In this document: positions 1 to 64,000 of the stretch, one piece after another | Numbering within the stretch: position 1 is the stretch's first letter | Layout of the letters: each line of letters opens with the position of its first letter | Source of the DNA: Tubulanus polymorphus | Lineage: Eukaryota > Animalia > Nemertea | Direction of reading: 5' to 3' | DNA: 64,000 nt | NCBI RefSeq assembly: GCF_964204645.1 | Contig: NC_134025.1 | Location: forward strand, 19,133,101-19,197,100 | The notes under the pieces: generated by a model | What the model saw: the letters and a program-made list of their open reading frames with translations, nothing else | Told to the model about the DNA's origin: nothing | Database searches by the model: none | Translations under genes and position numbers: made by a program

Positions 1-165
1 AATCTAGGGTAGATACACGTGTAACCCAAATATCAAGCCATTTCATTGAAGGGTCTTAAAACCTTCCCAAAATAACTGCATTCTGTCTACAGACAGACGA
101 ACGAATGAACGGATGGACGACCAGACAGATGAAAAGTGAGCGCAATAGTCCCAAATGGGTTTAAA
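1..165 (+). mobile_element. 3' end fragment of a pearl/HINE-like element (family A variant)
   Basis: TCTAGGGTAGATACA..., GACG-type microsatellite and AAAAGTGAGCGCAATAG end match the family A copies at 52-64 kb. Confidence 0.75.
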
Positions 166-1042
166 ATCAGACAAAATCTACCCATCAAATAAATCACAGG
201 ATCAATCCCTATCTTAAGATCTAAAAATACTAAGATCATCAAACTTTCACCCAAATTCATTTGCAAAAATAGAAACCGTATACCCCTACCCTGGAAATTC
301 TCATTTCCCTCCAGTGTTCTTTCCATATTCGTATGTTTCTTTGGTTACCCTGTTATCATATATATTTTTGCAATTACCTATTCAACCTGCCCATAGGCCC
401 AATGGGTTATTTCTGCATTGAAAGGTTCTTTTTTGAACCTTTTATTAACAAAAAACAATAACTATCATAAAACTTTGGCGAGACCAGGTGGTTTGAATTT
501 GACTTTTTCGTAAGGTTTTCAAGCCTTTTTCGTCAATCCAAACACCAAACTTGAAATTGCTTATTGGCTTAACAACGAAGCCCATTAGACATTAACCTAG
601 GCCCTACAACCTTAAGAGAACGGCTCAAGTCCATTAAAGCATTAAATAGTTCCAGCAGAGTATCATGCGGTACTTAACACAGCCATACTTTATATATATT
701 TAGTCTGATTTTGGCTTATAATGTTATGTATTTAAAATAATGAAATGTCTTAATTTGTCATAGTTAATGTTATATCATAAACATATATTCCATATATTGT
801 ATCTATAAACTTAGTAACAGTTTGTGTCAAACATTTATTAGCACCTGCAATTACTATAATCCCACAGACCTGTGTTGCTAATTGGTGTCTGACACTCAAC
901 AATTTAAGAGTAGTTATTCTCATATTATATTAATGCCAACATGTCTAAACTGTGAGATACATGTCTAGCAAGTATTGTTTATTTAATAACTATGGCTAAT
1001 TAACTATCAAACTCATGTCTCAGCTAGTTCTCAGCAGATGGG

Positions 1043-1076
1043 TATAAATACCCATGGAATGGAACTGCAGTCATTC
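1043..1076 (+). promoter_or_regulatory. LTR core promoter: TATA box plus Inr, predicted TSS about 1073
   Basis: TATAAAT at 1043 and TCATTC (TCAKTY Inr) at 1071-1076, giving canonical -30 spacing. Confidence 0.75.
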
Positions 1077-1439
1077 TATTCTGCTGACAATATACTACAT
1101 GAACGAGACCTCTGAGTTGCTCTTTATTTAATTCAAGGTAAGCCATTTTTATGTCATGTGACCTGAACTCTGGAGATTGTATTAGAGGCATGTTTTGGAG
1201 AAATAATCATTTAATATATCTCTTCAAATGTGCTTTTGATGTATTATACAGAGTCAGATTTATTAGTGGTTAAATCTAGCTTTTGCTTGTAATAAAATAT
1301 CATATTTTAAGCGTCAAATACTATTGCTTTTATAAATATTAAAAATATGTAACTTGTAATTATTATAATATTCATTCTATTCTACTGACAATACACTACA
1401 TGAACGAGACCTCTGAGTTGCTCTTTATTTAATTCAAGG
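1071..1439 (+). repeat. 68-bp intra-LTR direct repeat (1071-1138 and 1372-1439) bracketing a predicted 301-nt intron (1138-1438)
   Basis: Copy 1 ends CAAG|GTAAGC; copy 2 ends pyrimidine-rich TTCAAG|GAC; same layout in the 3' LTR (11545-11612, 11846-11913). Confidence 0.85.
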
Positions 1440-1605
1440 ACTGAGAACTAAGGCTCGATGACCGGAAGAAATCCTACGAATCAGAATTATCGATAAACGC
1501 GAAGTTCCCCTGTTCCGTCAACACTTACGACGCAGGAACCTGTAGAAACAAGACTCAAGGGGCTGATAGTTTCAACCACCCGCACCAGACCAGCCTGATT
1601 GGGTG

Positions 1606-2574
1606 ATGAACAACACCATGCCTTTGGGTAGAGTAGAAGCTTTTGACGGCCAGTCAGATGTTACGATGTGGTTACGTACATTCGAAACGTATTGTACGCT
1701 GAACAATATTCCGAAAGAAAAACACAATCAATTGATTCCTTTTTATCTCGAAGGGCCAGCGAAAACATGGTTTTATAACCTTGCTACGGCTGAGAGAGAG
1801 ACATACGAAAATATCAAAGATAAATTGGTATTGCGGTTTAAAAAGCATTATTGGGATTCGCTTCATGATCTTAAACAAAGGGAGGCGGAGACGACAGATA
1901 GTTACATCCATCGGGTGGAGCAGGTGTCTGTAGGTGCACCCTCGGAGTTCGTCATCGACATGGCAATCAGAGGGCTAAAACCACATCTCCAGCTGCCAGC
2001 GAGGCTGAACGATCATACATCTTTGGACGATTTAAGACGCCATATGGTGAATGTGCAACGAGCACCGTCAAATGGACCAGCAGTAGCAGCGGCTACAAAT
2101 ACATCTGGGAAGTCTACGTTAATTTTGACGGCAATCAACAAATTGACGCAAGCCATACAAGCAAATTCGGATAATGGATTAAGGACAATGGACAGTATGT
2201 CTCAGGTACAGGAAAATACAGAGAATGTTCGAGCAGCAGTTGCAGCCGCAAGCTATCAGCCGACACGTCGACATAACACCTATCAACCGACACAAGTTTC
2301 CTCTTGTGGACGCTGTGGTAAGTTACACGATTCTGGTGCTTGTTATGCTAATGGCAAAAAATGTTTTAACAGTGGCAAACCGGATCATTTTCAGCAAAAA
2401 TGTAGATCAGAAGAAAATAGTTTTCGGAACCAACAACAAGGGTCTGGTTCTTATAATCAGGCTAATTCAGGAAGACCTATTAGGGGTCACCAATTTAATG
2501 ACCAACGTTACAGTCGATCTGAACATAGGCCAAATCAGGGTTCTAGTAGCTTCCGTAGCAATTCACGTCATTGA
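1606..2574 (+). CDS. gag: Gag polyprotein
   Basis: Capsid-like N-terminus (FDG..WL..FE, LEGPAKTWF, LKQREAETTDSY) and paired zinc knuckles CGRCGKLH...C / CFNSGKPDHFQQKC with one Cys replaced by Ser. Confidence 0.9.
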   Translation: MNNTMPLGRVEAFDGQSDVTMWLRTFETYCTLNNIPKEKHNQLIPFYLEGPAKTWFYNLATAERETYENIKDKLVLRFKKHYWDSLHDLKQREAETTDSYIHRVEQVSVGAPSEFVIDMAIRGLKPHLQLPARLNDHTSLDDLRRHMVNVQRAPSNGPAVAAATNTSGKSTLILTAINKLTQAIQANSDNGLRTMDSMSQVQENTENVRAAVAAASYQPTRRHNTYQPTQVSSCGRCGKLHDSGACYANGKKCFNSGKPDHFQQKCRSEENSFRNQQQGSGSYNQANSGRPIRGHQFNDQRYSRSEHRPNQGSSSFRSNSRH

Positions 2575-2691
2575 AGACGCGGGCCTATCCAAAGGCAAAT
2601 GAATACACCTACGGATAGGCGGGTAGATGACAAACCAGTCGTTAACACGACGGTTCCTATGGAAAGAAATACTTGCGTGGTCACTGTTAAC

Positions 2692-5051
2692 AACAAGAGC
2701 CCCAAGGGGCACAATGGCCAGCCTGTCAGATTTGCTTTTTATAAATGATGTAATCTGTGGGTTATATTTATCAATATACACTCCCTGCTCAATATCATTT
2801 ACATAGTAAACAGGAATGAATGTAATATAGAAATACTAAGTTATTGTATTGTTCAACGCCCCTGGTGGCCATATACAAAAACCAATGAGCTTAAAAATCA
2901 CCAAGATCATAGACCATGTCATGAGCTACAACTTTCCAATTGATTGTCGTAGCAAAATATGCATAGGTACGAATGTAATATAGAAATACTAAGTTATTGT
3001 ATTGTTCAACGCCCCCTGGTGGCCATAAACAAAAACCAATGAGCTTGAAACTCACCTCGATCATAGAACATGAGCTACAACTTTCCAATTGATTATAGTT
3101 GCAAAATATGCTTAAGTATCAATTATGATGTGGAAAAACTTTTTTCCACCTACGAATGAGTACTGATGACTCCAAGATGGCCGCCAAGTGCGTCATAATT
3201 GCCTGGTCAAAAATACCCTCTCGGATATAAAAGATCCCTTTCCAAAGAATACCCATTACAAATTGCAATGAAACATGGCACACCATTAGAAAGCTACAGT
3301 ACTCAGAATTCAGGCCAAAATTGACATTTTTGGGAACAAAAAAGGTCACAGGACGGCCATCTTGAGTCCGATCGACCCAATTTTTCTCATGCCGATGGGC
3401 CCTCGGGGGAAACAAATATATACGAATGATCAAGGTTATTGATAAAAGTGTCTTCAAAATTTCGCTAGAAAACTTCAAAAATGTGTAAAAAGTGCTGATT
3501 TTGGCCAACAACAATGGCTGCCAGTCGGCCATCTTGAATCTGACAGGGCCAGTTTTTGGCCTGTGTCTAGGGTAGATACACGTATAAACCAAATATCAAG
3601 ACATTACCTTGAAGCCTCTTCAAAACTTTGGAACTCTCACGAACTATCTAGATGGTTATTTCTCGACCTCAATAGCTTCAAGACCCATCTCAAAACAACT
3701 TTGTTCCATGCAGCATACCATTAACTCTCGGAAAGCGAATTGTATTTAACATTTTTTTGGCAGAATAAAATTTGATTGAATTTGCAATTCGGGCACATGG
3801 CTAATTAGCATATCAAGGTCATACATCCGATTTGGTAAAACCATTTTTTTCGCGAACCTTGCGCAATTGTCAAGGATGAATTTTCTGTAGAGCAAATAAA
3901 AATTCCTCCCAAACACCAAATCAACTAAAGATTTCATAGAAATCGATCTTGAAATACAATTTTAATTCTTAAAATAAAACCCGGAAGTAAAACAGTAGAC
4001 GACCGCGGGTTCACGTGAACCCTGATATCTGTAAACGAAATGTTGGTTGTTACAAAATTGTTCAGACGGTTTTAGGTGGTAATAAGTACGGAAACGTAAC
4101 GACCATGGTCGACTTATTCGATGAAATCAGGCCTATGTGATATCCAAATTTTGACTTTTTTATTCTCCAGACCTCCCTGATATAGAAATAAAAAATGTTG
4201 GTGGTACGAAAGTGCAATCACAGCGCCGACGGGGACAGAGCCGTGTCAGAGATCGGCGGAATGAAAATTGAGGTGGACGAACACGAAGAAGTAGGCTATT
4301 GCGCTACTTGAATCACGAAAACTCCTGGCGCGGCCCCGACGCTTTTCGTTGATTAAGTAATACAAATATCATGCAATGGGTTTTCACAATCTACCGCTGG
4401 TATTTACCGGATTTCAATATCACTCCAAAATTCCTCGAAACCTCGAAATATCGAACCGGAACACTTCCGGTAGATATCCGCGGCTGCCCAACCGGGAAAC
4501 TTATTTGTTTCAATAGATATTGATAGGATCCATCATCTTCACCCGTCAAGGGATTCGAACCCACTAAGCTAAAGCCATGCCAGAATCGGGTCGGGCCAAT
4601 CACAGCGCTTGTAACAAACCACATTAGGCTTCTGTGGAATTTCCCAGTAAATGGGCCAATCAGCGAACACGTAGCGAAAGCGGAAGTATTGTCGTGTGTT
4701 GATACATGACGTCATGCGCAAAAGCGCCAGTAATGAAATCGCGATAATTCACGTGAACAGCTGCTGATATTTTCAGATAAACCAATCACAGGGAAGACAC
4801 AACTTCCTGATTGGCTGATAAAAATTGAAATTTTTACCGATTTAACTTTCGTGAAAAACGCAGAAAACATTTTTATGAGACCCTATTTCAAAATTCTGCT
4901 CGCTACGATTCCGAGAATGGATTACGCTTAAATACGTGATATACGTTCGAATATGCCCTCACTTGGCAAGCAAAAGAGCCTTTTGTGTGGAAACCATGTC
5001 ATTTAAATTCGCTCCATTTGTATAGTAATAGGCTCAGCCTACGGCTGGCCT
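2692..5051 (+). mobile_element. Composite HINE/Helentron-type non-autonomous element (family B) inserted in the protease
   Basis: Splits VVTVN | KKIVNALIDSGA in an A-rich target without TSD; 5' hairpin GCCCCAAGGGGC; subterminal IR GGCCAGCC (2716) / GGCTGGCC (5043); 3' end shared with about 23750-23832; carries a family A fragment at about 2815-3628. Confidence 0.8.
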
Positions 5052-8000
5052 AAAAAAATTGTGAATGCATTGATAGATTCAGGTGCTCAAATTTGCTGTG
5101 TATCAAAGTATACTTTAGACAAGTGTAAATTATCTCATAAAATAGAGCCATCCAATTATACATCTATTGTAGGAGTTGGGGGTGAAACACACGAGGTTGT
5201 AGGAAAAATCAATTTGCCTATCACCTTTGGTGGATCTCTGACCCTCCATTTTGACTTCCACGTTTTTAAAGTGTTACACCACCCACTCATCATTGGATAG
5301 AATTTTATGGAAAAATTCAACGTTTCTTTTATAATGGAAAAGAAACTTTTGGCCATAGGTGACCGACATGTTCAGCATATTGATTCAAATATTGGGTTGT
5401 ACAAATCCACACGCGGCGTTGTTATCCCACCCCATTCTACTAGTTGTATTCCTTTATTTGTCAAAAACCTTAGTAAAAACACTGAGGTGTTATTATTAGA
5501 ACCAGTTCAAACTTTACACAAAAACAAACTTGCTGGTGCTCGTACGCTTACTAAGTGTTGCAACGGTAAAGTTTTCTTCAATGTTTTGAATCCCACTGAT
5601 CAGGCGATTTTTATACCACGTAACAAAGTTTTGGCTACAGTACATGCCGTTGAAGTTGATTCTGTATCCGAACTGTTAGATTCTGTTTCTAGGGAAGTTC
5701 CTAACGTCTCAGTTGCATCACCTCATACAACCCAAATTAACACAGATCAAATACCAGATATTAGTTTCAACATTGATTCTGAAGTATTAAACGATACTCA
5801 ACGTTCAGCACTGCATAGGTTGTTGATACATAATCGTGATGTATTCGCGACAGGCATCTCTGAATTAGGTTGTACTGATCTCTACAGTCATAAAATTGAC
5901 ACTGGTGATCGTCCACCGATTCGACACCAACCATACCGTTATTCAGTTCCTATGAAACAGGAAATTGAGGCAAAGGTCAAAGAGATGGTGGATAATGGTA
6001 TTGCAGTGCCAAGCACCTCAGAATGGGCTTCTCCAGTGGTCATGGTTAAAAAGAAGGATTCCAAGGAATGGCGTTTTGCCATTGACTATCGGGCTTTAAA
6101 TGCATGCACTAAACCGATTAACTTTCCGATGCCTCGAACTTAAGATGTCGTTGATGCAGTTGGCCAAAGCCAAGCAAAATTTTTCTCTATCTTGGATTTA
6201 TCTTCCGGGTTTTGGCAGATCCCTATGGACAAAAATTCGGAAGAACGTACTGGGTTTGTTACCCATGAGGGCCAATATCATTTCAAAAAAATGCCATTTG
6301 GTTTGATGAATGCACCTATGTCGTTCCAAATGGTTATGTCTAAGGCACTTCAAGGTGTGCATTGGAAATATGCACTCTGTTATGTTGATGACATATTGAT
6401 TTTCAGTCAATCATTTGAGGAACACTTGCTGCATCTTGATCAGGTTTTTAAACGTCTGCGGCAAGCTAAATTAACATTAAAACCATCTAAGTGCTATTTC
6501 GGAAGAGATAAAGTCACTTATCTCGGTCACATTTTCAGTCGGCATGGTCTGCAGGTAGATGATGCAAAGATATCAGTTGTTAAGTCATTTCCAATACCAA
6601 AATGTCAACGAGACGTTCGTTCATTTTTAGGATTGTGTAACTACTATAGGCGGTTCATTTTAGGCTATGCAAACATTGCAAACCCGCTCAATACTTTGCT
6701 CAGAGCAAACGTTGCCTTTCGCTGGACGGAAGATGCTCAAGACGCATTCGATAAATTAAAAAGTGCACTCACCTCGGCGCCGGTATTACGTTATCCGAAT
6801 CCGAAAGCCAGGTTTACATTAACTACCGATGCTTCAGATAGTAGTATTGGCATGATTTTAGGTCAGGTTGATGATGATGGTAATCATTACGTTGTCTGTT
6901 ATGGTGGTCGATCACTAGGTCCTTCTGAACAGAAATGGTCAATCGTAGAAAAAGAATGCTTGGCTATCATAGAGGGTGTTGAGAAATACGGAGAGTATTT
7001 ACGCTATACGGAGTTCGATATTTTCACTGACCATCAGCCGCTTACTTACCTTGACAAGAATAAGAACCATAATTCAAGATTGTGTAGATGGTCTTTACGT
7101 TTACAAGGTCTTCAGTATACAATCCATTATAAACCGGGAAAGAAAAATGCAGCGGCTGATGCCTTGTCCAGGCGACTGTACCCATTATGTCATCAAGATC
7201 ATGATGATACAGATTTGCCAACGGTTCTAAGTATCGGCACACCTGCATGCAATGAAGTAACCTTTCATTATGCAACTGATGCGCCTATACAGGTTTTACA
7301 GGTCCAACCTGTACCTTCCGAGGAGCAGTTGGCTAAAGCTCAAAGGGAATGTCTTGACTGTCAGGACATCATCAGTTATCTTAAAGAGCAAACAGTTCCC
7401 AAGGACCCTAGACGTGCTAAATATCTCGCAACAATTGAAAATGAATATTACGTACGTTCAAATGGTATACTGTGTCACTTATACTACCCTAGGTCCAATG
7501 CACGAAAACGCAATAAAACAGTTATTTACCAAGTGGTACTACCACGCTCAATGAGGCGTGACGTTATATTGTCGTATCATGATTGCAAAGCCGGTGGTGG
7601 CCACTTAGGAGTGGAACTTAAGAAAACCTATGAAGCAATTAAGGAGCAATATTTTTGGCCCAGGATGTATTCGGACCTGGAAGCGTACATCAACTCTTGT
7701 AAGAATTGTCAGGAAAACAAACAGAACATGCACAATAAGCCTCCATTAAATCCTCTGCCTATCGCAGACAAACTACATAGATGGCACATGGATATCATTG
7801 GTCTATTACCACAAACTACAGATGGCCACAAATACATTCTTTTAGTCGTGGAAAGTATGTCTAGGTGGATTGAAGCTTTTCCATTACAATCACAGGAGGC
7901 TCCAGAGATTGCCAAGGTCCTGTACTCACAGATCATTACGAGATGGGGTGCTCCGAGGCACATCGTTACCGATCGTGGGCCTAACTTCATTTCAAAGCTT

Positions 8001-9041
8001 ATAAGGGCTGTCTCCGATTTATTCCAAATAACCAAGACGGAAACAAGCTCTTATCATCCTCAATCTAACGCGGCTTGTGAAAGGAATAATGCGACAATTG
8101 AACAGATACAACGGTCGTATATCGATAAAAGTCAGTCAAACTGGCACGAGTTATTACCCAGTGTAATGATGGTTCTTCGTAGGAGCATATCTCCTACTAC
8201 TGGGTTCTCGCCATTTGAAATAATGACAGGAAGACAGATGTCACTTCCGATTGATACCTCCCTAGTTCCAACTGATGCACTGACCAAACCGCACAAGCAA
8301 ATTGTGCAGGATATAATCAGCACAATAAAACCCGTTGAGCAATTAGCCAAGGAAAACATTCATGACACTCAGGTTAAAGATAAGACTAGATATGATAAGA
8401 AGTCAAACATCCCTACCTTTAAATTAAACGATCGTGTATGCTAAAAGGTGAAAAAGACCCCAAGGGGTTTGTCGCATAAACTGTACAAACAAACGGACGG
8501 TCCGTATTATATTCATAAGGTGAATGATAATTTCACGTATCATATAACTAAAGAGGATACTAATAAGGTTAGAAAAGGTGCAGTGAACGCCAAGTTATTG
8601 AAATATTTTAAAGATCCTGAAGATCGCCCTGATCATTTGATAGATGACGATACTCAGATAACGCCTACTCAAGCACCAACAAGTGACATTACGCAGCTAG
8701 ACAAGGTAGTTGATGGCACCCCAATTACTAATACTGATATATCATTGGGTGGCAAGCAGGTTGTTACAACGAAACCTATCAATGATAATCCTAATGGGCA
8801 TGTTGACAAAGCCGACTTGCCTCTTAAATTTCCAGGCCAGATCGATGCCTTAATATCATACAAATGTGTCGGTGGCAAAAAGATTTGGAAAGTACGATAC
8901 GCAGGTATACCCGGTAGACATGAAGTTGATGGTGTTTCAATTCCTGCCCACCTAATTCGATCATTTCACATAGCAAGGAGGGCAGATGGTCGTAAGCGTC
9001 GACGCCCCTATGTACAGAAACCAACGCAAGCACAAGTGTAG
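5052..9041 (+). pseudogene. pol: pol (PR, RT, RNase H, integrase with GPY/F and chromodomain-like tail), three in-frame stops
   Basis: LIDSGA, YVDD, TDAS, HHCC, D-D-E and DGPY motifs all in one frame; stops at 5298, 6141 and 8442; N-terminal piece at about 2659-2691. Confidence 0.93.
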
Positions 9042-9144
9042 TTAGCCATTCAACTCTTGGATTAGTTCTCAATTAGGGCCAACTATCTGTGCTAGGATTT
9101 TAGGTTAGATGCAGGGCCCGCATTCTTCCTTGATTCATTCGGTC

Positions 9145-9173
9145 CTAACTGAGGTTCTCTTTTTCATTTGTAG
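9145..9173 (+). promoter_or_regulatory. Splice acceptor for subgenomic env mRNA
   Basis: CTAAC branch point, pyrimidine tract and TAG immediately before a hydrophobic signal-peptide-like reading frame. Confidence 0.75.
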
Positions 9174-11015
9174 GATTGGCAACCACAGCGATTGTTCTGT
9201 TCCTCCTGATGGCAACCGATCATATGATACAACAGGTACAGAATGAAGTAGAATCAATCTATAATATGGAAATGACTAGTTCACAAATGTATAATCTTCT
9301 GTTCACTACTCTAAGTAATTCACATCTTATCACGACATCTATAAATCAGTTTCATGAAGGTATTCGCCAATTGGTTTCTGGAAAGATTCCGCCGAGTCTA
9401 ATCTCACCGCATGTCTTGAAAGGGACTATAAATCATGTTCAAAAACTCGGACGTACACTATTATTTCTCGGAAGCTTCATTCTTTTACACTAGACGACGG
9501 GATAGCATTTTCTTAACTATTAAGTTGCCTCTTTCATACTTTCGGTACCCTTTACAATTATTTCAAATTCAAACATTTCCCGTGCCTATCAACAGCACGT
9601 CGAATTACGGCACTAAATTAGTAAGCCATGCTGATTACCTGCCGCTTTCGAATGATAACTCTTATTATGCCCTCTTAACTACAAGTGAACTACTTTCTTG
9701 TGAAGCCACCAGTAGTAAGGTGTGTCACACTAGTGTTCCTGTTAAGCCGGCCACAGCAGGATCTTGTGAATATGCTGTATTCGCAGACGATAAAATCATG
9801 GTGGAAAAGTTGTGCAATTTCAACGTTTTACCCAATGCCATTTCTTCAAATATTCAGCCATTAGAATCACCCGCCATATTAATTACACGAGTATCGCATA
9901 TCAATCTACTATGTAAAAACAAGAAAAAGCACATTATTGGATGTGACTTCTGTGAATTAAGGGTGCCTTGTGGGTGCGCCGTTACCACGGAACGTCTGGT
10001 CATTCCACCGCGTATATCAAGTTGCAATGGTTCCTCGACCGAACCACAGATACTTCACCCCGTCAATTTAGCGTTGATACAAGAATTTTTTACAACCGGT
10101 ACTCATTCAACAATATTTGGTGGAACCACCTTTTCGAAACCCATAGATATGAAGTTACCAAACCTTAACATCTTCAATCATCGATTTTCTCATATTCTTG
10201 GTACAGATGACAAAATCGCTATGAATTTGAAAGTATTGGCTAATGCAACTCGCCATGACCAATCGGTGTATCATTCACTGACTGAAGGCCTGCTGGACGG
10301 TGCTATTGCATTGCCGGCTCCATGGCCCACGTCATTAAGTGATATCATTGGATTGGCAGCGCTTCTGTTGTCCAGTGTTGTTTCCATTGTTTTATTCATT
10401 ACTTGCAAAAAGCTACGCACGATCACTGTTACACTCAACACCCTAGAAAGAGTACATTCGGTTAGGGCAGCAATACTACCTAAGTTCATTTACGACAATA
10501 TTGCCACCCCACCACCGACGACGACTCCCATTAATTACTTAGCTATAAGCTCTTTGGAAATATTATTATATACCACCATCCTTTTACAGGTTGTCATATT
10601 ACTGTATTGCTTTTTCAAAAAAGCATTACGTCGTGGAAATGAGACTCGTATTCTTTTGGAGGTTACATGTGGCTCTCATTGTGTTATAGTGCCACTTATG
10701 ACACTATCTATGTGTCCGTCGCATTGGCACATCATACCACCCTTAAGGATATCAAATCTACAGATTATGGGGTGTTGGATGCCTGAATTACATATTGATA
10801 TTGCTGACATGTCGGTTATAAGTCGTTACAATAATAAGGCTATGGTCATACCTAAATATTTTAAACTATCTATATATCAAGCGTTCATATTAAAGAAAAT
10901 ATTGCGTCACCCGTTTGCCACGAATGTGATTATCGAGCACCATAAACGTGTAACTCCATTGATTACTGCACCACAGATGGACCATCCTCCATCATACCCA
11001 GGCCTACCTGCCTAG
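9174..11015 (+). pseudogene. env: env-like glycoprotein (baculovirus F/errantivirus-like), frameshifted near 9440 and probably internally deleted
   Basis: Signal-like LATTAIVLFLLMA, GKIPPSLISP motif, Cys-rich ectodomain with N-glycosylation sequons, two TM segments, long C-terminal domain ending PPSY. Confidence 0.8.
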
Positions 11016-11120
11016 GTATAAATTAAGCTGTCGGTGTATCCTTATTCTTGTATATACACTAAATTACTGTTATTCTATTATCTATGTAATATCGACTTTT
11101 CAGGAGAAAAGTTTTTTTTC

Positions 11121-11132
11121 AGGTGAGGGGGT
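11121..11132 (+). other. Polypurine tract
   Basis: AGGTGAGGGGGT abutting the 3' LTR. Confidence 0.85.
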
Positions 11133-11921
11133 AGTATCATGCGGTACTTTACACAGCCATACTTTATATATATTTAGTCTGATTTTGGCTTATAATGTTA
11201 TGTATTTAAAATAATGAAATGTCTTAATTTGTCATAGTTAATGTTATATCATAAACATATATTCCATATATTGTATCTATAAACTTAGTAACAGTTTGTG
11301 TCAAACATTAATTAGCACCTGCAATTACTATAATCCCACAGACCTGTGTTGCTAATTGGTGTCTGACACTCAACAATTTAAGAGTAGTTATTCTCATATT
11401 ATATTAATGCCAACATGTCTAAACTGTGAGATACATGTCTAGCAAGTATTGTTTATTTAATAACTATGGCTAATTAACTATCAAACTCATGTCTCAGCTA
11501 GTTCTCAGCAGATGGGTATAAATACCCATGGAATGGAACTGCAGTCATTCTATTCTGCTGACAATATACTACATGAACGAGACCTCTGAGTTGCTCTTTA
11601 TTTAATTCAAGGTAAGCCATTTTTATGTCATGTGACCTGAACTCTGGAGATTGTATTAGAGGCATGTTTTGGAGAAATAATCATTTAATATATCTCTTCA
11701 AATGTGCTTTTGATGTATTATACAGAGTCAGATTTATTAGTGGTTAAATCTAGCTTTTGCTTGTAATAAAATATCATATTTTAAGCGTCAAATACTATTG
11801 CTTTTATAAATATTAAAAATATGTAACTTGTAATTATTATAATATTCATTCTATTCTGCTGACAATATACTACATGAACGAGACCTCTGAGTTGCTCTTT
11901 ATTTAATTCAAGGACTGAGAA
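11133..11921 (+). repeat. 3' LTR of element 1
   Basis: Near-identical to 659-1447. Confidence 0.93.
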
Positions 11922-12008
11922 AACAACGGCATCATAAGAGACTTATCACATTGGAAATAAATCCGCCAATATTAGACTGATTGAATCTTGAGACATTACG
12001 CTATAGGG

Positions 12009-12513
12009 ACATACCGACATACCGACAAATCGTCATACCCGTGCGTGGATATATATATATTTATAAAGTGGCTAGGATTGAGGGGCTGCATGTTTGCGTG
12101 GATTACCCTTATATAAAGTGGCTGGGATCGAGGAACTGGGTATGTACGCAGGATAACCTTGTATAAAGTGGCTGGGATCGAGGGGCTGAGTGGTGCATGG
12201 ATTACCCAAGTATACAAAGTGGCTGGGATCGAGGGACTGTGTGGTGTGTGGATTACCCTTATAAAAAGTGGCTCTAATCAAGGGGGCTGGGTGTGTGCGT
12301 GGATTACCCTTATATAAATGTGGCTAGGATCGAGGGGCTGGGTGTTTGCGTGGATTACCCTTGTATAAATTGGCTAGGATCGAGGGGCTTGGTATGTGCG
12401 TGGATTACCTTTATGAAAAGTGGTTAGGATCGAGGGACAGGGTTTTTCCCTTGATTACCCGTGGCTGGATCGAGGGACTACGAGTATGTCGGTTTGTCGG
12501 TATGTCAGTATGT
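12009..12513. mobile_element. Foldback/MITE-like element with internal minisatellite of about 58 bp
   Basis: 34-bp inverted repeats (12009-12042 / 12480-12513, 30/34 match) around about 7 units of TATAAAGTGGCTGGGATCGAGGGGCT...GGATTACCCT. Confidence 0.7.
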
Positions 12514-13149
12514 TGGTTTGTCTTGAAAAGTACACAGCCGAATTACTCCTTTTCTAAAAATGTATCTTTGAGCGGGGAACCATTCCACGCTATACTGGAC
12601 TTGAACCAAGAGGGCTAGAAAGTTTGACTGAAAGTAAACTAGAATGTGGCAATGCTAAGCACTGTATTTTGTGGTGTACAAGTTGACCCGGTGTTTCCAA
12701 ACTACTAGAAACTATCTTAGTATATCAGTAACCTAAACTCTAATTGGTATACGAGTGTAGCCTAACATAAATTAATATTCCATTTCATCATGGCAACCTT
12801 GAACTCTAAACATCGTCAATTGGCATATGAGTCTAGCCTAACATAAATTAATATTCCTTTTTATCATAGCAACCCTGAAGTCTAAATATCATTAGTTTAA
12901 AACGATATTGAAAATGTAGCCGGTGTATCAGTCGACCTAGATTTTTTTAACTTGATTTTTGCTCTCAAAAACTTGACTTATACACTGGGAAATCGGTTTG
13001 TCTCCCTGAGGTAAGCAAACAGTGAATGGGCAAGACATTTGAGACAGGAAACAAACCTATTGCATACTTCATGAACATACTTCATATTCGTTAAAGTCGA
13101 ACACAGATAAACCAGTATTCAATCTCACACCCAAGTTTCATGGATATCA

Positions 13150-13430
13150 ATCAGATATTGCATGCTGTATAGTGCTAACAGGAAAGTAAAAAAATTGCTG
13201 CCTCGGTGGCCATATTTAATGGCCGATGACCTCTATATTTGATAGGGGCGCACATCTCTTCTAGCCAAACCCACCTAAAGTTTATGAAGATCCAACAAGA
13301 ATTATTGGCTGTATAGCGCTAACAAGAAATTAAAGATGGCTGCCCTGGTGGCCATATATGAGGGCAGATAAATCTCCATTTTTAACAGGGACAGACATCT
13401 AATCTGCCCCAATCCTCACACTAAGTTTAA
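13150..13430 (+). repeat. Degenerate tandem dimer of about 145 bp, HINE core-repeat-like
   Basis: CTGTATAGYGCTAACA...GCTGCC..GGTGGCCATAT occurs twice. Confidence 0.5.
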
Positions 13431-16400
13431 AATAAAGGACAATGGGTCGAGCAAGATCAACTGAGAACATTTTACTTTTGAGGTCAAAAATCGATTTGTT
13501 CTCGGATTTGCAATGATGTATAAACAGCTCATAAAGATGAAATCTTGCTGCACTGTAGTAAGCATGTTCAGCTTTGATGATGGTAATTGGTTTTCCCTAT
13601 GACTCACTAGCATGTGGCAGAACAATCAATACTATGTTCATGATAAGAACATCACTTGGAAAGCCCTTCTGAAGAAACAAGGTCAAGCATCAATTAGTAG
13701 AATAGGGAGAAATTCATCTAAATTTTGGACATATTCTCCCAGTACTTCTTTGAGGCTAAGAGCTGATGGACGGAACTCTCCATATTAATTCCAACCCCTA
13801 TCTTCCTCCTAATGAAAAAAATTAGCTGTGTATATTCAAATGGTTACAGTTTGTGCCACCAAGAGCTAATAGAAAGTTACTCTCAGAACCATTCTGTAAG
13901 GATCAACGCAGTTGATCCTGATCCATCAAGAATGAGCACCTAGCACAGGAGACACAGTGTAAAATAAATTGTCACCCCCAACTGGGGAGACATAATCACT
14001 GAGAGTGTTATTTCACTTATATATGTTCATATATACTTACTCATCCCAAAATGTACAGCACTGTTGTTCTCCAGGGTTGCCACAGCAATACGTGTGATCA
14101 TCGCTCATACTGTCATATGTCGGACATATGAATCGTCCCAGGGGAAATTTAGTTAAGTTGCGAACAACTTGAAAATTTGTGCATATTGTAGCTTCTGCAA
14201 TTAAAAAGTTTTTAGACTCTTCATAACAGTAGGACCAAAGGCCTTGACGTCAAAGGATGGATTCTCGAAGGCACCTGGCATATAAGTATCAGTAGCTGGA
14301 AAACACAGCAGCAATACATTTCAAATTATACACAATGTATGGTATGTTTGGACCAATAATTCTGTTAGACATGTACCTACACTTGTTGAAAATGCATGAC
14401 TAAATCGCTTTCAAGAATAAATTTTAATTGCCAGTAAATTTTGAAAATGATTCTTCTTTTTAAATGGATGTGCAATTCAATTTTCACGCCGACAAATCCC
14501 TGTTAGTTTTTCAGGCTGGATGGAGGGAATCGTTTATGAAATCAACCAGTTTTAACTGTCACAACCTTTGATTTTTTCAGCCTGCCGGGAAATTATATAA
14601 GCCTGCTTTTACTTGTAATATGTAAATAATAAAGAGGATATCTCAAAATCTCACTTAGGATTTACTTAGCATATTACATCCACACCATGCCAGGTAATAA
14701 CGGTCATGCTTCATTCACGCATGACTGAGCTTCAATTAATTCTGAAAATTGAAAAACATCAAGCATGCATATTAAAAATCACAAATTCAACACCAGGTCT
14801 ATGAAACAGCTCAATGAGGCGGATGCTGTTGCTTTAAGTTAATTGTTAAATTTCCGATGTTTGAAATTGATAGTTTTAGTGGAATAAAGACTCGCTCAGT
14901 AGCGAGTGTACTTAATAAAACTAAGATAACAGCTGGACACAACTAACAGTGGATGTATTAGTCGAGATCAAAGAGCTTGAAGTAACAATAGTTGTGTGGC
15001 TCAAACCACTGAAAGTGAACAAAACGAGCAGTTAGCAACGTGAGAAACAATCACAGAACAAAGATCCATGACTTCTATCTAGCATAGATTCCAGTGATAA
15101 CAAAACTAGATCGGGCACAGTTTCACTAATTTGAGAGAGTTAGTCAGTTCATCAAAGCACTAACCATACAACTCACCATAATCATAGAACGTGTCACTAG
15201 CATGTCATTTTGTAATATATTGTGGTTACAAAATATGCCTGGGTACCAATGCAATATGAAAATAGTAAGTTATTCGATTATTCATGCCCCTGGAGACCAT
15301 ATACAACAACTGATGACCTGGAAACTCTTCACAATCATAGAACATGTCATGAACTACAATCCAGGAAGAAAAACACTCTAAATATTTGGATGGATATATG
15401 AAAGCTGTGGGTACTGGAGTGTGTAATGGGTAGTGTAGTGTGATCTGTGTGCATTTGTGGCCAGCACACAGATCACATTGTTCAATGGGGTTTGGTCCAG
15501 GACTCGCGAGATTTTCAACAACACGGAAGAAACGTGTAATAAATGATGACTTGAATTGCATGACTACCTACCACCCCTCATTATTGTTGGAAAACTAAAC
15601 GTTCGGCACTGACTAAAAATTAGTAATAACATTTTAGAAATGGCCAGAATTTTAACTTAGGTTCTATCTCATTTTTATTTTACAATTGCGATTGGTATAA
15701 TTTTTTTTTTAACGGCCATTAAGGCTTCATGTTTCGTCTGCAATTCACTGCAAATAGTTACGCAACTACGCACATTTCAGTGTTTTTGGCAGCTGTACAC
15801 TCAATCGGCACCGTTCGTGACTAGCTTCACTGCGGAATTATCATTAATTAACATCGCCATATCACATCATCAACTTATATTGTGCCTTAAAACCCTAACA
15901 GCCGAAATAATTGAAATGCACATACAATTTATATCATTGAAAATTGAGAGAGTGGCCATGTTTGTGTTTGCTGTTTCGCATAAATCCCGTGCGGTGGCGC
16001 AACCACGCGGAGTGGGGCCGATACGTCTAGCCATCGTTTCTGGTGGCAAAATATGCCTAGGCACCAATAAGATATGAAAGTGCTAATTTATTCAGCTATT
16101 CAACACCCCGGTGACCATACTATACATATTGTAATCACACACAACTGCATCATGTTTCATCATGAATATACATGGTAGTGGACTTTCCCCACTGACTCAA
16201 ATAGACACTCTCTATGTTTCGTTGCGTGACGATTTCATTTATTTCATACACTGTTATACGAAGTTCGTTAGGCAATTGATTTTCATAAATTGAACAATTT
16301 CCGAGATTCACTTCCCCCTTTCCCAATTTCACTGCCCTAATGTAATTCACTGCTGTTCACAGCCGCCTACAATGAACCCTGGCAGTTGAATCACTTGCAA

Positions 16401-16899
16401 TTTCCATAAAAACTTTAACTAGGCCACATGCGAGGCATGCTTTTCATGTACATACATGGATCGATACAACACATAGCAGCGAGTATATATGACACGCACG
16501 TGTGTGAAGCATGAATATACGTAACCGGGCAAGTGTTCTTCCAAAACGAAGTACCAACAACAAATAAATAACTTAATCAATAAATTAACTAAGAAATTAA
16601 TAAAGAGAAACTAAGCCTAGGTAGGAAGTTATTTTGTACCAAACGAAGTAAGTTTCATATGCGATAGCAAAATTGACTTCGCTAAAGCGAAAGTCCATAA
16701 TAAAGTACACGTACATGATGTTGACGTCAACCAAAATAAAAGAGTAGATATTTGATTGATGTCGACAATGTCAGCAATGTCTTCAAAAAATAATGTTCTG
16801 TGATCAACTGCATCTAACATGTCCAATATTACTTCCTCGAGTTGAGCATATTGATATATCTAAAATAAGAATGGGACTATTGAGTTGAGCCGTGGAGAG

Positions 16900-19800
16900 G
16901 TCACCCTCACAATCTACTGACGACCGTAAAGATTATTTTAAAGATCTGAAAAACTCTTTGCTGAACAGCAATTAAACACCAATAAAGACTCGCTTCTGAT
17001 CTTTGGAGATTTTACCAGCAAAAATAATCTCTTTGGCAAATCTGACACTACCGACACTCCCGGTCGCCAATTTAAACTTATAATTGACGACTTACATCTC
17101 AATCAAATGATAAATAAACCCACGCGTATCACCCCAGATACCGACTTACTACTAACAGATTCTCCCAGTCATCTTCTACAGCATGATGTTATGGCCCCAA
17201 TCGAAAAATCGGATCACTGCGCTCTCTCTGTTTAACTCAATTTGCATTGCACCGCGCCAAATATAAATGCTGAAAAACTTATCTGGAAATACGACAAATG
17301 CAACCTAGCAGAGCTCAACCGGAGTACTAATACGTACGATTGGAACCCTATTCTCGACAAGAACGTGAATGATTGCTCACTCAAACTGTCAACTAAACTT
17401 ATGGATATCTTCTAAGCCAACATATCACATGTAATTAAAATTATCAAACCATATGACCAACTGTGTTTCATTCCACAATTAAACACGCATATTAATAAGC
17501 GTCAGCATCTATATAAATCTTTTAAACGAACACAAAGCATTTTCCACCTAAATAGATATAATGAATAAGATTCTCTAGTACAGGCAATGATTAAAAATTC
17601 ACAGATCAACTACCAAAATAACTTGCTTAATCGTCTTGATCACGCCGCGACTAAAATTAAAGACTACTGGTTCTTTACAAAAAAACTTATGGGTAATAAA
17701 TTCCAGTCAATTATTCCGCCCTTAACCGACCCTGCCTCTAACAGTACGGTTCATAGTCAAGTTGACAAGGCACATTTATTCCTCAATAATTTGAGAGCGA
17801 AGTGTCACTTGCCAGTTAATAATGACCCTGTGCTGCCTGTTTTTCCAAATAGATGCCCCCACAATATAAATTTACCGCAAATTAATCCAGCTGATGTACG
17901 CAAAGTCATTCTTAATCTTGATACTAACAAAGCATGCGGCTATTACCTAATAACAAATAAGATGCTGAAAATGTGTGTCGATAGTCTATCCTCTATACTA
18001 GCGCGACATTTTAATAAACTTATTGATGAAAGCTCTTTCCCTGAGTGTTGGAAACTTGGAACGGTAACTGTCATCTACAAGAAAGGCTCAGGCTGTAAAT
18101 CTAACTCGGTAAACTAGACCAATAATACTTTTACCCTCATTTCCTAAAGTATTTGAAAGAAGTGTGTACAACAGTATTAGCCACCATTTATTAAGCAACG
18201 ACCTTATCTATGCCAACCAATCTGGTTTCCTTGCGGGTCACTCAACAGCAAACCAGCTATTGGCTATTACATCTTATTCATTCGATAACTTTATCTAATC
18301 GCAACAAACATACTCGCACGGTCTTCTTGGACATTTCTACTGCGTTCAACATTCTTCCTTATTATTCCTCATCCACAAGCTAAGTAGTATCCTACGGTAT
18401 TACTGGAAATGCACTGTCTTTGATTTCAAGCTACCTTGATAACCGCCGGATACGCATAAAAGTCGATTCAACACTCTCGGACATATCTCCGGATGGCGAT
18501 ATCAACACTGGTGTGCCTCAGGGTTTGATCTTGGGTCCTCTTTCATTCCTTCTCTACATCAATGATCTCCCAGATACACTTATCTCTAGAATGTTCCTTT
18601 ATGCAGACGACACCTCTCTACCATTCATCCCCATTGATCCAAATAACCCCAGCGCAGGCAACTCTATACTACAATCGGACCTAGATAAGATTTTTGAGTG
18701 GTCGCAAACCTGGTGCCTATCTTTTAAACCTTCGAAAAGCGTAGATCTTCAGTAAAAAAGACTCTACAAAGTCTGCTGCGCTGACTTTGGGAAACGAAGT
18801 CATTGCGAGTAAAAAACCAACAAACATTTAGGATTCGTCTTCAACGAAAATCTCTCGTTTAATGTTTAATGAGTCTCAGGCAAATAAGGTGCAAAAATTA
18901 ATAAATCCACTGAAGTATTTATCCCGGTTTGTTACATCCCTTCATCTCAATAAGATTTATTCGTCTTTCATTAGCCCCCATTTCGACTATGGAGATATTT
19001 TGTATAACAGTGCAAGTAAAGCCTCTCTCGCGAAACTGGACCAAGTCCACCAATCAGCAGCCCTTTGCATTTCCGCGTGTATCGGTGGCTCGAACTCTAG
19101 CAAAGTCCTTTCTTGTCTTAACTGGAAATATTCATAGATATTCATAGGAAAGAACGACTCCAAACACATATGTACCGACTCACATCAGGAAATATTCCCA
19201 CTTATGTCTCTACTATCTTTGATACAGACAAATCGGTTCTACCTCACTTCATCAGAAATCCTTGACCCTTGACCATACAAGCCAGCACTAGTGCAAAAAT
19301 TTGTTCATCCCCTCCTTTTCACTCATTGACACGTGGAATAACACCAACAATAATCTTCGCTCGCTGACTATGCTTTCTTTATTCAAGTCGCATATTAAAC
19401 ATCAAGTTTCGACTGCTGTTCCAACCTACTTGATTAAGGACATAAACCGTGAGGAAGAAATTTCACTCAACCGATTATGCGCCGACCTCCTTTTAAAATC
19501 TCAATTCTATGCTCACAACTTTATCAATGTCCGTATCCTTCATGCAACTTATGTAACAAACCAGCTAACGCAAAACACTTCCTGCTTGAATGCCAGTAAC
19601 AGTCACCTGGCCACAAAACAAAAATAGACACCCTGTTTTCATCATTTGACAATGAAATAACATTTCACACAATCACATTTCCAATCTCACTGAAACCAAT
19701 AAGATAAACTTCTTACTAAACGGCAACATCTCCCCTTTCGACCTTCAAACTAACACTCAAATGCTAAACAATGTTTCAAAATTTATTCACAGTAACTACC

Positions 19801-20055
19801 AACAATTCCGACAATAGACCTTTAAGTACAGTATCTACTCTGTTAGCCATTTCATGTAAACCCAACAAGCATGTTATATATCTAAATTTATGCCAGGTTT
19901 ATGCTGAATTTGTAACTTGTAAATGTTTAATTTAACCTTTTTGCCTATAATGTACTTGTACCCTGGCTATGGTATTTATAATATTAATATTAGACATTAT
20001 AATATAATATCATAATGTCTAATATTTTTCGGAATAAACATAACTTAATAAAATA
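16900..20055 (+). mobile_element. Decayed, 5'-truncated CR1/L2-clade LINE (ORF2: APE endonuclease plus RT)
   Basis: GDF, PTR and SDH endonuclease motifs; QSGF, GVPQG.ILGP.LFLLYINDL and YADD RT motifs over several broken frames; AATAAA-rich tail. Confidence 0.9.
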
Positions 20056-20532
20056 ATTTGCCACAGGCAAACTGTTTTACCTTTCTACTATCCACAAGAA
20101 CGTACAATTATACATGTATTAATTTTGATTTTCACTTGCGTGGCTGTTAGTTTTTAGTTTAAATATGTCCAGAAAACTATAAGGGCTCTGGGAAGCATGA
20201 CACAAAATTTGGAATCGGCTGTCGGAATTCTTTGTATTTAGCATAAACATCCAAGAAGCCAATTAAACAGTTCCAGAATTCTCATTTGAGGCCTACCAGC
20301 TCATTTTTTTCCTGATGAATGTGGCAATATTTTCCTATAGTCTTAGATTTTACGCAATGCTCTATCCAATCATTCCAGCAGTTTCAAACGGCATCTTAAA
20401 TGCAGATAGGCCTAGATGATGAGACAGCACAAATACTCATCAGAAAGTGGCAAACCATAATTTATTGACTTTTTGAAATTGCCATATAATATATTTTTAG
20501 AACAAATAAACATTGAATATTTTATCATACAG

Positions 20533-20641
20533 GATCCAGTTCCACAGTTCCGAATTAAGATTTGACTCTTGAGTTAACTTATTGAAAGTGAACTATCTTT
20601 AACTCAGAGTTGACTCCAACCCACAACTGTGGAACTGGGTC
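20533..20641. mobile_element. PIF/Harbinger-like MITE
   Basis: 17-bp TIR GAYCCAGTTCCACAGTT with CAG 3-bp TSD; related half copy at about 37387-37455. Confidence 0.7.
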
Positions 20642-22853
20642 CAGGAGTCTACAATTTTGCTGTCTCTGAAAAATTTCAAGCTCAACCATTCAGAACAGAA
20701 TATTTCCTGAAAAAAGATAAAAATTCAAGTTAAAAAACAGAAAATATCAAAACTTAATTGGCAATTAATTAACTGTTTTTAAAACGGTCAATTTCCCATT
20801 CTAGAAGATCTAAAAACCTTTTGAGTATGTGGAACTAAGTGGACACATTCTACTCCTTTGCTTACCCAGATACCGTAATGTATAGTACATGGATATACAT
20901 TATTGTTATGGTTTTACGTCAAGAAACAGCGATTTTACCAGACCTTGACAAAGTTATATAATATTTAAGTATACATCGACAAAGTATCTAACGAAATTAA
21001 AATAGGAGCACACTTATTTATAGATGCCACAGAAATAGTTCATATGAATATCAACGACAATAAAGCGTTCCTAATAAAGCTTATTTCAATTTAAGACTTT
21101 TTTCTTAGGAACAGACACCGTATGACAGTATTTTTAGTACGCACTAGGAGAGTACAGTAGCGCAGCGCGCGTACAAAAGTGAATACAGAGTATACATACA
21201 CTTTGTCATGCACCGCAGTGTGTATGTACGTACGTTAGATATATGGATTACATACTAGCTGATTTACGTAGTCCGCGGGTTTTAACGTGTATGCGCTGTT
21301 AGGCAAAGTGCCAAAATACCACAAAAACATCGTCAAACACACTAATTAGCCTACGGCAATAGCAAATGAAAAAGCGCATACAACTGTGTGGAACCAATTA
21401 ACTTTCATTTCCACAAAAACGATGCCAAACATTTGTCGACTGCCTCTCTCCAAAAATGGCCTTGTCGCCGCCGGCTCGGGCTGGTGCCATCGTCTATTAC
21501 TTTTTCAAAGAAAGAATGTATTTTGAAGTCAAAATAAGCTAATGACAAGACAAAGCCAAGCTAGGACTATAGAAATTGCCAAATTTACTAATTAGGAGAT
21601 ACTAAATTAGATATTTACTCCATTATAATCCTCACAAACGAACTAACTAAGCTCGGCACGAATGTCAAATAAATTGCTTGCCATTTTATGACTCCGAAAA
21701 TTACGTCAGAGGTGCAGAAATTTTGGGAAATTCGGAGTATTTGTATATACGTTGGAAACACAAATATAGGTCAACACAAGTAACTAATAGAAAGCATAGA
21801 ATTTTCGATGTTTTATCGCTTTTTCTCGAAAAGTATTGCATCATCTGTTCGAAGCTTACGACCTCCGCGCATCAATTCTTCTTGCTTCACGATAAAAGAC
21901 AACCCCGTAAGTATTACCACTAAATTTTGTGCTGCGAATTAACATACTCTTGGCAGACTACCAACCAATAGCGATAACATAGGTAAACCAAAAATTCAAA
22001 TCATGCCTACGCGTCTAACATTTTATTATTACTTTTATCTGCCAATAATCCCACAGGACAATTTTATGGGAAAATCCAGATTTTAGGATGTTTGCTGGCT
22101 TTTTGGATTATTACGAAACGTGCATCTTCATCCGTCAAAGAAATTCGAAACCCACTAAGCTTAAGTCGTTCCCCGAACCCTTGACTTGAGTCGTTACTAG
22201 CCGACTACCAATCCAGTTGTACCTATCACAGCGCTTGCAACAAACAACTTTAGGCTTCTGTTGGAATTCCTGTTGAATGGACCATTCAGCGAACGTTTTT
22301 TTACCGAACAAGGAAGTATTTTGCAAATCTATATATGACGTCATGCGCAACAGCGCCAGTAATGAAATCACATGTCGTGAGGCCAGGAGGCTGGTGGAAG
22401 CGAGTTCCGGGAATGATACCGGACCCCTGGCAAGCGAGGATGTGGAACATGTGGATTCATCACCTGTCATCAGATATGAACCCCTGCTTCTGCTCCATGT
22501 ATGGCAACTATTTCTAAGTGACTGAATGCTGGCAAGTGACCACGCATCTGTAGAAATTTGCCATTATTCCCTCCCCCTTTAATCTGACTGGGGACAGACA
22601 TGCTTTTTGCTCTTGGCCTTTTAGAATTTTGAAGCAGAAAGGATGAGGCTGGTTGTTTATATGACCTGAAGCTGGTGCAGAACATGGATCTCAGTGGTTT
22701 TCTTCATGCATAAGAATTGGACATCTATTTTACAGAAAAAGCAAAGCAAAAGGCATGGTGGGGTTAAATAACGGCAAAAGAAAGGCACACAACACTAACT
22801 GTAACACCAAGATGTTTTTTCTGCAAATTTTATGTGTATTTCAGATTAGAAAT

Positions 22854-23832
22854 AACAAGAGGCCCATGGGCCTTGAGGCATTGGTAGATTATACTGTGGT
22901 AAGGTATTAAGTGGTTATAATCTTTTACATCTGCCGACAAATATTCTATGACGATGTTGATTGGGAGGACCACAGACTTGGTCAATTTGTGTTAGTAAAA
23001 TTTTCATTTATGCTGGAAATGAATTTCATTCATCTGCCAAATGATTTGGCCTACGCTATTTGCAATGTTAAACCTCAATAATGCAAATCTGTTAAATAGA
23101 CGAAACTAGTTTATTCTGATGTTTTCCATCATGTCCCAGCCAAGATATTTTTATCAATCAAGATTTGGAAAAACCCATTTTTTTCGCATGAACTGTTAGG
23201 CCCTACTGAATAATGACAACAAAACAGAACAATTTTTCTGAATGCAATTGCAAGATCCTCTGATGAATAATAGGTACGTAGATCAACCGGTCAAACGTAC
23301 GCATGCAAAACATCACGCGGAGAGCGATGCCAGCTTTGGTGTCACTGAGGCCAGCTGTTTATTGTTAGTTTGTCTTTTTGTTTATTTGGCTTTACGTCGT
23401 TTGGCCGGATCTTAGTTTCCCAAGACTAACCCAATTGGATTGCAACTAAAGATTTCACAGAAATCGATCTTGAAATACTATTTTAGATCTCATAATAAAA
23501 CCCGGAAGTAAAACGGTAGACGATACCGCAGGTTCACACGTGAACACCTGCTGATCTCTGCGGCTAAGCCAATCACAGAGGAGTCTTTGCTTTCTGATTG
23601 GCTTTTTAAAACAGATATTTTTGCGTTCCAATTTTCGCGAGAAAGCTCATATAAATTAGGCCCTCTTTTAAAATTCAGCTTTATAGGGGTTGGAGAAAGG
23701 ATAATGCTCTAATGAATGATTTGTATGAATATATGCTCAGTTGCATTGTCAAAAGAGCCTTAGCTCTGGAAACCATGTCATTTAAATTCGCTCAATTTGT
23801 TTAGTAATAGGCTCAGCCTACGGCTGGCCTAT
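22854..23832 (+). mobile_element. HINE-like element (family B, composite)
   Basis: 5' AACAAG plus palindrome AGGCCCATGGGCCT shared with 51858-52320; 3' end shared with 4973-5051. Confidence 0.7.
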
Positions 23833-23879
23833 TAAAATTATCTATCTTCATTGGTGATATCGTATCATTGTGGTAGCCT

Positions 23880-24205
23880 ACCATTTACCGTTAGATGTTT
23901 TGTGTCATCATGAAATGGTTTTAACTTAAGTAAAGGCATTCCAGCACGATCACATAATTTACCTATACAGGTATATAAGAGTAGGCCTGCCGTTCCACTG
24001 CTCTAGAAATACATATTCTGACGCTGAGAATTAATCCCAATTAATCCCATGGCTACTGATAGTTGGAATATTCCAACACTATGATATTTATAAATCGGAG
24101 ATACATAATTTTATGTTTTTTTAAATGTTTTTCATTTCAGAAGAGGGCATTCCCGATTCTTCACTGCCAATGTCAATGCGGACATATCACTACGCGATTG
24201 TTTAA
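23880..24205 (+). repeat. Dispersed repeat, insertion target of LTR element 2
   Basis: Homologous to about 53280-53630; homology stops at TTTAA|TGTGGC. Confidence 0.7.
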
Positions 24206-24299
24206 TGTGGCGGCGAGTACTTCGAATTAATATTATGCGCGACGCGGACTTTGATCTTGACCAGCTTGTGGCGCCACCGTGCTTCAATTCAGGGGATCC

Positions 24300-27200
24300 G
24301 GGTCATTCACTGAATACATCCGTGATGAGCGGATGTGTGTAATAAACAATTTAATAATAATCGAGTAGTTATTATTGGTTTCATTTCCATTTGTTTATTA
24401 TCGCAGGTGGGTGATTTTAATATCTTTATAGCGCCTCTAGTAGGTAGCTGGTTGGAATCGGTGTTTAATGGGTTGTTGTAATAATTCTCAGTTGAAATGG
24501 CTGGGGTTGATAAGGATATCCGATGCCGGAAGTGTTTTGAGTTTTGGCGCCCGGAAGTAATTAGGGTTTCTGCTGCCTTCGCAGAAACCCTATTGTATTC
24601 CTGCTGATTATTATTATTATTAGGGTTTCTGCTGCCTTCACAGAAACCCTATTGTATTCCTGCTGATTATTATTATTATTATTATTATATTCTTTTTCAC
24701 ACTGGATCTTACTGAAAGGATATAAACAACTGCAACTTACTTTCACTGTCGGTGAAACCATTCTGTATCACAAGTACTACGCTGCATTGACAAATACTGT
24801 ATATAATATTAATCAGAATGCCACTGTTTACTCACTGCGAGCCTCTAAAACATCGATATTCTAAATTCTATAAAAATTGATACACATGTACCTGGTTACA
24901 AAACGAAACGAACCCCTTATATGATTAGTTCCCATTTTAACCACTAGGGGGCGTAAATTTTGAAAAATCGATTTCAGCATCCATTTTTCGCATTTTATGC
25001 GGTCTGTTTATTATGAAAATCACAAAACTTGGTATAAGGACAAAGACATGTGTGTAATATGCCATCCTGCATGATTAGTTCATACAACTGCCACTAGTGG
25101 AATGTGAAAACAACGATTTTTGCTCCTAGGTCCTTAACCGTTGGTGATAGAATCGAGGTTGCAATGTGTGGTTAGTAGCCCTTTTCAAGATACTTGTATT
25201 TATGTATGGTTTAAGTAGGTAACTTATATGGTTCTCCAGGAGCGCCACCTACATTTTGCTGGAAATGCATTTTCATTGATAGCTACTAAGCGGATAAAGG
25301 GTCTCTATGAAAATTGATATACATGTACCTTGATATAAGATACAACGAATCCCTAACATAATTAGTTCCTATTCTAACCACTAGGGGCGTTTATGTTGAA
25401 AACTCATTCTAGCATCAGTTTTTTCGATTGTAATTCAGTAGTATGCTAACCGGCAAATTACCGGCCACTTGAACATGGTAAAAGTACCGTATCTTCGTTA
25501 TTCACGGTGTCATATCCCCTAACCTTGGTACATTAGAACTTTTCGCGTAGTATCCCATGTGAATCAACATAGCCATGTTATCAGCTGACCCCTAGGTGGC
25601 GCTCCTCATCCAGCAAGGCAGAAACCTGTTATCGCTGCTTTGCAGCTATATTTATTATTATATTCTTTTTCACACTGGCTCTTACTGAAAGGATATAAAC
25701 AACTGCAACTTACTTTCACTGTCGGTGAAACCATTATGTATCACAAGTACTATGCTGCATTGACAAATACTGTACGTGATATTAATCAGAATTGCACTGT
25801 TTACTCACTGTGAGCCTCTAAACATCGAAATTTAAGCCCGATTCAAACAGTATCCATCTACGTATGTGTTTTGCCTACGTGTCATTCCCACAGTGCGTCA
25901 GTGCGTCTGTTTGTGTCAGTGTCCCTATAAGCAGTGATAGAGCTGGTGTACTAGATCTGTAGTTTTTTAGTATCTTTATATATATGTGGCGCACTGAATG
26001 GGGTCAGTCTCGAGTGAACGCAACTGAGGAATTTTTGTGCCACATATACAAGCAATAGCATCCTTGCAGTAACTTCCCTGGATAGAGCTAATGAATGCAG
26101 CCACGGTATCTATACGCGAGAGCCTGGATGACTATATTCTTCTGCTATCATTACAATATTCCTTGACGGATTTACTTGAAACTTTCGTGAGATGTACGGA
26201 ACACAGGTACCTTGAGGTAAGTCGAAAGGATCTTTTATTTGGGACCCAGTTCACCCACCAGGGCGTGTTATACATTTGAAAATTATGACATCGAAAAGTA
26301 ACTGTGTAAGAAAAATTTTTGTATTTGACTTTTCAGCTTCGGGCGAGCACGAAAGTTGTTCATAACAGCCCGGAGGTTAAAAAAGTCAATGGCACGCCCT
26401 ATCTACGATTAACCGTTTGGGCTCTACGAGCACGAAAATGGGCCCCCAAATTTTGTAATAGATTTTTGCTCCTAGCTCCTTAACCATTGGAGATAGAATC
26501 GTGGTTGCAACGAATGATCAGTAGCCCTTGCGAAGACGCTTTTATTGATGTATGGTATAACTATGTAACTCATATGGTTCTCCAGTAGCGCCACCTATAA
26601 GACGCTGGAATACGCATTCATCTATATCGACTAGGGGTACTAATGGATTTCTATAAAAATTGATACACATGTATCTGGTTACTAAATGAAACGAACCCCT
26701 TATATGATTAGTTCCCATTTTAACCACTAGGGGGCGTAAATTTTGAAAAATCGATTTCAGAATCCATTTTTCGCATTTAATGCGGTCAGTTTATTATGAA
26801 AATCACAAAACTTGGTATACAAAGACATGTGTAATATGCCATCCTGCATAATTAGTTCATACAACTGCCACCAGGGGACCTAGAAAACAATGATTTTTGC
26901 TCCTAGGTCCTTAACCGTTAGCGATAGAATCGAGGTTGCAATGTGCGCGTAGTAGCCCTTGTGGGTCAACATATCCATGTCATAAGTTGACCCCTAGGTG
27001 GCGCTCCTTTAAAAAGAGGAACATTATGAACTGCTTTCGATGAAATGTTTGCACGCACCCTTGTACGACATTGTATCCAGCAAGGCAGAAACCCGTTATC
27101 GCTGCTTTGCAGCTATATTTACATATTTTAATCTCAGTCTATATTTGATAATGTTATGAATTGGGTTATGTATAAGTATTTCTATATGTCACGAGCTAAA

Positions 27201-28401
27201 TTTTGTTAACTCTCCTAGTTGTATTCAGCCGTGTTCATATAAGCTTTAGTGTACATTTAACTACTCATGCAGGGTCTTTTGTCGTTTCGTTGACGAAGCA
27301 GTGTAGCGACGAATGCGTGCCGTCCTTCGACGTGGGCAAACTATAGTTTCTTTGTGGTCGTTGTAATGCTATCGACGACCTATCATATCGTTGCATTCCA
27401 TATTGTGGTAAGTCTATATACGACCTGGTGACCATTTCTCGTGGTCAGAAATTATTTGCAAGCCCGTGAAGCACGGACAGGCTACAGCTGTTCAGAGATG
27501 TTTGCCGCGTGTGATGGGGTAAGGAAAAATTATTTGTATAAACCAGTAGTATTATTGCTAGTAATGTTAATTAGTTCAATTTAGGTAGAATAATTAGCGG
27601 ATTTGGTAATTATTTCATGTTTTCAAATACTATTTTGGCTAATTGTCGTAATTTGTCATTTGGTCATTCGATTCGAATATTTCAAATACTTGTCTCTATT
27701 AAACAAGGCGTTTATAGATGTATGAATTCCTGTTTCACCTTATCATATGTTTGTGATCATATGTATATTTGAATTGTAAATGTTCGTTATGTGTGTATTT
27801 GCAGCTCCTTCTTCTTGCTGTTGTTAGTATCAATAGTATATTCTAATCATTAATACTCATATCACTACATCCGACTCGACTGAGATTCGTCAGCAATCAG
27901 CAATCAGCTATTAACCGAACTGACCCGGATGACTATCGTCACCGTAAACGCCGTCATATACGGACGTCGCCTAATCATCAGAATAACTTTTCTCAAGTTG
28001 ACGGATATCTCCGCTGATCCATAAACGACCATCTTCAATGTGACCACTGCCTTCAATCAGATTCAAATTGTAGTATTTCTATATTATTTTTTTTTTCCGT
28101 TTTTTTTTTTGTGTTAATTAAACTATTTGTAATTATATTTAAGAGTTATCTCAGTAATTCGGTTTTCTTTTTCTGAGGAGTCACTCTCGGTCACGTGTAC
28201 CTCGTGACACTATATCAGTGATCATTAATGAGTAATAAGTATTTGACAAGTATTTCTATATCAGTAATCAATTAATGCAGATTTATATATTGATGGGTCA
28301 TTCACTGAATACATCCGTGAAGAGCGGATGTGTGTAATAAACAATTTAATAATAATCGAGTAGTTATTATTGGTTTCCTTTCCATTTGTTTATTATCGCA
28401 G
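24300..28401 (+). repeat. 107-bp intra-LTR direct repeat (24300-24406 and 28295-28401) bracketing a predicted intron (24407-28401)
   Basis: Starts GGGTCATTC (Inr) and contains AATAAA; copy 1 ends GCAG|GTGGGT, copy 2 ends pyrimidine-rich TATCGCAG|ATC. Confidence 0.85.
24561..27120 (-). mobile_element. Tandem HINE/DINE-1-like elements (family C)
   Basis: Duplicated terminal hairpin AGGGTTTCTG...CAGAAACCCT, (ATT)n microsatellite, internal repeats, and the other end GCAGAAACC.GTTATCGCTGCTTTGCAGCTATATTT at about 25650 and 27120. Confidence 0.8.
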
Positions 28402-28538
28402 ATCGGTTGGCCAGGAGGATCGAGCAGGATCGGTCGGTGAGGTGTCCGACGCAGTGAAGTGGGTGAGTCGTTCTGTAACCCTCATCAGTAGGATCGTTTC
28501 CGGCGTAAGTGCAGCAGCTGTAAAAGCGGCGGCCACAT

Positions 28539-28556
28539 TGGCACCCTCGCTGGGAT
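28539..28556 (+). other. Primer binding site of element 2 (inverted copy at 35380-35397)
   Basis: TGGCACCCTCGCTGGGAT one base after the LTR-terminal CA; cognate tRNA not identified. Confidence 0.75.
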
Positions 28557-28614
28557 AATTGGTATTCGCCGATTGAAATTTGTCCGGCTAGCCTCGGAGG
28601 CTCTGGATGGTAAT

Positions 28615-28902
28615 TTATTCACTGCGACCGACCGGTGTTTATTCACTGCGACCGACCGGTGTTTATTCACTGCGACCAACCGGTGTTTATTCGTTGTGAC
28701 CGACCGGTGTTTATTCGTTGTGACCGACCGGTGTTTATTCGTTGTGACCGACCGGTGTTTATTCGTTGTGATCGACCGGTGGTTATTCGTAGTGATCGAT
28801 CGGTGGTTATTCGTAGTGATCGATCGGTGGTTATTCGTATCGATCGATTGGTATCTATTTGTGGTGAACGACCGCTATTTATTCGTTGTGTTCGACCGGA
28901 AT
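28615..28902 (+). repeat. 24-bp tandem repeat (12 units) in the retrotransposon leader
   Basis: Unit TTATTCGTTGTGACCGACCGGTGT with a gradient of divergence. Confidence 0.9.
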
Positions 28903-29787
28903 TGTTTCGCTCGGAGTGAACGCTGATCGTTTGCGGTAGAGTTCGTGGTGAGAACCAGCCTGGCGAGAATTAGCGCGGTGGTCAGGGATCCATGGTGGTG
29001 AAATAGGAAGAACCTAGGTGAAGAAAAGTTTGGCGAATCGTTAAACTACTGGTAAGCTTCGATAAGTAGTAGTAGAGATAATTGATCGTAATTAACAACT
29101 AAGTTGTGTTGTCTTGTGTGCGTCTACTTGTTTGGTGTGGTGGACATTTTGCTTTATGTTGCGGAGTAAGAGACTCTATTATTATATTTATTTAATTTAT
29201 GGCGTTTTGATTTTTTGCTGCAAGGATTGCGCAATTTATGCTTTATTTTCTGCTTGCTTTAATTTTGCATGATTTATGATTTATGTTGAAACTGCTTATA
29301 TTTGTGTGTTTTATGTGCATGAAGGGAAAAAAATCCTGATAGTGGTTTCGTTCAGTTGTAGCTGTAGATTCTGCTTAATTTTTCTGCATGATTCCAATGT
29401 GAAACATTATGTTCGATTTTTGTTTTGATTTGGCATGTTAGATTTCTTAAAAGATTGAATATTTATTTTGCTTGAAAAGGTGAAAGTATATGTACACGTG
29501 GTTTGAGGATTTCACTTTGTCGAAAAAAAATGTTTGGATTTCTCAGAATAGTAGCTCAAAATGTTTGTTGACTTAGTGTACTCCTGTATTTGTGTTTAGC
29601 TTGGTAAGTGCTTAGATCTGTCATTGTATGTATTGAGGTAGGTTTTATGTTAATCCAACTCAACTGTAAGCCATTTACTGAGAGGGGTATAGGTCAAACA
29701 TAGGTGATTAAGAATTAATACAAACCTGCGATACTGTATATTCTATAATAATTGCTATTACGTGTCGTAATACGTATTACGTGTCGT

Positions 29788-32724
29788 GTACGATCAGAAT
29801 GTAATCGAGCCGGTGCCCCATAACGAAGAATTACCTCATTAAAGATGACACGGGCAGTGGTCCGAGCAGTTTCATTCTTGGTGGGCACTGCAATTGCAAA
29901 TTTGGTGAAATGGTCCGTCATGACCAATACTTTCTCGTATCCCTGCGATTTCTCCAACGTCAGGTAATCTATACACAATACCTCCAAAGGGTAGGACGTC
30001 TGAATATTCTTTAAAGGTGCCAGTTGCCGCTTTGGAAAGAACACATCATTTGCATCCCTTCAAATAATTCTCCACGTCCATACGCATCCCCGGCCAATAG
30101 CATTTTTGTGACAACAGGGCTAATGTTCGGTCCCTGCCTGGATGACCTAGCTCATCGTGAAGGTTCTGCAGAACCCAACCAATCTGCGACTGCGGTAACC
30201 ATAACCTCAATTCCGTCCCTCCATCCCCTGGAACTTCTCTATAAAGTAAACCTTCGCGTACCTCCAAGGATTTAAAAATACGGCTCACAACATACTCTGA
30301 CGGTTTCCTGCGGCGAAATTTTCTCTTGGATACAAAACAATCAACGATCCGCCTGATAATAGGATCCTCATTTTGCAATGATTTTATATCCACAGCTGCC
30401 ATGCCGCTGGATGTCCATTCCGGTGTACGATCGGCATTCCTGCATATCGCAGAAAGCACCTCAGCTGCCATACGATTCAGAGGGCTCCGTGACAGCACAT
30501 CCGCATCCCCCATTCTACATCCGCTTTGATATTCCAGTTCGATATCATAAACCGAAAGCGCTTGTAACCAGCGATGCCCTGTGGCATCAAGCTTGGCCGA
30601 CTTTAGTACGTACGTTAATGGGTTCGAGTCAGTTTTTACCAAACATTTTCCGCCGTAGAGGTAGTCATGAAACTTCTCGGTTACTGCCCATTTCATGGCG
30701 AGAAATTCTAACTTGTGAGCCGGATATTTCCTCTCTGAAGGACTTAACCCGCGACTGGCATCAGTATCACACGCCGTGTTCCATCAGCATCAGTTTGATA
30801 CAGCACTGCGCCCAGACCCGATTGTGCTGCGTCGGTGTGGAGCTCGAACGGCTGTGAAAAGTTCGCAAAACCCAACACCGGAGCCGATGTTAACACTTCT
30901 TTCAACCTAGTGAACGACGTTTCCTCTCGTTCACCCCACTCAATAACTGCATTCCGTTCAACCATTTTCCTCTTTCCCTTCTTGTTAGTTATTCCGGAGA
31001 GAAGTTTCGTATGAGGGGCGGCAATACTAGCGTAGCCCTTGATGAATCGTCGATAATATCCGGAGAAGCCCAAAAATCTTCGAACATCCGCCACAGTTTG
31101 AGGAACACACCAATCCTTGACGGCCGACAGCTTTGAAGGATCAGGTTCAATACCTTTTTCGGACACCTTGTGACCCAGATATATCACGGACGATCTCAAA
31201 AACTCACACTTAGAAGGCTTTAGTTTTAATCCAGCTTCCCTCAAACGATCAAACACCTCCCCAAACGCTCGAGATGTTCCTCAAATGTCGCCGAAAATAT
31301 CAAGATATCATCTATGAACACAATACAATCTCACAAATTCATATCCACTAAAACTCGCTCCATGAGCCTTTGAAAAGTGGAGGGAGCATTTGTCAATCCA
31401 AAAGGCATTCGATTAAACTCCCAAAACCCGAAACCAGGTCCAACATTAAACGCTGTTTTGCCCTTATCCCTCTCACTCATCTCCACCTGCCAGTATCCCG
31501 ATTTTAGATCCAGACTAGTAAAATACTTTGCCCCTGCAACACTAATAACTCGTCTGCTCGAGGCAATGTCTGACGATCTTTAACTGTACGACGATTAAGA
31601 GTCCGGTAATCAACGCAAAATCTCAAGCCACCATCCTTCTTTCTCACAAGGACCACCGGAGACGAGAATGGCGAAAACGAAGGCCTTGTAACACCTGCCG
31701 ATGCCATCATGTTCAGATGATCCCGAACCTCTTGAATCATTGACGGTGGAACCCGTCGATACCGCTCTTTAAATGGAACATTATCGGTTAAATTAATTTC
31801 ATGCTGAATCATAGATGTGCAACCCATATCCGTATCTGAAAAAGAAAACGCTGCCCGTTGTTTCCGCAATGTATCCTTCAATCTAAGGACCTGCTCGGGA
31901 GTAGTGTCACTTTCATCCCACTTAAACAGTTCCAAGAATTTGTCATCCTCCCCTGATCGAATTAATTTAGTCTGCTGTTTTAGTGGGGTTACAGGATCCT
32001 TCATCGCCGGATTCACCTGGTCAACCGCTTCAACCGCGCATATAACAGCCCTAGAGGGAATCGTAACCGGTCGGCAGCCAACATTTCGCACACATACACT
32101 GATCCTATTACATCGGACAGTTACGACCTTGGACAATGTTGGTACTAGCATCAGCGTTCCTGGCAAACTAACTGCTTCTGTTGTGCAAGTCATTGCCATC
32201 CTCGAATCTCGAGGCAGATCCCGAACTATTCCACGGATCGACACTTGACACATCGGAGGAACAGTAACCGTCCCCGTTGTCCTAACGTCCTCCGGTTGTC
32301 TATGTAGGAAGTCTTTTACCATTCCAACCGGTCCATCAGTCGTCCTCAATAACTGCAAAACGTTGGTTCCAATCACGACCGGTACCCTTTTACTATATTC
32401 TGTATCCTCCACGACTAAAACCAAGGCAACCACAGTGTGACCATCCACTGTCATCTTGACCTCAGCACATCCATAATACGGCAAATCTCCTCCACATGCC
32501 GTTTTCACATCAAGGAAATCCTGGACAGGAAAAACTGCAGTATCTGAAAGAGAAATGAAGAAACTGGATGAAACAGTGGTTACTTGAGCACCGGTATCAA
32601 TCAAGGCCGATGTTTTTACATTATTAATTACAATTTCCGCTTCATTAGCTGGACCTACAATCGATGACCTGTCTGACCCAAGGCCCCTGGACCAGACCCC
32701 GACAGGTTTCCCGACCTCAGACAA
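29788..32724 (-). pseudogene. pol: Gypsy pol (PR-RT-RH-IN), frameshifted and truncated inside the integrase
   Basis: LIDTGAQ, FCVDYR, FIDD, HTDA, LHDELGHPG, CIDY and RLHSD motifs; ends abruptly after HSD. Confidence 0.92.
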
Positions 32725-34142
32725 TTCCGCTTGTAATGGTCAAGTCCACCACACTCAAAACAGCCCCGAACTCGATTATGGGGAAAAGGTCCACGACTCG
32801 TATCCTGCCGGCCACGTCGAGCACCACCTCGAGCGAATCCTCGTCCCCGCGGCGTTGGTTGCTCTGGAAACGGACGATTTGGCAATTCCGAAAACTTCCG
32901 TGCATTCTTTAGGTCCAGCACGTCCTTCTTGAGTTCCTTCACCGTCTCCAACAGAGCATCCACTGACTTCTTCAAATCATTATCTCCACCGGCATAAATC
33001 TGTTGTTGCTGGGGTTTTGACGACCTGGAATCTGTTTTTCCTTGGCTGCTCGATTTAGCAAAATCCCCAGTTACCAGACCCAGCTCTTGCTCCAACTTAC
33101 GGGCTTCAATCATTATACTCCGATAGGAATGAATTAATAACAAAGGCCGCAACCCGAGTTTCAATTGACCGTCCCTGAGGCCTTGCCAAAATTGGGTCTT
33201 CAGCTCCTCTTCGTTGAGTTTCCCAGGAGCATGACCGCGTATTTCCTCCAACCTACATGCCCATATATTAACAGTTTCATCTCTCAGTTGGACAGCAGTA
33301 TAGAACTTAGAAAGTACCTGTCCCAGGGTTAAAATCTCCCCAAATAATGTATCCAACCTCTCGAGTACAACTTTCACACTCAGATTCTCTCCCCATTCAC
33401 TCTACATTTGAAAGACAATCTCGAGCGACTCCTTTAAGGGATTTGCAAAGTAAATTCAAAGTTTGCATTTCTGAATGGGCTCCATCAGATTTAAGGCCCA
33501 TTACTTCACTCCGCCATTGACGATAGGGAACATCCGTTCGGTTTATCTCACCCGAAAAGGTACTTAACCGGGGATTTGGTGTTACTACTACGTTTGAATT
33601 GGATACATTGCGCCGCGCCAAGTTATTTTCGGGTGCCTGAAAAGACAGACTCGGCTGAAGTTCCCGTTTAAGGTTTAGTTTTGCTCGATTTTCCGTTTTG
33701 CCGTACATCGCGTAGGTATGAGGCGTATCAAAGGGCAACCTACCTAAATTTACAGACCCACGCGGTCCACTCGGTGGCCCGGGGGTATCGGCGATATCGG
33801 TTAACCGGTTAACCGGTTAACCGCTGCAAAAACGATGCACGCATACCAGTTTGCATTGCCTCCTTCAATACCTGCTTCCGCGATCATTTGTTCACAGTTC
33901 ACTATATGATCATCGCGGATAACCTCAACACGAAGATCTCTCCATTAAATTCAACTATAGCTGCACAAGCCCTTGAAAAAGCTTCAGTTTCAAAGTAAAA
34001 CTATGAGAGCCGTGTCCCCTTCCAAGCGCACCGTATCAATTTGACCAAATCGTTCAAATTCATGTTTGATCACCGCTGTGGTCAAACCCGATGCATTCTC
34101 AAACTTAGCCGAAATAACGCGACCAGCCAGTGACGACGCCAT
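32655..34142 (-). pseudogene. gag: PNMA/Ma-like Gag, frameshifted
   Basis: ATG at 34142 in GTCATGG context; PRLSTFSG...YRQWR, SLKGVA, ETVNIWACRLE and CCHC CFECGGLDHYKRNC. Confidence 0.85.
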
Positions 34143-34143
34143 G

Positions 34144-37100
34144 ACGACACGTAATAGCAATTATTATAGAATATACAGTATCGCAGGTTTGTATTAATTC
34201 TTAATCACCTATGTTTGACCTATACCCCTCTCAGTAAATGGCTTACAGTTGAGTTGGATTAACATAAAACCTACCTCAATACATACAATGACAGATCTAA
34301 GCACTTACCAAGCTAAACACAAATACAGGAGTACACTAAGTCAACAAACATTTTGAGCTACTATTCTGAGAAATCCAAACATTTTTTTTTGACAAAGTGA
34401 AATCCTCAAACCACGTGTACATATACTTTCACCTTTTCAAGCAAAATAAATATTCAATCTTTTAAGAAATCTAACATGCCAAATCAAAACAAAAATCGAA
34501 CATAATGTTTCACATTGGAATCATGCAGAAAAATTAAGCAGAATCTACAGCTACAACTGAACGAAACCACTATCAGGATTTTTTTCCCTTCATGCACATA
34601 AAACACACAAATATAAGCAGTTTCAACATAAATCATAAATCATGCAAAATTAAAGCAAGCAGAAAATAAAGCATAAATTGCGCAATCCTTGCAGCAAAAA
34701 ATCAAAACGCCATAAATTAAATAAATATGATAATAGAGTCTCTTACTCCGCAACATAAAGCAAAATGTCCACCACACCAAACAAGTAGACGCACACAAGA
34801 CAACACAACTTAGTTGTTAATTACGATCAATTATCTCTACTACTACTTATCGAAGCTTACCAGTAGTTTAACGATTCGCCAAACTTTTCTTCACCTAGGT
34901 TCTTCCTATTTCACCACCATGGATCCCTGACCACCGCGCTAATTCTCGCCAGGCTGGTTCTCACCACGAACTCTACCGCAAACGATCAGCGTTCACTCCG
35001 AGCGAAACAATTCCAGTCGAACACAACGAATAAATAGCGGTCGTTCACCACAAATAGATACCAATCGATCGATACGAATAACCACCGATCGATCACTACG
35101 AATAACCACCGATCGATCAATACGAATAACCACCGATCGATCACTACGAATAACCACCGGTCGGTCACAACGAATAAACACCGGTCGGTCACAACGAATA
35201 AACACCGGTCGGTCACAACGAATAAACACCGGTCGGTCACAACGAATAAACACCGGTCGGTCGCAGTGAATAAACACCGGTCGGTCGCAGTGAATAAACA
35301 CCGGTCGGTCGCAGTGAATAAATTACCATCCAGAGCCTCCGAGGCTAGCCGGACAAATTTCAATCGGCGAATACCAATTATCCCAGCGAGGGTGCCAATG
35401 TGGCCGCCGCTTTTACAGCTGCTGCACTTACGCCGGAAACGATCCTACTGATGAGGGTTACAGAACGACTCACCCACTTCACTGCGTCGGACACCTCACC
35501 GACCGATCCTGCTCGATCCTCCTGGCCAACCGATCTGCGATAATAAACAAATGGAAAGGAAACCAATGATAACTACTCGATTATTATTAAATTGTTTATT
35601 ACACACATCCGCTCTTCACGGATGTATTCAGTGAATTACCCATCAATATATAAATCTGCATTAATTGATTACTGATATAGAAATACTTGTCAAATACTTA
35701 TTACTCATTAATGATCACTGATATAGTGTCACGAGGTACACGTGACCGAGAGTGACTCCTCAGAAAAAGAAAACCGAATTACTGAGATAACTCTTAAATA
35801 TAATTACAAATAGTTTAATTAACACCAAAAAAAAAACGGAAAAAAAAAAATAAAATAGAAATACTACAATTTGAATCTGATTGAAGGCAGTGGTCACATT
35901 GAAGATGGTCGTTTATGGATCAGCGGAGATATCCGTCTACTTGAGAAAAGTTATTCTGATGATTAGGCGACGTCCGTATATGACGGCGTTTACGGTGACG
36001 ATAGTCATCCGGGTCAGTTCGGTTAATAGCTGATTGCTGACGAATCTCAGTCGAGTCGGATGTAGTGATATGAGTATTAATGATTAGAATATAGAATATA
36101 CTATTGATACTAACAACAGCAAGAAGAAGGAGCTGCAAATATACACATAACGAACATTTACAATTCAAATATACATATGATCACAAACATATGATAAGGT
36201 GAAACAGGAATTCATACATCTATAAATGCCTTGTTTAATAGAGACAAGTATTTGAAATATTCGAATCGAATGACCAAATGACAAATTACGACAATTAGCC
36301 AAAATAGTATTTGAAAACATGAAATAATTACCAAATCCGCTAATTATTCTACCTAAATTGAACTAATTAACATTACTAGCAATAATACTACTGGTTTATA
36401 CAAATAATTTTTCCTTACCCCATCACACGCGGCAAACATCTCTGAACAGCTGTAGCCTGTCCGTGCTTCACGGGCTTGCAAATAATTTCTGACCACGAGA
36501 AATGGTCACCAGGTCGTATATAGACTTACCACAATATGGAATGCAACGATATGATAGGTCGTCGATAGCATTACAACGACCACAAAGAAACTATAGTTTG
36601 CCCACGTCGAAGGACGGCACGCATTCGTCACTACACTGCTTCGTCAACGAAACGACAAAAGACCCTGCATGAGTAGTTAAATGTACACTAAAGCTTATAT
36701 GAACACGGCTGAATACAACTAGGAGAGTTAACAAAATTTAGCTCGTGACATATAGAAATACTTATACATAACCCAATTCATAACATTAACAAATATAGAC
36801 TGAGATTAAAATATGTAAATATAGCTGCAAAGCAGCGATAACGGGTTTCTGCCTTGCTGGATACAATGTCGTACAAGGGTGCGTGCAAACATTTCATCGA
36901 AAGCAGTTCATAATGTTCCTCTTTTTAAAGGAGCGCCACCTAGGGGTCAACTTATGACATGGATATGTTGACCCACAAGGGCTACTACGCGCACATTGCA
37001 ACCTCGATTCTATCGCTAACGGTTAAGGACCTAGGAGCAAAAATCATTGTTTTCAAGGTCCCCGGGTGGCAGTTGTATGAACTAATTATGCAGGATGGCA

Positions 37101-37386
37101 TATTACACATGTCTTTGTACTTATACCAAGTTTTGTGATTTTCATAATAAACTGACCGCATTAAATGCGAAAAATGGATTCTGAAATCGATTTTTCAAAA
37201 TTTACGCCCCCTAGTGGTTAAAATGGGAACTAATCATATAAGGGGTTCGTTTCGTTTAGTAACCAGGTACATGTGTATCAATTTTTATAGAAATCCATTA
37301 GTACCCCTAGTCGATATAGATGAATGCGTATTCCAGCGTCTTATAGGTGGCGCTACTGGAGAACCATATGAGTTACATAGTTATAC
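34144..37386 (-). repeat. Right arm of the inverted duplication (leader, PBS, partial LTR 35399-36816, partial HINE C)
   Basis: Reverse complement of 26555-29768. Confidence 0.95.
35010..35321 (-). repeat. 24-bp tandem repeat (13 units)
   Basis: Inverted copy of 28615-28902 with one extra unit. Confidence 0.9.
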
Positions 37387-38475
37387 TCAAAGAAACTATT
37401 CTAACTCTAACTCAAGACTTAACTCTATAACTCACAACTGTGGAACTGGGTCCCAGCTCAACTAGGAACTTCAAGTAACTGTTGCTAAACTCCTGGATAA
37501 ATATGTGTAATTGATTCTTTGCAATCAAATAATCAAGCCCTCCAAAATGATTGAGAAAGTTAGTCTGGATACTTGGGGATGATAACAAGGCCCATAGCCC
37601 ATATGACCATTGTTTAAACTAATCTGGCCAACAAGACACTTGCAGTATAAAATGCCACTCCATTGTGTACACAGCAATTAAAGCAATGATCTGCTGTGAT
37701 TATCATCAAACAACACAATGCATAATTCACTCTGTCTCACAATTCATGATGTAGGGGCCTACATTGAAAGAATGTTTGAAGAAAGGTACTTTAGAAATAG
37801 GTGATACAAAATTCTCTGAGAGATACAATTGTCAGAATTTGAGGGGATTTTGAGGGGCCAAGGGCTAAAACTCAGAATTTGAGGGATTTTGTACCCTAAA
37901 AAATGAATTTTGGAATTTGAAGGGTTTTTGTGGAATTTTAGGGGCTGTAGGAACCATAAAGGCGCTTTCACACGACGAAATTTAGACTGGTCTAAATTTG
38001 GTACGGACCAATTTTGACCAGACCAAGCGTTCACACGGTCAAAAATACCGTTCCAAATACCGTTCCAAAATCATTGATTAAAATATTGTAATCATTGGGA
38101 TACGGTAGAGGTCGACAGGTATTTCTATTTTATTTTTGTAAATCAATAAGGGCTTTGTAAAATGGTGCCAGTAAAGATTTCTCCTAAATGTTGGTAGCGG
38201 TATCATAAACTTATCAACATTATCAAAAATGTTACAATGAAAGCGGTTAATGAAAAGGATAAGCTAAGAGATCGGGTCACTTCCGTATTCTGTGTATCCA
38301 TTCTGATGACCTGACCCTCTTTCATGCAAGACTGATGTGTCAAGTAATGTAGGTACACGGAAAGTTAGATCAGCCAAATTATTCAGTACCTGGAATTGGC
38401 TGATATTGGCCTATACTACCAAAATTTCTCCTACAAGGATTGAAATGAGTCTATGATCATCAATCATGTACTGAC

Positions 38476-38688
38476 CTGCTTCTTGATCCCTGTAATAACT
38501 ACTTCTTCTCATGTAAGAATGTGATCCATATACACTTCCACTGATTATTATGACACGAAATCTACTAGAACTAAATCCAGTTCCTGAACGAATTGATGAA
38601 CGTCTTGAAAGTCTACTTCCACGACTTCCACCTCTACTTCCTCCTCTACTGCCGCCTCTACCACCACCTCCTCGTCTAGCACAGACAT
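38476..38688 (-). CDS. 213-nt coding exon of an Arg/Gly/Ser-rich, probably secreted or membrane host protein
   Basis: TTTTGTAG acceptor, CAG|GTCAGT donor, open frame DVCARRGGGGRGGSRGG...GSVYG...YYRDQEA. Confidence 0.65.
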
Positions 38689-39669
38689 CTACAAAATTAA
38701 AAACAAGAAGCCTGAGGGCTTTGACGCTGTGCAAGCCAGTCTATCATGATTATCCCACAGGCACATTTGATGTTATTCTAATTACAACGTTCGCGAATCT
38801 GAAAGTTTGTGATGTCATTTCATAAATAAATAAAGAAGGAAGGCTCCGAGAATATCCAAATCACAGGTTACTATACTAATAACTGGGGTTCGACCATTCA
38901 CAAGTTAAAAATGTACTTCCTTGTTTGTGAAGTAAGTTTATTCATACTGTTATTAAAAGCAGTTCCTTATAACATTCTATAATAGTATAGTTTTTTCTTG
39001 GATATCGGCGGTTTATTTATTTATTGTACCGGTATGCGTTTTCTTAATTGAATTGAATTGGTCCGATCCAAAAGGCGGCGATGGTAATGTCATAGAAGAA
39101 CAAAGTCAGTTGAAAATACCTACCCACTGCACCGATAAAGAATGATTGCTAGCCAGAGACCAGTGACAGTCAGTAATGGGGAATGATGGTACCGTTCGTG
39201 ATTATGTTTTTATAATGGTTATTGGACGTCAATTTCATATGTGAATTGTAGTCCCCATCTGATCGCTTGACTTGTCAGACTGACTTGTCACTCCTCTACA
39301 AATAGTAACACCATAAGGCCTTCCCTGCTGCATAGTTTACCCTATATAGGCCAAATTTGTGCTTTGGGCCAAATTCGGTTTTCTTATCTAGTCGACTTTT
39401 TTTCAGAACTAATAATAACCGAATATGCGCTTAAACTGTCACTGTTATTTCCCCCAAGACCTGGCACATTAGTACTTTGCGCGTAGTAGCACATGCGCGT
39501 AGTAGCATATGTGGGTCAACATATACATGTTGTGAGTTGACCCCTAGGTGGCACTCTTTCGAAAAAACGGAATGTAACGAACTGATTTCGGGTGAAATCT
39601 TTGCTCGCATCCCTGAACAGCATTCTATCCAGAAAGGCAGAAACCCGTTATCGCTGCTTGCAGCTATAT

Positions 39670-41240
39670 TTAGGGTTTTCTGTTATTTCACAGAAAACCC
39701 TATTGATATCCGCGTGATTATTATTATTATTATTTTCTTCCACACTAGTTTTACTAAAAGAACAAAGGCTTTGTTACCTTGACGCTGTTGTCGATACAAT
39801 CCGTTTGATATCATTCAGCTCACTTCGATCTACAAATACCCCGTGCGTATTTCGAAGAATCATCGTTACAAAAGCACTGTTGGGCCGTAAACATCGAAAA
39901 TTGAGCCCCATTCAAAGAGCCGACATGTTTTTCTAAGTCATCTTTCCGAAATCTACCACACGTTTCTTGTCACATCATTTATCAATTCAAGCATAAATTA
40001 ACAAATATATTACCCAAAGATTGCACATTCTGTCGCGGTTTCTAAAAACTAATTTTAACAATAGCCCATTTGTCTCATCAAATCGTATTACCGATATACA
40101 GGAAATTTACTACTTTAGATTTTAAAAGCACTGTCGAGCCGTAAACATCGACAAATCGACGTGTGTCAGTACATCATCGTTCCGGGGATTAGCTGCGAGT
40201 TTCACCTCATCATGAGAATCAAATCGAGTATAAATAAATTCATTACTACCAGTGATTTGGCTGCGGGCGTCATGCAGTTAGTTTAGCAATACCTATTTTT
40301 CTTTATCAAATTAACCGTGTATTTACTAAGACAAATCTAAGATAATTTACTAAGATAAGTGTACCGGGGAGTCGTAGGCCTAAACAAAACACGCCGAAGA
40401 GATATAGGCTCTGTCGAGCCGTAAACATCGACGAATCGACGTGTGTTACTACATCGTCGTTCCGGGGATCAGCTGCGAGTTTCTCCTCATCATGAGAATC
40501 AAATCGAGTACAAATTAATTTATTACTACTAGTGATTTGGCTGCGGGTTTCAAGGAGTTAGTTTAACAATACCTATTTTTCTTTACCGAATTAACCGTGT
40601 ATTTACTAAGATAAATCTTTAGTGTACCGGGGAATCGTAGGCCTAAACCAAACACGCCGAAGATATATAGCGGAGAAAAGCTGTTATGTCGACGAGGTAT
40701 CAAAATAAAAGAATATATTACTTTATTCGGCCGCGGGCTTCAACCTCTATATCAATACCATCAATACTCTATATTTCCTACAGTACATACCGATCATTGT
40801 CAAATGCACAAGGTATTTACTAAATACAAGTAAATAACACAATCCTTTCCGTATGCTGGACTCACACTTGACATTCGGAGTAAGCGTTCGCTGTGGGGGA
40901 AAGGGATCGTTCGCTGTGTCGCTTGAAGCGTTTATCGAGTTTGACGCAGCTTTAGGCCTACCGGTACTGAGCTTTACTGTCTCAAACAAACACAGTATAA
41001 TTGCTGCATTTATTAACGGACTCATTGGATTGAACTTCAAAACAAAATTTACGATATTTAGGTGGGTTGTTATTCAATAGGCCTACGACCAATCTGTCCG
41101 GATGTTAGGCCTACGCATATACATAGGCCTACATAGGCTAGTAGCCTTTACTAGGTTAAGCGTTGGCTGTGGGGGAAAGGAGATCGTTCGCCGTGTCGTT
41201 TGAAGTGTTTATCGAGTTTTACGCGACCTTAAGGCTTTAG
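39670..41240 (-). mobile_element. HINE family C variant with internal duplication of about 285 bp
   Basis: Hairpin AGGGTTTTCTG...CAGAAAACCCT and (ATT)n; body homologous to 44130-45290; family C end fragment at about 39500-39670. Confidence 0.7.
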
Positions 41241-41334
41241 TGTGGTGGCTGATGAGGGCCATGCGTAAAAAAAACCACGTATATGCAAATGAGGGCGACA
41301 TTATGACAAAACGACAAAACAAAAATAACGCGAC

Positions 41335-42266
41335 AAAGCAATAATTTTGGTTTTGTCGCCCGCGACAATTCATAATTTTGGTTTTATCGCCCGCGACAAT
41401 TGCTTTTTTTGGTTTTGTTGCACACGACAATTCATTATTTTGGTTTTATCGCCCGCGACAATTTTTTTTTTGTCGCCGTTTTATCGCCTGCGACAATTCA
41501 ATATTTTGGTTTTATCGCCAGCGACAATTCATTATTTTGGTTTAATCGCCCGCGACAATACATTATTTTGGTTTTATCGCCCGCGACAATTCAATATTTT
41601 GGTTTTGTCGCCCGCGAAAATTCCAGATTTTGGTTTTATCGCCCGCGACAATTCATTTTTTTGGTTTTGTCGCCCGCAACAATTCAATATTTTGGTTTTA
41701 TCGCCAGCGACAATTGATTATTTTGGTTTTGTCGCCCGCAACAATTCATTATTTTGGTTTTATCGCCCGCGACAATTCATTATTTTGGTTTTATCGCCCG
41801 CGACAATTCATTATTTTGGTTTTATCGCCCGCGACAATTCATTAATTTGGTTTTGTCACCTGCGACAAATAGATATTTTGGTTTTGTCGCCCACGACAAT
41901 TCAATATTTTGGTTTTATCGCCCGCGACAATTCATTAGTTTGGTTTTGTCGCCCGCGACAATTCAATATTTTGGTTTTGTCCCACGCAACAATTCAATAT
42001 TTTGGTTTTATCGCCTGGGACAATTTAATATTTTGGTTTTAACGCCAGCGACAATTCATTATTTTGGTTTTATCGCCAGCGACAATTCATTATTTTGGTT
42101 TTATCGCCCGCGACAATTCATTATATTGGTTTTGTCGCCCGCGACAATTCAATATTTTTGTTTTGTCGCCCGCGACAATTCAAGATTTTGGTTTAATCGC
42201 CCGCGACAATTGATAATTTTGGTTTTATCGCCCGCGACAATTAATTTTTTTGGTTTTGTCGCCCAC
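41335..42266. repeat. 31-bp minisatellite, about 30 units
   Basis: Unit TTTTGGTTTTATCGCCCGCGACAATTCATTA. Confidence 0.95.
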
Positions 42267-42385
42267 TTTATTAGCTTTTGAATAATTAGGCCAATTAATA
42301 ACGTAATAAGACTTATGCTTTCGCCTATTTTGAAGTCGATTAATCTGATATAGCACGGAAGCGATAAAGGGCCTCGAGTTGTCGC

Positions 42386-42737
42386 GTTCAAACTCGACAA
42401 GTCGCCATATTTATGTCGATATGTCGCGATATATCGCGTGAAGTCCACATGAATATGTCTACATATCGTGACGTTTTCGGGACAAATTTCGCTTTTTTGC
42501 TCATTTTCCACGGGACAAGCCGTCATTTGAAGATATGTCTAAATGTAAGATGAGGACGCCAGTAATATGACGACTGAGTTTCAAGTCGTCATGGATATGT
42601 TGACTTGTCGCGAGGAAAATGGTCGAGAAAACGAAATATGTCGTCAAAACGTCACGATATATCGACATATTCATGTCGACTTGACGCGATATATCGTGGT
42701 ATGTCGACATAAATATGGCGACTTATCGAGTTGGAAC
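42386..42737. mobile_element. Palindromic MITE with long imperfect TIRs; partial copy at about 42858-43012
   Basis: GTTCAAACTCGACAAGTCGCCATATTTATGTCGA... / ...TCGACATAAATATGGCGACTTATCGAGTTGGAAC. Confidence 0.75.
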
Positions 42738-43019
42738 CCTTATTGTTCCGTAGATATAGTGTCGAATATTAAGGTCATTTTGGCAGATTCTTTTTTTTTT
42801 AAAGTGATATTAAAGCGATCATTCAAGTGAAATGAAATCAACTTAATGAAAGATCTACGGAAGCGATAAAGGGCCTCGAGTTGTCGCGTTCCAACTCGAC
42901 AAGTCGCCATATTTATGTCGATATATCGCATCAAGTCGACATGAATATGTCGACATATCGTGACGTTTTGACGACTTGAAACTCAGTCATCATATCACTG
43001 GCGTCCTCATCTTTCAGCA

Positions 43020-43875
43020 ACGCCAGTCACATGGAGTCGTACGTGTTCTACTTTCTGCTACGCGACACGACTGTCACAACCAACTGACGCGCTCTTGCGA
43101 CTGGCAGAAACTAGTCGCACACAATCGTATTGCAACCGACTTGCACCCAAACTTGCGATGCAATGCGAGGATCGCATCGTGTCACAAGACCAACCTACGT
43201 CCGGCTTCAAGTTACTGCGGAGCTCCAGAAATATCTTTTTTTTCGTTCAAAAGACCTTTCGCTTGAAAATTCTTTCGTCGGAACAAAATTTATTTCGTTC
43301 GAACCAATAATATTCTATACCAATGAACCAATTTGAAAAAATCGTTAAAACAAAGTTGAACAAACTTTTTTTTGTCCAAACGAAAGGTTTTTCGTTCGAA
43401 CAATCGTTCAATTGAACAGGATCGTTTTAATTTGAACAGAATTTTCTTGTCAGAACATTTAGTTTTTCGTTCGAGCAAGTATATTGAAAAAAGTTTTTTC
43501 TTCGAACCGAAAGTATTAAGTATTTCGTTCAATCGAACAGAATTGTTTTCATTCAAACATTCGTCCGAAAAAATTGTTTTCGCTCAACCAAATTTTTTTG
43601 CCGGGACTAAAAATTTTTCATTTCTACAATAACATAGCTTTTTATTCGAACACATTTTTTGTCAGAATGAAGAAAATTTTTGGTTCAAGCAAAAAGCGTA
43701 TTGTTCTATCAAACAGAATTATTTTCATTCGAACAAGATTTTCTTGTTGGAACAAGTTTTTTGGTCGAACAGCGTGTTAAGGTCGATTTGGAAATTTACT
43801 CGGTCTGGTATATGTTGGATTACTGTGTATGTCATTTGTCAGTACATTAAACAGAAGACAACGTAGGATACTACC
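43020..43875 (+). repeat. TTCGAAC-rich dispersed repeat, duplicated at about 45640-47465
   Basis: Direct similarity between the two copies; the second carries the Tc1/mariner insertion. Confidence 0.8.
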
Positions 43876-44084
43876 TTGCGTGACTCCACTAGTTTGACCG
43901 ACTTATTCCAAGATGAGGCGTTCCGTTGATTTCGGCTACAAGTTTTCGTTCAGAGATAACTGCTGAGCCATTCGGACGACCTATCATTGATACTGTTTCC
44001 TAATAGCCTGTTTTGTAATGGCTGATGTTGTGCCTTATCAAATGCTTCGTCGAAATCCACCGTTGAACAGGATTTTAAGACTGT

Positions 44085-45290
44085 GCAGAAAACCTGTTAT
44101 CGCTGCTTTGCAGCTATATTTATTATTATTATTTTATATCACACTATTTTCACTAAAAGACCACAGGCTTTGTTACCTTGCCGCTGTTGTTGATACAATC
44201 CGTATGATATCGTTCAGTTCACTGAGATCTACAATTACTCCGCGTGTTTTTTCACGAATCATCGTGACAAAAGCACTGTCGGGCCGTAAACATCGAAAAA
44301 TTGAACCCCATTCAAAGACCCGACATGTTTTTCTAAGTCGTCTTTACGAAAGCTACCGCACATTTCTTGTCACGTCGATTATCAATTCAAGCATAAATTA
44401 ACAAATTTATTACCCAAAGATTGCACATTCAGTCGCGGTTTTTGAAAACTAATTTTAACAATAGCCCATTTTTCTCATCAAATCATATTACCGATATACA
44501 GGAAATATACTACTTTAGATTTTAAAAGCACTGTCGAGCCGTAAACATCGACGAATCGACGTGTGTCACTACATCGTCGTTCCGGGGATCAGCTGCGAGT
44601 TTCTCCTCATCATGAGAATCAAATCGAGTACAAATTAATTTATTACTACCAGTGATTAGGCTGCAGGTTTCAAGCAGTTAGTTTAACAATACCTTTTTTT
44701 CCTTACAAAATTTAAACCGTGTATTTACTAAGATAAATCTTTAGTGTACCGGGGAGTCTTAGGCCTAAACTAAACACGCTGACGAGATAAAGCGGAGAAA
44801 AGCAGTTGTGTCGACGAGGTATCAAAATAAAAGAATATATTACTTAATTCGGCCGCGGGCTTCAACCTCTATATCAATACCATCAATACTCTATATTTCC
44901 AACAGTACATACCGATCATTGTCAAATGAACAAGGTATTTACTAAATACAAGTATATAACACACACCTATCCGTATGCTGGACACACTTGACATTCGGAG
45001 TATTCGCTGTGGGGGAAAGGAGATCGTTCGCTGTGTCGCTTGAAGTGTTTATCGAGTTTTACGCGACCTTAAGGCTTTAGGCCTACCGGTACTGACCTTT
45101 ACTGTCTCAAACAAACACAGTATAATTGTTGCATTTATTAACGGACTCATTGCATTGAACTTCAAAACAAAATTTACGCCTTAGGAGGGTTGTTATTCAA
45201 TAGGCCTACGATCCTATCTGTCCGGATGTTAGGCCTACGCATATACATAGGCCTACATAGGCTAGTAGCCTCTACTAGGTTAATGCTAAG
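44085..45290 (-). mobile_element. HINE family C variant
   Basis: Family C terminal motif and (ATT)n; homologous to about 39735-41230. Confidence 0.7.
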
Positions 45291-45507
45291 TTCACTGTAA
45301 AGGAAGAATCAGATTTATTAAAATGCATGTTAATTAGTGATTAACTGATTCTGACTTGTAACGATCAATCACAATTATCAATTTTACAGCCAAAAATGAA
45401 GATTTTTTTGAAAATTTCGTCTGAGCAGACAGCTTTATAAGCCAGATTTTTCATTTGAGTTTTTTCATCATAAATGAAACTGGTATTTCATTAATTCCTA
45501 ATGACTT

Positions 45508-45837
45508 AAGCCGGGTGTAGGTCGGCCTTGCGACGGCTTGTATCTCACTGCGACGCCATTCACTGCGACCACCCGCGACGATTGTGTCGCAACGACTCAT
45601 TGACCTATGCTCCCTTGCAACGGGTTGCGACTGTCAGCAATGCCAGTCACAAGGAGTCGCACGTGTTCTACTTTCTGCGACGCTACACGACTGTCATAAC
45701 CGAACTACGAGCTCTTGCGACTGGCAGAAACTAGTCACACACAGTCGATGAAAATCATATCATAACTGACTCGCACCGAAACTTGTAATGCAACGCGAGG
45801 ATCACATCGCGTCACAAGGCCGACCTACGTCCGGCTT
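45508..45837. mobile_element. MITE, Harbinger-like TIRs
   Basis: AAGCCGGGTGTAGGTCGGCCTTGCGAC / GTCACAAGGCCGACCTACGTCCGGCTT. Confidence 0.65.
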
Positions 45838-46083
45838 TGAGTTACTGCGGAGACCCAGAAATATCTTTTTTTTCGTTCAAAAGACCTTTCGTATGAAAAT
45901 TCTTTCGTCAAAACAATATTTATTTCGTTCGAACCAATAATATTCTGTTCGATTGAACCAATTTGAAAAAATCGTTAGAACAAAGTTGAAGAAACTTTTT
46001 TTTGTCCATTCGATCGAACAGAATCATTTTAATTTGAACAGAATTTTCTAGTCAGAACATTAAGTTTTTCGTTCGAACAAGTA

Positions 46084-47091
46084 CAGGGTGTCCCATTAAT
46101 TACTATACATAAAGAACTGCCTGTATCCTCCACATTTCTCAATGTTTTGATTTTCCACCAAAGGATAGAATGTAACGGTACTTTTTGATTATTATCATGG
46201 TTGCTATGGTAATTTGCTTAGTGATTTCCTAGCAACTGATTACATTGTTGTAGGGATTTTGTGTAATTTCGATTTAGAATAGATCACTTTTAAATCATGT
46301 GTATGTCAATGAAACAAAAAGCCTAGACTGTATGCTGTTTTTTTAGGAAACCAAATCTTTCTGTCAGTCTGAATCACAGATTTTGGAGTTAAAAATCCCT
46401 ATCCGATTGCAGAAAAGCCACTTAATGTCATCAAGTGAGCTGTCTGTTGTCTACTAGGTGTGATCTTTTGATTTGCCATACAGTCGGTCATCCAATGGGC
46501 CTATAATCGGGCCATACTTTTTGACAAAAAAGGAAATGGTGACTATGAATAGAGCCGGCTATCATACGATGCCGATTCAGTACTCCATTACAAAACTGTG
46601 TAGATGTCTAGAGGAAGTCTCAATCCAGTGTGGTTCCAACAGAATGGTGTGCAATGTTTTACAGCACGCAAAACAATTGATGACCTGCATTGGCATTTTG
46701 GTCACAGTATCGCAGCGCTGCAAACTGTGCTACTGGACCCCATACTCGCCTGACCTAAATCCACTGGACTTTTACTTGTGGGGCTTCTGCTGAAGGACAC
46801 AGTGTACTAAAACAAACCAAAACTATAGATGATTTAAAGAGAAACGTCTGCAATAACACAGATGATTGGCAACGTACAGAGAAATTTCAACAATAAACTG
46901 AATCATGTGATAAAATTGACAGCTTCTCTCATCTAGTATATTTTGTAAACCAATTGGATTTTAGTAAAGTAATTTTTTGTGGTGAAAAGTATTATTGTAA
47001 TCCATCTATCCTGGAGATTTGGCTGATATATCTCAAGCGGTTTGAAAATGACAGGCAGTTCTTTATGTATGGTAATTAATGGGACACCCTG
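46084..47091 (+). mobile_element. Internally deleted Tc1/mariner-superfamily transposon (DD37D/DD41D-like motif)
   Basis: TIRs of about 40 bp starting CAGGGTGTCCCATTAATTAC; TA TSD confirmed by the empty site CAAGTATATTG near 43476; transposase relic WTPYSPDLNPLDFYLWG. Confidence 0.93.
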
Positions 47092-49241
47092 TATATTGTA
47101 AAAAGTTTTTCGTTCAATCGAACAGAATTGTTTTCATTCAAACATTCGTTCGAAAAAAATTGTTTTTGCTCAACCTAATTTTTCTTGCCGTGACAAAAAG
47201 TTTTTCATTTCAACAATAACATAGCTTTTTATTCGAAAACATTTTTTGTCAAAATAAAGAAAAATTTTGGTTCAAACAAAAAGTGTATTTTTCGATCAAA
47301 CAGAATTGTTTTCATTTGAACAAGATTTTCTTGTCGGAACATTAAGTTTTTTGGTCGAACGGCGTGTTAAGGTCGTTTTGTAAATTTACTCGGTCTGGTA
47401 TATTTTGGATTACTGTGTATGTCATTTGTCAGGACATTAAACAGAAGACGACTTAGGATACTACGTAGGCTACCGGTATGCAAAAAATCATTTCATTTAA
47501 AATCAAACAAGAAAAAAAATATATAAAAAAGGACTCAATTTTGGTCAGTGTGAACTTTTAATGATAACTGACTTTTTACGAGAATGAAATCTTCGAAAAA
47601 TTGATTATGGGCCTTTTGTCTGAACTAATGTTCATAATTGTAATACCTCCCTTGAATGATGTAGAACTAAAACTATGAGTGACCCAATAAGATACGGTCA
47701 AAACTTGGTGGGAGCCTGGGTTTCATCGGAGGTTTTTTCATTTTTATCGTACGGACCAATCATGTCAGAAGCTCCAAAGTTCTTCAAATTTGAGGCCAGT
47801 CAGTGCCGGTTACTGACGAAACAAAGTTTATCCACTGATATGATTTTTAATAATTTCACGATTCCATAGGATTGCTTTAACGTTAAGTAGCTTACATCTT
47901 TACTCAGACAATCGTTGTTATTCGTGACCTACACTGTGGCGCACGTACTCTATAACTGATGCATACACGCAGTGAACACGAGAGTATAAGGCTGTATTGC
48001 CTACGCGACTGTACACTACTGTTTTCAACGAGAATGCTCCACTGTGCCACAGTTAACAAACTAATACAAATAATCAGGTTCCAAAACAGATCGCTAATGC
48101 GAACGTTAATGAAATGACTTCAATTGATGATAATAAAGTATTGCAGTTGAGTAAATATCAGACTCATCTCTAAAAATTCGATGCTATCAGTAAATCAGCC
48201 GTGTAACGAACACAGAAGTAAATTTCCGCATTTTGAAACCACATTTTCATCAGATATCTAGATGCAACGTTACCTTATGCATGGGATATCAAAACTAGAT
48301 GAATCATTGAACACATCGCACACAATAAATCGTTATATCATACGCCTTGGATATCATCAGTATTATACTGATATCCATTCGCGCTAGAAATGATGAATAT
48401 CAACCTATTCAATCATGCCGCCATTTCGTTTGTGAAATAATGCGCACCAGCTGATCGACCTCGTTCAATGTTATGACGTCATGATGGAAGTCAAAACCCG
48501 GTCAACACAAATTTTATAGAACCAAGATTTTGAGGGGTTTCGTCTTTGAAAGCCCATTACTACCGAACCAAGCGTCGGAACTTGGCGATATAAAGTTATT
48601 CCAAGGCAAATAGCATTGAATTTTCACATGTGTTATTTTGGACAGTTAAAGATGCTGCATAAAAAAACGTGCCCAATATAAATTTAATTTTTGAAACTTT
48701 TTGGTAAATTTCTCAAAAAATATGAAACCCACGGCTTTCAACTTTGCGCACCATAAAGAAAACCCAAATATATTTTTGCTTAATCCGTTCAATTCGCCCA
48801 TTAGTAGTGAAATAACAGGCCAATGAAATTGCGTTTGAGCGTGCTAAAAATAGCTTCGAGCGTAGTGTATTAAGCATACGAATGATTATCGATTGGCCAG
48901 ACCGTTGACATAGGCTCGCTAACGCGAGCCAAAAATCGTTGTTTATTTCTGAATGCCAATTCCTCACTGAACAAATTGATGAATAAAGGTAAATCAACCT
49001 AGCATGAACGAAATTATCGATCAAAACGCGCAAGGGCAGCATGTGCGACAGACTAGTTAATGCACCTGCCACCAGGAGACTTTGAAAACACCATATCTTC
49101 GGTTAAGCCACTTTGGTACATCGATACTTTTTACGTGGTAGCCCTTGTATGTAGCTGGATCCACATATCCAGCATATTGTTGTTCAAGGTTGTGCTTCTT
49201 TAGCAAAACAAAATGACATAAATTGTTTCTTTTGCTCAGTT

Positions 49242-51599
49242 AGTTGACAAACCAATAATTCGTCAGTTTGTTGTTATTTATATGTCTCGGAGCAAAGACC
49301 TGTCTGACACTAATTGGTGTAATTAACAGTTTAGCAAAACATTAGTCTGTAATGAAGAATGTATAAAATGTATCATCTTTAATGTAAAGGGGCAGTCTGT
49401 GTTTGGAGTTCTTACTAAAAGGACATTCTACCAACCGGACAATATTCAGCGAGTTGAAAATAAATACATAAATTTCATGAACGAAAGCTTGACGAGTTGC
49501 TACTTGGAGTTCTGATCGGAATATTCTACAATAAACACTGAAGCGAGTTTACTGTTGTTAAATTGGTGGAGAACCCGTGAGCAGAGAACCGGTACGTATT
49601 TGTCAACAACGCAGCTACAATAATCATCTGAAGCAGATAAACAGTCATCAGCACCAGAGCGAGATAAGAAAATCATGACGTTCTTCATCAACGACCAGCC
49701 ATTGGAGTGGAGAAACTACCATGATGGAAAAACCCAGCATCAAAGAAACTATCTTCAAGTGCCAAAGAACTTCCATGATAAATGTGAATGGTGTGGTAAG
49801 TGGGATAAGGTCTATTCACACAAGTGTCATGCATTGATATCTAGGTGTAATCTTTGTAAGCAAATAGGAGATTTCGTTCAATGTTGTAGATTTAGGAATA
49901 CGGGAATAGATAATAAATGCTCAATTCAAAATAATATAACAAACGAACCTAAAATTAAAATTAAATGTGAAAAGCAGAAATCAAGAGATAAAATAGGATT
50001 TCAAGAATACAATCTTAGAAAATTCATAGCTTGCCAAATGCCCTTTAATTCATTAGGAACTGCAATGTTCATAGAGGTTAACTCTAGTCACCAAAATTAC
50101 AGAAATGAAATTTCTAAATTTAAACGAGATATGAAAATCTTGCAAATTATTAACGAGGAATTAGAATCTGAAAATTTGGCATTTAGACTCGAACAGAAAC
50201 ATAAGGAAGGTATTGTAGCCAAAGCCAAAATTGATACTGACAAATTGGCAAATCAATTATCTGACACCAAAATAATAGTGGAACAGCTTAAAGCTAACAA
50301 AACCACTCTGAGTCAAGAAATAACCGAATTGAATTTTGAACTAGAGAAGTGGCGATCGCAAAATACAGAACAAATATGTAAAATAGAACAGTTACAAAGA
50401 CAAATCAGTATAAACGAACAACATAAACAGAGCGTTAAAAAGACCTAGTGACCAATTGTCAGAAGATAACAAAAATCTTAGAAACAAGTTAACAATCTTG
50501 GAGAGAGAACACATGTTTGTTAATCCGGTCAAAATATCAGAATGTACTGTCTTAGCTGAGCATTTGGATAATACTAAAAAGAACTCTGCCAGAACAAATT
50601 GCATTGTGGGACCTGGCTAGCTATAGGCCACAACGTAGATTTGGATAATACTAAAAAGAACTCTGCCAGAACAAATTGCGTTGTGGGACCTGGCTAGCTA
50701 TAGGCCACAACGTAAATTTAGAAAACCTTTTCGCAAGGTTGACACTGGCAGTAGATTGGATCTAGGTATCCACGTCTCCATTACAGTGATCAATCGTCTA
50801 TATATGATTAAAGCATTTTCTGAGCCTTTCCAAATACAGATGCAAAACAATATATTCGTCCCTGGTGACGCATCAGTGAGGGATCTTAAATGCGAAATGC
50901 GAGATACATGGCTTAAGGAATTTTATCCATTGGAAATTGACAGTATGTTTTTAGTTTGTGAAATTAAAAAAGGTCAACGATTTAGGTTAAATGATGATTT
51001 GAAATTAACTAATATAGCCAAAGACTGTGGTCTTACGTTGCCACTGCTCTTCGACATAAAATCTAAATTTGACTAATACAAATATATTATGATTCCCTAG
51101 ACTTTAAATTAGTAAAATTCTCATCAATGCATGTTTACTTGTGTAATGTCTGTCCTGGTTGTCCACACCGATAGAATTTGAGAACGGAACTGTAAATTTC
51201 GGTCTCTTTCTGTATCGCAATATAATTCATTCTCAGAACATTGCCGCCATCAACAGAGTTACGCCATTGGAGTTAGCGTGCAGTGAAAACTCGTATATCG
51301 TGAACTTTTAACGACGACGAAAGCACGTGTATATGGCAGGAATGAATTTAGTAAAACTCTTTTTACTGTGATTACGAAACATGTTGATATTCTATTCAGC
51401 TTTTGCTGACAAAAGTTTGAAGGATAGTAAGGAAGGATTTAGAAACAATAATATACATGTATACTTTTAATCGCGCTGTTGTTTTAATTCACCATTAATT
51501 AATTATTACTCACACAATCAGTTAGACATCTGTCAATTCGACACCTGTGACAACAGTTTGTTTTGTAATTAATTGTGTGCTCAAACATGTCTGTCAACT
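49242..51599 (+). mobile_element. Putative short-TIR or solo-LTR-like expression cassette
   Basis: Ends AGTTGACAAAC / GTCTGTCAACT; TATAAAA at 49362 with GCAGTC Inr-like site at about 49394; intronless ORFs inside; no clear TSD. Confidence 0.5.
49675..51076 (+). pseudogene. Zinc knuckle, coiled coil and ubiquitin-like domain protein, broken by a stop/frameshift and a 78-bp tandem duplication
   Basis: CEWCGK...HKCHA...CNLCKQIGDFVQCC resembles Gag double knuckles; long heptad region; C-terminal ASVRDLKCEM...MFLV...RLNDDLKL resembles a Ubl fold. Confidence 0.6.
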
Positions 51600-52319
51600 T
51601 TTATAGAATTATATAAATAGAATGTAAATCCATGAACAAGCAGTTGAGTTTGAGACGAGTCTTGGAGCCTGAAATATCTTGCAGGCAAATTCCCTATATT
51701 TGTTATTGTCGCATGGGCCGCGAGCGGGGGACTTGGTATCCGCCTCCGTCCGTCCGTCAGTCAAAATGAGCTTGTGAAAATTCTCGTGATTAGACCAAAA
51801 AATGATACCTTGTTTCTCATTCCCCGACTGGGTCTGATAAATTAACAGTAAAAATTGTAACCAGAGGCCCATGGGCCTGAAGCATTGGTAGATTAAACTG
51901 CGGTAAGGTATTAATTGGTTAATGCTTCACATCTGCCACAAATGTTCTATGACGATGTTGACTGGGAGGACCACAGACCTAAGAATTGAATGAATTTCAT
52001 TTTACTGTCGAACTATTCAGCCTACGCTATTTTATTGTTAAACCTCATTAATGCAATTTTGTTATAGACAAAACTAGTTTATTCTGATGTTTTCCATGAT
52101 GTCCTAGCCAAGAGATTTATATCAATCAAAATTTGTATACAAAAACCCATTTAATACAACAATTTCGGCACTTTCCCCTACACAAGATTCGCATTCAACG
52201 TACAACCTTGCAGCAATCATTTGAAATGATTATTCCAAGGTACAACTGTAAGGGTAATCTCAACTGACTGTGGTTTTTCTTGCATGAACTGTTAGGCCCT
52301 ATTGCTGAATGATGAGAAC

Positions 52320-53184
52320 AACTAGGGGTCCAGGGACACCATGCCCACTTGGGAGGTGGTTTCAAATGCTCAACAATCTAACATTTTCAATATTCAAACA
52401 AATTTCCAATACATTGTGCTAACACAATATGCTTAGGTATCAATATAATGTGGAAAAACTTTTTCCCACCTACGAATGAGTACTGATGACGCCAATATGG
52501 CTGCCAATTGCGCCATAATTGGCTGATCAAAAATACATGTCAATACAGGTCATAGGTCGGCCATCTTGAGTCCGATCGACCCAATTTTTCTTATGTTGAT
52601 GGGCCCTTGGGAGGTACAAATATACACAAACAATCAAGGTTATTGATAAAAGTGTCTTCAAAATTTCCCTCGAAAACTTCGAAAATGTGTAAAAAGTGCT
52701 GATATTGGCAAACAACAATGGCTGCCAGTCGGCCATCTTGAATCTGATAGGGCCAGTTTTTGGCCTGAAGATGTGTCTAGGGTAGATACATGTATAAACC
52801 AAATATCAAGACATTACCTTGAAGCGTCTTCAAAACTTCCAATAACTGGATTCCGTCTACGGACGAACGGACAAACGGACGGACGGACGAAAAGTGAACG
52901 CAATAGCCCGCTGGGACTAAAGTCCCAAGTGGGCTAAAAACGTGTAAAAAGTGCTGATTTTGGCAAACAACAATGGCTGCTAGTCGGCCATCTTGATTCT
53001 GACAGGGCCAGCTTTTGGGCTGAAGATGTGTCTAGGGTAGATACATGTGTAACCAAAATATCAAGACATTACATTGAAACGCCTTCAAAACTTCCCAAAA
53101 TAACTGGATTCCGTCTACGGACGGACGACAGACGAAAAGTGAATGCAATAGCCCACTGGGACTAAGGTCCCAAGTGGGCTAAAA
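52320..53184 (+). mobile_element. Pearl/HINE family A, deleted copy plus tandem partial 3' copy
   Basis: ACTAGGGGTCCAGGGACACC start, subTIR GCCCACTTGGGA/TCCCAAGTGGGC, (GACG)n, hairpin GGGACTAAAGTCCC. Confidence 0.85.
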
Positions 53185-54006
53185 CCTACAGTAGCGGCAA
53201 ATAAGCATCGCGATATTGCAATTTACGACAAACGTGTAAATTTAATCACTGTTGTGGTGTTCAACGCATGGAAAAGATAATAGGAGTTATTTTTCCGTAG
53301 TTTACCGTTTGATTTTTCGTGTCATCATGAAATGGTTTTAACTTTAGTAAAGGCGTTCCTGCGCGATCAACTCCAAGACATAACTTACCTATACGGGTTT
53401 CAGTCATGAGTAGGCCAACTGTTCCACTGCTCCAGAAATATGTATTCTGCCGCTGAGAATTAATCCCAATTAATCTCATTGCTTCTGATAGGAGGAATAA
53501 CAGTGATATTTAAAGACTATGATATTTATATACCAGGGTTACATAAATTTATGTTTTTCTATTCAAAAGAGGCCATCCCCCATTCTTCACTGCCAATGTC
53601 GATGCGGACATATCACTACGCAATTGCTTAACCCCCTCTGATCTACCACATAACTAACGAGAAAAATGCGATAGAATAACTTTTTGGGCCAATTAATCAG
53701 AAATCCAGCAACGCTATCTTGTAGGGAATAATTGAAACATTATTTTGAGTCATTTTCAGCTGTGTCTAATGTTTTACGAGAACAGAGTTACAATTTGAAG
53801 TTACTATGAAAATGAGAAGAGTCGGCGCTTTATTACTACGACTTTTGATCCATTTTACTAGCATTGGCATGACGTCATCGACGTCAACCAATGCTAAAAA
53901 TAAAATGCTGCCGGCCAGGCTTAAGAGTTAACACCTTTTTCTTTTTATGATGAAAATAAAAACCGGCCGGGCAGGTCAATACAAGTAGTATATGGTAACG
54001 ACTTAA

Positions 54007-55212
54007 AACTAGAGGTCCAGGGACACCATGCCCACTTGGGAAGTGGTTCCAAATGCTCAACAATCTAACAATTTCAATATTCAACGCCCCCTGGTGACCA
54101 TATACAGAATCCAATGAACTTGAAACTCACCACAATCATAGAACATGTCAGCAGCTACGATTTTGTAATTGATTGTGATAACAAAATATGCCTCGTTACC
54201 ACTTTAATATGGAAATACTAAAGTATTCTACTATTCAACGCCCCCTGGTGACCATATTCAAAACCCAATGACCTTGAAACTCACCACAATCATAGAACAT
54301 GTCACGAACTATAACTTTGTAATTGATCATGGTAACAAAATATGCCTAGGTACCGATATAATAAGGAAATACTAAGACTAAGTTATTCTACTATTCAACA
54401 CCCCCTGGTGACCATATAGAATAACTAATGGCCTTAAAACTTGCCACAATCATAGATGATGTCATGAGCTACAACTTTGCAATTGATTGTGGTTACAAAA
54501 TATGCATTGATACGAATATAATATAGAAATACTAAGATATTGCATTATTCAACGCCCCCTGGTGGCCATATACAAAAACCAATGGCCTTGAAACTCACCA
54601 CAATCTACAACTTTCTAAATGATTGTGGTAACAAAATACGCTTAGGTATCAATATAATGTCATAATTGGCTGATGAAAATTACCTGTCTCAGGTATAAAA
54701 AATCCCTTTCCAAAGAATACCCATCACAAATTGCAATGAGAAATGATAAACCAGTAGGAAGCTACAGGACTCAGAATTTGGGCCAAAATTAACATTTTTG
54801 GGCACTAAAAAGGTCATAGGACGGCCATCTTGAGTCCGATCGACCCAATTTGTGTTATGCTGATGGGCCCTGGGGGAATTCATATATATCCGAAAGATCA
54901 AGGTAATTGATCAAAGCGTCTTCAAAATTTCCCTCAAAAAGTTCAAAAATGTGTAAAAAGTGCTGATTTTGGCTAACAACAATGGCTGCCAGTCGGCCAT
55001 CTTGAATCTGACAGGGCCAGTTTTTGGGCTGAAGATGTGTCTAGGGTAGATACATATGTAACCTAAATATCAAGACATTACCTTGAAGCGTCTTCAGAAC
55101 TTCCCAAAATAACTGGATTCCGTCTACTGACGGACGGACGGACGCACGGACGGACGACGGACGAAAAGTGAACGCAATAGCACGCTGGGACTAAAGTCCC
55201 AAGTGGGCTAAA
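54007..55212 (+). mobile_element. Pearl/HINE family A copy
   Basis: subTIRs, about 4 core repeats of about 155 bp, (GACG)n, 3' hairpin. Confidence 0.9.
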
Positions 55213-56294
55213 AATCATATGCCGAATAGCGTGAGGGCAGGACTCGAATCTACTACAACACTCCAACAATGGAAGTCATTGTTCCGTAACATCGACTTGT
55301 ATTCAGACTACTCTAACTTGTCATTGTTACGTGCGATATGCACCGTAGCATTCGTTATCTTTAACGGATACACGAGAGTATAAGGCTATATTGCCTACGC
55401 GAACTGTACATGAACGTGAACGCTCATCCGCAGTTAACAAACTAATACAAATAATCAGGCTCCAAAACGGATCGCTAATGTGAACATCAATAAAATGACT
55501 TCAATTAATGATGATAAAACAAGTATTCCACTCGTGTAAATACCATCTCTAAAAATTCGATGCTATCATCAATGAATCAGCCGAAGTAAATTGCAGCATT
55601 TCGAACACTCCCTAAAGAAAAACAACTGACGAAATATCTTTTTGCTTAATCCGTTCAATTAGCCCATTGTTAGCGAAATTACAGGTTACTGAAATTGCGT
55701 TTGAGTGTGCTAAATAGCTTTGAGCATATTGTATTAAGCATACGAATGACTATCGATCGGCCAGACTGTTGACATAGGCCAAAAACCGATGATCCACTGC
55801 CTGTCCCTTCTGGTTATAGTAAGACTTTTATCGGGTAGGCTATGTACCACCAAAACTGACTGAGCTAAAGTGTAGGCCACCTGATGTGATCTCAAGTCAA
55901 GTTGAAATAGACATTAGACCTAATTGATCGAACCATTTACTACGAGGTTCAGCACTGTTACCCCAACAACGATTAGAACAGGTGACTTACTAATATTCTG
56001 ATATCACCCTTTTTCCAGCGCAATTGCACTTTCGTACCCCCCTCCCAAAAATGTTTATTTCTGTATATCATTGATCATGGAGGTCTGGAGAATCAAAATA
56101 AATTACTTTAAGTCAAAATTCTGATAATTAAGGGTCGGCCATGTTTCTGCACTAATCACCACCTAAAAACGCCTGAACAAATATGTCTTAATAAATTTAA
56201 TTTAATTGAATTGACAAAATTTCGTTTTTGGGCATATAACTTTCCTTCATCAGAACATATTTAAATCAATAGCTACACATGAAAATAATGCACC

Positions 56295-58149
56295 AGTCAC
56301 TGAAAGTCCACGCCCTACGGGGCCGGAAAACAAAAATTAGCGCTGGCGGCGCTAGGATCGCTCGGTCGGGACTTTTCTTCCACCGCTATCGGTAACGTTA
56401 TTTTCATCGCTACCGTAGCGCTATGGATCGCCTACACAGGGGATTCCTGCGCTATTAATCGCTTCAGTATTCGGGGAATTGTGCGATATGGATTGGCGTG
56501 GGGTACCAGGAATACTTTAACACTAAAACTGGCATCTGCAGTTTGAGAATTCTGAAATTCTATTTCTCTAAACGATATCATCAGAAAAATATTACAAACC
56601 AATGTTTGAACTAGGGGTCCAGGGACACCGTGCCCACTTTGGAAGTGGTTTCAAATGCTCAACAATCTAACAATTTCAATATTCAACGCCCCCTGGTGAC
56701 CATTTACAAAAACCAACGACCTTGAAACTCACCAAAATCATAGAACATGTCAGCAGCTACGATTTTGTAATTGATTGTGATAACAAAATATGCCTCGTTA
56801 CCAATTTAATATGGAAATACTAAGTCATTCCACTATTCAACGCCCCCTGGTGACCATATTCAAAACCCAATGACCACGAAACTCACCACTCATAGAACAT
56901 GTCATGAACTACAACTTTGCAATTGATCATGGTAACAAAATATGCATAGGTACCAATATAATAACAAAATACTAAGTTATTCTACTATTCAACGCCCCCT
57001 GGTGACCATATAGAAAAACTAATGTCCTTAAAACTCGCAACAATCATAGATGATGTCATGAGCTACAACTTTGCAATTGATTGTGGTTACAAAATATGCA
57101 TAGGTACGAATATAATAAAGAAATGCGAAGATATTGTATTATTCAACGCCCCCTGGTGGCCATATACGAAATCCAATTACCTTGAAACTCACCACAATCA
57201 TAGAACACGTTATGAGCTACAACTTTCTAATTGATTGTGGTAGCAAAATACGCTTAGGTATCAATATAATTTGGAAAAACTCTTTCCCACTTATGCATGA
57301 GTACTGGTGACATAAAGATGGCCGCCAATTGCGTCATAATTGGCTGATGAAAAATACCTGTCTCAGGTATAAAACATCCCTTTCCAAAGAATACCCATCA
57401 CAAATTGCAATGAGAAATGGCAAACCAGTAGGAAGCTACAGGACTCAGAATTCGGGCCAAAATTAACATTTTTGGGCAGTAAAAAGGTCATAGGACGACC
57501 ATCTTGAGTTCGACCGACCCAATTTTTGTTATGTTGATGGGCCCTGGGGGGATTCACATATATCCGAAAGATCAAAGCGTCTTCAAAATTTCCCTCAAAA
57601 AGTTCAAAAATGTGTAAAAAGTGCTGATTTTGGCGAACAACAATGGCTGCTAGTCGGCCATCTTAATTCTGACAGGGCCAGTTTTTGAAGATGTGTCTAG
57701 GGTAGATACATGTGTAACCCAAATATCAAGACGTTACCTTGAAGCGTCTTCAAAACTTCCCAAAATAACTGGATTCCGTCTACGGACGGACGGATGAACG
57801 GACGACGGACGAAAAGTGAACGCAATAGCCCGCTGGGACTAAAGTCCCAAGTGGGCTAAAAAGTGATCTAATTGAGCTCTTAAAAACGGTAAAAATATGA
57901 ATATATGGAAATAAAAAGTTAGTTGTTGAAGATGGCGCTAGCTAGCGCTGTGGGTCGCTATGGATCGACGTTGCGGGTGAGGACGTCGGCGCTATTTGAT
58001 GCTGTGGATCGGGCCCGTACACAAGGACTAGTCGCTAAAGCTACGCTGTTACCGGTATGTGATCCACTCATTTTTTCGCCTCTGTCCCGGCGCTATGGAT
58101 CGATAATTTTGGTTTCCCGGCCCCCATAGGGCGGGAACTTTCATTGACT
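56295..58149. mobile_element. MITE with TIRs of about 45 bp, interrupted by a family A HINE
   Basis: AGTCACTGAAAGTCCACGCCCTACGGGGCCGGAAAAC / GTTTCCCGGCCCCCATAGGGCGGGAACTTTCATTGACT; subterminal GCTATGGATCG repeats. Confidence 0.75.
56609..57860 (+). mobile_element. Pearl/HINE family A copy
   Basis: Same architecture as 54007-55212. Confidence 0.9.
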
Positions 58150-59297
58150 AAAGTCTATTTATTTTAGATTGTCCACGATCTTTTCGGGATATTTCGCTTA
58201 ATTTTGGGTGTGCATACCTCAAATAGGTCTTAAACCAATCAGCAGAGTTGTGCAGTCCAGATAAATCATCGATTCTATGTCCATTTTACACTGTTTAGAA
58301 GGATTGATGAATATTCTTGAAAACTGAGCTTTAAATCAGCGAGAAAGACTGCCATTTTGTTAATTTTTGCTTATTTCTTCATGCAAATGAGGCATTGCAC
58401 ACATGCGCAATGAGGGGGGGATGCGTCAATTATATCATGGGGGATGAAGCAGCTTCTTGTCGCCAAGAGACCAATCAACAACTCACAACATTACCCAAGA
58501 AAGCTGTTTTAGTTGTAGCGTTTTTTAACGTAAATACATTAAATGCAATTCCACATAGATAAGATAGCGTGACGAAGGCACCACCTGGTGTTGGTCTAAG
58601 GTAATAAATATGGCGTCGCTACAAGAGTTCGTTTCCGTCGCATGATCCCCTGGAGAGGAATCGTGAAGAGGCATCCTGCCGCCGGAAATAATCTTAAGTA
58701 GAGGTTTAATCGGAAGTGAAAAGTAAGAAAATTGGCATATCAACAACGAAAGTAGCTATAGATTCGCTATAGATAAAGTATATAAAATCATTCCTCAGAG
58801 GTCAGTATCACCACTCCCCAGCGAACAAAAAGGGAAAATAACACAATACGCGGGGCCAGCGCGTACCCTCCTGGCTATTTCCACACCGTGCACGTGGAAT
58901 CTTCTGCACATAAACTCTGCCCGTCGATGCGGCGTGCACCGAACGAATCACTGCGATTCCCCTGAGCTTCTCCGCAACATCTCAATAAAATGGGGTCCTC
59001 GAGAGTAGTTAAGGCCTCATCCTCAAGCGGAACTGTGAATCACGAAAAGAACTAAGTTTACGAGTAGGATTTTAGGTAAAAGCATAACTATGAGAATTAT
59101 ATATTATTCGAAAATGTATAAGGTTTTGTAAATATACACGATAATTTTTCACTGTACAAATTATTCGTTATATGTACAACAAATGTACATTATATATATA
59201 CCTATACGTATACATATACATATATATATCTTAAACTTGACTATAAATTTCAGTTCCTCGAAGGAAATAAATATAGTGCGCCGCGAACACTCGAAGC

Positions 59298-61800
59298 ACT
59301 AGGGGTCCAGGGACACCGTGCCCACTTCGGAAGTGGTTTCAAATGCTCAACAATCTAACAATTTCAATATTCAATGCCCCTGGACCCATATACAAAAACC
59401 AATGACCTTGAAACCCACCAATATCATAGAACATTTCAGCAGCCACAATTTTGTAATTGATTGTGATAATAAAATATGCCACATTACCAACCTAATATGA
59501 AAATACTAAGTTGCTTTACTATTCAACGCCCCCTGGTGACCATATGCAAAACCCACCAATGACCTTGAAACTCTCAACTATCATAGAACATGTCATGAAT
59601 TACAACTTTGCAATTGATCATGGTAACAAAATATGCCTAGGTACCAATCTAATAAGGAAATACTAAGTTATTCTACTATTCAATGCCCCCTGGTGACCAT
59701 ATAGAATAAATAATGTCCTTAAAACTCACCAAAATGATATATGATGTCATGAGCTACAACTTTGCAATTGATTGTGGTTACAAAATAAGCATAGGTACAA
59801 ATATAATATAGAAATACTAAGTTATTGTATTATTAAACGCCACCAATGACCTGAAAACTCACCAAAATCATAGAACATGTTATGGGCTACAACTTTCCAA
59901 TTGATTGTGGAAACACGCTTAGATGTCAATATAATGTGGAAAAACTCTTTCCCACCTACGAATGAGTACTGATGACACCAAGATGGCCGCCAATTGCGTC
60001 ATAATTGGCTGATCAAGAATACAGGTATAAAAGATCCCTTTCCAAAGAATACCCATCACAAATTGCAATGAGGAATGGCAAACCAGTATGAAGTTACAGG
60101 AACCAGAATTTCGACCAAAATTGACATTTTTGGGCACTAAAAAGGCCTGATCGACCCAATTTTTCTGAAGCTGATGGGTCCTTTGGGGGTTCAAATATAT
60201 ATGAACCATCAAGGTAATTGATCAAAGCGTCTTCAAAATTTCCCTCAAAAACTTCAAAAATGTGTAAAAAGTGCTGATTTTGGCGAACAACAATGGCTGC
60301 CAGTCGGCCATCTTGATTCTGACAGGGCCAGTCTTTGGGCTGAAGATGTGTCTAGAGCAGATACATGTGTAACCCAAATATCAAGACATTACATTGAAGC
60401 GCCTTCAAAACTTCCCAAAATAACCAGATTCCGTCTATGGACAGACGGACGCTATGACGCTACGACGGACGGACGGATGAAAAGTGAACGCAATAGCTAA
60501 CTAGGGGTCCAGGGACACCATGCCCACTTGGGAAGTGGTTCCAAATGCTCAACATTCTAACAATTTCAATATTCAACGCCCCCTGGTGACCATATACAAA
60601 AACCAATGACCTTGAAACTCACCACAATCATAGAACATGTCAGCAGCTACGATTTTTTTTCAGCTACGTAATTGATTGTGATAACAAAATATGGCTCGTT
60701 ACCAATTAAGTATGGAAATACTAAGTTATTCTACTATTCAACGCCCCCTGGTGACCATATTCAAAACCCAATGACCTTGAAACTTACCCTAATCAAAGAA
60801 CATGTCACGAACTATAACTGTGTAATTGATCATGGTAACAAAATATGCCTAGGTACCAATATAATAAGGAAATACTAAGTTATTCTACTATTCAACGCCC
60901 CCTGGTGACCATATAGAATAACTAATGGCCTTAGAACTTGCCACAATCATAGATGATGCCATGAGCTACAACTTTGCAATTGATTGTGGTTACAAAATAC
61001 GCATTGATACGAATATAATATAGAAATACTAAGATATTGTTTTATTCAACGCCCCCTGGTGGCCATATTCAAAAACCAATGACCTTGAAACTCACCACAA
61101 TCATAGAACACTTTATGAGCTACAAGTTTCTAATTGATTGTGGTGACAAAATACGCTTAGGTGTCAATATAATGTGGAAAAACTTTTTCCCACCTACGAA
61201 TGAGTACTGATGATACCAAGATGGCCGCTAATTGCGTCATAATTGGCTGATCAAAAATACCTGTCTCAGGTATAAAACATCCCTTTCCAAAGAATACCCA
61301 TCACAAATTGCAATGAGAAATGGCAAACCAGCAGGAAGCTACAGGACCTAGAATTCTGGCAAAATTGACATTTTTGGGCACTAAAAAGATCATAGGACGG
61401 CCATCTTGAGTCAGATCGACCCAATTTTTCTTAAGCTGATGGGCCCTTGGTAGATTCAAATATAAACTAAAGATCAAGGTAATTGATCAAAGCGTCTTCA
61501 AAATTTCCCTCGAAAACATGTAAAAAGTGCTGATTTTGGCGAACAACAATGGCTGCCAGTCGGCCATCTTGAATCTGATAGGGCCAATTTTTTGGGCTAA
61601 AGATGTGTCTAGGGTAGATACATGTATAAACCAAATATCAAGACATTGAAGCGTCTTCAAGACCTTAAAGCGTCTTCAAAACTTCCCAAAATAACTGGAT
61701 TCCGTCTACGGACGGACGAACAAACGGACGCTATAACGGACGGACGGACGAAAAGTGAACGCAATAGCCCGCTGGGACTAAATTCCCAAGTGGGCTAAAA
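59298..61800 (+). mobile_element. Two head-to-tail pearl/HINE family A copies (junction about 60498)
   Basis: First copy lacks the terminal hairpin and runs directly into AACTAGGGGTCC of the second. Confidence 0.88.
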
Positions 61801-62864
61801 AAAGGTATAACAGGTCTGTGAGTAGAATGAGAGGAGCGATTAACGAAGAAAAGAGATAGGTTCTTCGACGTCGTAAGAGAAAGTGTGGAGTCGCCAAGTT
61901 GACTTGGGAGGACACATCGTCAGTGAATTCGTCGAAATAAAGTAAATAGCTTGATAGACGAGTCGCCGGGTTGACTCTCTACATCTGTCATCGGGAAGAC
62001 ATCTGATAATTCTTCGCTCACACTTAAACCACCACAGACCTGGATAAAACCTGACAAGCCGGAGCTCAGCCGAGCGTGTCTTTACCGAATCTTCTTGAAA
62101 ACCTGGACCGAAGTGATTATGGATACTCAAAATGCAAGAAAAGGAACCGTTTTGACGGTTGTTTACTAATCCACACGTGTTCGCGACGTTACGATAAAAA
62201 CATTACAATTTTTGAAGAGTTGAACGAAAACAAAACACCTGATTGAGCAAAAGCGCAAAAGCGCCACCCAATGTGTGTATAAATAATTAGGTGCTGACAA
62301 AAAAATGGAGGATGTCAGCACGGCAACCCGCAACAGCTGATCAAGTTGAAAACCGTTGCCAACGGTTCCACGCGGAGTCGAAAAGCAAGAAAAACGTATC
62401 TAAGGAGACCAATTAGGCATTTTGCCAACTCCCTGAACATGGTTATCTAAAAGAAAACTACAGATAAATAATAGGAAATATCGTGTCGGGCATTTTCACT
62501 ACATAGTAAATAAACATGGCTTTGTCAAAGCTATCAAAAATATGCGGTTTGGAAATGATTTAGGCCTATGATAGCGCAAGCATTGCGGCCGTGCCCGCGT
62601 AGTGAAACATGTCCGAGCAATGTACTCTCCCCATTAAACTTACCCAGATCACATGGTACACTCTGCTGATTTTCATAAAGAAGTAAACAAACTGGAACAA
62701 AATGGCGGTTTCTCTTGCCGATTTAAAGTTCGATTGTCAAGAATATTCATCAATCCTTCAACTCGGTACCAAATGGATATAAAAACGATTATTTATCTGG
62801 ACTGCACAACTTCACTGGTACGATTAAGACACAGGGGCTCGTATCAGAGTTGTAGGTAATGTAT

Positions 62865-63839
62865 CTAGGGGTCCAGTGACACCATGCCCACTTGGGAAGT
62901 GGTTTCAAATGCTCAACAATCTAACAATTTCAATATTCATTGCCCCCTGGTGACCATATACAAAACCAATGACCTTGAAACTCACCACAATCATAGAATA
63001 TGTCAGCAGCTATGATTTTGTAATTGATTGTGATTGATAACAAAATATGCTTCGTTACCAAATTAATAAGGAAATACCAAGTTCTTCTACTATTCAACGC
63101 CCCCTGGTGACCATATAAAATAACTTATGTCCTTGAAACTCACCACAATCATAGACAATGTCATGAGCTACAACTTTGCAAACGATTGTGGTAACAAAAT
63201 ATGCGTAGGTACAAATATAATATAGAAATACTAAGTTATTGTATTATTCAACGCCCCCTGGTGACCAAATGCAAAACCCAATGACCTTGAAACTCACCAC
63301 AATCATAGAACATGTCACACTACAACTTTGCAATGGATCATGGTAACAAAATAGCCCTACGTACCAATCTAATAAGGAAATACTAAGTTATTCTACTATT
63401 CAACACCCCCTGGTGACCATATGCAAAACCCAATGACCTTGAAACTCACCACAATCATAGAAAATGTCATGAACTACAACTCGACCCAATTTTTCTTATG
63501 TTGATGGGCCCTTGGGAGGTACAAATATACACAAACAATCAAGGTTAACGATAAAAGGGTCTTCAAAATTTCCCTCGAAAACTTCGAAATTGTGTAAAAA
63601 GTGCTGATTTTGGCGAACAACAATGGCTGCCAGTCGGCCATCTTGAATCTGACAGGGCCAATTTTTTGCCTGAGGATGTGTCTAGGGTAGATACATATAT
63701 AAACCAAATATCAAGACATTACGTACCTTGAAGCGTCTTCAAAACTTCCCAAAATAACTGGATTCCGTAGACGGAATGACGACGGACGAAAAGTGAACGC
63801 AATAGCCCGCTGGGACTAAAGTCCCAAGTGGGCTAAAAA
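62865..63839 (+). mobile_element. Pearl/HINE family A copy with internal deletion
   Basis: subTIRs, core repeats, GACG tract, 3' hairpin. Confidence 0.88.
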
Positions 63840-64000
63840 CGATAATCTGTTAATCCAATGTATATAGTATATATAAAATAACAAGGGGGCTAACGACGCT
63901 CACAAACTACCCAACTTCAGTCGCTTACTATTTCGTTATTTCTCATCCGATTTTGATAATCCAGGCATGATATGAAAGCTAAGTGGTATAAGCCCATCCG

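Follow-up and report, generated by a model that had tools for sequence, protein, structure and literature searches.

A duplicated predicted first exon in gypsy long terminal repeats and a putative intron that may be rebuilt by reverse transcription

Both long terminal repeats (LTRs) of element 1, an env-bearing Ty3/gypsy retrotransposon of Tubulanus polymorphus, contain a short segment that runs from the predicted transcription start to a splice donor and then recurs downstream, where its end reads as an acceptor. The feature is real, and its anatomy is conserved across distant gypsy families. Judged from sequence, such an LTR can be described as U3-R-spacer-R-U5, and it is fairly probable that it harbors a cap-proximal intron that is spliced out at the 5′ end of the RNA and rebuilt by reverse transcription. 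The layout was found in two animal gypsy clades. A broader proposition is that self-regenerating introns of this kind have arisen more than once among LTR retrotransposons, letting them splice their RNA 5′ ends as an ordinary host gene does, and that they may amount to a general and so far undescribed fourth solution to the two-ends poly(A) problem; on this the sequences leave us evenly balanced.

Element 1 and its LTRs

Element 1 occupies positions 661 to 11936 of the window (the whole 64,000-nucleotide stretch of contig NC_134025.1 that was analyzed), and all of its features are given here on the plus strand. The 5′ LTR spans 661 to 1447, and the 3′ LTR, delimited by sequence comparison, spans 11135 to 11936 (802 bp). 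Ends at 659 and 1447, which come without a target duplication, were considered and rejected; the true ends, 661 and 11936, are flanked by an identical 4-bp target site duplication at 657 to 660 and 11937 to 11940. Only 4 differences over 787 bp separate the two LTRs, so the insertion is young. The LTR termini (661 to 668 and 11929 to 11936) have the form TA...TA, with an inverted repeat matching at 7 of 8 positions, instead of the usual TG...CA. The left target duplication sits within a short multicopy repeat, and in sequencing runs X1 and X2 other copies of this repeat continue past 660 into sequence resembling that after 11940. In X1, the target repeat (about 621 to 660 and from 11941 onward) has a summed depth about 90 times that of the flank and many differing flanks, and a preference for this insertion target is possible.

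The domain order recovered with Pfam (gag, reverse transcriptase [RT], RNase H, integrase) is that of Ty3/gypsy elements. gag lies at 1618 to 2574 (PF03732; E, 1.5e-08) and pol at 5031 to 9041, with matches to RVT_1, RT_RNaseH, Integrase_H2C2, and rve. A protease-like motif near 5070 was spotted by eye, and Pfam gave no protease match in 5301 to 6140. The env-like gene (9174 to 11015) has a strong acceptor in front of it (9173|9174), and the start of its open reading frame (ORF) resembles a signal peptide. By itself the ORF has no Pfam match; it is internally shortened, with a part missing that relatives have. Its nine homologues are 31 to 38% identical (E, 2e-92 to 3e-73), and six of them, including P0001 and P0007, match PF12259 (Baculo_F). 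One env homologue is named from Pinctada, and among the named pol homologues nearest in identity are those of the molluscs Pinctada, Mytilus, and Haliotis. A polypurine tract (11120 to 11134) lies immediately 5′ of the 3′ LTR.

This copy of element 1 is broken. Its pol contains stops at 5298, 6141, and 8442, gag and pol are separated by further repeat insertions, env is shortened, and the 5′ LTR has lost its last 15 bp or so together with the primer-binding site. The tRNA-Ala-type primer site and LTR end that are absent here were found in other copies (run X1), and the primer-binding site is also seen in clade relatives; the tRNA-Ala type was assigned from matching rows of supplement file 2 of PMC13524379.

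How might env be expressed? Following codon 3 of gag, a donor-like site (1627|1628, within 1618 to 1633) is in the phase required to fuse the start of gag with the signal peptide of env, and a splice from this site to the acceptor at 9173|9174 (region 9143 to 9181) is predicted. The donor in R was also considered as the source of the env start codon and was rejected, since the only ATG of exon 1 meets a stop before that donor.

Elsewhere in the window, ORFs for gypsy-type protease, RT, RNase H, and integrase zinc finger at 30046 to 33401 (minus strand) are flanked by 3.25-kb inverted repeats (26555 to 29771 and 34141 to 37386; 98% identical, with 24-bp tandem arrays inside), so that this gypsy pol is bounded by long inverted rather than direct repeats. 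A 1.4-kb duplication (39721 to 41159 and 44120 to 45283; 88 to 93%) with a 280-bp internal repeat adjoins a 31-bp tandem array (41329 to 42266). The end of the window (52300 to 63900) is filled by a dispersed repeat family with 154-bp subrepeats, one copy of which (2750 to 3630) lies inside element 1, in the gap between gag and pol.

The duplicated segment itself is 68 bp long. In the 5′ LTR, a TATA box (TATAAA, 1043 to 1048) is followed, 28 bp from its start, by an Inr-like TCATTC (1071 to 1076), whose A at 1073 is 30 nt downstream of where the TATA box begins. Here begins copy 1 (1071 to 1138), the predicted first exon, which contains the variant poly(A) hexamer AATATA (1089 to 1094), a 10-codon upstream ORF from 1099, and, at its end, the donor AAG|GTAAGC (1137|1138). 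The end of copy 2 (1372 to 1439) reads as an acceptor, ...TTTAATTCAAG|G, at 1438|1439, the copy terminating TGCTCTTTATTTAATTCAAG|G. In the 3′ LTR, copy 1 lies at 11545 to 11612, with the donor following (11611|11612), and copy 2 at 11846 to 11913, with AATATA at 11864 to 11869. The two copies match at 66 of 68 positions in the 5′ LTR and at all 68 in the 3′ LTR, and within-window blastn of the repeat gave E values of 1e-27 to 1e-30. A sequence-only reading of the window had described this Inr-to-donor repeat, recurring 301 bp on in both LTRs, and its coordinates hold to the base. It had also stated that splicing out 1138 to 1438 would remove exactly one repeat period, and the length of that interval is indeed 301 nt.

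The predicted GT-AG intron (1138 to 1438) thus consists of the spacer, which is 75% A+T, and copy 2. Within it are seven ATGs, an AATAAA (1291), and an ATTAAA (1338). Its acceptor is AAG, a less common type, and from a branch-like CTGAC (1385) to the acceptor the sole AGs are two GAGs. Copy 2 of this 5′ LTR has two private differences (1384 and 1394), and X1 contigs from other copies match copy 1 at both. Do those other copies keep the spacer? A family whose members mostly lacked the duplication had been named beforehand as evidence against the proposal. In X1, contig depth, a rough measure, is 179 for the spacer contig, 192 for the U3 contig, and 38.5 for the flank (X1 and X2 come from one study, and X1 is possibly the source sample), which indicates that most copies of the window family retain the spacer. 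The contigs showed no joints, which is neutral on splicing: the 68-bp repeat exceeds the 31-nt assembly word, and a spliced form would leave no distinctive words.

The same layout in other gypsy families

Three further gypsy families, represented by loci L006, L048, and L070, have the same anatomy in unrelated LTR sequence; the LTR regions of these three and of L001 gave no blastn match to any other fetched locus. Their repeats are 57 to 70 bp long and 95 to 100% identical, with periods of 259 to 352. Each contains a poly(A)-type hexamer, a donor directly follows copy 1, and a pyrimidine-rich AG ends copy 2. The sequence-only reading had asked whether the repeat always runs from Inr to donor and whether copy 2 tracks copy 1; its comparative predictions are borne out in all three, where the repeat stops precisely at the donor and the two copies are closely alike. 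In L006 (env 29% identical), a TATA box at 2558 lies 26 bp upstream of a 70-bp repeat (2584 to 2653 and 2843 to 2912; 98.6% identical, period 259) with the donor CAG|GTATGA, and a primer site follows U5. The L070 repeat is 61 bp long and 100% identical, with a period of 352 and the donor CAG|GTATGT. That of L048, located between a purine tract and gag, is 57 bp long and 94.7% identical, with a period of 303 and a GC donor, CAG|GCAAGT.

Across the four families, the window included, spacers are 70 to 80% A+T and the predicted introns are 259 to 352 nt long, with 7 ATGs in L006 as in the window, 11 in L070, and 13 in L048. All four have the sequence features of U2-type introns (a GT or GC donor, a pyrimidine tract, and an AG acceptor). 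The hexamer within the repeat is AATAAA in three families, 21 to 30 nt before the junction (30 nt in L006, 23 in L070, and 21 to 26 in L048), and AATATA, 43 nt before it, in the window. GU-rich sequence directly follows copy 2 in L070 and L048. Each family is represented by a single LTR or a single young copy, and the agreement between copies 1 and 2 was scored within it rather than along a family tree.

Two oddities may be recorded here. A G precedes copy 2 but not copy 1 in L006 (2846) and L070 (6355) and is absent in the window and L048; it might be a trace of cap copying, which with two of four families is too weak to use. In addition, the two LTR regions of the L070 element are each cut into by a 159-bp inverted repeat (98%; 5635 to 5793 and 13787 to 13945), and the MAG behind L070 contains a second copy, which ends inside copy 1.

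The relatives were gathered with env and pol alignments. With env, a single genome_contigs locus and 9 metagenome_contigs loci were matched, and with pol, 77, 29, and 79 loci in partly overlapping sets; in viral_contigs there were no env relatives, and two pol alignments were also without matches. The loci look like eukaryotic contigs binned into MAGs. Gypsy-type retrotransposon contigs occur in many bacterial and archaeal MAGs of genome_contigs, probably as host or eukaryotic contamination.

How common is the layout? A strict rule was applied to direct repeats of 25 to 250 bp that are at least 80% identical in a gapped comparison: the homology had to end 0 to 1 nt after an AG, and copy 1 had to be followed by GT or GCAAG. 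(An earlier exact-seed scan, which missed L048 and let in repeats spanning the GT, was replaced by the gapped one.) Among 115 loci plus the window, a set from which 62 distant viral loci (L093 to L154) and 9 duplicates had been excluded, 5 of 117 sense pairs pass, namely, both window LTRs, L006, L048, and L070, versus 0 of 117 antisense pairs. A further 66 loci gave 1 of 50 versus 0 of 55. The one pass, L188, has an 86% identical repeat without a hexamer, outside its LTR pair, and counts as background. The totals are therefore 6 of 167 sense pairs (5 in LTRs and 1 background) versus 0 of 172 antisense pairs. The layout is absent from most of the fetched loci that have an LTR pair, which makes it a minority trait.

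Could the repeat be nothing more than a local, neutral duplication with ends that happen to coincide with Inr and splice motifs? These loci are rich in short direct repeats, as the 167 sense pairs attest, and L188 passes the splice rule from outside an LTR. Against this stand four families that share boundaries, similar lengths, an internal hexamer, and a position in the LTR, and the complete lack of antisense passes. Chance is thus a highly improbable explanation; the blastn E values and the identical boundaries in three other families argue that the repeat is no accident.

In a quick IQ-TREE analysis of RT (84 rows, with SH-aLRT support only), the window groups with L001, L004, L008, L013 to L016, L029, and L047 (support, 99), and L048, L070, and L038 form a separate group (support, 100). 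L006 is linked to the window through env only. Gag is too divergent for a pattern scan.

How an LTR intron might be rebuilt

In the proposed cycle, transcription would start at about 1073, and 1138 to 1438 would be spliced out, leaving cap-R-U5-primer site at the 5′ end. In the 3′ LTR, the RNA would be cut and polyadenylated in copy 2, at a point between the hexamer and the AG, which would keep the 3′ intron from being spliced; we infer an RNA 3′ end at about 11884 to 11899. U1 on the donor would silence the identical poly(A) signal in copy 1. Strong-stop DNA, made up of exon 1 and U5, would land in the terminal copy 2, pair with it, and be extended through the spacer, copy 1, and U3. Both new LTRs would regain the intron, and copy 2 would be rewritten from exon 1 in every cycle. 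Jumps onto copy 1 would instead give intronless LTRs, perhaps selected against with the loss of the donor guarding the 5′ poly(A) signal. The strand transfer step rests on standard LTR reverse transcription, plus inference.

What would the element gain? The likely use is control of the poly(A) site and the clearing of upstream ATGs from the gag leader, since the predicted introns hold 7 to 13 ATGs per family that splicing would also remove. The sequence-only reading had suggested an expression boost or escape from surveillance; the two uses named here appear at least as likely.

Several observations favor this cycle. (i) The boundaries are exact in both window LTRs. (ii) The strand control is sense only. 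(iii) A hexamer lies within the repeat in each of the four families. A segment reaching from start site to donor and placed directly before U5 has one simple origin, the reverse transcription of a spliced 5′ end, and retention of the upstream donor and spacer has one simple route, the landing of strong-stop DNA downstream on an unspliced 3′ end. Once copy 2 exists, the jump would be an ordinary homologous strand transfer, and copies that are 95 to 100% identical within families that share nothing with one another are what rewriting copy 2 from exon 1 in each cycle would produce. The sequence-only reading had placed the RNA end inside copy 2, and the hexamer inside the repeat of the three other families would indeed put it at or before the acceptor.

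Other observations count against it. Canonical hexamers occur upstream of copy 2 in the spacers of three of the four families (the window, which has two, L006, and L048), and use of one would yield RNA without copy 2, from which the intron would be lost. The two in the window, AATAAA and ATTAAA, went unmentioned in the sequence-only reading, against whose model they count. By a rough estimate, canonical hexamers in the spacers are about as many as A+T content would give. In the window repeat, moreover, the sole hexamer is a variant and the acceptor is AAG. The cycle also gives no account of why U1 should block copy 1 yet not copy 2, about 250 nt on. Folding gave mixed results on whether U3 pairs with the donor and so masks it. 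Such masking is predicted in L006 (none of 35 shuffles as low) and L070 (1 of 60) but not in the window (7 of 25), and a duplex test was not significant in any of seven loci.

Relatives show other LTR states. L029 has a promoter and an R with AATAAA 45 nt before CAG|GTTAGT, followed by AT-rich sequence up to the contig end, with copy 2 off the contig. In its sister L013, a homologous promoter and R are joined straight to U5 and the primer site. L013 looks like the form expected from intron loss and resembles the spliced product of the L029 layout. L014 has the complementary part, an AT-rich stretch and then an R-like part with AATAAA 36 nt before CAG and U5, with copy 1 off the contig. In L001 the scaffold breaks exactly at the end of R, and one side is a continuous TATA-R-U5. 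The MAGs behind L001, L014, and L048 were searched, and no second LTR copy supplying the missing halves was found in them. L013 and L001 show that intronless LTRs can spread. Because the window AATATA, 43 nt from the junction, is placed where L013 (42 nt) and L029 have AATAAA, it is supported as a poly(A) signal.

Two loci have an intron-like LTR segment of a different build. L038 (269 to 866) and L163 (about 6960 to 7350) have a TATA box, a short exon, a GT donor, an AG acceptor, and then a hexamer, with no duplicated exon. Duplication is therefore not the sole way to keep such a segment, and these putative introns are possibly retained by another route.

L038 and L163 bear directly on the main rival reading, in which the intron is spliced in mRNA and the packaged genome is mostly unspliced. 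A single long R of about 340 nt would then keep the intron in the ordinary retroviral way, and the duplication would have arisen as a side effect when strong-stop DNA from an occasional spliced RNA landed downstream, in rare events that keep the copies alike. This is a serious rival, since it needs no special 3′ end and since L038 and L163 keep their introns without a duplication. Retention of introns through unspliced genomes is standard for retroviruses. The LTR of HTLV-1 contains an intron (10.1101/2023.01.28.526022), and Penelope yields both spliced and unspliced RNA (PMC2377424). Rare events fit poorly with the copy identity, which, in four families with unalignable LTRs, needs frequent rewriting. 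Furthermore, the acceptor of copy 2 exists only as exon 1 ends in a pyrimidine tract and AG, something that only repeated reuse explains. On balance this reading seems unlikely.

What if there is no splicing between the copies at all? The donor could be a U1 site that suppresses early polyadenylation or serves env mRNA, copy 2 a duplicated poly(A) module, and its pyrimidine-rich CAG or AAG end no more than a cleavage context. L008 and L016, in the window clade, do have donor-like sites upstream of AATAAA without duplication, U1 binding to the R donor of foamy virus suppresses polyadenylation (PMC3694450), and env has its strong acceptor. Such a scheme does not account for the limits of the duplicated unit, the start site on one side and precisely the donor on the other, which exon 1-U5 splicing explains. 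Nor can the R donor give env a start, its exon's ATG being stopped short; the site at 1627|1628 appears to have the right phase instead. L013, too, looks like a spliced form of the L029 layout. We regard this alternative as quite improbable.

Set against these alternatives, the regenerating intron proposed by the sequence-only reading has gained from the comparative predictions and from an intronless sister LTR, and it has been weakened by the canonical hexamers in three of the four spacers and by L038 and L163, which do without a duplication.

Known systems and what the layout would mean

Element 1 resembles the “ancient errantiviruses,” invertebrate env-bearing Ty3/gypsy elements described in PMC13524379, in its gag-pol-env order, F-like env, LTRs, and, in other copies and relatives, a tRNA-Ala-type primer site. 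By the operational criterion used there of a third ORF homologous to an F-type envelope, it would belong among them by way of its nine env homologues. The layout is not tied to env, as it also occurs in L048 and L070 of another clade. In the main text of PMC13524379, “intron” appears only in a reference title and “splic” is absent.

The closest parallel for the donor is the foamy virus LTR (PMC3694450), in which a donor lies just past the start site in both LTRs, beside a poly(A) signal that U1 likely guards. In element 1, too, transcripts would carry an LTR donor at each end, if the start is placed by TATA/Inr spacing. U1 suppression of LTR polyadenylation has been shown for foamy virus and is described for HIV-1 (PMC3694450). 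As far as the foamy virus LTR is set out in that source, no duplicated exon supplies an acceptor within it. In element 1, by contrast, the hexamer occurs on both sides of the donor, upstream of it in copy 1 and downstream of it in copy 2.

HTLV-1 keeps its LTR intron through unspliced genomic RNA. It is like element 1 in having an intron within the LTR, and no duplicated first exon is described for it in the portion of 10.1101/2023.01.28.526022 consulted; its poly(A) signal is in U3 (PMC3694450). LTR-derived introners (PMC12130899) also combine LTR sequence with spliceosomal introns. There, an entire element or solo LTR serves as the intron within a host gene, whereas in element 1 the predicted intron lies within the element's own LTR.

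Penelope-like elements (PMC8557442 and PMC2377424) keep a short promoter-proximal 5′ untranslated region intron in a terminal repeat. Reporter output was abolished when the Penelope intron was deleted, which sets a precedent for selection acting on such an intron (PMC8557442 and PMC2377424). These elements have a different RT class with a GIY-YIG endonuclease, as well as pseudo-LTRs, and no exon duplication is described in the sections of those papers drawn on here. Element 1 was considered as a Penelope-like element and rejected as one, having a gypsy-type RT, RNase H, and an rve integrase. The route by which Penelope-like elements retain their intron is stated to be unknown, and PMC8557442 calls its significance unknown.

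Full-text searches of open-access papers returned no description of the layout; older subscription papers or Repbase notes could contain one. If the proposed cycle is true, it would run counter to the rule that retroelements lose, within one cycle, any intron spliced from their genomic RNA. It would also provide a concrete mechanism for keeping an intron, which is still lacking for Penelope elements (PMC8557442), and it makes testable whether transposons keep introns to resemble host genes.

Follow-up and report, generated by a model that had tools for sequence, protein, structure and literature searches.

How can an intron be kept within the long terminal repeats (LTRs) of a retrotransposon? 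Introns would be expected to disappear on reverse transcription, and two LTRs of the same sequence have to begin the RNA at one end of the element and terminate it at the other. The question is raised by the LTR of a Gypsy element (element 2) in the window, i.e., the whole analyzed stretch of 64,000 nucleotides from Tubulanus polymorphus (contig NC_134025.1, positions 19,133,101 to 19,197,100), in which one repeat occurs twice (R1 and R2). The layout U3-R1-AT-rich segment-R2-U5 is common to element 2 and ten related families. Judged from sequence, R1 probably serves as a first exon that is spliced, and each reverse transcription probably restores R2 from R1, with the predicted intron kept in both LTRs (probability about 0.7). 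The element 2 LTR and the stretch adjoining it are composed as follows (a slash marks a repeat boundary).

24206..28537, plus strand: LTR of element 2 with TG...CA ends, 4332 bp long, or 1774 bp net of the nested repeats
24206..24299, plus strand: U3, 94 bp, without a TATA box
24300..24406, plus strand: R1, predicted first exon, starting C/GGG-TCATTC, with AATAAA at 24341-24346 and ending in a T-rich tract and CAG
24407..24412, plus strand: predicted 5' splice site GTGGGT, 7/9 to consensus when counting the preceding CAG
24407..28401, plus strand: predicted intron including R2, 1437 bp net
24561..27118, unstranded: nested high-copy non-coding repeats, later insertions (empty-site joint in 4/4 runs, high read depth, internal repeats)
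28295..28401, plus strand: R2, the second copy, with AATAAA at 28336-28341, ending at the predicted acceptor and with the predicted RNA 3' end inside
28402..28537, plus strand: U5, 136 bp, with further donor-like sites at 28463 (GTGAGT) and 28505 (GTAAGT)
28538..28556, plus strand: primer-binding-site-like stretch, starting TTGG

The two copies agree at 105 of their 107 bases, with mismatches at 24326 and 24383 and sharp limits at both ends, R1 being followed by GT (CAG/GTGGGT) and R2 by a different dinucleotide (CAG/ATCGGT). The coordinates given for the repeat in the first-pass annotation are all confirmed. The AATAAA motifs that it had placed inside the repeat are also found there, starting at 24341 and 28336, in both cases 66 nt upstream of the repeat end and, in R1, of the donor. 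Likewise, the claimed TG..CA ends with a primer binding site are borne out by the termini TGTGGCGGC...GCGGCCACA, which are inverted at 8/9 positions and followed by TTGG; a tRNA gene was not found in the 64-kb window. As the host repeat resumes behind 24205 in contigs of run X1, the left end of the LTR is fixed at 24206, the insertion point. Moreover, a joint 24560->27119, present in 4/4 runs, represents the empty site of the nested repeat, and the net length of the intervening part plus R2 is therefore 1437 bp and that of the LTR 1774 bp, in good agreement with the earlier estimate of about 95 bp upstream of the predicted start and an intron of about 1.4 kb net. In some copies of the family, about 12 extra bases are present at the U3 end.

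In the proposed mechanism, the first base of R1 would be the transcription start. Splicing at the 5' end would join R1 to U5 by means of the AG at the end of R2, thus removing R2 and its poly(A) site, while U1 bound to the adjacent donor would silence the poly(A) site of R1. In the 3' LTR, the RNA would remain unspliced, since it would be cleaved inside R2 ahead of the acceptor, and the intron would stay. The same T-rich tract would have two roles, as pyrimidine tract in splicing and as downstream element of the poly(A) site. Minus-strand strong-stop DNA, consisting of U5 and R1, would then jump onto R2 at the 3' end and rebuild U3-R1-intron-R-U5; the intron would survive because this transfer writes copy 1 over copy 2. 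Consequently, a daughter element would obtain its R1 from the 3' LTR of the parent and its R2 from the parent's 5' R1. Among the schemes considered, only start at R1, splicing and cleavage in R2 would account for start, end and identity of the repeat together. With a start at R2 and an end in R1, the intervening segment would be lost, and with both start and end at R2, or with RNA left unspliced, the copies would drift. The least supported step is the different behavior of the two LTRs, for which we propose, as a guess, an advantage that the 5' donor may have from its proximity to the cap.

A second element of the window, upstream of element 2, shows the same design.

659..1449, plus strand: 5' LTR of element 1, TATA 30 nt before the initiator A, R1 at 1071-1137 followed by GTAAGC, R2 at 1372-1438, U5 of about 11 bp
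11133..11921, plus strand: 3' LTR of element 1, 4 differences from the 5' LTR, R1 and R2 identical

Element 1 has one AATAAA between its repeat copies, about 80 nt upstream of R2. The LTRs of the two elements share only chance-level matches of up to 29 nt, in line with the earlier statement that they are unrelated, and the claimed difference in Gag type holds as well, since element 1 matches Retrotrans_gag whereas the two gag-region frames of element 2 match no Pfam family. Their RNase H-integrase stretches are 24% identical. Scanning viral contigs with the alignment of relatives described below and with the Pol of element 1 gave no matches.

For establishing how far the design extends, 28 Pol relatives of element 2 were aligned and 97 loci then compared, 80 from metagenomes (best 80 of 425) and 17 from bacterial genome bins, the latter probably representing host DNA. 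Self-comparison of these loci for repeat pairs of at least 40 nt and at least 90% identity gave 38 pairs in 22 of the 97 loci, comprising 8 assembly end-overlaps, 3 LTR-to-LTR pairs, 10 pairs internal to an LTR and 17 others. The limits of the LTRs were determined manually (polypurine tract or flank followed by TG, and CA followed by TGG), several of the 11 calls from an automatic caller being false. The majority of the 97 contigs do not extend far enough for an LTR to be visible. The LTR-internal repeats, 61-104 nt long and 95.6-100% identical, are carried by L013, L018, L021, L022, L024, L065, L069, L081, L082 and L086, originating from 8 data sets, where families from one data set are not independent of each other; the left LTR end of L086 is not fixed and the LTR of L022 is split over contig ends. 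L071 was left uncounted, as R1, the donor and only 17 nt of R2 are visible. The relatives show a polypurine tract with TG and CA with a primer binding site, and L084 has both LTRs. All ten LTR-internal pairs possess AG/GT after copy 1 and AG/non-GT after copy 2, compared with a single one of the 17 other pairs (L001). Hence, the assumption of a general strategy instead of a chance duplication, originally drawn from the two elements of the window, is supported well outside it by ten further families with the same boundaries. On the other hand, 12 LTRs read whole (L001, L002, L005, L015, L023, L057, L066, L080, L083, L084, L090, and L093) do not possess the repeat, which is thus carried by 10/22 of the LTRs read whole and is dispensable.

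The regularity of these boundaries bears on a more conventional explanation, according to which R1 is a passive duplicate in an ordinary LTR, transcription starting at R2 (or at R1 with the RNA unspliced, giving one long R) and R1 drifting together with U3 as a chance copy. This explanation, which we regard as unlikely in general, draws on element 2 itself, where R2 retains the full initiator (TCATTC) and could itself start transcription, and where the donor is weak and, with 14% predicted unpaired by folding, the least accessible of the 12 cases. It fails, however, to explain why 10/10 LTR-internal pairs end at AG/GT, and also leaves unexplained the features of the repeat start as well as the identity of copies within diverged sister families, both described below.

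Signals at the repeat boundaries were compared in 12 cases, i.e., the ten relatives and elements 1 and 2, using motif windows picked after the data were seen. Repeats are 61-107 nt and U5 regions 10-171 nt long. A GT plus purine follows copy 1 in 12/12 and CAG precedes it in 11/12, with a background of AG/GTR of 0.18% per position. The A of the initiator-type motif BBCABW is found 0-5 nt into the repeat in 8/12 cases versus a background of 6.1%. A pyrimidine/purine step at the repeat start is seen in 9/11 first copies but in only 2/11 second copies, and in five cases the repeat starts exactly at the A of CA with copy 2 lacking the C, as expected for the copy of an RNA 5' end. Such initiator-like starts with the preceding base absent from copy 2 are not accounted for by a passive duplicate. 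Besides, a G directly precedes R2 in 5/11, which is too weak as a sign of cap copying. The 20 nt before the donor contain 11-15 pyrimidines, compared to 7-12 at the first donor-like site of eight repeat-less LTRs (p 3e-4, with a crude control), as expected if the exon end doubles as acceptor. The location of AATAAA inside the repeat, in contrast, holds for element 2 but is not general: a canonical AATAAA lies inside R in 6/12, in U5 in two (one also among the six) and in neither R nor U5 in five, which counts against the proposed mechanism.

The repeat-less LTRs often bear donor-like and acceptor-like sites, with the last AATAAA located 17-32 nt past an acceptor in 4/8, and by these sites look like LTRs with plain introns inside R. 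Accordingly structured LTRs are the starting point of another explanation, that of a recurrent one-off by-product: strong-stop DNA made from a spliced 5' end would occasionally be joined wrongly where the intron ends, with exon 1 then being present a second time and the copies being identical only because they are young, not because of any renewal. An AATAAA after R2 in L022 and L065, in the latter solely after the acceptor, would suit this origin. We nevertheless rate it as quite unlikely, since an old acceptor AG would be expected just before R2, which is found in only 1/11 cases (L021), and since the pyrimidine-rich stretch upstream of the donor implies that the exon end has been selected for acceptor use. 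The distribution on the tree speaks on both sides. In a tree of 21 rows, carriers require six changes and a single carrier clade is rejected (p-AU 2e-6), and this scattering would favor repeated by-products; L013, L021 and L081, however, form a supported clade of which every member is a carrier. For the trees, restricted to unnamed relatives and not including element 1, 13 loci were dropped because of short alignments (among them L086, L071, and L080), and the 21-row tree also left out L035 and L040 with partial LTRs.

Sister families provide evidence for renewal of the copies. R1 and R2 are 100% identical in seven of the ten relatives and 95.6-98.7% in the other three. L013 and L021 are sisters (support 100/98) with coding DNA about 67% identical, and their repeats are homologous with the same start and end (z 6.8) but only 59% alike, whereas R1 equals R2 (100%) within each family. 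By sequence comparison, this is concerted evolution of the repeat, and it is the identity within sister families 59% alike that a passive duplicate fails to explain. Concerted evolution might also result from a real intron with copies kept alike by DNA gene conversion or slippage instead of strand transfer. The short distance between copies, with intervening segments of 109-381 nt (24-39% GC) in the ten relatives, would facilitate such a process, and L057, the sister of L069, shows the product expected from recombination between the copies, namely one homologous R leading straight into U5 without an intervening part. Gene conversion, however, gives no reason why the limits of the repeat should coincide with the RNA start and the donor, and the least uniform pairs include decayed copies; we therefore consider it very improbable. 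A broader reading appears on balance probable, namely that of an LTR design widespread in animal Gypsy elements, whose first exon carries the acceptor at its own end and replaces a second copy of itself in each minus-strand transfer, with the intron kept and the 5' poly(A) site spliced out, and which has been gained or lost repeatedly from relatives with plain introns inside R.

Element 2 itself is an imperfect example of this design, as the copy is a decayed and rearranged Gypsy element. Its remaining parts are the following.

28538..29771, plus strand: leader with a 24-bp tandem array (at about 28590-28900)
29772..34140, minus strand: inverted internal region with gag region, protease, RT, RNase H and integrase fragment, in several frames
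34141..37386, minus strand: inverted duplicate of 26555-29771, in which R occurs a third time (35535-35641)

U3 and R1 occur only once in the window, and the LTR is therefore a 5' LTR without partner; the 3' part of the copy is absent from the window. Pfam matches on the minus strand follow the order protease-RT-RNase H-integrase over five reading-frame pieces, with a truncated integrase. By this domain order and the LTR ends, element 2 is assigned to Ty3/Gypsy. Named protein matches are from bivalves, a hemichordate, fish and frogs. The inverted arms (26555-29771 versus 37386-34141) show 24 differences, and a 12-bp templated repeat is located at their junction; an assembly artefact as their source was rejected on these grounds. 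The third R copy is part of the inverted duplicate and hence not independent.

Variation within the family of element 2 was followed in sequencing runs, of which X1-X3 consist of contigs of unknown kind. In one X2 contig, a family copy is represented from R1 to U5, with R2 and with a shortened intervening part. Its R1 deviates from the window at 24326, 24335 and 24353 but agrees with it at 24383, and its R2-U5 piece deviates at only 2 of 306 positions. Thus, R1 and R2 of this contig differ at at least two of these four sites, and probably at three or four. DNA reads of X5 on R1 show the deviating letters at 24326, 24335 and 24353 in 19/23, 23/27 and 13/28, respectively, the R2 letters being unphased. 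The mismatch is compatible with the proposed mechanism, because R1 and R2 of a daughter would derive from different parental LTRs, but this requires descent of the copies from an old parent with two drifted LTRs. A passive R1, differing from R2 at sites shared among family copies, explains it more simply; the lineage of element 2 may have lost the coupling between R1 and R2, and the passive-duplicate explanation may hold for it now, even if the design once worked. That this lineage still ran the mechanism in its last cycles is given even chances. The design is present in element 2, as initially claimed, but with a single LTR, a donor predicted mostly paired and R1 differing from R2 in the family it is the weakest case. 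A joint 24297->28295, seen in two contigs and six DNA reads, may stem from an LTR lacking the intervening part, or from R1 having been mis-assigned. The joint 24406->28402 of the spliced form is absent among the 15 joints listed, with 150 further joints beyond those. No RNA run containing the element was among the sequencing runs listed, which has no bearing on its expression. The search for this RNA junction, suggested in the first-pass annotation, is a weak test, because R1-U5 reads like unspliced R2-U5 except for two bases. In X2 and X3, depth drops upstream of R1, and a single contig spans R1 and the adjoining intervening part without interruption; neither a start nor an absence can be read from contigs.

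If true, the design would solve intron erasure and the problem of identical LTRs at once, and it predicts an inheritance rule, R1 deriving from the 3' LTR and R2 from the 5' R1. With carriers accounting for 10/22 LTRs and several others looking intron-bearing, LTR introns may be common here and missed by annotation. Dating of LTRs and read mapping would be affected as well, because a spliced 5' end looks like unspliced R2-U5.

A prior description of this LTR design was not found in the literature searched, with subscription journals and Repbase/Dfam entries outside its scope. Repeats kept by template jumps, rearranged terminal redundancy or introns surviving reverse transcription are known from Drosophila TART with its perfect non-terminal repeats, from Ngaro, PAT and TOC1 with split direct repeats and from intron-retaining Penelope. 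However, these belong to other retroelement classes, and to our knowledge none has, within an LTR, an exon that itself supplies the acceptor at its end. Split-direct-repeat elements such as Ngaro and PAT possess a tyrosine recombinase instead of a DDE integrase, whereas element 2 shows rve and integrase zinc-finger matches (Pfam). Foamy viruses, as far as described in the available part of PMC3694450, have a donor and a poly(A) signal in both LTRs that are read differently at the two ends, the 3' LTR hiding the donor by RNA structure. Both signals are also present in both LTRs in the design proposed here, albeit in opposite order, the foamy virus donor being located upstream of the signal and the AATAAA of element 2 66 nt upstream of the donor; moreover, the same part of PMC3694450 describes neither a duplicated R nor an LTR-internal acceptor, and places the HIV-1 donor outside the LTR. 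Hiding of the donor by U3 in the foamy manner is unsupported, as the accessibility predicted by folding fell with U3 in 5/12 cases (p 0.26). In Ty3/Gypsy LTR retrotransposons, terminal redundancy serves minus-strand transfer (PMC10886601). With the standard U3-R-U5 LTR of Ty3/Gypsy, element 2 shares TG...CA ends followed by a primer-binding-site-like stretch and the order protease-RT-RNase H-integrase. In contrast to this standard, each LTR contains two R copies, which flank an AT-rich segment bearing splice signals, and the redundancy would be provided by R1 at the 5' end and by R2 at the 3' end.

Locus L057 (6022-6373 and 128-195), a Gypsy Pol relative and sister to L069, has one homologous copy of R, the short segment present once or twice inside these LTRs, without the AT-rich intervening part that belongs to the predicted intron. 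This state possibly reflects intron loss, either via splicing of the 3' LTR or via recombination. Other LTRs without the repeat combine splice-like signals, as follows.

LTRs without the repeat and their splice-like features
L002, 6937-7569: donor-like sites, AT-rich stretches, acceptor before AATAAA
L015, 7735-9359: donor-like sites, AT-rich stretches, acceptor before AATAAA
L023, 3142-4892: donor-like sites, AT-rich stretches, acceptor before AATAAA
L084, 270-866: donor-like sites, AT-rich stretches, acceptor before AATAAA

In all four, AATAAA is located 17-32 nt downstream of the acceptor. Judged from these motifs, plain introns may lie inside R, and in full-length L084 the putative intron might be present in both LTRs.

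Across the clade, a GGGAC motif recurs at many loci 25-30 nt upstream of the LTR's TG and immediately 5' of the polypurine tract (for example, L013 7208, L021 6219 and L022 8367). Seventeen Gypsy Pol loci (L081-L097) were found within bacterial genome bins, probably representing host contamination.

Element 1, the Gypsy element at window 659-11921, has LTR ends AGT...ACT, not followed by TGG, and two of the four differences between its 5' and 3' LTRs (window 1384 and 1394) fall inside the 68-bp R2 of the 5' LTR. Its third long frame (527 aa, window 9432-11015), downstream of pol, gave no Pfam match. Elsewhere, the window contains a tandem array of a 31-bp unit (41329-42266) and an element cluster with 154-bp internal repeats (52300-64000).

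In the decayed element 2, U5, the LTR part after R2, bears two strong donor-like sites (window 28463 and 28505), which by their sequence could possibly serve splicing into the leader. Nearby, the junction of an inverted 3.2-kb duplication (window 29759-29790 and 34141-37386) carries a templated repeat of 12 bp, a pattern that resembles end-joining repair.
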